DNA from: Vulcanisaeta distributa DSM 14429
GTDB lineage: Archaea > Thermoproteota > Thermoprotei > Thermoproteales > Thermocladiaceae
Assembly: GCF_000148385.1 (NCBI RefSeq)
Contig: NC_014537.1
Location: 1,200,001 to 1,232,000 of the forward strand
Direction of reading: 5' to 3'
Length of the DNA: 32,000 nt
Shown here piece by piece: positions 1 to 32,000 of the stretch. Each line of letters opens with the position of its first letter. Within the stretch, counting starts at the first letter, position 1. The notes under the pieces were generated by a model. It made no database searches. It saw nothing but the letters and a program-made list of their open reading frames with translations, and had not been told where the DNA came from. A program made the translations under genes and the position numbers.

Positions 1-151
1 TTAACTTATGGAGGTTCATGATTATGAATTTATCGGTTCCGACAATACCTATGACATCGTAACCACTAACATCATCGTTTAATTCCGTAACGATACTGAA
101 GGACGAATAATCATCAATAATCTTCTTAACCTCATTAACAACACTGGGCAT
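1..151 (-). CDS. Hypothetical protein, N-terminal fragment (gene runs off the left edge)
   Basis: Minus-strand frame is open from ATG (complement of 149-151) to the window edge: MPSVVNEVKKIIDDYSSFSIVTELNDDVSGYDVIGIVGTDKFIIMNLHKL. An AT-rich TATA-like stretch lies at about 177-187, roughly 30 nt upstream. It is truncated, so it is absent from the ORF track. Confidence 0.3.
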   Translation of the reverse strand, partial: MPSVVNEVKKIIDDYSSFSIVTELNDDVSGYDVIGIVGTDKFIIMNLHKL

Positions 152-237
152 GGTTACCAATAGACCCCTCATCTTTGTTAATTATAGAATGCTATAGGAA
201 TTTATTTTTTACTACGATGACCTCGAGAATGTATACC

Positions 238-245
238 TTAAAAAT
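238..245 (+). promoter_or_regulatory. TATA-box-like element (TTAAAAAT) for the 267..521 gene
   Basis: AT-only octamer centred about 25 nt upstream of ATG 267. This matches archaeal leaderless promoter spacing. Confidence 0.4.
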
Positions 246-266
246 GCAGACAATTAAACGCGTGGG

Positions 267-521
267 ATGCTGATAACAATAATCGTGGGGATACTCGGAT
301 TACTATTCATTGCCGTGGGCTGGGTACTTGCACTGGGCGATGTACCACCCCTCAGATTAACAATTCCATACCTAATAGGTAGTACCCTACTCACGGTATA
401 CTCAGCACTTAATTGGAACCTAATATTCCTAATACTAAATGGCGCCGCAACAGCCCTCTCAGCCATAAACCTAGTAAGGAGGATTAGAATGAACAAAGTT
501 AATACCAAAGACCATGGATAA
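267..521 (+). CDS. Small integral membrane protein (about 3 predicted TM helices), function unknown
   Basis: 84-aa ORF with three hydrophobic stretches (IIVGILGLLFIAVGWVLAL, YLIGSTLLTVYSAL, LIFLILNGAATALSAI) and a basic tail. A TATA-like element sits 25 nt upstream. Its 3' end overlaps the convergent gene 471..1076 by 51 nt. Confidence 0.5.
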   Translation: MLITIIVGILGLLFIAVGWVLALGDVPPLRLTIPYLIGSTLLTVYSALNWNLIFLILNGAATALSAINLVRRIRMNKVNTKDHG

Positions 522-1076
522 AGCCATAAGCTCAAGCACCAAATCACCCCTTACCACATACATATCACTACCATTACTTAACAACCATGATATTGACGAC
601 TCAAGGACCAAGGTACCCCTCGAAGTACCCCTACCCAGTGCCACTGTGCATTTACTCTTATCATTATTAAGCACCGCAATTGTATATACCGCTCCAGGGG
701 CCACTTGATACTCAAGCATGATCTCCATCATATTAACTGCACTAATTACTTTGGTCCTGGCGAAATTCAATAACGCTAATGCCTCATCAATACTCTTCAC
801 ATTGCCAATTCTTTTCATGGTGCTTATTACGGTTGATAATATGCCCCTCGCAGTACCCCTTTGGATAGGTATTGCGCCTTTGTAAGGCAGTAATGATAGG
901 ACAATGGAACCCCTAACCATGCATGTGCTATCCACTGAGATTATGATACTACGCGGAGGCACATTACAATCATTAACCTTAACTATCTCCTCACCAAATT
1001 CCCTAATTACATTAATTAACCATTGAGGTGGTTCACCAAGTATGTAAATCAAGAGCTGACCACCATCCTCGTGCAC
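471..1076 (-). CDS. Conserved hypothetical protein co-oriented with rpoL (possibly the DUF2067-type archaeal family; unverified)
   Basis: 201-aa ORF starting 14 nt downstream of the rpoL stop on the same strand, which suggests an operon. I recognised no catalytic motif. The family guess rests only on remembered rpoL neighbourhood conservation. Confidence 0.55.
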   Translation of the reverse strand: MHEDGGQLLIYILGEPPQWLINVIREFGEEIVKVNDCNVPPRSIIISVDSTCMVRGSIVLSLLPYKGAIPIQRGTARGILSTVISTMKRIGNVKSIDEALALLNFARTKVISAVNMMEIMLEYQVAPGAVYTIAVLNNDKSKCTVALGRGTSRGTLVLESSISWLLSNGSDMYVVRGDLVLELMALSMVFGINFVHSNPPY

Positions 1077-1090
1077 TTAGTGTTTCATAC

Positions 1091-1366
1091 CTATGGCGAA
1101 CCTAAGAACCCCTTCTCTAACTCCTCAACATCCCTCAATATCTCATTCACAGCCTCCTTAATAACATCAAGTGGCGGCCTTCCCTTAGTCTTTATCCTAA
1201 ACCGAACATTCTGGGTCAGTGGGTGATCAACATCATACATTGCATACTCAACATCAGGTCTCTTGAGCAGGTACTCAATTAATGGTGCGAATAATGTGTA
1301 CGTCTCTCCCTGCACCACAGCCTCCAGGTAATTGTCCTCGGCCTTTACAATGCTTATCTTAATCAC
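1091..1366 (-). CDS. rpoL: DNA-directed RNA polymerase subunit L (Rpo11, Rpb11 homologue)
   Basis: 91 aa. MIKISIVKAEDNYLEAVVQGETYTLFAPLIEYLLKRPDVEYAMYDVDHPL is the characteristic Rpo11/RpoL dimerisation-domain pattern. A TATA-like element (complement of GTAAAATAAAAG, about 1388-1399) lies 27 nt upstream. Confidence 0.9.
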   Translation of the reverse strand: MIKISIVKAEDNYLEAVVQGETYTLFAPLIEYLLKRPDVEYAMYDVDHPLTQNVRFRIKTKGRPPLDVIKEAVNEILRDVEELEKGFLGSP

Positions 1367-1442
1367 GAAATCAATGTGGAATAAGTAGTAAAATAAAAGC
1401 TTTAGCTCTGGCTTAAATGTAATACATTGAGCGCATAACCAA

Positions 1443-1492
1443 GTGATGACAACCCCCGGAACAGACCAATGAAGAATTCACGTACCGACTGA
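1443..1492 (+). ncRNA. C/D-box sRNA candidate (2'-O-methylation guide)
   Basis: Layout: C box GTGATGA (1443-1449), 12-nt spacer caacccccggaa, D' CAGA (1462-1465), 3-nt loop cca, C' ATGAAGA (1469-1475), 13-nt spacer attcacgtaccga, D box CTGA (1489-1492). Total 50 nt, inside a 256-bp non-coding gap. A TTAAATGT element lies about 25 nt upstream. Confidence 0.6.
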
Positions 1493-1622
1493 CCACACCT
1501 AACCTACGTTAATGCCTAACTTCACACAAATTCATCACAAATACAGCACTTAACGTTGATCATTCTTAGAAGGCTCAAAATACCTTTATTACTAAACTAA
1601 ACAAATTCTTCCTTGATAGTTT

Positions 1623-2762
1623 ATGCGTGTTAGTGAGTTAAGAAGAGGTGGCACCCGTGGTTCTGGGTATGTTTACGTTCTCATTGGTAATGAGCTTGTT
1701 CATGTTTCCGAGGTCGGTAAACTCGTTAAGCATGATGGTGATGAGTACGTATATGAAATACCGAGCAATATCCCGTCCTGGATATTCATATTTCACTTCA
1801 GTAGGAGTGGTTATGGCAGTGTCACTAGGTGCCCACTTGGTAATTACGTAAATACGGTGGACTATACAAAGTGTGAGAGTAAAGCTATCGAGGATGCGGT
1901 AAATGATTGGTTAAGTGATGTTAATTTCAGAATAAAAAATCCTAAGTTGAGGGGTCTCTTGAATGAGTTATTTAGTGAGTTCGTGATAATGGCTAATGAA
2001 GCAAGGAGTTATTGGGGGTTGATTGGTGGTGAGTTGAGGTTCATGGGTCATGCCTCTAGACTTAGTGAATTTTTCAATAATCCAAGGATTTACTACTTCA
2101 CCGAATTAAGCATACCGAGTGATACAGGTAGAATTAGGGGAATTAAAACAACGATGTCCCTAATCTACGAGAATTGGATCGCCGCAAAGGTTGCCGAGGC
2201 GTTGGGTACGAGGAGTTTGATAAGGAGAAGTTGGGAAGCGAATGAACCATTCATTAATATGCCAGTGACTGTTTGGTTTGAGCAGGGTGGTGAAACTAGC
2301 TTTGCAATACTCAATACGCCACATGGCGATTTCACAATGTGGCTTGAATTCCAAGTAAATCCAGCGATACATGTCTTTCCAAATCTCAAATCAATCATGG
2401 CTAATAACAAGATCGTAATACCAACCAAGCATGGTAGAAGGGCTGTTAGGCCTGACGTTGTTATTGCCAGGGGTAAGTTTAATGGCATTAATGATCTGAT
2501 TAAGTCGGGCGGCGGGATTGACTTCTTGATTGAGTGTAAGGCGTTGCCTTACGAGGATTGGGAGAGTGACGTTGATGAGCAGGTTATACCGTACGTCAAG
2601 CAATTTAGGCCGAGGAAAACGATGCTCATTGTTCGCTATGCCGTGCCGAATAACGTGAAGGAAAAATTAAGTAATAATGGAGTTGAGGTTATTGAGGATG
2701 TAAGGCCGGGAGGGAAGGGCGTTAGTAAGCTCGTGAATGCTATAAACAGTGCAATTACGTAA
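1623..2762 (+). CDS. Hypothetical protein with C-terminal PD-(D/E)xK nuclease-like motifs
   Basis: 379-aa ORF. Ordered motif set: helix LIYENWIAAKVAEAL (E183), RPDVVI (D278), LIECK (E304, K306). This is the order and spacing typical of restriction-endonuclease-fold (McrC/Mrr-like) domains. The N-terminal 170 aa were not recognised. Confidence 0.7.
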   Translation: MRVSELRRGGTRGSGYVYVLIGNELVHVSEVGKLVKHDGDEYVYEIPSNIPSWIFIFHFSRSGYGSVTRCPLGNYVNTVDYTKCESKAIEDAVNDWLSDVNFRIKNPKLRGLLNELFSEFVIMANEARSYWGLIGGELRFMGHASRLSEFFNNPRIYYFTELSIPSDTGRIRGIKTTMSLIYENWIAAKVAEALGTRSLIRRSWEANEPFINMPVTVWFEQGGETSFAILNTPHGDFTMWLEFQVNPAIHVFPNLKSIMANNKIVIPTKHGRRAVRPDVVIARGKFNGINDLIKSGGGIDFLIECKALPYEDWESDVDEQVIPYVKQFRPRKTMLIVRYAVPNNVKEKLSNNGVEVIEDVRPGGKGVSKLVNAINSAIT

Positions 2763-2814
2763 GCATGACGGCACTGTGAATATTTAAATTTAGGACCTAG
2801 GCTTTAACCTTTGT

Positions 2815-3300
2815 ATGCGTTTTCGTGGGTTGGTTTTGGTTTTGGGTGTTGTCGTTGTTGTTATTGCCTTGTTTCTCGTTTTTCTCTATCCCTACATGAC
2901 CTTCAAACCACCCGAGTTTGTTTCGGCCAGTTGGGGTATTTCAAGCCAGAGTTCGCTGGTCAGTGTTGTTCTTTACTTCAACCTGTGGCTTGAGAATCCA
3001 AACCCGTATGCAATAAGCATTATTTCATCAAGCATCACCGTGTCGTATAATAATGGTGTCACACTAAGCCTACAACCAGAGTACTTGCCAGTTGAGCTAA
3101 TGCCTCACTCAGTTAATGTCACGGCATACACAGGCAGTATATCATTAAGCCAAGCAGCTCAGTTCATTCTATCGCCACCAACCAGTTACGTAGTCACTTG
3201 GCAGGCAATAATACAGACACCACTCGGTACGAAGACAGTGACATGCACAGCAACAACATACATACCAACAAACCAAACAACACAAACATGCACGAGCTAA
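2815..3300 (+). CDS. Membrane-anchored LEA_2 / WHy (LEA14, NDR1-HIN1-like) domain protein
   Basis: 161 aa. N-terminal TM anchor LVLVLGVVVVVIALFLVFLY, then VVLYFNLWLENPNPYAISIISSSITVSYNNG, which matches the NPN-containing beta-sandwich signature of the LEA_2 family. Thr/Gln-rich C-terminus. TATA-like ATATTTAAATT lies about 30 nt upstream. Confidence 0.6.
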   Translation: MRFRGLVLVLGVVVVVIALFLVFLYPYMTFKPPEFVSASWGISSQSSLVSVVLYFNLWLENPNPYAISIISSSITVSYNNGVTLSLQPEYLPVELMPHSVNVTAYTGSISLSQAAQFILSPPTSYVVTWQAIIQTPLGTKTVTCTATTYIPTNQTTQTCTS

Positions 3301-3392
3301 AATAATAACGAAATGAAAAATGAGGACGCAAAATACAATTAATGGAGTACAGAACCGATATATGGCATTTGGAACTGAGGTTTATCCCTGCG

Positions 3393-3441
3393 TCAGTCGT
3401 TGGCGAAGTAATCATCGGTCATTAAAGGGTGCATTCATCAC
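3393..3441 (-). ncRNA. C/D-box sRNA candidate immediately 3' of the CBS/HPF-like gene
   Basis: Minus strand reads GTGATGA-atgcacccttta(12)-ATGA-ccg-ATGATTA-cttcgccaacga(12)-CTGA. This is 49 nt with exact 7-12-4-3-7-12-4 geometry. The C box starts 10 nt after the stop codon of the upstream same-strand CDS. Confidence 0.7.
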
Positions 3442-3451
3442 CCGTTGGTTA

Positions 3452-4609
3452 TTACTCGCTGGGTGGTCCTCCGCGTAGTCTACCTTTCCTCTTTATGTCT
3501 CTTATTCTGTTTATCTCTCTTTCAATTCTCTTGATCAAGGTCTCGAAGGCGTACCTAACAGCGTTTACTGGGTCCCAGTCAACCTCGTTGACTGTGTACG
3601 TGTTTGCGTTGTCCTTGAGCATTATATGGACTGAGTACTTACTCCTCTTCTCCTCACCTCCCTTCTCATACTTCTTAATGTTTATTTTAACGTCAATTAC
3701 GTTTGTCATCCTATTTATCTTAGCCATGTAGTTCGAAATCACCTTCTCAACTAACGGCTTAACATCCTCATCAATCTCGGTGAGCTTAGCCTCAATGGGT
3801 ATCTCCTCATAAGGTTTAAGTACGGACCTTATCACGTCATAACTAGAGACAACCCCCGTCACGGACTCCCCTGAAATCACGGGCATTCCGGAAATGCCCT
3901 TATCAAGCATTAAATTAACTACAGTATAAACATCGTCGGTTTCATTAACGGTGACCGCCGGCGTGGTTGCTATTGCCTTCACGGGGGCCGCGAGTATGTC
4001 ATCCTCAGTACCAACCACATCACCCCTCCTGCTGCGTCGTGGTATTGATGCGTAGTATAATCGCTCGACTATGTCGCGCATTGAAACTATGCCGTAAAGC
4101 TTCCCTGAATCAAGCACTGGGAGGCGTGTTATTCCATGCCTTATCATGAGCCACTTAGCCCTCGCCACAGCTTCATTGGCATCAATTGTAATTGCCGGCT
4201 TAGACATCACGGATGAGACCGATGTGCGGGGTAGCATTCTATTATCAAGTAGGTACTTTAGTATCTTCTCCCTTGTTAAGATGCCGACAAGGCTCATGCT
4301 CGAGTCAACCACGGGCAATGCCCTAACCCTTAGAGTTAATACCTTGGACATTGCCTTAACGAGGTCTGAGTCCTGGCTTATTGAGTACGGTGGTGACATG
4401 GCGCTTGAGACCTTTGCTCTGAGACTAACTCTTCGCTCAAGCAAATCCCTGTAGCTCAAGACGCCCACTAATTTACCGTTCTCATTAATGACCGGGACAA
4501 CCCAAGCCTTATAATCCCTCATGTCCGAAATTACCTTAGAAATAATATCCTTGGGCTTTGCAATAACTACTACGTTATCCATGAGTTCACTGACCAATGG
4601 TGTACTCAT
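3452..4609 (-). CDS. Four-CBS-domain (two Bateman modules) protein with C-terminal HPF/RaiA (S30AE)-like domain
   Basis: 385 aa. Four CBS repeats, each with a hydrophobic-x-PV(V/I/L) core plus G(I/V)(L/V)(S/T)xxD(I/L/V): VVPVINENGKLVGVLSYRDLL, ALPVVDSSMSLVGILTREKIL, RLPVLDSGKLYGIVSMRDIV, GMPVISGESVTGVVSSYDVI. The C-terminal 105 aa (IEAKLTEIDEDVKPLVEKVISNYMAKINRMTNVIDVKINIKKYE...YSVHIMLKD..TYTVNEVDWDPVNAVRYAFETLIKRIEREINRI) follow the beta-alpha-beta-beta-beta-alpha pattern of bacterial HPF/YfiA. Confidence 0.85.
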   Translation of the reverse strand: MSTPLVSELMDNVVVIAKPKDIISKVISDMRDYKAWVVPVINENGKLVGVLSYRDLLERRVSLRAKVSSAMSPPYSISQDSDLVKAMSKVLTLRVRALPVVDSSMSLVGILTREKILKYLLDNRMLPRTSVSSVMSKPAITIDANEAVARAKWLMIRHGITRLPVLDSGKLYGIVSMRDIVERLYYASIPRRSRRGDVVGTEDDILAAPVKAIATTPAVTVNETDDVYTVVNLMLDKGISGMPVISGESVTGVVSSYDVIRSVLKPYEEIPIEAKLTEIDEDVKPLVEKVISNYMAKINRMTNVIDVKINIKKYEKGGEEKRSKYSVHIMLKDNANTYTVNEVDWDPVNAVRYAFETLIKRIEREINRIRDIKRKGRLRGGPPSE

Positions 4610-4685
4610 CAGGGAGTTAATTTGTAAGGCCCTTTAATAATTTAATTGGGTTATAGTTTTATAGGAGGCGCTGAGTTGTGGCGTG

Positions 4686-5138
4686 ATGGATTGCCAACAA
4701 GCCATTAACAATGTAATACCTGTTATCCATAACCCAGCCAGTGTGCAGAAGTTGCTGGATGCGGTAAAGGTCTCACTTGGCTTTGGCTTAAGGACCATAG
4801 TGGTCACTAAGGCCGTGGGCACAGCGGCTCAGCAGGGTGTGCCTGAGGCCTTTAGGCTTGTGCTCAGGTCTGGGGCTACATTGATTGTACTGCCTGACAT
4901 TAAGGATGCAGTTGAGCTCCTTCACCCAGATGCAGTATACTTCCTGAGCACCAGGGGTGATTCCATGGGTAATGAGGTTAAAGGTAGGGTATTGATCGTG
5001 ATACAGGCGTCTGACCAACCATTTATGCAGAGTGAGTTGAACCTGGGACGGCAGATTAAGGTTGTTGGTAGGGATGTGGGTAGTACTGCATTACTAACAT
5101 TGGCACTTAACAAGTTACTTGGGCAATGCGTTGAATGA
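4686..5138 (+). CDS. SPOUT-fold-like small protein (COG4080/DUF531-like; tentative)
   Basis: About 150 aa. The C-terminal VLIVIQASDQPF...VVGRDVGSTALLTLALNKL resembles the knotted C-terminal motifs of SpoU/TrmH-type proteins. Its stop overlaps the nuoA start (ATGA at 5135-5138). GTG 4683 is an alternative start. Confidence 0.5.
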   Translation: MDCQQAINNVIPVIHNPASVQKLLDAVKVSLGFGLRTIVVTKAVGTAAQQGVPEAFRLVLRSGATLIVLPDIKDAVELLHPDAVYFLSTRGDSMGNEVKGRVLIVIQASDQPFMQSELNLGRQIKVVGRDVGSTALLTLALNKLLGQCVE

Positions 5139-5578
5139 GGTTACTACTTAAAAATGCCTCATTGCTAATACTCCTGGTCACGATGTCAGCCTTCATTGAT
5201 GCGTTAGCGATATTGATAGTACTCGTGGTGATAGCCCTTATAACTGATGCTGCAATAATGTACGTAGCAAGAAGAATCGCAGCAAGAAATCCAAATGTCT
5301 CAAAGTTGCAGAGGTATGAGGCTGGTAATCCACCTGTTGGTGAGGCTAGGTACGTATTCCCAATACAGTATGTGGGCTTCCTACTCATGTTCCTTGGTAT
5401 GGAGCCGATCATAGTTATATTACTAATTCTATCATCGGTGGCGGTCATGGCACTGCCAATAATTTATATAATATTGGCGATATTAGTAATAACCCTACCA
5501 AGTATCTATGTCGGTTATAAATACGCACTAAAAATGGCGTATCCCAAAGAATTTATAAGAAGGTCAAGCGGTAGGTGA
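5135..5578 (+). CDS. nuoA: NADH-quinone oxidoreductase subunit A
   Basis: Three TM segments and the conserved loop KLQRYEAGNPPVGEARYVFPIQYVGFLLMFLGMEPII, a NuoA/ND3 signature. Directly upstream of nuoB/C. The true start may be an internal Met. Confidence 0.85.
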   Translation: MRLLLKNASLLILLVTMSAFIDALAILIVLVVIALITDAAIMYVARRIAARNPNVSKLQRYEAGNPPVGEARYVFPIQYVGFLLMFLGMEPIIVILLILSSVAVMALPIIYIILAILVITLPSIYVGYKYALKMAYPKEFIRRSSGR

Positions 5579-6846
5579 CGCGAATGTCACTTGACAAAGC
5601 ATTAGAGCCCTACAAGAAGTGGGGTACGAAATATTCCCTATGGCCGGTGCACCTCGTAACGGCATGCTGCGGCGTCGAGATGGCACACACCTGGAACCCA
5701 ACCTATGATGCCGAGAGGCTCGGCTCGCTGCCATGGCATGCCCCAAGGCAGACAAACCTAATCCTTGTTGAGGGTACAATAACCTTCAAGATGGCTAGGG
5801 TCCTCAGATATGTTTGGGAGCAAATGAGCGATCCAAAGTACGTAATTGCAATGGGCTCCTGCGCAGCTGAGGGTGGTATATTCTGGAATAGCTACCACGC
5901 GGTCCCCGTTAATAAAATAATACCGATTGACGCATACGCCATAGGCTGCCCACCGACGCCAGAGGCCGTTATTCAAATGATTAAGATAGTCCAAAGGAAG
6001 ATAGAGACGGGCGAGGCCAGGGCGAACGTTAAGCCAAAGACCATAGACCTAACAAAGATCTTCACACCATCACCAACAAAACAACCGGCGCCAAACCCAC
6101 CACATAGGATAACCCCCAACCCGCACATACCTGTTTGTCAGGAGAAGAAGGTGGAGTGGCCCTTCGGTTATGAGTTAATTAATAATCAATTAATGCCCGC
6201 ACTCAAGGAGTCAGCAAAGAAAATAATCGTAACAGACATTAATAGAATATGCGTTGATACAGAGCCCAATAAGTTAAGGGACGCCGCATTATCATTGTCA
6301 AAGCTCGGCTTTGACCATGTTAAGTCGGTTAATGTTATTGATGTGCCTCACGAGAATAAGTTCTACGTCGAATACTGGGTCTCGAGCTATAGCAAGAAGG
6401 AGCTAATGCCCATACTCATTTCATTGACGACGGAAATACCGAGGGATAACCCCAGGGTACCAAGCCTAATGGATATTTGGCCGAGCGCTGATTACATGGA
6501 GCGCGAGATGTATGACTTCTTCGGTGTTTGGTTTGAGGGTAATCCATGGATGGGTAGGAACTTCCTACTCGACCCAGACACCCCAGTTAAGTTCCCGCTT
6601 AGGAAGGACGTACCAATAGTTAGGGAGTTCTACATAGTCGATAGGGAGTTCCCTGGACTACCCGTGGCGCCACCACAGCCAAAGCCGGCAGCGGCGCCGC
6701 AGAAACCAGCCCAAGCACCAGCCCAACCAAAGCCTGCACAGCAAGCCCCACAGCCAAAGCCCGCTGAGACCGCACAGCCACAGGTAAAACCTGCCCAGGA
6801 AAAACCAAGTGAAGGTAAGCAGGAGACGGGCGGTAGCACCGGGTGA
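5575..6846 (+). CDS. nuoBC: Fused NADH-quinone oxidoreductase subunits B and C with Pro-rich linker and PQK-rich C-terminal tail
   Basis: NuoB part: WPVHLVTACCGVEM, GSCAAEGG, GCPPTPE (N2 cluster cysteines). Linker: TPSPTKQPAPNPPHRITPNPHIP. NuoC part: GFDHVKSVNVIDV, WPSADYMEREMYDFFGVWFEGNP, FPLRKD. One uninterrupted frame of 423 aa. Confidence 0.9.
   Translation: MTRMSLDKALEPYKKWGTKYSLWPVHLVTACCGVEMAHTWNPTYDAERLGSLPWHAPRQTNLILVEGTITFKMARVLRYVWEQMSDPKYVIAMGSCAAEGGIFWNSYHAVPVNKIIPIDAYAIGCPPTPEAVIQMIKIVQRKIETGEARANVKPKTIDLTKIFTPSPTKQPAPNPPHRITPNPHIPVCQEKKVEWPFGYELINNQLMPALKESAKKIIVTDINRICVDTEPNKLRDAALSLSKLGFDHVKSVNVIDVPHENKFYVEYWVSSYSKKELMPILISLTTEIPRDNPRVPSLMDIWPSADYMEREMYDFFGVWFEGNPWMGRNFLLDPDTPVKFPLRKDVPIVREFYIVDREFPGLPVAPPQPKPAAAPQKPAQAPAQPKPAQQAPQPKPAETAQPQVKPAQEKPSEGKQETGGSTG
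6655..6843 (+). repeat. Low-complexity coding repeat (Pro/Gln/Lys/Ala-rich tail of NuoBC)
   Basis: Encodes PVAPPQPKPAAAPQKPAQAPAQPKPAQQAPQPKPAETAQPQVKPAQEKP. The DNA string ccacagccaaagcc occurs twice and the cca/gcc-rich codons are iterated. Confidence 0.8.
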
Positions 6847-8123
6847 TGGGCATGGGTAGTAATGAGAAGTATGCAGAGTTGCCCGTTAGGATGGAGGTGC
6901 CTGAGGAGTTTGTTAGGAATTTCGTACCGATACCAAAGGAGTACGTTGAGGAGGCATACAGGAGTGATGAGTACCTGGTCTTCATTGGTCCTCAACACCC
7001 AGGGAGTGGACACATGAGGATAATACTCAGGCTTAAGGGTGACTACATAGTTGATGCAATACCGGACCCGGGCTACGTCCACAGGGGCGTGGAGAAGCTT
7101 GCCGAGACTAGGCTATACATACACATATTACCGCTCATCGAGAGACCTACGATTCAGGACTCAGCAAACTTTGACCTCGGTTACTCACGTGTGGTGGAGA
7201 AGCTGGCTGACCTAGACGTGCCCAAGAGGGCTCAGTACATTAGGGTTATACTGGCTGAGCTGAGTAGGATAGCCACACACCTATACGATACTGGAATACT
7301 CGCAGTATTCATTGGTCACAGCACGGGGTACATGTGGGCCTTCGGGCTTAGGGATGTGATTAATGAGGCCTTCATAAGGATTACTGGCACGAGGACGACG
7401 CTTAGCTATACAGTGCCAGGTGGCGTTAGGTGGGATGTTAAGCCTGAGGTCCTTAACTTTGTGTATGAATTAACGAATTACCTGGAGAGGAAGATGAGGG
7501 ACATGGAGTCGATATTCGTTAAGAACCCGGTGACGATACATAGGCTTAAGGAGGTTGGCGTACTAACGAAGGAGGAGGCTATTAAGTACGGTCTTGTCGG
7601 CCCATTCCTTAGGGCGTCAGGTGTTGAGTATGATGTTAGGAAGGTTGAGCCGTACGAGGTGTATAATGAGTTTGAGTGGGACATACCGGTGGCTGATGAT
7701 GGTGATTCATACTCGAGGTTCCTGGTTAGGGTTGAGGAGATTAGGCAGAGTATTAAAATAATTAGACAAGCCGTCAAGAATATACCAGACACACCAATAA
7801 TAAGTGAGAAACTACTCTCAAGAATACCGCCAAAGGATAGGCCGCAGGCTGCCAAGGACATTAGGACATTCCTAACAAAAACTCATGTGGGATTAACACC
7901 AGGCGCTGGCGAGGCGACAACATTGACAGAGGCCTCAAGAGGACTACTACTGTTTACATTAATATCTGACGGGCATAGTAACGTGCCGTACAGGCTAAGG
8001 ATGGTCACACCATCATGGCTACTGCTCAGAGGATTCATGGAGGCACTAAAGGGCTACAGGCTAGCGGATGTACCAGCCATATATGGAAGTTTTGGCTACT
8101 TCCCGCCGGAGGCTGATAGATAA
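6843..8123 (+). CDS. nuoD: NADH-quinone oxidoreductase subunit D
   Basis: 426 aa. FIGPQHPGSGHMRIILRLKGDYIVDAIPDPGYVHRGVEKLAE and C-terminal IYGSFGYFPPEADR are classic NuoD/49-kDa signatures. The start overlaps the nuoBC stop. Confidence 0.95.
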   Translation: MMGMGSNEKYAELPVRMEVPEEFVRNFVPIPKEYVEEAYRSDEYLVFIGPQHPGSGHMRIILRLKGDYIVDAIPDPGYVHRGVEKLAETRLYIHILPLIERPTIQDSANFDLGYSRVVEKLADLDVPKRAQYIRVILAELSRIATHLYDTGILAVFIGHSTGYMWAFGLRDVINEAFIRITGTRTTLSYTVPGGVRWDVKPEVLNFVYELTNYLERKMRDMESIFVKNPVTIHRLKEVGVLTKEEAIKYGLVGPFLRASGVEYDVRKVEPYEVYNEFEWDIPVADDGDSYSRFLVRVEEIRQSIKIIRQAVKNIPDTPIISEKLLSRIPPKDRPQAAKDIRTFLTKTHVGLTPGAGEATTLTEASRGLLLFTLISDGHSNVPYRLRMVTPSWLLLRGFMEALKGYRLADVPAIYGSFGYFPPEADR

Positions 8124-8393
8124 TTATGAAATTAAGTCATGAGAAAAATTAAAATTTCTTAACCTATCGAGAGGGCTACGGACACGCTTTCTGTGGGATT
8201 AAGTGATTGGATGTTTAATGGGTGGGCAGTGTTTACGTGCTATAAGTATTATAAGTATAAGGTTTATGAGGCTAAATTGAGTGTGAATAATTTAATGCCC
8301 TGCATTGATAAGGTTAGGGCATTGGTTAGAGAGACTGAAAATGCATTAAGTCGGTAAGGTTCAGGAAGTAACTGCAAACCTTGCTCATTAGTG

Positions 8394-8402
8394 CTTTATA
8401 TA
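8394..8402 (+). promoter_or_regulatory. TATA-box-like element (CTTTATATA) upstream of the NurA-like gene
   Basis: Lies inside the longest ORF (GTG 8391), about 29 nt upstream of in-frame ATG 8427. This argues for a leaderless start at 8427. Confidence 0.45.
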
Positions 8403-8426
8403 CCTCCCTGTAATCAATGCCTTGAG

Positions 8427-9623
8427 ATGTTACCTAGTGATTATGGGCCTGGAGATATTGAGTTTTGGATTGAACCTCCATTACTACTTTCCATACAATC
8501 AGATGTGAAGAAAATGCTTGATGAAGGTGTTGATTCGCAGATACTTACCCTGGTCCGTGAGTTAAGGAGGGTTATTGAGGATAGAGGCTTGATTAAGGGT
8601 ATTGGTTCATCGACGAAGGCCTTTAATGCTTATGCAATCGATTCGAGCTACCCGACCCCACCTCTTGAGCTCATTGGTGGTGTCATGACTGTGCTCTCCT
8701 ATGGCTATGTGGGTTACCTTAACGGTTCATATGATAGGTATATGACTGGTGAGGTTGTTTTTGAGGATGTAAGTGAATTTGAGAGGGTGATTACTAGGAG
8801 GGCTCAGGTCAGGGAGAGGGAGTTGGCAATTAAGCTTCTTCGTGATAAGGCCAGGGGTAGGAAGGGGGTTGACCTGGTGATACTTGATGGCGAAATACCA
8901 GTACACCCGCTACCGTATAACTTACCAGTTGAGGGCGGCGTGCTTGCTCGCGTTACGAATGTGGTTGGCGATCTACTAGAATTGGCTATGAAGACTAAGA
9001 CGCCGATTATTGGTGTTGTTAAGAGGGTTAGGTCCAGGTTTCTCTCGGTATTAACCAATGAGTGCTTGCCAATGAATGATAAACTTATTGCAAGCTTGGT
9101 CCTAAATAACGGCGAGTACATGGTGCTTGGGAACTACGGTGATATATTGCCCCAGTGGCTTCGGATAAACTATGGCGATTGTGAGTTAAGGAAAAGGTGC
9201 AGGGGTGGAAAGTGCGACGACATTAGAGATTTGATGAGTAGGAGACTTAGTGAGGGTTTGGTAAACCTTGAGAGGGTATTTAGCGGATCTACTCACCCTG
9301 GCTTGAAGATGCTTCGTGACATATACGTAGTATTTTATAAGCCACGTAATGGTGCACCCGCGGTTAAGCTTGAGGTCTTTAATCCAAGTGATGGGGTGAG
9401 TGTTGAGGAGTTGGTGGCGTATCTTGAGTCGCAAACCACGGATACTGGTTACCCATTCCTGCTTGATAGGGTTGATGAGTATGTTAGACTCGACCCCAGG
9501 ATACTGGATTATGTGAGGAGCTTATTAATTAAGGATTCAAAGGATTTAAATCCAGCACTGTTAACCATGCTACAATTGACAAATCCACAAAAGGCCTACT
9601 TAGTGAGGAGACTTGAGGCGTGA
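8427..9623 (+). CDS. NurA-domain nuclease-like protein (stand-alone, no HerA neighbour)
   Basis: NurA-like motif series: AYAIDSSYP (acidic motif I), VDLVILDGEIP, IIGVVKRVRSRFL (the G-V-x-K-x-S type strand). The maximal ORF starts at GTG 8391 (410 aa). I prefer ATG 8427 because of the TATA position. Confidence 0.65.
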   Translation: MLPSDYGPGDIEFWIEPPLLLSIQSDVKKMLDEGVDSQILTLVRELRRVIEDRGLIKGIGSSTKAFNAYAIDSSYPTPPLELIGGVMTVLSYGYVGYLNGSYDRYMTGEVVFEDVSEFERVITRRAQVRERELAIKLLRDKARGRKGVDLVILDGEIPVHPLPYNLPVEGGVLARVTNVVGDLLELAMKTKTPIIGVVKRVRSRFLSVLTNECLPMNDKLIASLVLNNGEYMVLGNYGDILPQWLRINYGDCELRKRCRGGKCDDIRDLMSRRLSEGLVNLERVFSGSTHPGLKMLRDIYVVFYKPRNGAPAVKLEVFNPSDGVSVEELVAYLESQTTDTGYPFLLDRVDEYVRLDPRILDYVRSLLIKDSKDLNPALLTMLQLTNPQKAYLVRRLEA

Positions 9624-9681
9624 TTTCAGGTTTATTTTGGTGAGCTATCTTTAATAACTGGAAAGTAGGGTTGTCATCGTA

Positions 9682-10098
9682 ATGAGGATTGGCATTAGGA
9701 TGAGGGGCTTGATAATAAAGGTTTCTGTATTTTTGTCATTGGCAATAGCCGCTGTTGTGGGTATACGATTCGTCAGCCCCGTCCTTGCGCCAATAATAAT
9801 TCTCATACTACTTATACTAGTAATCCTCCTTAATAAGTTAATAAATAGAAAGTTAGCCAGCATGTGGGGTCCGCAATTATTGAGTATTGATAATTACGCA
9901 ATCTATGAAAAGGGCATATACGTGAAGCCAATGGACGCATTCTATCCATGGAGTGAATTAATCATGGTACGTAATGACCAATCAATAATAACGTTTGTGT
10001 TTAATGACGGCACTGAGATCTCATTATCGGAAAGCATTATTGAGAGTTTACGGGGTTGTCCCTGCATTAACAGAATTGATAATGCAGTGGGTAAATAA
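9682..10098 (+). CDS. Membrane protein with two N-terminal TM helices and a small beta-rich (PH-like?) C-terminal domain
   Basis: 138 aa. TM segments VSVFLSLAIAAVVGIRFV and VLAPIIILILLILVILL. The C-terminal YAIYEKGIYVKPMDAFYPWSELIMVRNDQSIITFVFNDGTEISL resembles bacterial PH-like domains (weak). Confidence 0.55.
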   Translation: MRIGIRMRGLIIKVSVFLSLAIAAVVGIRFVSPVLAPIIILILLILVILLNKLINRKLASMWGPQLLSIDNYAIYEKGIYVKPMDAFYPWSELIMVRNDQSIITFVFNDGTEISLSESIIESLRGCPCINRIDNAVGK

Positions 10099-10139
10099 TA
10101 AATAGTACTAATCCAGTACTAAGGAACGGTGATTCCTCA

Positions 10140-11465
10140 TTGCGGAGGGTAATAATACTGGGTGCAGGCGGTCGAGACCTCCACGTATTTAACATGTACT
10201 TCAGGCATAACCCAGAGTATAAGGTCGTGGCAGTCGCCCAGGTTCAAATACCCGGTATTGGCGGTAAGCGGTACATTAAGGGTGCCGGAGACCTTTATCA
10301 ACCAGGCGGTATACCACTTATTGGCCTTAAGGATCTTGAGGATCTCGGTCGGTTAATAAGGGATTTGGGCGCTGACGAGGTTGTCCTAGCCTACAGTGAC
10401 CTGCTATATAATGATGTTGGTAGGATAATAAGCATCGTGCTAGCAAACGGCGCAAGCTTTAGTATTCTTGGTCCTAGGGATACCATGATAAAGTCCTCAA
10501 AGCCCATGATTGGCGTGGTGGCTACGAGGACCGGTGCTGGTAAATCAACTGTCTCGCATGAGGTAACGCTTGAGCTTGTTAAGAGGGGGTTGAAGGTTGC
10601 AGCGATTAGGCATCCAATGATTTACATGAACCCTGATGACATGATGGTGCAGATCTTCAGGACTAGGCAGGATTTGATGAAGATAACGTTTGAGGAGAGG
10701 GAGGAGTACGAGCACTACATAGACATTGGCGTGCCTGTACTAGCTGGTGTTGATTATGAGATGATCCTCAATGAAGCTGAGTCCATGGCTGACGTATTGC
10801 TATGGGATGGTGGCAATAACGACTTCCCATTCTACTATACCGATTACTTAATAACAGTTACTGACGCCAGGAGACCGGGACATGAGGTTGGTAGCTTCCC
10901 TGGCGAGGTTAATACAAGGCTTGCTGATGCTGTGATAGTTACTAAGGTCTCTGACTCAACCCCTGAGAATGTTAAGACTGTAATTAGTAATATTAAGGCC
11001 GTAAACCCAAGGGCATCAATAACACAGGCAGATCTTGAGGTTTATTTAGACAATCCAAATGCCGTGGCTGGTAAGAAGGTCGTAATCATCGAGGACGCCC
11101 CAACAGTAACGCATGGTGGTTTACCATACGCGGCAGGATACATAGCTGCCAAGAAGTACAATGCTGAGATAGTGGATCCAAAGCCATACGCCGTGGGCAT
11201 AATAAAGGAGACCTACGCAAAGTACACGCACATGGGACCAGTACTACCAAGCCTGGGCTACACCCCAGAGCAGATTAAGGATTTAGAGGAGACCATAAGG
11301 AGGATACCCGCTGATGTAGTAATCATGGGTACCCCAGCCCACATTGAGGATGTTGTTAAGATTGATAAGCCCATAGTTAGGGCTAAATGGAGGCTCAAGA
11401 TCCTTGAGGGACCAACGGTGAGCCAATTAATTGATGAATTCCTTGAGCGTGTGAAACTTAAGTAG
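10140..11465 (+). CDS. COG2403-type P-loop protein (predicted GTPase / cyclic 2,3-diphosphoglycerate synthetase-like family)
   Basis: 441 aa with a TTG start. N-terminal VIILGAGGRDLHVFN, Walker A VVATRTGAGKST and LLWDGGNNDFPF fit my memory of the COG2403 family. Function in crenarchaea is not established. Confidence 0.65.
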   Translation: MRRVIILGAGGRDLHVFNMYFRHNPEYKVVAVAQVQIPGIGGKRYIKGAGDLYQPGGIPLIGLKDLEDLGRLIRDLGADEVVLAYSDLLYNDVGRIISIVLANGASFSILGPRDTMIKSSKPMIGVVATRTGAGKSTVSHEVTLELVKRGLKVAAIRHPMIYMNPDDMMVQIFRTRQDLMKITFEEREEYEHYIDIGVPVLAGVDYEMILNEAESMADVLLWDGGNNDFPFYYTDYLITVTDARRPGHEVGSFPGEVNTRLADAVIVTKVSDSTPENVKTVISNIKAVNPRASITQADLEVYLDNPNAVAGKKVVIIEDAPTVTHGGLPYAAGYIAAKKYNAEIVDPKPYAVGIIKETYAKYTHMGPVLPSLGYTPEQIKDLEETIRRIPADVVIMGTPAHIEDVVKIDKPIVRAKWRLKILEGPTVSQLIDEFLERVKLK

Positions 11466-12087
11466 GTTGGTGCGACTTAACTAAGTCAATTAAATACTTC
11501 GGTATTGGTTTATTATTCGTACTAATTGGCATTCCATAAACGGTCATTACCGGTATCACCCCCTCCCAATGCATATCACTGATGACGGTAGGCCCACCCT
11601 CCCTCCTTTTAATCGCAAAGTCCTCAATCCTAACCTTAACAACAGCTACGGAGTTCAACTCCTCAACAGATGGTAACTCAGTATCGTTTAGTCTACCAGG
11701 TACTAACCTATTAACCATTAATTGAAAGACGCGAAGCTTCTCATTAGGGTCGTTAACAAATGATCCCTTACCGTATATGATGACCGACTCGTAATTAATC
11801 GAGTTATTACACAAATTACTTGCAAGGACTATACCGTGAACCTCCGTAATAGCAATAACTATGGGCGATCCACTACCCACAATCTTAATCAACCTACTGT
11901 CAGGCGAACCATGCATGTAGATGTATTGGTCATCATTTACGTAAAGCATTGGTATTACGTATGGCTCACCACCATCGATGAAACCCACATGGCATATGAA
12001 ATTCCTGCTTAACAACTTCATCAATTCATCCCTATCGTAGGACGCCCTCTCACTATACCTCACAACCTTAACCTTACGAGAACCCAT
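11458..12087 (-). CDS. Pyridoxamine 5'-phosphate oxidase-family FMN-binding split-barrel protein
   Basis: 209 aa. ASYDRDELMKLLSRNFICHVGFIDGGEPYVIPMLYVNDDQYIYMHGS is typical of the Pyridox_ox_2-type general stress/flavin reductase family. Confidence 0.7.
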   Translation of the reverse strand: MGSRKVKVVRYSERASYDRDELMKLLSRNFICHVGFIDGGEPYVIPMLYVNDDQYIYMHGSPDSRLIKIVGSGSPIVIAITEVHGIVLASNLCNNSINYESVIIYGKGSFVNDPNEKLRVFQLMVNRLVPGRLNDTELPSVEELNSVAVVKVRIEDFAIKRREGGPTVISDMHWEGVIPVMTVYGMPISTNNKPIPKYLIDLVKSHQPT

Positions 12088-12181
12088 GCAACGTGTACAT
12101 CTTGAATTAATTTAAGAATTACCATTATAACACGTTATACCAACCAACTCCTTTTGAGGAATCACTTAGCGGTCTTAATAA

Positions 12182-13096
12182 TCATACTTCACGAGCCCTC
12201 GACTTATCGTAAGACTCCCACAGCTCATCCACGTTGAAGCTATAGACCTTACTTAACGTCACACTACGCCTCAGGTATAGGTGCAGGTCGAGCTCATCGG
12301 TGAACCCTATACCTCCATGTACCTGGATACTGTCCCTAATCGTATTTGGGATAATCCTTGATGCGTAGTCCAACGCCATGGGCGCTAGCTTCAAGTCATC
12401 GGCAGCCCTTAGGTATAGTGACCTGGCGAGCTCTATGTTAAGTGCCATGTTCACCAATTTATGTTTCACGGCCTGGAATGCACCTATTGGTCTACCGAAG
12501 GCAATCCTCTTCTTTGCGTAATCCACCGATAACTCAAGCGGTGGTTTACCGGTACCAACTATGGCTGCGGATAGTAGGAGCGCTACTAAGTCTCTATTCA
12601 CACCTACCTTAGTACTCCTCCTAAAGTTGACTTGGCACCACCTCATCGAGTTATCGAAGGAGTTCAGCGGCTTTACCGAGGCATCATCCTTCCAGATTAG
12701 GTTATCGCCAATTACTATGACGTCAGCCCTATGCGCCTCGGGCGCCATATTTGCGGTGCTTGATATCGATATTTTCAACTTACCCTCATACTTCTCATCA
12801 CCTAATTCATTACCCGTGGCTACGGCGCCTATTATTGTCGTTATGACAATACCAGGCGGAAGCCTTGAGCTCACCTCCTCCATCAGTATTGCTGCATCCC
12901 TCGGCTTGGCGTCCCTGAAGAATTCAAACAATCCAAAATTCACCAAGGCCTTCCATAATTCATCAAGTACTGATGTATCGCCTTCACTATAACTCCTTAG
13001 TTTGGCGGTTGACCATACCTTATTGAAGAGTTCATTCAGATTGTTCAGTATTATTTTCAGTTCCTCATTTAAGTAATCCTTAATGCCGATAATCAT
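12182..13096 (-). CDS. Acyl-CoA dehydrogenase-like protein, short form (putative non-FAD beta subunit)
   Basis: The C-terminal ACAD helical domain is clear (KRIAFGRPIGAFQAVKHKLVNMALNIELARSLYLRAA, IQVHGGIGFTDELDLHLYLRR). The protein is only about 304 aa and lacks the GFSEPxxGSD-type middle-domain motif. ATG 13094-13096 sits 1 nt after the upstream ACAD stop. The ORF track's 13135 start looks like an extension. Confidence 0.8.
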   Translation of the reverse strand: MIIGIKDYLNEELKIILNNLNELFNKVWSTAKLRSYSEGDTSVLDELWKALVNFGLFEFFRDAKPRDAAILMEEVSSRLPPGIVITTIIGAVATGNELGDEKYEGKLKISISSTANMAPEAHRADVIVIGDNLIWKDDASVKPLNSFDNSMRWCQVNFRRSTKVGVNRDLVALLLSAAIVGTGKPPLELSVDYAKKRIAFGRPIGAFQAVKHKLVNMALNIELARSLYLRAADDLKLAPMALDYASRIIPNTIRDSIQVHGGIGFTDELDLHLYLRRSVTLSKVYSFNVDELWESYDKSRAREV

Positions 13097-13097
13097 A

Positions 13098-14231
13098 CTA
13101 AACACCCTTTGGAAGCCCAAGCACGAGCTCTCCAAGGAGGTTACGCAGGATTTCAGAAGTGCCGGAGAGTATTGTATAGCCCTTACTATCTATATACCCA
13201 AAAGACCACTCGAATAAATCACCCTCAGCAAGAGCCTCGGGACCCAGCTTCGACACCGCCGCTATGTATATCTTCTCGAGAACCTCGGACGCCAACAACT
13301 TTATTGAAGCAGCCTCGGGCCCTACCATCTCACCCCTCAGTGCGAGCATGAGCATTCTATCATAAAGCTCCTTAACTGCCAGCGCCTCCTCGAGGAGCGC
13401 CAACGTATCCGCATCGCGCCTCACCTCCACCAGGTGCCTAGCGGCACTTGCTGCGGCGTAGGCGAAGGCGCCGCCTATGTTCAGTCTCTCGAAGTTCAGG
13501 GTAGTCATGGCAACCCTCCAGCCATCACCAACTTTACCAACCACGTTATCCTTGGGAACCTTAACATTATCTAGGAAGACCTCACTAAATCCAGGCCTGC
13601 CGTTAATCTGCTTTATCGGTCTATAGGTAATCCCCTCAGACCTGGTGTCTACGATAAACATCGTTAAGCCCTTATGCCTTTCCTCAGGTGAGCCAGTCCT
13701 AGCGAGCACTAGGTAGTAATTAGCCAAGTGGAAGTCGCTACTCCAGACCTTCCTACCATTCAGTACAAAGTAATCACCCCTATCCTCAGCCTTGGTGGTT
13801 ATTGCCGCCAAGTCCGAGCCGCAGCACGGCTCGGAGAAGCCCTGGGCCCAGACATCCTCACAAGTCAATATCCTCCTTAAATACCTCCTTTTCTGCTCTT
13901 CACTGCCATGAAACAGAATGGCGGGGCCCGCCACGGATAAGCCAATTCCTGGACAGCCGGGGTAGACAATACCGAGACTAAGCGCCACATCCCTAACTAC
14001 TAACTCCTTCCTTACGTCATCGCCATACCCACCATACTCCTTAGGCCAACTTATGCCGACTAAGCCGGCATTATATAATGTCCTGTGCCACCTAACGGCG
14101 GCATCAATGAACCTAGGGTCCTCATAGTACCAACCAATACCACCACGCCTAATCCTCATCTCAGGAGGAGCATTCTTAATAAACCAATCCTTAACGTAAT
14201 CCCTAAACCTCTCGAGTTCCGACTCAGACAT
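13098..14231 (-). CDS. Acyl-CoA dehydrogenase (putative alpha subunit)
   Basis: 377 aa with all three ACAD domains: HGSEEQKRRYL, WAQGFSEPCCGSDLAAITTKAEDRGDYFVLNGRKVWSS, C-terminal TILSGTSEILRNLLGE. The canonical catalytic Glu of the YEGT motif is replaced by Ser (LSGT). Confidence 0.9.
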   Translation of the reverse strand: MSESELERFRDYVKDWFIKNAPPEMRIRRGGIGWYYEDPRFIDAAVRWHRTLYNAGLVGISWPKEYGGYGDDVRKELVVRDVALSLGIVYPGCPGIGLSVAGPAILFHGSEEQKRRYLRRILTCEDVWAQGFSEPCCGSDLAAITTKAEDRGDYFVLNGRKVWSSDFHLANYYLVLARTGSPEERHKGLTMFIVDTRSEGITYRPIKQINGRPGFSEVFLDNVKVPKDNVVGKVGDGWRVAMTTLNFERLNIGGAFAYAAASAARHLVEVRRDADTLALLEEALAVKELYDRMLMLALRGEMVGPEAASIKLLASEVLEKIYIAAVSKLGPEALAEGDLFEWSFGYIDSKGYTILSGTSEILRNLLGELVLGLPKGV

Positions 14232-14360
14232 ATAACATTATTAGTTATTAGTTAATTGACTCTTAATAAACATTACCTCATCATTAATCATAATAATGTA
14301 AAGCGATCATACCATCAATATCCACAGCATGGTTTTATAGTAATATATCTATCAATTCAT

Positions 14361-14386
14361 AATCAATAATAAACGAATCAATAATA
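14361..14386. repeat. 11-bp direct repeat AATCAATAATA x2 in the divergent promoter region
   Basis: Exact copies at 14361-14371 and 14376-14386 within the about 200-bp AT-rich spacer between the ACAD operon (-) and the acyl-CoA synthetase gene (+). Candidate operator. Confidence 0.4.
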
Positions 14387-14433
14387 TGTACTTTCGAGAA
14401 AAACTTAAATAATTTTTATTTATAATAAATTCA

Positions 14434-16200
14434 ATGAATGAGCAGATCCAGCAACAACATAAGTATAATACAGAAGAAGAAGTCTTTAATGAAATTATAC
14501 CTGGCTACCAATTAACTATTGACAAAATACTCAAGACAGGCATAACGCTATTTCCCAATAATGAAATTGTTTATTGGCCTCCAAATGGCCGTAGGCTCCA
14601 CTTCACATTTAAAGAATTTAATGAAAGGGTTAACAGGCTTGGTTGGGTCCTTAAGGAACTCGGCGTAATTAGTGGTGACCCAAGGAGAATGGGTACGAGG
14701 GTTGCCATATTTGATTGGAACACGCATAGATTCCTTGAATTGCTATATGCAGTGCCCATGTACGGTGCAGTGCTCCAACCAGTTAACATTAGGTTGGCGC
14801 CTGAGGAGATCATCTACGTGATGAATAAGTCCAGGGACGAGGTAGCCTTTGTAAATGCTGACTTCCTACCATTGATAAAGGCGATAGCCCCAAAGCTTGA
14901 GTACCTAAGGAAAATAGTCGTTATGCATGATGGTGAGGAGCCGATAAAGATTGAGCGCATTAGCAATGCTGAGGTATACGATTATGAGGAGTTAATGAAG
15001 GAGGCCAGGGAATTCAACTACCCGGAGGAGCTTGATGAGAGGACTGTCATGGTGATGATGTACACCTCAGGCACCACAGGGTTGCCCAAGGCAACGATAT
15101 TTAGGCATAGGGAGATAGTACTGCATGCAATCGCCGTATTAATAATCGCAGTGTGGAATTGGTACCCAGCGCATTACCTAAGGTTCACTAGGAATGCCTA
15201 TAACCCACTCGGTGAGCCATCGCTTCTCCTTGTACCATTCTACCACGTGCTCGGTTGGGGAGCGCCGTACTATAACATCATGGGCGGTACACCGAAGATA
15301 GTACTGCCGGGTAGGTATGAGTGGAACCATATTATTAGGTTGATTAAGGAGGAGAAGGTAAAGAATGCGGGTGGCGTGCCAACAATGTTGTACCTAATGT
15401 TGAACAGTCCTGAGCTCAAGGACGTGGACCTAAGGGGGTTCCTATGGAGTCTTGGTGGTGCGGCGGCTACCAAGGGGTTAATTGAGGAGGCCAGGAAGAG
15501 GGGCGTGATATTGACTAATGGTTACGGATTGACGGAGACGGCACCGGTTGTTATAGCGCCTACACTGTCGCCGGACCTAATAATGAACCTAAGCGAGGAG
15601 GAACTACAGGAATTAGTGGTCAACAGCATTGGAAAGCCCCTACCATTTGTCCAGGCCAGGGTGGTTGATGAGGAGGGTAGGGATGTGCCTAAGGATGGAA
15701 AAACCGTGGGCGAGCTGGTGCTGAGGGCTCCCTGGATAACCCTGGGCTATTACGGAGACCCAGAGAAAACAAGGGCTGCCTTCAAGGATGGTTGGTTCCA
15801 CACCGGGGACTTGGCAACGTGGGATGAGAGGGGGTTCATATACATTGTAGATAGGGCTAAGGACGTTATCAAGAGTGGCGGTGAGTGGATATCAAGCCTT
15901 AAACTTGAGAGCTTAATATCACTCCACCCAGCGGTTGCGGAGGTGGCAGTCATAGGCGCTACGCATGAGAAGTGGGGTGAGAGGCCCGTGGCCATTGTCG
16001 TGCTGAGGCCAGAATTCAAGGGCAGGGTTAAGGAGGAGGATATCATAAATCACGTGAGGACGTTCGTTGATGAGGGCGTTATACCGAAGTGGTGGGTGCC
16101 TGACAAGGTGATATTCGTTGATGAGCTTCCAAAGACCGGCGCGGCCAAGATCGATAAGAAGGTGCTTAGGGATAGATATAGAGATGTATTGATTAAGTAA
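14434..16200 (+). CDS. AMP-dependent acyl-CoA synthetase/ligase (fatty-acid-CoA ligase family)
   Basis: 588 aa with adenylate-forming motifs MMYTSGTTGLPKA, GYGLTETAP, WFHTGDLATWDERGFIYIVDRAKDVIKSGGEWIS and a C-terminal PKTGAAKIDKK. Confidence 0.9.
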   Translation: MNEQIQQQHKYNTEEEVFNEIIPGYQLTIDKILKTGITLFPNNEIVYWPPNGRRLHFTFKEFNERVNRLGWVLKELGVISGDPRRMGTRVAIFDWNTHRFLELLYAVPMYGAVLQPVNIRLAPEEIIYVMNKSRDEVAFVNADFLPLIKAIAPKLEYLRKIVVMHDGEEPIKIERISNAEVYDYEELMKEAREFNYPEELDERTVMVMMYTSGTTGLPKATIFRHREIVLHAIAVLIIAVWNWYPAHYLRFTRNAYNPLGEPSLLLVPFYHVLGWGAPYYNIMGGTPKIVLPGRYEWNHIIRLIKEEKVKNAGGVPTMLYLMLNSPELKDVDLRGFLWSLGGAAATKGLIEEARKRGVILTNGYGLTETAPVVIAPTLSPDLIMNLSEEELQELVVNSIGKPLPFVQARVVDEEGRDVPKDGKTVGELVLRAPWITLGYYGDPEKTRAAFKDGWFHTGDLATWDERGFIYIVDRAKDVIKSGGEWISSLKLESLISLHPAVAEVAVIGATHEKWGERPVAIVVLRPEFKGRVKEEDIINHVRTFVDEGVIPKWWVPDKVIFVDELPKTGAAKIDKKVLRDRYRDVLIK

Positions 16201-16262
16201 TGAAAATAATTATTCTCATTAAGAATTAAAAATAAATTTATTCCTATTAATCAGGGTAATTT

Positions 16263-17420
16263 ATGAGAAAGGCATACATAACGGGCTTTCACCAGGTAAT
16301 TGAGAAGGAGAGCAGGAGAAGCTTCTTTGAATTGATTGGCGAGACCGTACAAAGGACGCTTGAGATGGGTGGTATCAGTATTGATGAGGTGGACGGGTTG
16401 GGCATTGTTCACACCACCGCGGTTGATGAAAGGCCGATCAGGATAATGCTCGCTAACCAAGTCGCCAATTACCTGGGCATTGGGAGGCTTAGGTACATTG
16501 ACGTGGCTGAGTTTGGCGGTGCCTCATTCAATGCCCTTGTTTATCGGGCCGTTAAGGCAGTGGAGAATGGGCTTGCGAGGGCTGTCCTGGTAATTGGCGG
16601 TGGCAAGAGTAGCGTATTTAGGAGGAGGGGCATTGATGAGGGTCTTGTGGCTAGGAACTACGTAAGTACCCACAGGGTTATTGAGTTCTTACCAACCAGT
16701 GACTACGCCATGGTGGCACTGAGGTACTCACACGTGTATAACGCCACTGATGAGGGCAGGGCAATGATCGCAGTTAGAGAGAGGGCCAATGCTAGGTATA
16801 ATAAGGATGCAATATTCAGGGAGCCGATAAGCGTTGCCGATGTATTGAACTCACCAATGGTGAGTTATCCACTGAGGCTACTGGAGGTTGTGATGCCTGT
16901 GGATGGTATGTCGACTTTCCTAATCGTTAATGAGAGCTTGGCTGGGAAGTCGAAGATCACGCCCATCTCTATCCTTGGCTATGGCGAGGCCCACGATCCA
17001 AGCCCACTCTTTGATAGGGATGACATATTGAATACAGTTATCCCAATAAGCGCAGGCAAGGCGCTTAGCGAGGCCAACATTGGCATAAACGATATTGACC
17101 TATTCATGCTTTACGACGCATACACAATAATGGTCGTGCTGGAGCTAGAGGGTATTGGCTTGGCCGAAAAGGGCTTGGGTTGGCGGTTCGCAGAGTATCA
17201 TGATTTCTCGCCGTCGTCAACATACCCAATAAACGTTAATGGTGGTTCCCTAAACACTGGGCAACCAGCGTACATGAGTGGCGGCGTGATACTCACTGAG
17301 GCATTAATCCAGCTGTCTGGCATGGCCGGTGAGAGGCAGGTTAAGGGAGCCCGTAGGGCACTTGTTAATGCAATTGGCGGCATACTTAATCATTCAACAA
17401 CCTTGGTCCTTGGTGTTTAG
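16263..17420 (+). CDS. Thiolase-fold (SCP2-thiolase-like) protein lacking all cysteines; putative Ltp2-like aldolase or non-catalytic thiolase paralogue
   Basis: 385 aa with a thiolase-like layout: VAEFGGASFNALVYRAVKAVENGLARAVLVIGGGK, DLFMLYDAYT, NVNGGSLNTGQPAYMSGG. Gly85 occupies the nucleophile Cys position, HDCF becomes YDAY, GHP becomes GQP. There are zero Cys in the whole translation. Confidence 0.85.
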   Translation: MRKAYITGFHQVIEKESRRSFFELIGETVQRTLEMGGISIDEVDGLGIVHTTAVDERPIRIMLANQVANYLGIGRLRYIDVAEFGGASFNALVYRAVKAVENGLARAVLVIGGGKSSVFRRRGIDEGLVARNYVSTHRVIEFLPTSDYAMVALRYSHVYNATDEGRAMIAVRERANARYNKDAIFREPISVADVLNSPMVSYPLRLLEVVMPVDGMSTFLIVNESLAGKSKITPISILGYGEAHDPSPLFDRDDILNTVIPISAGKALSEANIGINDIDLFMLYDAYTIMVVLELEGIGLAEKGLGWRFAEYHDFSPSSTYPINVNGGSLNTGQPAYMSGGVILTEALIQLSGMAGERQVKGARRALVNAIGGILNHSTTLVLGV

Positions 17421-17421
17421 T

Positions 17422-17763
17422 ATGGAGCTCGAAGAATTACTGAAGGAGTACAATAGAATCTATGAAAATGGGTTAGTGCCAATAACACGGTGCAGGGCAT
17501 GCGGCTATAAGTTCCACATGCCAAGGACCAGGTGCCCCAGGTGCGGCTCAACGAATCTAGAAGTTATTGGCTACGGCGAGGGCACCATCTACTCATACAC
17601 AATAATAGAGAGAGGATTGCCAACAAGGACAGTAGTCGTTCTCGCAGACCTCGATGGAGCCAAGGTTAAGGCGAATTACGTTGGTGATTTGAATGCGCTG
17701 AAGATAGGGGCTAGGGTCAGGGTTGTTAGGAGGGATGGTAATATATACTTTACAAATTATTAA
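17422..17763 (+). CDS. DUF35 protein (rubredoxin-like Zn ribbon + OB fold), thiolase-fold partner
   Basis: 113 aa from ATG 17422, 1 nt after the upstream stop. CRACGYKFHMPRTRCPRCG Zn ribbon, then OB-fold strands GTIYSYTII...VVVLADLDGAKVKANYVGD...GARVRVV. The ORF-track start at 17329 is an overlapping extension. Confidence 0.85.
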   Translation: MELEELLKEYNRIYENGLVPITRCRACGYKFHMPRTRCPRCGSTNLEVIGYGEGTIYSYTIIERGLPTRTVVVLADLDGAKVKANYVGDLNALKIGARVRVVRRDGNIYFTNY

Positions 17764-17849
17764 ATAGCAATACATTTATTATATATGAAAATATATTAAG
17801 AGTAAAAATACACCTAATATTTACATTTACGGGTACTTCTACTGATTAT

Positions 17850-19043
17850 ATGGTCGAGAGAATTCTCATAGTTGGATTTGGGACCATGGGGAGCGGTATA
17901 GCCGAGGTCTTTGCCATGAATGGCTTTGAGGTAAATGTCTATGATGCCTACAGGGACGTAATACCCAGGAGCCTTGAGGGTATTAGGTGGAGCCTTGGTA
18001 AGCTACGTGAAAAGGGCTCTCTTCGTGAGGACGTTGATACCGTCATGAAGAGGATTCATGTGTTTGATAATCTGGGTAATGCGGCCAGGGATGTTGATTT
18101 GGTAATTGAGGCTGTGTTCGAGGATCCAAAGGTTAAGCACCAAGTATATAGGGAGTTGGAGGGTTACGTCGGTAAGGACGTAATAATAGCGAGCAACACA
18201 AGCGGTATACCAATAACCTACTTGCAATCGGTGCTTCAGTATAAGGGTAGATTCGCGGGCTTCCACTGGTTTAATCCGCCGGTTCTCATGAGGCTTGTGG
18301 AGGTTATAAAGGGCAGGGATACCAGTGATGAGACGGCCGGCGCACTCATGGACCTGGCAAGGAGGGTTGGTAAGGAGCCTATTCTCGTTAGGCGCGATGT
18401 AAGGGGTTTCATAGCCAATAGGGTGTTTGGTGTACTGAGTACGCAAGCCTTCATACTATATATGCGGGGCATCTATGACTATAGGGCGATGGACTCGGCG
18501 TTGATCTATAGGCTTGGGCTCCCTATGGGCGTCTTCGCACTCACGGACTTCACCGGGGGAATAAAGCTGAGTTATGAGAGTAGGAACCTATTTGAGGAGA
18601 TAGATAGGGTGGCGCCTGAGACCGAGCCATCCAAGGGGCTGGCTAAGGCAAGAACATTTGTGTTCAGCCTAATTGAGAAAATGTACAGAGAGGGTAGGAT
18701 AGGCATAAGGACTGGGAAGGGGTTCTATGAATACCCGGAGCCGGGCAGGTGGGTTAGGCCGGATATACCGAGGGAATTGGCCGACAAGGTGAATTTACTG
18801 GACCTGCTGGCGCCCATGGTCAACGAATCACTAAGAATGGAGAGGCTGGGTATATGCACCAGGGGTGATATAGACAAGGCACTAAAGCTTGGCTATAACT
18901 GGCCAAAGGGCTTATTTGAGATATACGGCAGAGACTTCACCGCAACGGATGTGGTGAATACGCTTAGGAGGATGAGCGACTTAATCCCAGACCTAAGGGA
19001 GTTCTATGAACCAGACCCAGCACTACTAAATGAGACTAAGTGA
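17850..19043 (+). CDS. 3-hydroxyacyl-CoA dehydrogenase (NAD-binding)
   Basis: 397 aa. Rossmann motif ILIVGFGTMGSGIAEVFAMNGFEVNVYD, then EAVFEDPKVKHQVY, ASNTSGIPIT, FHWFNPPVLMRLVEV. Both the 3HCDH N and C domains are present. Confidence 0.9.
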   Translation: MVERILIVGFGTMGSGIAEVFAMNGFEVNVYDAYRDVIPRSLEGIRWSLGKLREKGSLREDVDTVMKRIHVFDNLGNAARDVDLVIEAVFEDPKVKHQVYRELEGYVGKDVIIASNTSGIPITYLQSVLQYKGRFAGFHWFNPPVLMRLVEVIKGRDTSDETAGALMDLARRVGKEPILVRRDVRGFIANRVFGVLSTQAFILYMRGIYDYRAMDSALIYRLGLPMGVFALTDFTGGIKLSYESRNLFEEIDRVAPETEPSKGLAKARTFVFSLIEKMYREGRIGIRTGKGFYEYPEPGRWVRPDIPRELADKVNLLDLLAPMVNESLRMERLGICTRGDIDKALKLGYNWPKGLFEIYGRDFTATDVVNTLRRMSDLIPDLREFYEPDPALLNETK

Positions 19044-19078
19044 TCGTTGGCCCTAAACAGAGTCAAAATCGTAACCCA

Positions 19079-19798
19079 TCACGCGTTTATATCCCTTTCA
19101 TCCCTAACCACTGTAGGATTAACGTGGGCGTTTCCTCCCAGGTACTTAACCGCCAGGTCAATTATAAATTGGGCGGAATTAATTAGCCTATCTTCATCGA
19201 TGCCAGGCACTCCAGCAGTTACGATTAAGACATTCCTCGTCTCAGGCCTTATCTTGGTGGTCTCGGAATCCCTATAGGGATACACATGCAGTATTAAGCC
19301 ATCCATTGTCGAGAGTATGATCTGGTTGCTGGTTAAGGATTTCCGTGGTGAGCCGATTGGGTTAAAGACCTCGCCATCCCTGGCATAACGAATGACCAGG
19401 TCTCTACCACCAAAACTATCGATGTCATAAAGCCCAATGGGCACGAGGTACTTTATACTCGCCGCATTACCAATATCAACCATCGGATTAATCCTTGGCA
19501 AATCCTCACCCCTAAGAACCCTCCTAAGCAACGCCTCCTGGGCAGGCCTCTGCTTTGTCGGGTCTATACCAAGCTCATGCCAATAGAAATCCCTGTAACG
19601 TCTAATGATTGGGTCATCCTTGAGACTGTCAAGGCTATACTTCGATCTAACCTCCTTAACAGTATCATTAATAACCGTCAACAACTCGCTTGGGTACTCG
19701 CCATTCCTCACATTATGTACAATGCCTACACCGACAAAGACCTTACCTCTGAGCTTATTGTCTATTGAGAATTTCACAAGGGCTTGTGTAGAACCCAT
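19079..19798 (-). CDS. B3/B4 (PheRS-beta-like) tRNA-binding domain protein, stand-alone (COG3382-like)
   Basis: 239 aa. DPTKQRPAQEALLRRVLRGEDLPRINPMVDIGNAASIKYLVPIGLYD matches the solo B3/4 domain family pattern. Confidence 0.7.
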   Translation of the reverse strand: MGSTQALVKFSIDNKLRGKVFVGVGIVHNVRNGEYPSELLTVINDTVKEVRSKYSLDSLKDDPIIRRYRDFYWHELGIDPTKQRPAQEALLRRVLRGEDLPRINPMVDIGNAASIKYLVPIGLYDIDSFGGRDLVIRYARDGEVFNPIGSPRKSLTSNQIILSTMDGLILHVYPYRDSETTKIRPETRNVLIVTAGVPGIDEDRLINSAQFIIDLAVKYLGGNAHVNPTVVRDERDINA

Positions 19799-19821
19799 TC
19801 ATATTAAGCTTTACTGCGAAG

Positions 19822-19870
19822 TCAGCTCTGGTGCCACTCCTCATTATTCAGAAATACCAGTCATCATCAC
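19822..19870 (-). ncRNA. C/D-box sRNA candidate
   Basis: Minus strand reads GTGATGA-tgactggtattt(12)-CTGA-ata-ATGAGGA-gtggcaccagag(12)-CTGA. This is 49 nt with exact canonical geometry and perfect C, D' and D boxes. It lies in a 176-bp non-coding gap. Confidence 0.8.
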
Positions 19871-19893
19871 CATAAATTCATTAACTAAGGAAG

Positions 19894-19902
19894 TTTTTAA
19901 TA
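19894..19902. promoter_or_regulatory. Shared central TATA-like element (TTTTTAATA) between two divergent C/D sRNAs
   Basis: Centre at about 19898. This is 28 nt from the C box of the minus-strand sRNA (19870) and 28 nt from the C box of the plus-strand sRNA (19926). Confidence 0.45.
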
Positions 19903-19925
19903 CCTACCTCAACGCATTTAATACG

Positions 19926-19974
19926 GTGATGACCACCTCGACCCCTGAACAGTGAAGAATGGTATTACGACTGA
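19926..19974 (+). ncRNA. C/D-box sRNA candidate
   Basis: GTGATGA-ccacctcgaccc(12)-CTGA-aca-GTGAAGA-atggtattacga(12)-CTGA. This is 49 nt with exact 7-12-4-3-7-12-4 geometry. The D box ends at 19974, abutting the stop codon of convergent csl4. Confidence 0.85.
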
Positions 19975-20544
19975 TCAAGCCCAATACTCAACAAGACTAA
20001 CCTTACGCCTAACAACGGCACCACAATTAGGACATTGAAGCAACTCCCCACTCCTCCACTTTAATGGATGACCACACCTAGGGCATCTCGCATAAACCAC
20101 ACCGAGCTGCGCATCCCTTAGAGTCAACGTGTACGGCGGGTCCTTCGATATTACCCTAGCCCTAATTATATCGCCAATGCCAAGAACCTCGCTGGCGCTA
20201 CCTGGTTTACCATTTAATAATTGAGATGGAGGTACTATACCTGTCACATCATCCTTTAGTAATGTCTTATTGCCATTATTCTCAACACCAATTATCTTCA
20301 CAATGACAACCCTATCATTTGGTATCGCCACAACCTTACCATAAACAATATCGTTCACCCTCAACAACAAATTACTACTCCTTATGGGTTTAACGCTGAT
20401 TATGTGATCCTTATCATTGCGTATGACTACCCCCATGACCTGAGCCCTTAATTTACCATCTGCATCAACCTCAACATTCTCCCCGGGCAGGTATTCCTCA
20501 GCGACACCAACAACATCTCCTGGAGCAACAACCTCCTTACTCAT
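19975..20544 (-). CDS. csl4: Exosome complex RNA-binding subunit Csl4
   Basis: 189 aa. N-terminal domain (PGDVVGVAEEYLPGENV), central S1-like barrel (NDIVYGKVVAIPNDRVVIVKI) and C-terminal Zn ribbon CPRCGHPLKW...LQCPNCG. Confidence 0.85.
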   Translation of the reverse strand: MSKEVVAPGDVVGVAEEYLPGENVEVDADGKLRAQVMGVVIRNDKDHIISVKPIRSSNLLLRVNDIVYGKVVAIPNDRVVIVKIIGVENNGNKTLLKDDVTGIVPPSQLLNGKPGSASEVLGIGDIIRARVISKDPPYTLTLRDAQLGVVYARCPRCGHPLKWRSGELLQCPNCGAVVRRKVSLVEYWA

Positions 20545-20601
20545 GGCTCATCCACCACTTAAATCCTGACTTACAGTCCTTGACTAGTGAGCACGAAACC
20601 C

Positions 20602-20609
20602 TTTATAAA
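20602..20609 (+). promoter_or_regulatory. TATA box (TTTATAAA) for surE
   Basis: Centred about 25 nt upstream of GTG 20630, with no room for a 5' leader. Confidence 0.5.
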
Positions 20610-20629
20610 CCTATACCCTAAGAGTCATT

Positions 20630-21448
20630 GTGGTTAAGATACTCGTAACGAATGACGATGGCATATACAGTCCAGGGCTCAGGATGCTGTATGAATACGT
20701 AAAGGACCTAGGCGAGGTTTATGTCGTAGCTCCAGAAACGCCCAAATCAGCCTCCGGTCTCGGCATAACGCTTCACAAACCTCTCAGAGTCTCAGTAATG
20801 GACTTATGTGGCTTTAAGGTATATGCGACATCTGGTACGCCCTCTGACACGATATATCTAGCGGCCTTGGAAATAACGGGCAGTGTTGACCTTGTCCTCT
20901 CGGGGATAAACATTGGTGATAACACATCAATGCAGGTAATACTATCATCGGGAACCCTCGGCGCCGCATTTCAAGCGGCACTGCTTGGTATCCCAGCCAT
21001 TGCGTATTCCGTCGATGTTGAGAGCAGCGATGAGATTGAGGGTAATGATGAGCTTGAGCCTGTGCTTAGGGCTGTGGTTAGGGAGTCGGCTATGTTCGTG
21101 CTTAAGCACGGCATGCCCAGGGGCGTTGATGTAATTAGCATAAACTTCCCAAGGACCGTTAGCAGGGACATTAAGGTTAAGCTTGTTAGGGCTTCAAAGC
21201 TTAAGTTTTCTGAGAAGATTGACGTTAGGGTCGACCCACGTGGAGGTAAGTATTACTGGCTATTTGGTTCGTTAATTGAGCCTGAGGAGAACACGGATAC
21301 ATACGTTGTGCATAAGGAGGGTAATATTGCGCTTACGCCGTTGACACTGGACATGAATGCGATTGGCCCGCGTCAGGAGGTCGATATGAATAGCCTTAAT
21401 AGGCTTGTTGACATACTGAATACGGCATTACTGCGCTTTCGAAGTTAA
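20630..21448 (+). CDS. surE: 5'/3'-nucleotidase SurE
   Basis: 272 aa. N-terminal [15 protein letters not shown] and GINIGDN, SGTLGAA motifs are diagnostic of SurE. Confidence 0.95.
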
Positions 21449-21491
21449 GAGAAATAGAACTTATAAAGTCAATCATGTTAATTAACATGGT

Positions 21492-22085
21492 ATGGGTAGT
21501 CATCAAATGCTATATTTCGATGAGGTAAGGAGGGGTAATTATACGGTATTTGTGAATCACGTACTTGAGCAGATACCAGTAGCTTATAGGGTGGGTGCGG
21601 TTGACATAGAGGTGCTTAATAAATATAGGGACGATTTACTTGATATTGCTGATGAGTTAGGTGAGATTTATTGTACGGCTATGTCGACAGTCAATATGGA
21701 CTTCTTTAAGGGAGGTGCTTGCATAGAATTTATTAAACAGTATTGGCGTGATTTTATCACAGATATTGATAGAAATGAGCATTGGATTAATATGATTATA
21801 TACATGCTCAAGTTGTTTAGCGTCAATGTGGGTGTAACTGCACTGGTAACCTTACCAATACAATTGAGCTCATTAGCTGTGTCAATAATTAGCAGGGAGA
21901 ATAAGCCAGTGACCCAGTTAGTGAATGCCCTTGGAAAGCTCTCAGCATTAACGGCAGCCTTCTATGCGGAGGCGCTGGTTCACTTACTGACTGAAAATGT
22001 CGGTGTGCCATTAAGCGCCTTCATGATACTTGCGGGAGGTGTCGTAAATGAGCTACTGAAGGTCTATGGTAGTGCCATTGCGTGA
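21492..22085 (+). CDS. Hypothetical protein (soluble N-terminal half, hydrophobic C-terminal half)
   Basis: 197-aa ORF. No motif recognised. Hydrophobic stretches WINMIIYMLKLFSVNVGVTALVTLPIQLSSLAVSII and VPLSAFMILAGGVV. TATA-like CTTATAAAG lies upstream. Confidence 0.5.
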   Translation: MGSHQMLYFDEVRRGNYTVFVNHVLEQIPVAYRVGAVDIEVLNKYRDDLLDIADELGEIYCTAMSTVNMDFFKGGACIEFIKQYWRDFITDIDRNEHWINMIIYMLKLFSVNVGVTALVTLPIQLSSLAVSIISRENKPVTQLVNALGKLSALTAAFYAEALVHLLTENVGVPLSAFMILAGGVVNELLKVYGSAIA

Positions 22086-22087
22086 AA

Positions 22088-22097
22088 TTTTTAAATA
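22088..22097 (+). promoter_or_regulatory. TATA box (TTTTTAAATA) for ileS
   Basis: Starts 3 nt after the stop codon (22083-22085) of the upstream 197-aa ORF. Centred 26 nt upstream of in-frame GTG 22118. Confidence 0.5.
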
Positions 22098-22117
22098 CTC
22101 AATATAGTTTATGGTGG

Positions 22118-25100
22118 GTGTCCGTTATTGATTCACGCTTCACCCTGGAGACTCAATTCGATGTAAAAAGGATCGAGGAGGTGGTTAGGCAGTATTGGCA
22201 TGAGGCGAATATTGAGGGTAAGTGGCATGAAGGCCCTGTAAATGTTAATAAGTGGTATACATTCCTCGAGGGCCCACCAACGACTAATGGCTTCCCACAT
22301 GTTGGTCATATTAGGGGTAGGACGTATAAGGACGTTGTCCTTAGGTACCATAGGCTACTTGGTTATAGGGTTTGGGCGCAGGGTGGTTGGGATGAGCAGG
22401 GGTTGCCGGTGGAGATTGAGGTTGAGAAGAAGCTTGGGCTTAGGACTAAGAAGGATATTGAGAAGGTTGGTTATGATAAATTCAGCCTTGAGTGTAACTC
22501 ATTGGTTGATTACTACCTTGAGAAGTGGAGGGAGGTTGGTACGAGGAAACTTGGTCTATGGTTAGACCTTGATAAGGCCTATGAGACTAGGAAGCCGTAC
22601 TACATAGAGCATGTTTGGGCCTTCTTGAAGAATGCCTGGGAGAAGGGATTGCTATTTGAGGATTATAGGGTGCTACCATTCTGCCCAAGGTGCGAAACAG
22701 CCCTTAGTGATGCCGAGGTTGACCAGGGCTATGAGGATAGGGAGGACCCGTCAATATATGTTAAATTCCCCGTTGAGGGCGTAAGCAATACGTACCTTGT
22801 TATTTGGACCACAACGCCTTGGACGCTAATTGATAATGAGGCTGTGGCTGTTAATCCCAACTTTAACTACGCATTGGTTAAAGTCAATATTAATAATACC
22901 ACGGAGTATCTATGGCTCGCTGAGCCCCTTGTGCCTAAGTTAATGGAGAAGTTCCGAATTAAGGATTATGAAATTGTTAGGGTTGTTAAGGGTTCAGAAT
23001 TAGCTGGGACTAGGTATAGGCATATATACATGGAGAGGGTACCAATACATGCAAGTCATATTGAGAGAGCTCATTACGTGGTTCTTGCGGACTTTGTAAC
23101 GCTTGAGGAGGGTACTGGGCTTGTCCACATAGCCCCTGCCCATGGCCCTGAGGACTTTGAGACGGCTAAGAAGTATGGCCTACCGATTACGAACTCTGTG
23201 GAGATAAATGGGATATTCAATGAAAATGGTGGTGAATTTAAGGGTAGGTATTGGCTTGATGTTTCCCAGGAAGTAATTAAGGATTTGAAGGAGAGAGGCT
23301 TACTACTTCATTACGAGACGATAGTGCATGCGTACCCACATTGTTGGAGGTGCGGTACGCCGTTGATTTATAGGTCTGATAGGCAGTGGTTCATTAGGGT
23401 ATCAGCATACAGGGATAAGCTGGTTGAGGAGCTTAAGAAGGTGAAGATATACCCGGACTTCCTGAGGGATAGGTTTGATAACTGGGTTGCCAATGCCAGG
23501 GATTGGACGATATCGAGAAGTAGGGTTTGGGGTACGCCATTACCTGTTTGGCGTTGTAAGGATGACCCAAGTAAAGTCCTCGTCATAGGTTCGCTGGATG
23601 AGTTAAGGAAGTACGCTAAGTTCATACCCAATGTACCAAGTGAGATGCTTGTTCATAGGCCGTGGATTGACATGGTGAAGATAGAGACCGAGGACTGTAA
23701 GGAATGGGTTAGGGAGCCATTCGTTGTTGATGTGTGGATGGACAGCGGTGTTGCCTGGATTGCAAGTGTTGATGGGCTTAGAAATAAGGAGTTATTCAAT
23801 AGGTTATATCCGTATGACTGGGTTACAGAGGCAATAGATCAGACCAGGGGTTGGTTTTACTCGCTGCTTGTCACGTCAGTACTATGGATGGGCAGGGCGC
23901 CCTATAAGTCCATATTAATTAGTGGTCACGTTGTTGATAAGTATGGTCAGAAGATGAGTAAGTCTAAGGGCAACGTGGTTTGGGCCGAGGACTTATTCAA
24001 TAAGTGGGGTGCTGACCCAACGAGGCTTTACCTACTCACAAAGTCTGCCCCCTGGGATACAATGTCGGTTGACCCAGACGAGATCGCCGAGACAAGAAGC
24101 ATACTTTCAATACTTTGGAATGTGGTTAAATTCGCAGATACCTACATGACCCTTGACAGGTTTGACCCAGCCGTGCATAGGCTTGAGGATTTAATTAGTA
24201 AGGGGTTAATTGAGGATAGGTGGTTGCTTAGTAGGTTCTATAGTAGGTTACGTAGGTTCATTAATTATATGAATGGCATGGAGCTTCATATGGCAGCAAG
24301 GGAATGGGTTAGCCTGGTTGTTGATGATTTAAGCCACGGCTATATTAGGCTTATTAGACGCAGGGTCTGGACCGAGGAGAGCAGGGAGGATAAGTATGCA
24401 GCGTATGCCGTACTTTACCACGTGATTAAGGGAGCCTTAATAATGGGCTCAGCCTTAGTGCCGCATATAACCGAGTATCTTTGGAATGCTTTTGTTAGAA
24501 AGTTTGAGAGGAATGAGGCAGAGAGTGTGCACTTAACGTTATTACCCCAGGTGAATGAGGGATACATAAATGAGAAGTTGGAGGGAGCCTTTGACTTACT
24601 ATTTGCCATGTTCTCAGACATAGCGGAGATGAGGAATAGAATAAAGGTTAAGCTTAGGTGGCCCCTGGCAAGGGCGGTAATTAAGGTTGAAAATGCCAAT
24701 AACCTAGAAATGCTGAGGCAGGTGAAGCACTTGCTTGAGTACTTAGCCAATGTTAAGGAGGTGGAACTTGTGAGTGAGATTGGTCAATGTAATGAGGATG
24801 AGTATGTTAGGGCTCAGGGAAGGGGTTACGAGATATGCCTCAGTAAGGTCATGGATAGGAAGCTCTATTACGAAGCCCTCGCCAGGGAAGTTGTCAGGCG
24901 TATACAGACAATGAGGGCTAAGGCTAATCTGAAGGTTGATGAGAGGATTAGGGTATACGTTAATACGAATAGTGACGACCTGTTGGCGGCCATTAAGGAG
25001 TTCATGGTCTACATAACGAATGAGGTTAGGGCTGTAGACGTCGTTGTTGGTAATGTGCCGGCAAGTGCCTTCGCCATGGACTGGGACATTGAGGACATGA

Positions 25101-25135
25101 GGGTTAGGATAGGGATAGAACGCATTACTCAATAA
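22118..25135 (+). CDS. ileS: Isoleucyl-tRNA synthetase
   Basis: Class I signatures PHVGHIRG (HIGH) and KMSKSKGN (KMSKS), an editing-domain insertion and CWRCGTPL. About 1005 aa. The longest ORF starts at GTG 22082. I prefer GTG 22118 because the TATA box falls inside the 22082 extension. Confidence 0.95.
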   Translation: MSVIDSRFTLETQFDVKRIEEVVRQYWHEANIEGKWHEGPVNVNKWYTFLEGPPTTNGFPHVGHIRGRTYKDVVLRYHRLLGYRVWAQGGWDEQGLPVEIEVEKKLGLRTKKDIEKVGYDKFSLECNSLVDYYLEKWREVGTRKLGLWLDLDKAYETRKPYYIEHVWAFLKNAWEKGLLFEDYRVLPFCPRCETALSDAEVDQGYEDREDPSIYVKFPVEGVSNTYLVIWTTTPWTLIDNEAVAVNPNFNYALVKVNINNTTEYLWLAEPLVPKLMEKFRIKDYEIVRVVKGSELAGTRYRHIYMERVPIHASHIERAHYVVLADFVTLEEGTGLVHIAPAHGPEDFETAKKYGLPITNSVEINGIFNENGGEFKGRYWLDVSQEVIKDLKERGLLLHYETIVHAYPHCWRCGTPLIYRSDRQWFIRVSAYRDKLVEELKKVKIYPDFLRDRFDNWVANARDWTISRSRVWGTPLPVWRCKDDPSKVLVIGSLDELRKYAKFIPNVPSEMLVHRPWIDMVKIETEDCKEWVREPFVVDVWMDSGVAWIASVDGLRNKELFNRLYPYDWVTEAIDQTRGWFYSLLVTSVLWMGRAPYKSILISGHVVDKYGQKMSKSKGNVVWAEDLFNKWGADPTRLYLLTKSAPWDTMSVDPDEIAETRSILSILWNVVKFADTYMTLDRFDPAVHRLEDLISKGLIEDRWLLSRFYSRLRRFINYMNGMELHMAAREWVSLVVDDLSHGYIRLIRRRVWTEESREDKYAAYAVLYHVIKGALIMGSALVPHITEYLWNAFVRKFERNEAESVHLTLLPQVNEGYINEKLEGAFDLLFAMFSDIAEMRNRIKVKLRWPLARAVIKVENANNLEMLRQVKHLLEYLANVKEVELVSEIGQCNEDEYVRAQGRGYEICLSKVMDRKLYYEALAREVVRRIQTMRAKANLKVDERIRVYVNTNSDDLLAAIKEFMVYITNEVRAVDVVVGNVPASAFAMDWDIEDMRVRIGIERITQ

Positions 25136-25701
25136 TCCGTTATAATACCCATGCGAATGAGGTGCTTAAGCACCCTTCTAACAACCTTTCTAATCACGAC
25201 CCTACCCCTGAGGGAATTGAATAACTTAACCGCCGCCTTACGAACACTCCCTTCATTAACTAATTCCTGCAGTACCCTCCTCTCTTCCTCACTCATTGGT
25301 ACATTATACCTAAGCGCCAGCCTGGCTATATCGACGGGGCTAAGCCCAACTGAACCATCATCTCTACGACCAATTACTCTAGTAACCTCCAGCGTGAGTA
25401 TCGTGACCCAGTCATTATTGGTAATACTGCCATAAATGCTCTTTAACTCATCGATTAATGCTTCACGGCTGGTGAAGCCATCTGTGATTGCATCCTCATC
25501 TGTCAATTCCGAAATCCTCTTATACAGCACATTAACTATGCGTGCTTTAGCAACCACCATACCACCACTGTGGATAAACACCTCCCTATACTTCGGCCTA
25601 ATGATGCCAAGCCTAATTGTCGTGAATCTACCATTACTCAGCTTATCCAGGTATTTCGACTTAAGCATTAGGTGCCTACCCAGGTAAACGATCCTACGCA
25701 T
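25129..25701 (-). CDS. ASCH (PUA-like) domain protein with C-terminal helical, HTH-like region
   Basis: HLMLKSKYLDKLSNGRFTTIRLGIIRPKYREVFIHSGGMVVAKARIVNVLYKRISELTDEDAITDGF fits the ASCH pattern. ATG 25701 lies about 32 nt from the palindromic TATA. The ORF track's GTG 25728 start is probably an extension. The 3' end overlaps ileS by 7 nt (convergent). Confidence 0.65.
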   Translation of the reverse strand: MRRIVYLGRHLMLKSKYLDKLSNGRFTTIRLGIIRPKYREVFIHSGGMVVAKARIVNVLYKRISELTDEDAITDGFTSREALIDELKSIYGSITNNDWVTILTLEVTRVIGRRDDGSVGLSPVDIARLALRYNVPMSEEERRVLQELVNEGSVRKAAVKLFNSLRGRVVIRKVVRRVLKHLIRMGIITDY

Positions 25702-25727
25702 CCCTACGGTTAATGAGGGAGAGAGCA

Positions 25728-25737
25728 CTTTTAAAAG
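25728..25737. promoter_or_regulatory. Perfectly palindromic TATA-like element CTTTTAAAAG between divergent genes
   Basis: Self-complementary 10-mer. Its centre is about 26 nt from ATG 25759 (+) and about 32 nt from ATG 25701 (-). Confidence 0.45.
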
Positions 25738-25758
25738 CGTTTATTCGCGATATATCTG

Positions 25759-26079
25759 ATGAACCTTGGAAGTATCGTTAAATACGCAAATGCAGCCTAT
25801 GCGGGTCTAATGATAGGATTAGCGGTATACTTTATAGTATTGATTAAGCATGGCTATACATTTGTGCCATCGGGCTCGATAAGTATTAATCAGTTATATG
25901 CATCAGGTACGTTGGGGCCATTAATGCTTGGTATTATTCCCTGGGTCATCATGGTTATGATTGTCGCAACAATATTTATCATCCTAATAAATATGATTTA
26001 TGAAAATAGTCTAAGACCTAAGAGAGAAGTTACGAAAAGGAAAAAAGAGGAGAGGGGAAAGGGTAGGAGTAAAAAATAA
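25759..26079 (+). CDS. Small membrane protein with Lys/Arg/Glu-rich C-terminal tail
   Basis: 106 aa. Two to three TM segments (AYAGLMIGLAVYFIVLI, LMLGIIPWVIMVMIVATIFIILI) and the tail RPKREVTKRKKEERGKGRSKK. Confidence 0.5.
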   Translation: MNLGSIVKYANAAYAGLMIGLAVYFIVLIKHGYTFVPSGSISINQLYASGTLGPLMLGIIPWVIMVMIVATIFIILINMIYENSLRPKREVTKRKKEERGKGRSKK

Positions 26080-26113
26080 TGATGAATTTTGACCATTTAT
26101 CGAGTCGAGAATG

Positions 26114-26392
26114 CTATTCAAGTTCCTTCTCAGTCAGTCTACGTTTTACAGCCCTATCGAAGACTATCCAATTCCTGTACCACTCCTCATTAACCTTCTT
26201 AAGCTCAGTTAATATAGCCTTAGTTAGGTCCTTAGCCGTGACCTTATCAACATCCATGAACTGACACTCAACCTTCCTGGCAATCCTCCTAGCAACATCA
26301 ATCGGTGCGCCCGTCTTAAGTATGCTGACTATAACCTTCTCAATTATGAAGTCCTCCTCAGAACCATCCCTCTTAATCACCTTATTTACCAT
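26114..26392 (-). CDS. Stand-alone ATP-cone domain protein
   Basis: MVNKVIKRDGSEEDFIIEKVIVSILKTGAPIDVARRIARKVE is the ATP-cone opening pattern (V-x-K-R-D-G-x-x-E-x-F). ATG 26392 lies about 30 nt downstream of a TATA-like element (complement of CCTAAAAATA). The ORF track's 26434 start adds a hydrophobic extension. Confidence 0.7.
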   Translation of the reverse strand: MVNKVIKRDGSEEDFIIEKVIVSILKTGAPIDVARRIARKVECQFMDVDKVTAKDLTKAILTELKKVNEEWYRNWIVFDRAVKRRLTEKELE

Positions 26393-26458
26393 ACTAATAA
26401 TTAATAAAATCTTACCTAAAAATACCTTTCCCAAATAATTAAATATTAGTCCTAATTA

Positions 26459-27775
26459 CTACCTTCTAAGGATATTTTGTGAGGACAGCAGTGATTCAAT
26501 TTTATTAATATAAAGCGTCTTCTCAACCTCCTCATAATTGTCATTAACCCTGATCATACCAAGCCTAATGTGGTCGACCAGGTCCTCATTATTAAAGGAC
26601 TTGGGTATTGATATCACGGCCTTGCCAGTGTTATAGTATATTTTCTGCAACACACCCAATGATAACAGATAATTATTCTTATCCTCCAATGCCACGAGTA
26701 GACCTCTCTCCCAATTTATTGGTAGTATTGCTATGCTAACATCACCAAGATTCTTAACCTGAAATTCCTTAACATTGCCTATGGCCACAGCAACCCCTCC
26801 CCACTGCTCAACATAATGTATTGATATGTTGAGACTCCTTTGAATTAACTTCGTAATATAACTATCATACCTTAACCCGTTGAATAATGGTAAATTCACA
26901 ATGGGCTTTTCCCTAAGGCTAATGCTTAATTCCCTGGAGGGCATTAGGTACTTACTATAGCCCATTTCTCTCCGTATCTTCCTATCATCTCTATCCCTAA
27001 TCCTGGCATTGGGTGGTGATGGTAATATAATTGTATTCTTAATGGCATTAGTCAATTCTTTAAGTAATTCATTTACTTCATCGCCACGCCTAATAACGAT
27101 GGCATGACTTATGTTCGCACGCCTAATCATCTCAAGCTTAAACTTTACGGCATCTGGTTCCGAGACCCAACCATCCGTATTTATTACTATAGTATCAACG
27201 TTATAATTATACTTAAGTTCGTTAACTAACTTTGAAATGGCGTTCAATACGTAATCCCACACATACTCTATACTCGTCGTTTTCACGAATATTGACCTTA
27301 AATTTCTCAATTGCGTTAAATGCGTTATGAAGTTTGTAGCCACCGATGCTGATACAGTAGTCGGTGGTCCAACGTCATTTTGACCTGGATCACCATCAAT
27401 AACACCAACCTTAAGTCCTTCTTTCACGCCCTTATTAACGAGTATTGTTGTTACCGTTGTTTTTCCCACATCCATGGCGCCAAGCACCGCTATAATGGAG
27501 TTCCTTAGCTGTATGGTAGATAATGCATTATCCCATGCGTCAATTACCTCGTTGGTTCCATCTATTTTTTCTATCTTTCCCTCAGGACCAAGCACAACGT
27601 CTATTTTACTTTCGCTAAGTGACTTTGCGATTATCCTTCTACCCCTCATGACGGTGAATGAATTACCAGGACCATACTCAACACCTAGCACGTAGAGTTT
27701 ACCATCAATTATTCTAATACTCGCTGGGCCATCAATACTTAGAAATTCATTGGGTCCTACTGACTGTATTTCCAC
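26459..27775 (-). CDS. Clp1/Grc3-family polynucleotide 5'-hydroxyl kinase
   Basis: 438 aa. P-loop VLGAMDVGKTTV, VIDGDPGQNDVGPP (the D-x-D-x-GQ clasp typical of Clp1) and INTDGWV. Confidence 0.85.
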   Translation of the reverse strand: MEIQSVGPNEFLSIDGPASIRIIDGKLYVLGVEYGPGNSFTVMRGRRIIAKSLSESKIDVVLGPEGKIEKIDGTNEVIDAWDNALSTIQLRNSIIAVLGAMDVGKTTVTTILVNKGVKEGLKVGVIDGDPGQNDVGPPTTVSASVATNFITHLTQLRNLRSIFVKTTSIEYVWDYVLNAISKLVNELKYNYNVDTIVINTDGWVSEPDAVKFKLEMIRRANISHAIVIRRGDEVNELLKELTNAIKNTIILPSPPNARIRDRDDRKIRREMGYSKYLMPSRELSISLREKPIVNLPLFNGLRYDSYITKLIQRSLNISIHYVEQWGGVAVAIGNVKEFQVKNLGDVSIAILPINWERGLLVALEDKNNYLLSLGVLQKIYYNTGKAVISIPKSFNNEDLVDHIRLGMIRVNDNYEEVEKTLYINKIESLLSSQNILRR

Positions 27776-27848
27776 GGGTATAATTATTAATTACGTAATT
27801 ATTTAAGCTTGATTACTCAATAGGATTAGGAATATGCAGGATAACCCC

Positions 27849-28226
27849 TTAATACAGTGCCAAATCCCTGAAGTCGTACGGTATTGGCTTACCTTTTTTC
27901 TTAAGTTCGTCATATCTACTCGCTAAGAATTCCTCAAGTATTGGGCATCCCTCGTACCTACCCTCCCTTGGGCACCTATGATCCTCGGTATTAAATAATA
28001 TGAAGCAGTCGCCAGACCTTGTGTCATAGTACGGGCATTTCTTGTAGTAGTCCTTCATTGATCTTATTATCCTGACGATCCATCGTTGCTTTGGGTCCTT
28101 TATTTCCCGCTTTAATTCATATTCGTTTAGATCTTCCTCATCTGAGTAACCATACCTCACTAAAACCACCTTTTTCGAAACGACTAAGGCGTTATTGATT
28201 AAGGATATTAATACCTTTCTCCTCAT
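27849..28226 (-). CDS. Small Cys-rich hypothetical protein (CX9C ... CX8C)
   Basis: 125 aa. CPYYDTRSGDC and CPREGRYEGC give four Cys in two short loops, plausibly a metal site. Divergent from the MoxR gene across a 68-bp spacer. Confidence 0.55.
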   Translation of the reverse strand: MRRKVLISLINNALVVSKKVVLVRYGYSDEEDLNEYELKREIKDPKQRWIVRIIRSMKDYYKKCPYYDTRSGDCFILFNTEDHRCPREGRYEGCPILEEFLASRYDELKKKGKPIPYDFRDLALY

Positions 28227-28260
28227 GCAGAGGCAAATTAGTTAAAACGATGTAGCACTA

Positions 28261-28270
28261 AAAATTTAAA
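28261..28270 (+). promoter_or_regulatory. TATA-like element (AAAATTTAAA) for the MoxR-like gene
   Basis: Centred about 30 nt upstream of ATG 28295. Confidence 0.4.
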
Positions 28271-28294
28271 GCTCAAGAACTGCGTTTGTACTGA

Positions 28295-29296
28295 ATGGCA
28301 TCAGGCAAGGAATTGATGGCATTACTACCGAGGTTATCAGACCTGGTTAAGAGGGAGGAGATCCAGGTTAATAAATTGATCGCGGATGCGATAAGAACGA
28401 AGGGCGTTAAGAAGATACTCACGGAGTTGGAGAGGGAGCTTAAGGGGTTGAATGATATTGCGATGGACGTGCTAAGCAGCCTTGCGGTGGGTAGGCATGT
28501 ATTAATAATGGGTCCCGTGGGTATAGGGAAAACCACATTAGCGGAGACCCTGGCTGAAATACTGCATATATCTGAGCCCCCATACATTGAGGTTGCGTGC
28601 CATAGCCACATGACGGCGACGGAATTAACGGGAGATATTGATATAGCCGTAGCCCTGCAGGCAGGGCTTGACCATCCACTGGCTTACATACCGGGCCCTC
28701 TCGTAATGGCTCATGGCGGTATATTAATACTTGATGAGATAAATAGGTTAAATCCATACAGCCAGGCAGCCCTGCTTCAGGTCCTGCAGGAGCATTACGT
28801 GTTTATAAGGGGCTTTAAGATAAGGAGTGACTTCCTCGTAATAGCAACGTCGAACCCAGCTGAGTACTCAGGTGTTTACGAGCTTAGTGAGGCATTGGCT
28901 GATAGGATGAAGGTTGTGGAGATACCATACCCAGACAAGGACCTACTCAAGTCAATACTTTCCTGGAAGAGTAGCCTATACATGGAGCACCTAGGCCTTA
29001 AGGCTCCGGACGCATTAACGGAGGTTACGGCGACATTCATGACGTTAGTCGCCCAGGATAGCAATATTGAGGTGGGTCCAAGTATTAGGTCTGCGATTTA
29101 TGCAATTACCACGGCCATGTCCAGGGCCTGGCTTGAGGGTAGGGAGGTCTCATTAAATGACTTGAAGAGGGAGATCATTAGTAACATGGTTAATGTCGTG
29201 CGTGGTAACTTTGCCAGTGAGACTGAGAAGAAGGATTACCTTGCACGTAAGTTTGACGAGGCCGTGATGATGTATAGGAGATATTCAAGGAGATGA
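28295..29296 (+). CDS. MoxR / CobS-like AAA+ ATPase
   Basis: 333 aa. Walker A GPVGIGKTT, Walker B ILILDEINRLNP, sensor region ATSNPAEY..LSEALADR. Single AAA+ module of MoxR/CbbQ/NorQ size. Confidence 0.9.
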   Translation: MASGKELMALLPRLSDLVKREEIQVNKLIADAIRTKGVKKILTELERELKGLNDIAMDVLSSLAVGRHVLIMGPVGIGKTTLAETLAEILHISEPPYIEVACHSHMTATELTGDIDIAVALQAGLDHPLAYIPGPLVMAHGGILILDEINRLNPYSQAALLQVLQEHYVFIRGFKIRSDFLVIATSNPAEYSGVYELSEALADRMKVVEIPYPDKDLLKSILSWKSSLYMEHLGLKAPDALTEVTATFMTLVAQDSNIEVGPSIRSAIYAITTAMSRAWLEGREVSLNDLKREIISNMVNVVRGNFASETEKKDYLARKFDEAVMMYRRYSRR

Positions 29297-29376
29297 GCAT
29301 TAATATGAACAGGCATAAGTAATTAGATGGGTAAGTTATTTAATATGGCGCACATTATCCATAGTGGGGTTAAGAC

Positions 29377-30903
29377 TTGAGCACGAGTATTGACCCAGCA
29401 CAAATAATTACGAGGGTGCTTAGCAAGGTTTATGAGTATTTACAGGAGGATTCAAGGGTTGTTAGGCCTGGCTCGGTGAGGAGCTTTGAGGCTGCCGCTA
29501 ATGACATAATGATGAGGATAATAATTGAGGGTGGTGTTGATTATGATAAGTTTAAGGAGACAGTCATTAGGGTCGGCATTGAAAACCTATACTTATCGGT
29601 AGAGACCTCGAACCCAGATGATAAGAAGAGGGTTCTTGAGGAGGCATTTGAAAGGGCCTTTGAGGATGTTGAGAGAATGCAGGAGGAGACTGAGGAGGCT
29701 TCAACACAGCAGGTTGCCGGATTCAACGTTAATAATGTTGGTGAGGTTACTGAGGGTGAGAATATGGAGAGGGGCGATTATGAGAAGGGCGCGGGTAATA
29801 TCGGTGGTGGATTTGGTGCTGAGTATAGTGCTGAGGAGAGTCAGGAGTTACCAATGAGCAGGTCATTAATTGCCAATGTCAATGAGCATAGCAAGGATGC
29901 AAAGCTCGACTCAATAATATCAACAATATATGAAATTCTATACGGTGGTGTTGGTACTGTTAATTTCCTGAACCTGGCTCAATTAATAAACATGTTCATT
30001 GACCCATACGCAAACATTATGGAGAAGATTAAGGTCCTCAGGAAGATGGAGCCATACCTCAGGAATTATGGCTTACTACCCACAGACTTCAGGAGGAGTA
30101 GGGATGGGGAGAGGATGTTTGAGGCTTTGAGGAATGTGGTTAGGAATGCGATGAGTGGTATGGGACAGGTGAAGGTCGTTAGGTTCACGGATATCGACAA
30201 GTATCCAACATACGTGGTCAGTGTTAGGGAGTATAAGATCGGCGATAATTACTTCGACGTCGACCTGCAGAAGACGGCTATGAACCTAAGTAGGAAGTCC
30301 ATGATGCATAAATTATTCACGAATAAGGACATCGTGGTTAAGGAGTATGCGAATGTAAAGACAATAGATATCGTACTGTGTCTGGACGTTTCGGGGAGTA
30401 TGAGGGAGCTTAGTAATGGCATGCCTAAGATAGAGATTGCCAAGGATGCGGTGGCGCAGTACATTCAGTTCCTATCAAAGACAAATGATAGGCTGGCGAT
30501 GGTATTATTTAACTTCAGGGCTGACGTACTATGGGGACTGCACCAGGTTAGGAGGTATTGGCAGCAAATGAATTACATGCTTAAGTATGTATATGCGGGT
30601 GGTGGTACAAACTTGGCCAACGCCCTTGAGAGGTCCAGGGAGGTATTGACCAGGTCCAGGAGTAATTCTAAGCATGTGATTTGCGTAACTGATGGTAGGA
30701 CTGTTAACTCAAGCATGTGTATTAAAGAGGCCGTTAGGCTTAGGAGGAGTGGCACGACAATATCTACCATAGCCATTGGCGAGAATAGTGATGATGAGTT
30801 GCTGATGAGACTTTCGAAGATTGGCGGTGGCCTATTCATAAAGATTAGCAGTATTCATGACCTGGGTAAGGCATTGATAATGGATAAACTACATAGCATG
30901 TGA
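29377..30903 (+). CDS. von Willebrand factor A (vWA) domain protein with acidic low-complexity linker
   Basis: 508 aa with a TTG start. C-terminal vWA domain with MIDAS DVSGSM, GGGTNL, VTDG. Mid-protein acidic/Gly stretch EEASTQQ...GENMERGDYEKGAGNIGGGFGAEYSAEESQE. Immediately downstream of the AAA+ gene. Confidence 0.85.
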   Translation: MSTSIDPAQIITRVLSKVYEYLQEDSRVVRPGSVRSFEAAANDIMMRIIIEGGVDYDKFKETVIRVGIENLYLSVETSNPDDKKRVLEEAFERAFEDVERMQEETEEASTQQVAGFNVNNVGEVTEGENMERGDYEKGAGNIGGGFGAEYSAEESQELPMSRSLIANVNEHSKDAKLDSIISTIYEILYGGVGTVNFLNLAQLINMFIDPYANIMEKIKVLRKMEPYLRNYGLLPTDFRRSRDGERMFEALRNVVRNAMSGMGQVKVVRFTDIDKYPTYVVSVREYKIGDNYFDVDLQKTAMNLSRKSMMHKLFTNKDIVVKEYANVKTIDIVLCLDVSGSMRELSNGMPKIEIAKDAVAQYIQFLSKTNDRLAMVLFNFRADVLWGLHQVRRYWQQMNYMLKYVYAGGGTNLANALERSREVLTRSRSNSKHVICVTDGRTVNSSMCIKEAVRLRRSGTTISTIAIGENSDDELLMRLSKIGGGLFIKISSIHDLGKALIMDKLHSM

Positions 30904-30943
30904 CTTAGGGCCCCTAATAATACACTGGGCATTAGCTTGTTTT

Positions 30944-30954
30944 CTTTATATATT
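30944..30954 (+). promoter_or_regulatory. TATA box (CTTTATATATT) for priL
   Basis: Centred about 26 nt upstream of in-frame GTG 30975. Confidence 0.5.
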
Positions 30955-30974
30955 CACATGCGATTATTAATTTG

Positions 30975-32000
30975 GTGACTTTAGTGCTTAGGTGTTTCAA
31001 TGATTTCGTAAGTTTCATAGTGAAGTATCCATTTAGTAAGGAGGGGCTTACTAGGTTCAGGGAGATAACGAGTGAGAGGGGGATATACATTAATGACCTT
31101 GCAAATTCAGTAGTAGGTAGGCAATTACTTCAGCGGGCTTACGAAATACTCAGTGAGGCTATCCTGAAAAATTCAATAACTGATGATCCCGACCTCGGTG
31201 AGGATGAATTACTGGCTCATTACATAGCCATAGTACTTGCGGCGCACCTGGATAAGTCGCTATGGAGGAGGTTCGCGGATGTTGAGAGCAAGAGGTTTTC
31301 TGGTAAGTTAGCGCTTGAGGATCCTGACTGCGTGATATACATAGCTAAGGAATTCGGTATTAACGTCATGAGACTTAGAGATCTTGATATTTATGATGAG
31401 AGCCTAGCACTGGCGTTTGACGTTGGTGTTAGGGTTTGGGATTACCTGAGATTTATGCCCAAGAACGACCCCTACTGGAAGCTAGTTAATAGGTATCTAC
31501 TTAAGGGTTGGGTATTGATGACGTATAAGGACCTTGTTAGGCTTGTGGAGGAGGCTGTTGAGAAAAAGGTTCTTGAGCTAATAAGTAAGGCGCACGAGAA
31601 TCTTGATGAGACGAAGCCGTTAATCGACGCACTCGGTGGTATGAAGGAACTTATGGAATACAGGTCTGGGTTTACGACTAAGGTCAAGGTTCAAATAACT
31701 GGATTAACACCACCGTGTATGGAGGCAATAATTAATGAAATTAAGTCTGGAGGTAATCCAAGTCACCAAGCCAGGTTTGCCGTGGCTGCTTACATGCTCA
31801 GGAGGTGTCATGACCTTGAGGGTAAGCCCATTGAGGATTGTGTTGAGGATGTTGTTAATTTATTTAAGACCGTGGCTGACTTTGACGAGAAGAAGACTAG
31901 GTACCAGGTTGAGCACATAGCTGGGTTGAGGGGTGGGCGTAAGTTCTACATGCCCCCATCCTGTCATGAAATGAATAGCCTGGGGCTATGTCCGACAAAC
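30975..32000 (+). CDS. priL: DNA primase large subunit PriL (5' portion, continues past the right edge)
   Basis: My own translation of an open frame with no stop before the window end. This is why it is missing from the ORF track. Sequence includes VKYPFSKEGL..., TGLTPPCMEAIINEIKSGGNPSHQARFAVAAYM and KTRYQVEHIAGLRGGRKFYMPPSCHEMNSLGLCP, which carry the Fe-S cysteines and conserved PriL motifs. Confidence 0.85.
   Translation, partial: MTLVLRCFNDFVSFIVKYPFSKEGLTRFREITSERGIYINDLANSVVGRQLLQRAYEILSEAILKNSITDDPDLGEDELLAHYIAIVLAAHLDKSLWRRFADVESKRFSGKLALEDPDCVIYIAKEFGINVMRLRDLDIYDESLALAFDVGVRVWDYLRFMPKNDPYWKLVNRYLLKGWVLMTYKDLVRLVEEAVEKKVLELISKAHENLDETKPLIDALGGMKELMEYRSGFTTKVKVQITGLTPPCMEAIINEIKSGGNPSHQARFAVAAYMLRRCHDLEGKPIEDCVEDVVNLFKTVADFDEKKTRYQVEHIAGLRGGRKFYMPPSCHEMNSLGLCPTN

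What the first reader, a model, noticed from the sequence alone, without database searches (positions are those of the whole stretch)
3452..4609. CBSx4 fused to an HPF/RaiA-like domain: candidate nucleotide-sensing ribosome hibernation factor
**Seen**
- Four CBS repeats are followed by a 105-aa C-terminal domain.
- Its pattern is beta1 IEAKLTEIDED, helix VEKVISNYMAKINR, strands VIDVKINIKKYE / YSVHIMLKD / TYTVNEVDWD, helix PVNAVRYAFETLIKRIEREINRI, then a basic tail.
- This aligns by eye with E. coli YfiA/HPF.

**Established knowledge**
- HPF/RaiA domains occupy the 30S decoding region.
- CBS pairs bind adenosine nucleotides.

**Inference**
- This is an energy-charge-gated ribosome silencing factor in an archaeon.
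- I vaguely recall recent structural reports of CBS-containing archaeal hibernation factors but cannot verify them here.
Basis: partly seen in the sequence, partly recalled or inferred. Interest (0 to 1): 0.65.

Follow-up and report, generated by a model that had tools for sequence, protein, structure and literature searches.

The report
Known archaeal ribosome hibernation factor (HibA/AHA)

Summary
The 385-aa ORF at 3452..4609 (minus strand) is real. [quoted passage not shown]

- **HPF domain:** the single-sequence Pfam S30AE match is sub-threshold (20.8 vs 23.7 bits). A profile of the C-terminal domain alone recovers about 30 solved HPF/RaiA/YfiA chains (E down to 1.8e-6). An AlphaFold model of that domain hits only HPF/RaiA/pY structures in the top 27 Foldseek ranks.
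- **Family:** the full-length profile aligns end to end with Pyrococcus abyssi HibA (PDB 9sr9_H, E=4.6e-70), a hibernation factor whose ribosome complexes were solved by cryo-EM. This alignment includes the extended CBS3 loop that enters the peptidyl-transferase centre. The ribose-binding aspartates of CBS3 and CBS4, where homologues bind AMP/ATP, are conserved.
- **Prior publication:** HibA (bioRxiv 2025; Nat Commun 2026) and AHA (bioRxiv 2026) already report this family in about half of archaeal genomes.

"Energy-charge gating" remains unproven even for the characterised homologues.

Side note: in part of the Thermoproteota the gene is paired divergently with a COG4080/DUF2122 predicted SPOUT methyltransferase.

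The parts
3452..4609 (-). Complete gene (385 codons plus stop) for a HibA/AHA-family ribosome hibernation factor
   Evidence: ORF list. Full-length orthologues at 72-92% identity in Vulcanisaeta. Family profile matches P. abyssi HibA 9sr9_H, profile 3-376 vs chain 5-383, E=4.6e-70.
4430..4597 (-). CBS1 (approx. residues 5-60; motif GVLSYRD, G49 invariant)
   Evidence: Pfam CBS x4; AF2 secondary structure; column counts. Boundaries are approximate, taken from the model.
4244..4414 (-). CBS2 (approx. residues 66-122; motif GILTREK, with Lys in place of the ribose-binding Asp)
4052..4222 (-). CBS3 (approx. residues 130-186; motif GIVSMRD; D179 conserved in 67/71 homologues)
   Evidence: Best Pfam CBS stretch 131-184; conservation. 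Homologues bind AMP/ATP at the CBS3/CBS4 interface (PMC13324472; PMC12934967).
3986..4051 (-). Extended loop after CBS3 (residues 187-208, ASIPRRSRRGDVVGTEDDILAA). It is the equivalent of the HibA 'PTC loop' / AHA 'loop 3', which inserts into the peptidyl-transferase centre.
   Evidence: Aligns to P. abyssi HibA 190-207. Loop of 21-27 residues in nearly all 71 homologues, with conserved R192, E202 and LAAP. Low pLDDT at 189-195, as expected for a loop that orders only on the ribosome.
3812..3985 (-). CBS4 (approx. residues 209-266; motif GVVSSYD; D258 conserved in 63/71)
3500..3802 (-). [quoted passage not shown]
   Evidence: Pfam PF02482 at 282-369, 20.8 bits. 55/71 homologues hit PF02482 at E<=0.01. 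The C-terminal-only profile hits about 30 HPF/RaiA PDB chains, E down to 1.8e-6. AF2 domain model has pLDDT 82. Foldseek top 27 hits are all HPF/RaiA/pY, with target-normalised TM-score up to 0.77.
3455..3499 (-). Basic C-terminal tail (residues 371-385, DIKRKGRLRGGPPSE, net charge +3)
   Evidence: Direct reading. [quoted passage not shown] The role here is inferred.
4633..4647 (-). A/T-rich TATA-like element (AATTAAATTATTAAA), 24-38 nt upstream of the ATG. It is a candidate archaeal promoter for a leaderless or short-leader transcript.
   Evidence: Direct reading. This is inference only: there is no transcript data and the promoter tool does not cover archaeal promoters.

Best explanation

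By homology to the cryo-EM structures of P. abyssi HibA and H. volcanii AHA, the mechanism is inferred as follows:
- The C-terminal HPF/RaiA domain sits in the mRNA/tRNA channel of the 30S subunit, at the decoding centre, overlapping the A and P sites. Its basic tail points towards the mRNA exit channel.
- The N-terminal CBS tetrad docks on the 50S subunit. Its extended CBS3 loop can insert into the peptidyl-transferase centre.
- One polypeptide therefore bridges both subunits, blocks mRNA and tRNA binding, and keeps idle 70S ribosomes assembled and protected during stationary phase or stress.
- The CBS3/CBS4 pockets most likely bind AMP, and more weakly ADP/ATP. This could tie the factor to energy status, but how or whether binding controls engagement or release is not known.

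Shown here: domain architecture, homology, fold, and conservation of the loop and nucleotide-site residues. Inferred: ribosome binding, translation inhibition and nucleotide binding by this particular protein.
For: - Four CBS domains plus an S30AE-like C-terminus.
- The family profile aligns collinearly over the whole length with HibA 9sr9_H (E=4.6e-70) and with a second solved full-length homologue, 9l96_a (E=6.6e-56).
- The C-terminal-only profile finds the HibA C-terminal domain (E=1.6e-6) and bacterial HPF/RaiA/YfiA chains.
- 55/71 homologues match PF02482.
- Foldseek: the C-terminal domain hits only HPF/RaiA/pY in the top 27. The CBS tetrad hits MJ1225, SriA, Dri and AMPK-gamma with target-normalised TM-scores up to 0.83.
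- The CBS3 loop is present and aligned to the HibA PTC loop.
- D179 and D258 are conserved in 67/71 and 63/71 homologues.
- Experimental basis for the family: PMC13324472 and PMC12934967.
- Some sources already name homologues 'CBS domain-containing protein/ribosome-associated translation inhibitor RaiA'.
Against: - Nothing was measured on this protein. Function rests entirely on homology at about 26% pairwise identity to P. abyssi HibA.
- Pairwise BLASTP aligns only the CBS part, not the C-terminal domain.
- The single-sequence Pfam S30AE score is below the gathering threshold. Single-sequence phmmer of the C-terminus against the PDB is not significant (E=0.23).
- The full-length Foldseek search did not list HibA itself, probably because the Foldseek library ends 2026-04-08.
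- The gene neighbourhood shows no translation-related operon.
Confidence: 0.9

Rival explanations
1. Same protein family, but the adenine-nucleotide state of the CBS tetrad is the actual on/off switch. This is the first reader's 'energy-charge gate': AMP-bound factor engages ribosomes and ATP binding releases it.
For: - The ribose-binding Asp of CBS3 and CBS4 is conserved.
- The HibA CBS module binds AMP (Kd 12 uM) more tightly than ADP (65 uM) or ATP (113 uM) (PMC13324472).
- Two AMP molecules are seen in ribosome-bound AHA (PMC12934967).
- ATP-triggered release is reported for the related CBS-only ARC complex (10.64898/2026.01.19.700304).
Against: - In reconstituted HibA:70S complexes, 5 mM AMP or ATP did not change occupancy, and changed the conformational classes only marginally.
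- Native HibA:ribosome complexes showed no bound nucleotide.
- The HibA authors state that no clear effect was observed.
Confidence: 0.35
2. A CBS-tetrad regulatory protein whose main role is not on the ribosome. Examples would be a transcription regulator like HhpR (CM-3 family), or a nucleotide-dependent partner of replication/recombination proteins, with the C-terminal domain acting as a generic RNA- or protein-binding module.
For: - HibA was pulled down with replication/recombination proteins in Thermococcales (discussion of PMC13324472).
- Lower Foldseek hits of the C-terminal domain include dsRBD folds (E about 3e-3 to 1e-2, query-normalised TM about 0.4).
- There is a weak NCBIfam hit to HhpR (45 bits).
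Against: - The HhpR hit is far below its cut-off (45 vs 520 bits).
- The CBS module is collinear with HibA, including the PTC loop.
- HPF structures outrank dsRBDs by E-value and TM-score.
- A standalone CBS regulator would not retain a conserved HPF domain across 70+ homologues.
Confidence: 0.05
3. A chance ORF or a decaying pseudogene.
For: Two draft Vulcanisaeta assemblies show the orthologue split across reading frames (L004, L014), and one deposited protein is truncated (P0020, 315 aa).
Against: - The reading frame is intact in the window.
- Intact 385-aa orthologues exist in many independent genomes and metagenomes.
- Domain scores are strong and the models are confident.
- The frameshifts are confined to low-quality draft assemblies and are most simply sequencing errors.
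Confidence: 0.01

Closest known systems
HibA (Pyrococcus abyssi PAB0961, PDB 9SR9-9SRF; Thermococcus barophilus). Madru et al., Nat Commun 2026, PMC13324472
   Same: The architecture is identical: a CBS tetrad at about residues 1-269 and an HPF/RaiA domain from about 270 to the end, in a protein of 385 vs 392 aa. The profile alignment is collinear (E=4.6e-70). Shared features are the extended CBS3 'PTC loop', the conserved CBS3/CBS4 nucleotide-site Asp residues and a basic C-terminal end.
   Different: Pairwise identity is only about 26% and is detectable by BLASTP only in the CBS part. The source is a crenarchaeon (Thermoproteota) rather than Thermococcales. No experimental data exist for this orthologue.
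AHA (AMPKgamma-HPF from Archaea; Haloferax volcanii HVO_2384). Souza et al., bioRxiv 2026, PMC12934967
   Same: This is the same family under another name: an N-terminal CBS tetrad on the 50S with loop 3 in the PTC, and a C-terminal HPF domain on the 30S. AMP binds at the CBS3/CBS4 junction, and the matching Asp residues are conserved here.
   Different: AHA comes from a different phylum and has an acidic haloarchaeal composition. I did not have the AHA sequence, so no direct alignment was made.
Bacterial HPF / RaiA (YfiA, protein Y) / plastid pY (Pfam PF02482, Ribosomal_S30AE)
   Same: [quoted passage not shown] By homology it binds at the same 30S decoding-centre site.
   Different: Here the domain is the C-terminal part of a fusion to a CBS tetrad. 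The single-sequence score is below the Pfam gathering threshold. The last helix is longer and the beta2-beta3 loop is longer. There is no long-HPF dimerisation domain, so no 100S-type mechanism is expected.
Dri (Pyrobaculum calidifontis, PDB 9E6Q/9E7F)
   Same: Dri is also a CBS-tetrad hibernation factor of Thermoproteota that contacts both subunits. Its N-lobe CBS tetrad is a structural match (Foldseek E=8e-18).
   Different: Dri has two CBS tetrads and no HPF domain (655 aa). The tetrad binds the 50S in a different orientation (PMC12934967). This ORF has one tetrad plus HPF.
SriA-D / ARC-P and ARC-A (Methanosarcina, Methanolobus)
   Same: These are CBS-tetrad ribosome-silencing proteins with AMP sites. 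They are close structural matches (9znf_4 with target-normalised TM-score 0.83).
   Different: They are standalone CBS tetrads with small occlusion elements, act as pairs of separate proteins and have no HPF domain.
AMPK gamma subunit / MJ1225
   Same: They share the CBS-tetrad disc with Asp-containing adenine-nucleotide sites. The pattern of three Asp-bearing sites and one site lacking Asp (CBS2) resembles AMPK-gamma.
   Different: There is no kinase partner and no HPF domain in AMPK-gamma. The similarity is limited to the sensor module.

Membership tests
HibA/AHA archaeal hibernation factors | N-terminal module of four tandem CBS domains (two Bateman modules) | tested here: met
   Pfam CBS, 4 stretches, E=4.9e-46. 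AF2 model with pLDDT above 90 over most of residues 1-268. Foldseek target-normalised TM-score 0.83 to the CBS tetrads MJ1225 and SriA.
HibA/AHA archaeal hibernation factors | [quoted passage not shown] | tested here: met
   Topology in both AF2 models. The C-terminal-only profile hits HibA 286-383 (E=1.6e-6) and about 30 HPF/RaiA chains. Foldseek top 27 hits are all HPF/RaiA/pY.
HibA/AHA archaeal hibernation factors | Collinear full-length homology to a structurally characterised member | tested here: met
   Profile of 71 homologues vs 9sr9_H: profile 3-376 aligned to chain 5-383, 239.9 bits, E=4.6e-70. Also 9l96_a, chain 1-392, E=6.6e-56.
HibA/AHA archaeal hibernation factors | Extended loop in the third CBS domain (PTC loop / loop 3) | tested here: met
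   Residues 187-208 align to P. abyssi 190-207. The loop is 21-27 residues long in nearly all 71 homologues, with conserved R192, E202 and LAAP.
HibA/AHA archaeal hibernation factors | Adenine-nucleotide site(s) at the CBS3/CBS4 interface | tested here: inconclusive
   Sequence motifs are present: GIVSMRD with D179 (67/71) and GVVSSYD with D258 (63/71). Actual binding cannot be tested here.
HibA/AHA archaeal hibernation factors | Two archaeal-specific insertions in the HPF domain (after the first strand; between the second and third strands) | tested here: inconclusive
   The Pfam match spans 88 residues against 79 profile positions. The beta2-beta3 loop is 9 residues here and 6-13 in most homologues. 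No residue-level structural alignment to HibA or E. coli RaiA was possible.
HibA/AHA archaeal hibernation factors | Binds 30S decoding centre and 50S; inhibits translation; preserves 70S in stationary phase | not testable with these tools
   Requires biochemistry, cryo-EM or genetics. Known only for P. abyssi, T. barophilus and H. volcanii members (PMC13324472, PMC12934967).
Bacterial-type HPF/RaiA (Pfam PF02482 Ribosomal_S30AE) | Score at or above the Pfam gathering threshold | tested here: not met
   20.8 bits vs the 23.7 cut-off for this sequence. Homology is nevertheless supported at the family level: 55/71 homologues at E<=0.01, best 1.1e-7, and profile vs PDB. It is a divergent archaeal branch, not a canonical bacterial HPF.
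Dri | Two CBS tetrads (N and C lobes), no HPF domain | tested here: not met
   This protein has one tetrad plus an HPF domain in 385 aa. Dri is 655 aa.
Sri / ARC standalone CBS-tetrad factors | Single CBS tetrad with a small occlusion element and no HPF domain, acting as a two-protein set | tested here: not met
   An HPF domain is present. There is no second CBS-tetrad gene in the 32-kb window.

The most novel reading that the evidence does not exclude
In a subset of Thermoproteota the hibA gene is kept in a divergent, promoter-sharing pair with a COG4080/DUF2122 gene, a predicted SPOUT-fold RNA methyltransferase of unknown target. The pair persists down to 37% HibA identity and in at least three otherwise different genomic contexts. 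The most novel reading not excluded is that the two form a functional module, for example co-regulated rRNA or tRNA modification and ribosome hibernation, or a modification that tunes HibA binding in lineages with unusual ribosomes.
Probability: 0.1. Interest if true: 0.45.

Novelty: already known. Interest (0 to 1): 0.15.

Why it matters
The family matters. It shows that the HPF hibernation module is shared by Bacteria and Archaea, and it links the module to an AMPK-gamma-like nucleotide sensor. That discovery has already been published by two groups in 2025-2026.

The value of this locus is practical:
- The Vulcanisaeta protein and its relatives are still annotated only as "CBS domain-containing protein" and can be renamed HibA/AHA.
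- It adds a hyperthermoacidophilic crenarchaeal member that could be used to test whether nucleotide state controls ribosome release.
- It could also help test how HibA relates to Dri, the other CBS-based factor of Thermoproteota.

Tried and rejected
- **C-terminus alone vs PDB:** single-sequence phmmer of the C-terminal 119 aa gave only E=0.23 to an HPF chain. A profile was needed.
- **Full-length Foldseek:** the search was dominated by CBS tetrads (AMPK-gamma, MJ1225, Sri, Dri) and did not list HibA or HPF. The likely reasons are that the library stops at 2026-04-08 and that the large tetrad drives the alignment. This was resolved by modelling the C-terminal domain separately.
- **Pairwise BLASTP to P. 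abyssi HibA:** the sequence was recovered from the alignment. BLASTP aligned only the CBS part at 26% identity.
- **Genome scan:** the 71-sequence alignment was too diverse for the search for related loci. A narrower alignment worked, but its search patterns were CBS motifs, so loci L018-L080 are generic CBS proteins and were ignored.
- **PDB 9L96:** a literature search for this entry found nothing, so the origin of that full-length solved homologue is unknown to me.
- **DUF2122 neighbour vs PDB:** the sequence search gave only noise.
- **HibA supplement:** the held part confirmed that Vulcanisaeta moutnovskia was in the surveyed genome set, but no per-genome presence/absence table was found.
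- **Operon with translation genes:** rejected. The flanking genes are a hypothetical membrane protein, DUF2122 and nuo genes.
- **HhpR-like transcription factor:** considered and rejected (45 vs 520 bits).
- **Not tested:** whether Vulcanisaeta also encodes Dri.
Full report
**1. The observation**

The ORF is present exactly as described. It runs from 3452 to 4609 on the minus strand, starts with ATG and encodes 385 aa. The ORFs that overlap it on the plus strand are short and have no support.

Pfam finds four CBS stretches (E=4.9e-46). It also finds a Ribosomal_S30AE (PF02482) match at residues 282-369 with 20.8 bits and E=6.8e-4, just below the 23.7-bit gathering score.

AlphaFold2, run on an alignment of 71 homologues, gives a confident model (mean pLDDT 86.5). 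It shows four CBS units followed by strand 273-276, helix 284-301, strands 304-314, 324-333 and 337-344, and helix 347-379. [quoted passage not shown] The last 15 residues (DIKRKGRLRGGPPSE) carry a net charge of +3.

**2. Origin of the window**

The closest proteins are "CBS domain-containing proteins" of Vulcanisaeta spp. Identity is 92% to Vulcanisaeta sp. JCM 16161 and 72% to V. thermophilus. Loci from V. distributa and other Vulcanisaeta genomes share the same gene order. The window therefore comes from a Vulcanisaeta archaeon (Thermoproteota, Thermoproteales). Aragorn found no tRNA genes in the window.

**3. Is the C-terminal domain really HPF/RaiA?**

The single sequence is borderline. 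The isolated C-terminus against PDB sequences gives only E=0.23 to an HPF chain. I therefore cut the C-terminal domain out of the family alignment, realigned 36 diverse copies (A2) and searched the PDB with that profile. This profile contains no CBS residues.

- It finds the C-terminal domain of PDB 9sr9_H (residues 286-383, E=1.6e-6).
- It finds T. thermophilus HPF (1.8e-6), S. aureus, Listeria and B. subtilis HPFs, E. coli YfiA/RaiA (2.9e-5) and E. coli HPF (3.3e-5).
- About 30 HPF-family chains appear before the first unrelated protein (KRas, E=0.3).
- Of the 71 full-length homologues, 55 hit PF02482 individually at E<=0.01 (best 1.1e-7).
- A separate AF2 model of the domain (pLDDT 82) was searched against the PDB with Foldseek. 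The top 27 hits are all HPF, RaiA/protein Y, plastid pY/PSRP1 or mycobacterial MPY. Target-normalised TM-scores reach 0.77 for V. cholerae HPF and 0.74 for E. coli HPF.

That criterion was tested and is not met, so the claim stands.

**4. Which family?**

The profile of the 71 full-length homologues matches PDB 9sr9_H from end to end. Profile positions 3-376 align to chain residues 5-383 with 239.9 bits and E=4.6e-70. The chain is deposited as "Dehydrogenase" and is 392 aa long.

Entries 9SR9-9SRF belong to Madru et al. (Nat Commun 2026, PMC13324472; the text names 9SRE as the reference HibA-PTC structure). That paper describes HibA of Pyrococcus abyssi as four CBS domains (residues 1-269) linked to an HPF/RaiA-like domain (270-392).

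- The C-terminal domain sits in the 30S mRNA/tRNA channel.
- The CBS module takes three positions on the 50S: at the PTC, at uL5 and at the L1 stalk. A loop at residues 190-207 inserts into the peptidyl-transferase centre.
- HibA inhibits translation in vitro. Its deletion in T. barophilus reduces 70S pools and delays recovery from stationary phase.
- The family was found in 47% of archaeal genomes. The surveyed genome set included Vulcanisaeta moutnovskia.

An independent preprint (Souza et al., PMC12934967) describes the same family as AHA in Haloferax volcanii. It reports two AMP molecules at the CBS3/CBS4 junction and 3,160 homologues in 17 archaeal phyla. A second full-length solved homologue, 9l96_a (406 aa), also aligns end to end (E=6.6e-56). 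I could not find its publication.

**5. Family-specific features in this ORF**

- *PTC loop.* Residues 187-208 (ASIPRRSRRGDVVGTEDDILAA) follow CBS3 and align to the P. abyssi loop 190-207. The RGDVVGTE stretch lies opposite YGELAGEK. The loop is 21-27 residues long in nearly all homologues, with conserved R192, E202 and LAAP. It is the only internal low-confidence stretch of the model (pLDDT below 50 at 189-195), as expected for a loop that orders only on the ribosome.
- *Nucleotide sites.* The G-h-h-S/T-x-x-D motif carries Asp in CBS1 (D55, 29/71), CBS3 (D179, 67/71) and CBS4 (D258, 63/71). CBS2 has Lys at that position. The strong conservation of the CBS3 and CBS4 sites agrees with where AMP/ATP were seen in HibA and AHA.
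- *Basic tail.* It is present.
- *Archaeal-specific insertions in the HPF domain.* This could be assessed only indirectly. The Pfam match covers 88 residues against 79 profile positions, and the beta2-beta3 loop is 9 residues long. I leave the point as inconclusive.

**6. Mechanism**

The mechanism is inferred by homology and is not shown for this protein. The HPF domain would plug the decoding centre and mRNA channel of the 30S. The CBS tetrad would occupy tRNA space on the 50S, with its loop in the PTC. The single chain would staple the two subunits into an inert, protected 70S.

The CBS3/CBS4 pockets probably bind AMP preferentially. For HibA the measured Kd values are 12 uM for AMP, 65 uM for ADP and 113 uM for ATP. 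Whether this binding gates anything is open:

- Native HibA-ribosome complexes contained no nucleotide.
- Saturating AMP or ATP barely changed the conformational classes.
- Ribosome-bound AHA did contain AMP.
- For the HPF-less ARC complex, ATP is reported to trigger release.

I put the "energy-charge gate" at about 0.35.

**7. Relatives that this protein is not**

- Dri (Pyrobaculum) has two CBS tetrads and no HPF domain.
- SriA-D and ARC-P/A are standalone tetrads with small occlusion elements.
- AMPK-gamma and MJ1225 share only the sensor disc.
- HhpR-type transcription factors are excluded by score (45 vs 520 bits).

**8. Surroundings**

The gene stands alone. Downstream, and convergent, lies a 161-aa predicted membrane protein with no Pfam match. 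Upstream, 73 bp away and divergent, is a 151-aa DUF2122 protein (PF09895, E=1.1e-29), followed by nuoA, a fused nuoB/C gene and nuoD. An A/T-rich TATA-like element lies 24-38 nt upstream of the ATG. This is my inference only.

The hibA-DUF2122 divergent pair recurs in three settings:

- in all Vulcanisaeta loci examined;
- in more distant Thermoproteota loci (L008, L010, L011, L013), where HibA identity is 47-50% and DUF2122 identity is 30-34%;
- in a further lineage at 37-39% HibA identity, with different outer neighbours (SurE, TatD, Lon), and next to nuo genes at 57% identity.

The pair is absent from Sulfolobales- and Desulfurococcales-like loci, from Ignisphaera, from a Micrarchaeia genome and from several others.

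COG4080 carries the same "RecB-family nuclease" label as DUF2122. It was reclassified as a predicted SPOUT-fold methyltransferase of unknown specificity (PMC1829167). Equating DUF2122 with COG4080 is my inference from the shared annotation. The pairing is a lead, not a finding.

**9. Verdict**

The object is an ordinary, previously unannotated orthologue of a family already published by two groups, so the novelty rating is "already known" and interest is low (0.15). The practical outcome is an annotation upgrade from "CBS domain-containing protein" to HibA/AHA-family ribosome hibernation factor.

Noticed in passing
window 4683..5138 (+); also L001-L004, L008, L010, L011, L013, L014, L083-L086, L089: The divergent upstream neighbour is a DUF2122 protein (PF09895, labelled 'RecB-family nuclease'). 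This appears to correspond to COG4080, which was reclassified as a predicted SPOUT-fold RNA methyltransferase of unknown target (PMC1829167). The divergent hibA-DUF2122 pair is conserved down to 37% HibA identity in at least three different outer contexts. It is absent in Sulfolobales/Desulfurococcales-like loci, Ignisphaera and Micrarchaeia.
   Followed up: partly
window 5575..6846 (+): NuoB (Oxidored_q6) and NuoC (Complex1_30kDa) are fused in one 423-aa ORF. It ends in a roughly 60-residue Pro/Ala/Gln/Lys-rich low-complexity tail (…PPQPKPAAAPQKPAQAPAQPKPAQQAPQPKP…). It lies in a nuoA-nuoBC-nuoD cluster at 5135..8123.
   Followed up: no
window 1623..2762 (+): This 379-aa ORF has no Pfam match. 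It is only about 48-55% identical in Vulcanisaeta sp. JCM 16159 (L004), while the flanking genes there are 74-97% identical, so the gene evolves fast or is variable. Its C-terminal part contains a D…E-x-K-like motif ('IDFLIECK'), which by eye resembles a PD-(D/E)xK nuclease.
   Followed up: no
L004 (Vulcanisaeta sp. JCM 16159) 4001-5154; L014 (V. distributa JCM 11216) 4001-5248: In these draft assemblies the hibA orthologue is split over two or three reading frames, and the deposited protein P0020 is truncated to 315 aa. These are most likely sequencing frameshifts rather than pseudogenes.
   Followed up: partly
window 4595..4609 (-): Start-codon ambiguity. One database entry (P0001, 381 aa, 100% identical) starts at the TTG of codon 5 instead of the ATG at 4609. 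Most orthologues are 385 aa and cover the query fully, which favours the ATG.
   Followed up: partly
window 8391..11465 (+): A NurA-domain protein (410 aa) is followed by two ORFs (138 and 441 aa) with no Pfam match. No HerA, Mre11 or Rad50 was recognised next to it in the scans done.
   Followed up: no
window 12182..19043: A fatty-acid beta-oxidation-like cluster. It contains two acyl-CoA dehydrogenase genes (minus strand), an AMP-binding acyl-CoA synthetase, a thiolase plus a ChsH2-like zinc-ribbon/OB (DUF35-type) partner, and a 3-hydroxyacyl-CoA dehydrogenase.
   Followed up: no
window 28295..30903 (+): A MoxR-type AAA+ ATPase (AAA_5/AAA_3) is followed by a VWA-domain protein (DUF58/VWA), the usual MoxR-VWA pair. 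Upstream on the minus strand is a Clp1-type P-loop kinase (26459..27775).
   Followed up: no
L019 (Candidatus Hadarchaeota MAG) about 1100-5000: Several CBS-tetrad genes lie in tandem on one contig, shown by multiple overlapping tblastn hits to the CBS module. This resembles the CBS-module gene clusters reported in about 10% of archaeal genomes (PMC13324472).
   Followed up: no

Follow-up and report, generated by a model that had tools for sequence, protein, structure and literature searches.

The window analysed here, a 32,000-nucleotide stretch of Vulcanisaeta distributa DSM 14429 (NC_014537.1, 1,200,001 to 1,232,000), carries a pair of closely spaced genes on its forward strand. The first (16263..17420, + strand) encodes a 385-aa thiolase-fold protein, SCP2-thiolase-like and related to the aldolase Sal according to its ORF and to Pfam, PDB and Foldseek comparisons. 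As a sequence-only reading of this DNA had noted, its translation contains no Cys at all. The stop codon TAG (17418-17420) is followed by a single spacer nucleotide and, at 17422, by the ATG of the second gene (17422..17763, + strand), which encodes a stand-alone DUF35 protein of 113 aa. This neighbour had likewise been recognized earlier, and its assignment is borne out by Pfam matches to zf-ChsH2 (6.6e-07) and OB_ChsH2_C (2.8e-06). It combines a C4 zinc ribbon of the form CxxC...CxxC (Cys24, 27, 38 and 41) with an OB fold and is the predicted partner subunit of the thiolase-fold protein. Its PDB matches are Trf (6htj, 3.7e-12), the DUF35 domain of CtShy (9myr_B, 7.8e-08), 6esq_E (4.4e-07) and the DUF35 domain of ChsH2 (6ok1_B, 1.4e-05). 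The gene junction, GGTGTTTAGTATG (17412..17424, + strand), contains an SD-like GGTG, the stop codon, the spacer nucleotide and the ATG of the DUF35 gene. One other identical copy of this 13-mer is present in the window, where two acyl-CoA dehydrogenase subunit genes meet; 0.06 matches are expected at one mismatch or fewer.

An AMP-forming acyl-CoA ligase of 588 aa is encoded upstream in the same direction (14434..16200, + strand; Pfam AMP-binding 1.1e-65), and scores 526.8 bits, over the cutoff, against an NCBIfam long-chain-fatty-acid--CoA ligase subfamily. Downstream, behind an AT-rich gap of 86 nt, lies the gene of a 3-hydroxyacyl-CoA dehydrogenase (HCDH) of 397 aa (17850..19043, + strand; Pfam 3HCDH_N 3.6e-57 and 3HCDH). 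Two divergent genes on the minus strand encode a two-subunit acyl-CoA dehydrogenase (ACAD): a PimC-like large subunit (13098..14231; Pfam Acyl-CoA_dh N, M and C domains; NCBIfam pimC_large 3.7e-52) and an IpdE2-like small subunit consisting of the C-terminal domain only (12182..13096; Pfam Acyl-CoA_dh_1 only; NCBIfam IpdE2 4.4e-30), the likely ATG of which, at 13096, is one nucleotide past the large-subunit stop. These neighbours look like beta-oxidation genes, not genes of steroid catabolism. A DUF35 gene adjoins the Cys-less gene in all 13 archaeal loci compared. Sulfolobus acidocaldarius at first appeared to lack it, an exception that was ruled out on finding the downstream DUF35 gene called as a 56-aa fragment. 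A separate scan of a genome collection for gene contexts gave at least 2 archaeal loci (Thermoplasmata) and at least 78 others, almost all bacterial; it fed only a tblastn co-occurrence count, which is coarse and under-detects short divergent DUF35 proteins.

The 385-aa protein is 100% identical to V. distributa ADN50665.1 and bears the public names 'Acetyl-CoA C-acetyltransferase (AcaB-10)' and 'thiolase family protein'. It matches Pfam Thiolase_C_1 at 1.4e-37, and an AF2 model (pLDDT 92.9) has the thiolase alpha-beta-alpha-beta-alpha fold, with TM values of 0.80-0.90 against thiolase-family structures. The names, the fold and the beta-oxidation-like surroundings all speak for an ordinary acetyl-CoA C-acetyltransferase or 3-ketoacyl-CoA thiolase, which we nevertheless regard as extremely improbable. 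The NCBIfam thiolase models all score far under their cutoffs, the best reaching 221 bits against 421. Moreover, Claisen thiolases require an acyl-Cys intermediate, and this protein has no Cys anywhere. With a Cys share of 0.66% in the ORFs of at least 200 aa in the window, about 2.6 Cys are expected per 385 aa and none would be found with a probability of about 0.08, so that the zero count by itself is only weakly unusual relative to chance. The pattern at the catalytic positions does exceed chance, given the invariance of Gly86, Tyr284 and Gln334, the co-occurrence of Gly with Tyr and of Cys with His at two of these sites, and the adjacency of DUF35 in 13/13 loci.

Archaeal ACAT enzymes share the catalytic motifs CxS, HDxF and GHx (PMC12960953). 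The strings that the sequence-only reading had singled out as their counterparts are present in the translation, namely VAEFGGASF at residues 81-89, YDAY at 284-287 (17112..17123, + strand) and GQPAY at 333-337 (17259..17273, + strand); the three motifs have thus turned Sal-like, from CxS to GAS, from HDxF to YDAY and from GHx to GQP. That reading had placed the nucleophile site at Gly85. In our alignments it is Gly86 that faces the nucleophile Cys of the Pyrococcus furiosus thiolase 7yvy (EAACASGG) and corresponds to Gly89 of CtSal (Gly85-Gly86 codons, 16515..16520, + strand; invariant in the archaeal clade described below). The Cys of CxS is therefore replaced by Gly86, the His of HDxF by Tyr284 and the His of GHx by Gln334. 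With all three catalytic residues replaced, the earlier conclusion that this is not a Claisen thiolase holds, and the public name acetyl-CoA C-acetyltransferase is almost certainly wrong.

The assignment of the key Tyr residues also had to be revised. Within YDAY the relevant residue is the first, Tyr284, and not Tyr287: by alignment and published equivalences, Tyr284 corresponds to Sal Tyr302 and Ltp2 Tyr294, the essential catalytic base in both enzymes (PMC12329534). Tyr287 corresponds to Sal Tyr305, which is non-essential (PMC12329534), and Tyr337 to Sal Thr355, a residue of the substrate pocket. Tyr287 and Tyr337 had been equated with Tyr294 and Tyr344 of Ltp2 on the strength of a common spacing of 50 residues. 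TcLtp2, the sequence of which was recovered from a PDB alignment with the Ltp2-like homologue P0076 as query, reads ...ILY294DHF... and ...NTHGGQLGEAY344IHG..., and the alignment pairs these residues with Tyr284 and Gln334; the matching distance is a coincidence produced by a +3 register shift. Neither Tyr is conserved among orthologues: position 287 is Y or F, with Phe in most, and position 337 varies among Y, F and M, with Phe or Met in many.

In CtSal the catalytic acid is Cys304, and the variants Cys304Ala and Cys304Ser are inactive (PMC12329534). The corresponding residue here is Ala286, and all members of the archaeal clade have either Ala or Ser at this site. Gln334, which occupies the position of the thiolase GHx His, aligns with Sal Gln352 and Ltp2 Tyr344. 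The general acids of both known aldolases are consequently missing, Sal Cys304 being replaced by Ala286 and Ltp2 Tyr344 by Gln334, with Ltp2 residue roles taken as given in the CtSal paper (PMC12329534). Gly373 corresponds to Gly391 in the oxyanion hole of Sal, and His377 (17391..17393, + strand) follows four residues later in the C-terminal catalytic hairpin. CtSal Gln347, which like Gln352 lies around the acid, aligns with Ser329, and CtSal Gln161, also of the oxyanion hole, faces a gap in a variable loop.

The archaeal relatives, from Thermoproteales, Sulfolobales and Thermoplasmata, form a clade with 100% support in a neighbour-joining tree (Kimura distances, 200 bootstraps). In 30 archaeal orthologues the active-site loops have a much lower entropy than the rest of the protein (0.76 vs 1.47, P<1e-4), and no substitution occurs at Gly85, Gly86, Ser88, Tyr148, Tyr284, Asp285, Asn324, Gln334 or Gly372. 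None of the orthologues retains the catalytic Cys, a residue whose presence would have implied a degenerate copy in this strain. That possibility was ruled out, the Cys being missing in V. souniana (98% identical), in metagenomic relatives and in 29 more distant archaeal orthologues; in view of these sequences, the lack of Cys goes far back and has been maintained. Over 216 relatives, Gly at the nucleophile site goes with Tyr in the XDxx motif and Cys goes with His, a pairing that looks like a coordinated functional switch. His377 occurs in 29/34 members of the G/YD[A/S]/Q group vs 1/119 in the other seven motif groups tabulated. It is clade-specific and a candidate substitute acid.

Our comparisons support the kinship, proposed from the sequence, with thiolase-fold proteins that lack the nucleophile and depend on DUF35, a group in which only the retro-aldolases Sal and Ltp2 have been characterised. 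The comparisons do not support an Ltp2-type subfamily assignment: structure search and tree did return thiolase-fold aldolases as relatives, but with Sal and not Ltp2 in first place. The closest characterised relative by sequence, fold and tree is the bile-acid aldolase Sal of Comamonas (PDB 9MYR). Chain 9myr_A of CtSal is the best PDB match by sequence (E 1.7e-50, vs 2.6e-21 for Ltp2) and the top Foldseek match of the AF2 model (E 3e-39, TM 0.88, 32% identity), and the archaeal clade groups with Sal in 74.5% of bootstraps and with Ltp2 (TcLtp2, P0076) in 0/200. CtSal and the DUF35 protein CtShy form the retro-aldolase of the bile-acid C5 side chain in Comamonas testosteroni (PDB 9MYR; PMC12329534). 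The Vulcanisaeta protein shares with it Gly86 (Gly89), Tyr284 at the opening of Y-D-x-Y (Tyr302), Gln334 (Gln352), Gly373 (Gly391) and the conserved Tyr148 (Tyr165), along with a DUF35 partner and the position as sister clade. It differs at Cys304 and Gln347, which are Ala286 and Ser329 here, and in missing the stretch that holds CtSal Gln161. Its lid loop has 31 residues, compared with 45 in CtSal. The DUF35 unit also differs: here it is a separate protein of 113 aa with a C4 zinc site, and in CtShy it forms the C-terminal domain of a MaoC hydratase, with a C3H1 site. Unlike the CtSal cluster, the neighbourhood of the pair in the window holds no hydratase or aldehyde dehydrogenase, and in a hyperthermophilic archaeal host steroids are implausible as a substrate. 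Both the lid loop, 14 residues shorter than in CtSal, and the neighbouring genes indicate that the substrate is not a steroid.

In Thermomonospora curvata, TcLtp2 and its DUF35 partner ChsH2 act as the steroid C3 side-chain aldolase (PDB 6OK1). Common to TcLtp2 and the archaeal protein are the Cys-less thiolase fold, the DUF35 partner, the base (Tyr294, here Tyr284) and a Gly at the nucleophile site. Identity is only 25% (E 2.6e-21), Tyr344 is replaced by Gln334 and the oxyanion His296 by Ala286, and TcLtp2 has a 3-residue deletion past Tyr344 relative to the archaeal protein. The DUF35-associated acetoacetyl-CoA thiolases of archaea (P. furiosus PFC_04095, 7YVY; M. thermolithotrophicus, 6ET9; S. 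acidocaldarius Saci_1121/1120) have the same fold (TM 0.85-0.90), a gene pair with a small stand-alone DUF35 protein and a similar lid length, and the third position of HDxF is Ala in 7YVY as well (HDAF). In contrast to the Gly, Tyr and Gln of the window protein, they retain the Cys of CxS and the His residues of HDxF and GHx. Trypanosoma brucei TbSLP (5AB4-5AB7) and the Sphaerobacter 'thiolase' 4U4E resemble the archaeal protein in being nucleophile-less and in having a Y-D-x-F motif, and neither has an equivalent of His377. TbSLP reads YDCF and has no described DUF35 partner, and 4U4E reads YDSF and keeps a His at the GHP position (THP). TbSLP was itself proposed to be an aldolase by the authors of the CtSal study (PMC12329534).

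Since all three thiolase catalytic residues are replaced by those of Sal, the favoured reading is that the Vulcanisaeta gene pair splits a hydroxyacyl-CoA in a retro-aldol reaction. More specifically, we put forward the pair as a heteromeric, Sal-related retro-aldolase that uses a proton donor other than the two known ones, a tentative assignment to which we give slightly less than an even chance. By homology with CtSal and TcLtp2, whose complexes are of the alpha-beta-beta-alpha type, a thiolase-fold dimer would be flanked by two DUF35 proteins. A bound 3-hydroxyacyl-CoA would have its beta-hydroxyl group held by the Gly86 backbone NH together with the Tyr284 hydroxyl, and Tyr284 would then take the proton of this group. 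Cleavage of the bond between C-alpha and C-beta would yield an aldehyde or ketone and the enolate of acetyl-CoA (or propionyl-CoA), and this enolate would be stabilised by the backbone NH of Gly373 and the Gln334 region before being protonated. His377 is the leading candidate for the donor, followed by the invariant polar Asn369, Asn331, or water. The ligase, the two-subunit ACAD and the 3-hydroxyacyl-CoA dehydrogenase point to the breakdown of some fatty, branched or dicarboxylic acyl-CoA. The sequence features and their conservation, the homology, the fold and the pairing of the genes are direct results of the analysis, from which we infer how the subunits assemble, what reaction they catalyse, which residues do so and on what substrate. 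Loci with neighbours compatible with an aldolase count in favour of this assignment: one has a divergent aldehyde dehydrogenase with an SDR and a ligase (L008), one an aldo-keto reductase near the pair (L010), and one a MaoC hydratase next to a second Cys-less pair (L006).

Besides the missing general acids and the differences at CtSal Gln161 and Gln347, the gene neighbourhood also provides an argument against an aldolase. The product of a dehydrogenase near the pair would be a 3-ketoacyl-CoA, on which a thiolase acts but an aldolase does not; with a 3-hydroxyacyl-CoA dehydrogenase nearby and neither aldehyde dehydrogenase nor hydratase, we can so far only infer aldolase function. An HCDH or SDR occurs near the pair in 8/13 archaeal loci vs an aldehyde dehydrogenase in 1/13 and a MaoC hydratase likewise in 1/13. 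In the window, L003 and L007, which combine ligase, ACAD and HCDH (with ECH too in L003 and L007) and contain no Cys-containing thiolase, the Cys-less protein is the only one with a thiolase fold and takes the place of the thiolase in a beta-oxidation-type gene set that is complete in other respects. It is thus conceivable, if rather unlikely, that the pair acts without a Cys nucleophile on the 3-ketoacyl-CoA supplied by the neighbouring HCDH or SDR, with the beta-carbonyl polarised by Tyr284 and the Gly86 NH. The 3-ketoacyl-CoA could be cleaved hydrolytically, in a retro-Claisen reaction that gives a free acid and acetyl-CoA, or by direct attack of CoA with no acyl-enzyme; alternatively, a malonyl-type or beta-keto CoA ester could be decarboxylated. 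The acyl-CoA ligase found within 2.5 kb of the pair in 8/13 loci would suit re-activation of a freed acid. We know of no thiolase-fold enzyme, however, that splits a 3-ketoacyl-CoA without a Cys nucleophile, and the Gly/Tyr-type relatives with robust activity in assays are all retro-aldolases. Crystals of the related TbSLP hold acetoacetyl-CoA and malonyl-CoA (5ab6, 5ab7), and its weak malonyl-CoA decarboxylase activity is absent in CtSal (PMC12329534). The dehydrogenase genes lie across promoter-like AT-rich gaps or on the other strand, so that their link to the pair may exist at the level of a regulon only.

A further explanation is that the protein is an inert thiolase paralogue which, together with DUF35, would support other pathway enzymes as a scaffold or as a subunit that binds acyl-CoA, by analogy with DUF35 in archaeal thiolase/HMG-CoA synthase and fatty-acid-synthase assemblies. 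The loss of three thiolase catalytic residues and of both known aldolase acids would fit such a role, as would the abolition of CtSal activity by Cys304Ala (PMC12329534), the multi-enzyme assemblies mediated by DUF35 proteins (bioRxiv 10.1101/2024.07.05.601840) and the non-metabolic role given to Trf/Sso2509, the closest solved DUF35 (PMC6996347). A decayed site would not be expected, on the other hand, to remain the most conserved part of the protein across three archaeal orders, with Tyr284, Asp285, Gln334, Gly86 and Asn324 invariant, to show Gly-Tyr covariation over hundreds of relatives, or to gain a clade-specific His377 and not lose one. Conserved ligand binding would fit these patterns as well; even so, we consider an inert protein improbable.

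To our knowledge, thiolase-fold aldolases are known only from two bacterial steroid enzymes, each with a different acid. With the Tyr base and the Gly kept and neither known acid present, the archaeal clade would either arrange its catalytic residues in a third way or carry out another reaction. Its set of catalytic residues is not yet described, and a literature search on ST0096, archaeal Ltp2 or Sal homologues and Cys-less archaeal thiolases found no study of the clade. If the aldolase assignment is true, this enzyme type would move beyond steroid catabolism into the general acyl-CoA metabolism of hyperthermophilic archaea, in which the multiple pairs of thiolase and DUF35 genes are at present uniformly interpreted as ketothiolases. 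A wrong public name would also affect those pathway reconstructions of Thermoproteales, Sulfolobales and Thermoplasmata in which the protein counts as a thiolase. A more speculative idea, which we hold to be a long shot, is that the clade performs the chain-shortening C-C cleavage of a beta-oxidation-type pathway without Cys. This could proceed by hydrolysis, by direct attack of CoA on 3-ketoacyl-CoA or by an aldolytic bypass with a new donor such as His377, and whichever the route, it would be a catalytic solution undescribed for the thiolase fold. Among hundreds of bacterial and archaeal Gly/Tyr-type relatives, the third motif position is variable (S, A, C, D, P or N), so that Sal and Ltp2 may show the chemistry of only a small part of a large family.

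The sequence-only reading had described a thiolase-fold protein without a single cysteine, and translation of the 385-aa ORF at 16263..17420 (+; TAG stop at 17418-17420) bears this out, with 0 Cys over its length. VAEFGGASF (residues 81-89), YDAY (284-287) and GQPAY (333-337) stand at the motif sites as read. Vulcanisaeta distributa ADN50665.1 has the same sequence (100% identity). With 0.66% Cys in the long ORFs of the window, the probability of none in 385 aa is about 0.08; the absence is only mildly unusual here, and the real signal lies in the positions at which Cys is missing. Pfam detected the thiolase C-terminal domain (1.4e-37) and placed the N-terminal domain under threshold, and all NCBIfam thiolase models scored far under their cutoffs.

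The protein had also been read as probably of the Ltp2 type, which we do not uphold. A PDB sequence search placed 9myr_A first (E 1.7e-50), with the Thermomonospora curvata steroid aldolase TcLtp2 (6ok1_A) at 2.6e-21. 9MYR is CtSal, the bile-acid side-chain aldolase of Comamonas testosteroni, in complex with the DUF35 domain of its hydratase Shy (PMC12329534). Foldseek with an AlphaFold2 model (alignment of 46 homologues; pLDDT 92.9) also ranked 9myr_A first (E 3e-39, TM 0.88, 32% identity), followed by Sphaerobacter 4U4E, Pyrococcus furiosus thiolase 7YVY, the Trypanosoma brucei SCP2-thiolase-like protein, ST0096 and Ltp2. In a distance-based neighbour-joining tree, the archaeal orthologues formed a single clade in 200/200 bootstraps, with CtSal and a YDCY-type relative as sister in 149/200; the archaeal clade grouped with Ltp2 in 0/200.

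Residues were mapped by aligning the protein with TcLtp2 (sequence taken from a PDB alignment, ...AAILY294DHF...NTHGGQLGEAY344IHGMNG...), CtSal, 4U4E, 7YVY, ST0096 and 46 homologues. The catalytic base and acid of Ltp2 are Tyr294, the first residue of YDHF, and Tyr344 (PMC12329534). These had been equated with Tyr287 and Tyr337, an assignment off by three residues since the alignment gives Tyr284 and Gln334; the 50-residue spacing cited for it is real, but Tyr284 and Gln334 are spaced equally. Tyr284 also corresponds to CtSal Tyr302, and Gln334 to CtSal Gln352 and the thiolase GHP His. Further counterparts are Gly86 with CtSal Gly89 and the thiolase nucleophile Cys, Ala286 with CtSal Cys304 and TcLtp2 His296, Tyr287 with CtSal Tyr305, Tyr337 with CtSal Thr355, and Gly373 with CtSal Gly391. 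In CtSal, catalysis involves Tyr302 and Cys304 of Y302-D-C304-Y, Gln352 is the counterpart of Ltp2 Tyr344, the substrate hydroxyl is in contact with the backbone of Gly89, the oxyanion hole is made up of Gly391 NH and Gln161, and Tyr305Phe and Tyr165Phe have minor effects only (PMC12329534). The window protein has the counterpart of the catalytic base common to CtSal and Ltp2 but of neither known acid. The motifs CxS, HDxF and GHx, in which x varies, define archaeal acetoacetyl-CoA thiolases (PMC12960953), and 7YVY reads HDAF with Ala in the third position, so that Ala286 is the ancestral-like state of the archaeal lineage. The substitutions are Cys to Gly, His to Tyr and His to Gln, and all three give the residue found in Sal.

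Orthologues (41-86% identity in the homologue search) occur in Vulcanisaeta, Sulfolobales (Saccharolobus, Sulfolobus, Metallosphaera) and Thermoplasmata (Thermogymnomonas), all with Gly-Gly at the nucleophile site, Y-D-[A/S]-[Y/F] and [G/T/S]-Q-[P/V]-x-[Y/F/M]. Position 287 is Phe in most members and position 337 Phe or Met in many, which rules out Tyr287 and Tyr337 as universal catalytic residues. The 52 positions invariant among 30 members include Gly85, Gly86, Ser88, Tyr148, Tyr284, Asp285, Thr288, Asn324, Asn331, Gln334, Asn369 and Gly372. Searching 1.84 billion representatives exhaustively gave 4681 relatives. In 216 of the nearest ones, a nucleophile-site Gly goes together with Tyr (Y-D-x), and a Cys there with His (H-D-x). 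The Gly-type variants, by third-position motif and GHP-position residue, were YDS/H (32), YDA/H (27), YDC/H (25), YDS/Q (20), YDA/Q (14, the type of the window protein and all archaeal), YDC/Q (13, the Sal type) and YDD/Q (10). His377, in the C-terminal catalytic hairpin four residues past Gly373, is found in 29/34 YD[A/S]/Q sequences versus 1/119 in the other seven motif groups tabulated. Sulfolobus sp. A20 encodes two Cys-less paralogues about 7 kb apart (L006:144-1313, -; L006:8001-9182, +), both with GG, YDA[F/Y], GQ, a His377 equivalent and a DUF35 gene of their own; one pair adjoins a MaoC dehydratase and an acyl-CoA ligase. On contig L009, which is related, the corresponding upstream position is taken by a genuine thiolase gene (EAACATGS, HDCF, GHP).

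As had been noted, an ATG at 17422, one nt past the stop, opens a 113-aa DUF35 protein; Pfam hits are zf-ChsH2 and OB_ChsH2_C, and its zinc ribbon reads CxxC...CxxC. A DUF35 gene directly follows the thiolase-like gene in 13/13 archaeal loci examined, including Sulfolobus acidocaldarius. There, downstream of AAY81065 (L001:9152-9493), only a 56-aa fragment is called, probably a start-codon miscall, and the same frame encodes a full zinc-ribbon/OB protein (YEELIKAYFDSFESERLPYIKCTKCGKVFYYPRTFCINCNS...). Among solved structures, the closest to the window DUF35 protein was S. solfataricus Trf/Sso2509 (PDB 6htj; 3.7e-12), followed by the DUF35 domain of CtShy (7.8e-08), the M. thermolithotrophicus thiolase/HMGCS DUF35 (4.4e-07) and ChsH2-DUF35 (1.4e-05). 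Trf was published as a 'translation recovery factor' (PMC6996347). It is 61% identical to the Saccharolobus DUF35 protein (L007:7140-7502) encoded right after a Cys-less thiolase-like gene, and may therefore be, or derive from, the subunit that partners these enzymes.

The window pair is placed between genes for an AMP-forming acyl-CoA ligase (14434-16200) and a 3-hydroxyacyl-CoA dehydrogenase (HCDH; 17850-19043). Adjacent to each other and divergent from the pair are genes for a 377-aa acyl-CoA dehydrogenase (ACAD) large subunit with all three ACAD domains (13098-14231, -; best NCBIfam match PimC large subunit, 3.7e-52) and a small subunit with the C-terminal domain only (12182-13096, -; IpdE2, 4.4e-30). 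Heteromeric alpha/beta ACADs have been described for bacterial steroid and pimelate catabolism, and this looks like an archaeal one; a similar pair flanks the L003 orthologue. The 13-mer GGTGTTTAGTATG (Gly-Val codons with SD-like GGTG, TAG, one nt, ATG) is identical at the thiolase-like/DUF35 junction (17412-17424, +) and the ACAD large/small junction (13094-13106, -), with no further exact copy in the window and 0.06 matches expected at <=1 mismatch. That both predicted heteromeric pairs carry it points to coupled translation of subunits needed in stoichiometric amounts. Very AT-rich gaps, with TATA-like stretches near the start codons, precede the thiolase-like gene (16200-16262, 62 nt) and the HCDH gene (17764-17849, 86 nt); ligase, pair and dehydrogenase may form separate, possibly leaderless, transcription units, not one operon. 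No hydratase, aldehyde dehydrogenase or Cys-containing thiolase was found across the 32-kb window.

Context counts for the 13 archaeal loci (Pfam listings for 10, tblastn for the remainder), within 2.5 and 6 kb respectively, were 13 and 13 for DUF35, 8 and 9 for acyl-CoA ligase, 5 and 5 for SDR, 1 and 4 for ACAD, 1 and 3 for HCDH, 0 and 1 for aldehyde dehydrogenase, and 0 and 1 for MaoC hydratase. L003 and L007 carry ligase, ACAD(s), enoyl-CoA hydratase, HCDH and a regulator, with a family III CoA-transferase in L003; an SDR occurs in L002, L005, L008 and L010, an additional divergent aldehyde dehydrogenase in L008 and an aldo-keto reductase in L010. In a metagenomic locus (L004:3445-4560), an acetyl-CoA-synthetase-like ligase and an MFS transporter flank the pair, and a cytochrome P450 and a family III CoA-transferase lie further upstream on the opposite strand, a hint that the substrate broken down may be oxidised and hydrocarbon-like.

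We tentatively favour, at a little under an even chance, a Sal-related retro-aldolase acting on a 3-hydroxyacyl-CoA, based on homology, the one-for-one thiolase-to-Sal residue swaps, the covariation of Gly with Tyr and a DUF35 partner that is obligatory. The base would be Tyr284 and the proton donor a new one, with His377 a candidate on conservation alone. The lid loop (residues 115-145) has 31 residues versus 45 in CtSal and 38 in Ltp2, and steroids are implausible in the habitat of V. distributa, which makes a smaller acyl-CoA the probable substrate. Our restraint about the retro-aldolase reading reflects a gene context that does not fit it neatly: among catalytic neighbours, HCDH or SDR comes second in frequency to the ligase, an aldehyde dehydrogenase is seldom nearby, and the Cys-less protein occupies the expected thiolase place in three loci. 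These same features would suit a reaction of 3-ketoacyl or malonyl-type CoA esters that does without cysteine, which we consider rather unlikely.

That the pair is a non-catalytic scaffold or binding subunit is quite improbable. In 30 clade members, the five active-site loops have a mean entropy of 0.76 and the protein as a whole 1.47 (resampling, P<1e-4), which argues for a working rather than a decayed site. Public records name the exact protein 'Acetyl-CoA C-acetyltransferase (Acetoacetyl-CoA thiolase) (AcaB-10)' or 'thiolase family protein'. For a protein without cysteine, the specific enzyme name is very probably wrong, a misannotation spreading through the clade, and we give a true thiolase hardly any credence.

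In the literature library searched, we found no paper treating archaeal members of the Cys-less Sal/Ltp2-type family; a study of S. acidocaldarius thiolase/DUF35 pairs counted seven and did not tell the Cys-less ones apart (bioRxiv 10.1101/2024.07.05.601840). What is new, judging from sequence, is that archaea have a Sal/Ltp2-superfamily protein whose DUF35 partner stands alone and whose context is not a steroid one. Its predicted catalytic set (Tyr284, Gln334, no Cys, no second Tyr and the clade-specific His377) matches neither characterised solution, Sal or Ltp2. Elsewhere in the window, a single 423-aa ORF (5575-6846, +) between NuoA-like and NuoD-like genes fuses the Oxidored_q6 (20-kDa, NuoB-like) and Complex1_30kDa (30-kDa, NuoC-like) NADH dehydrogenase domains.
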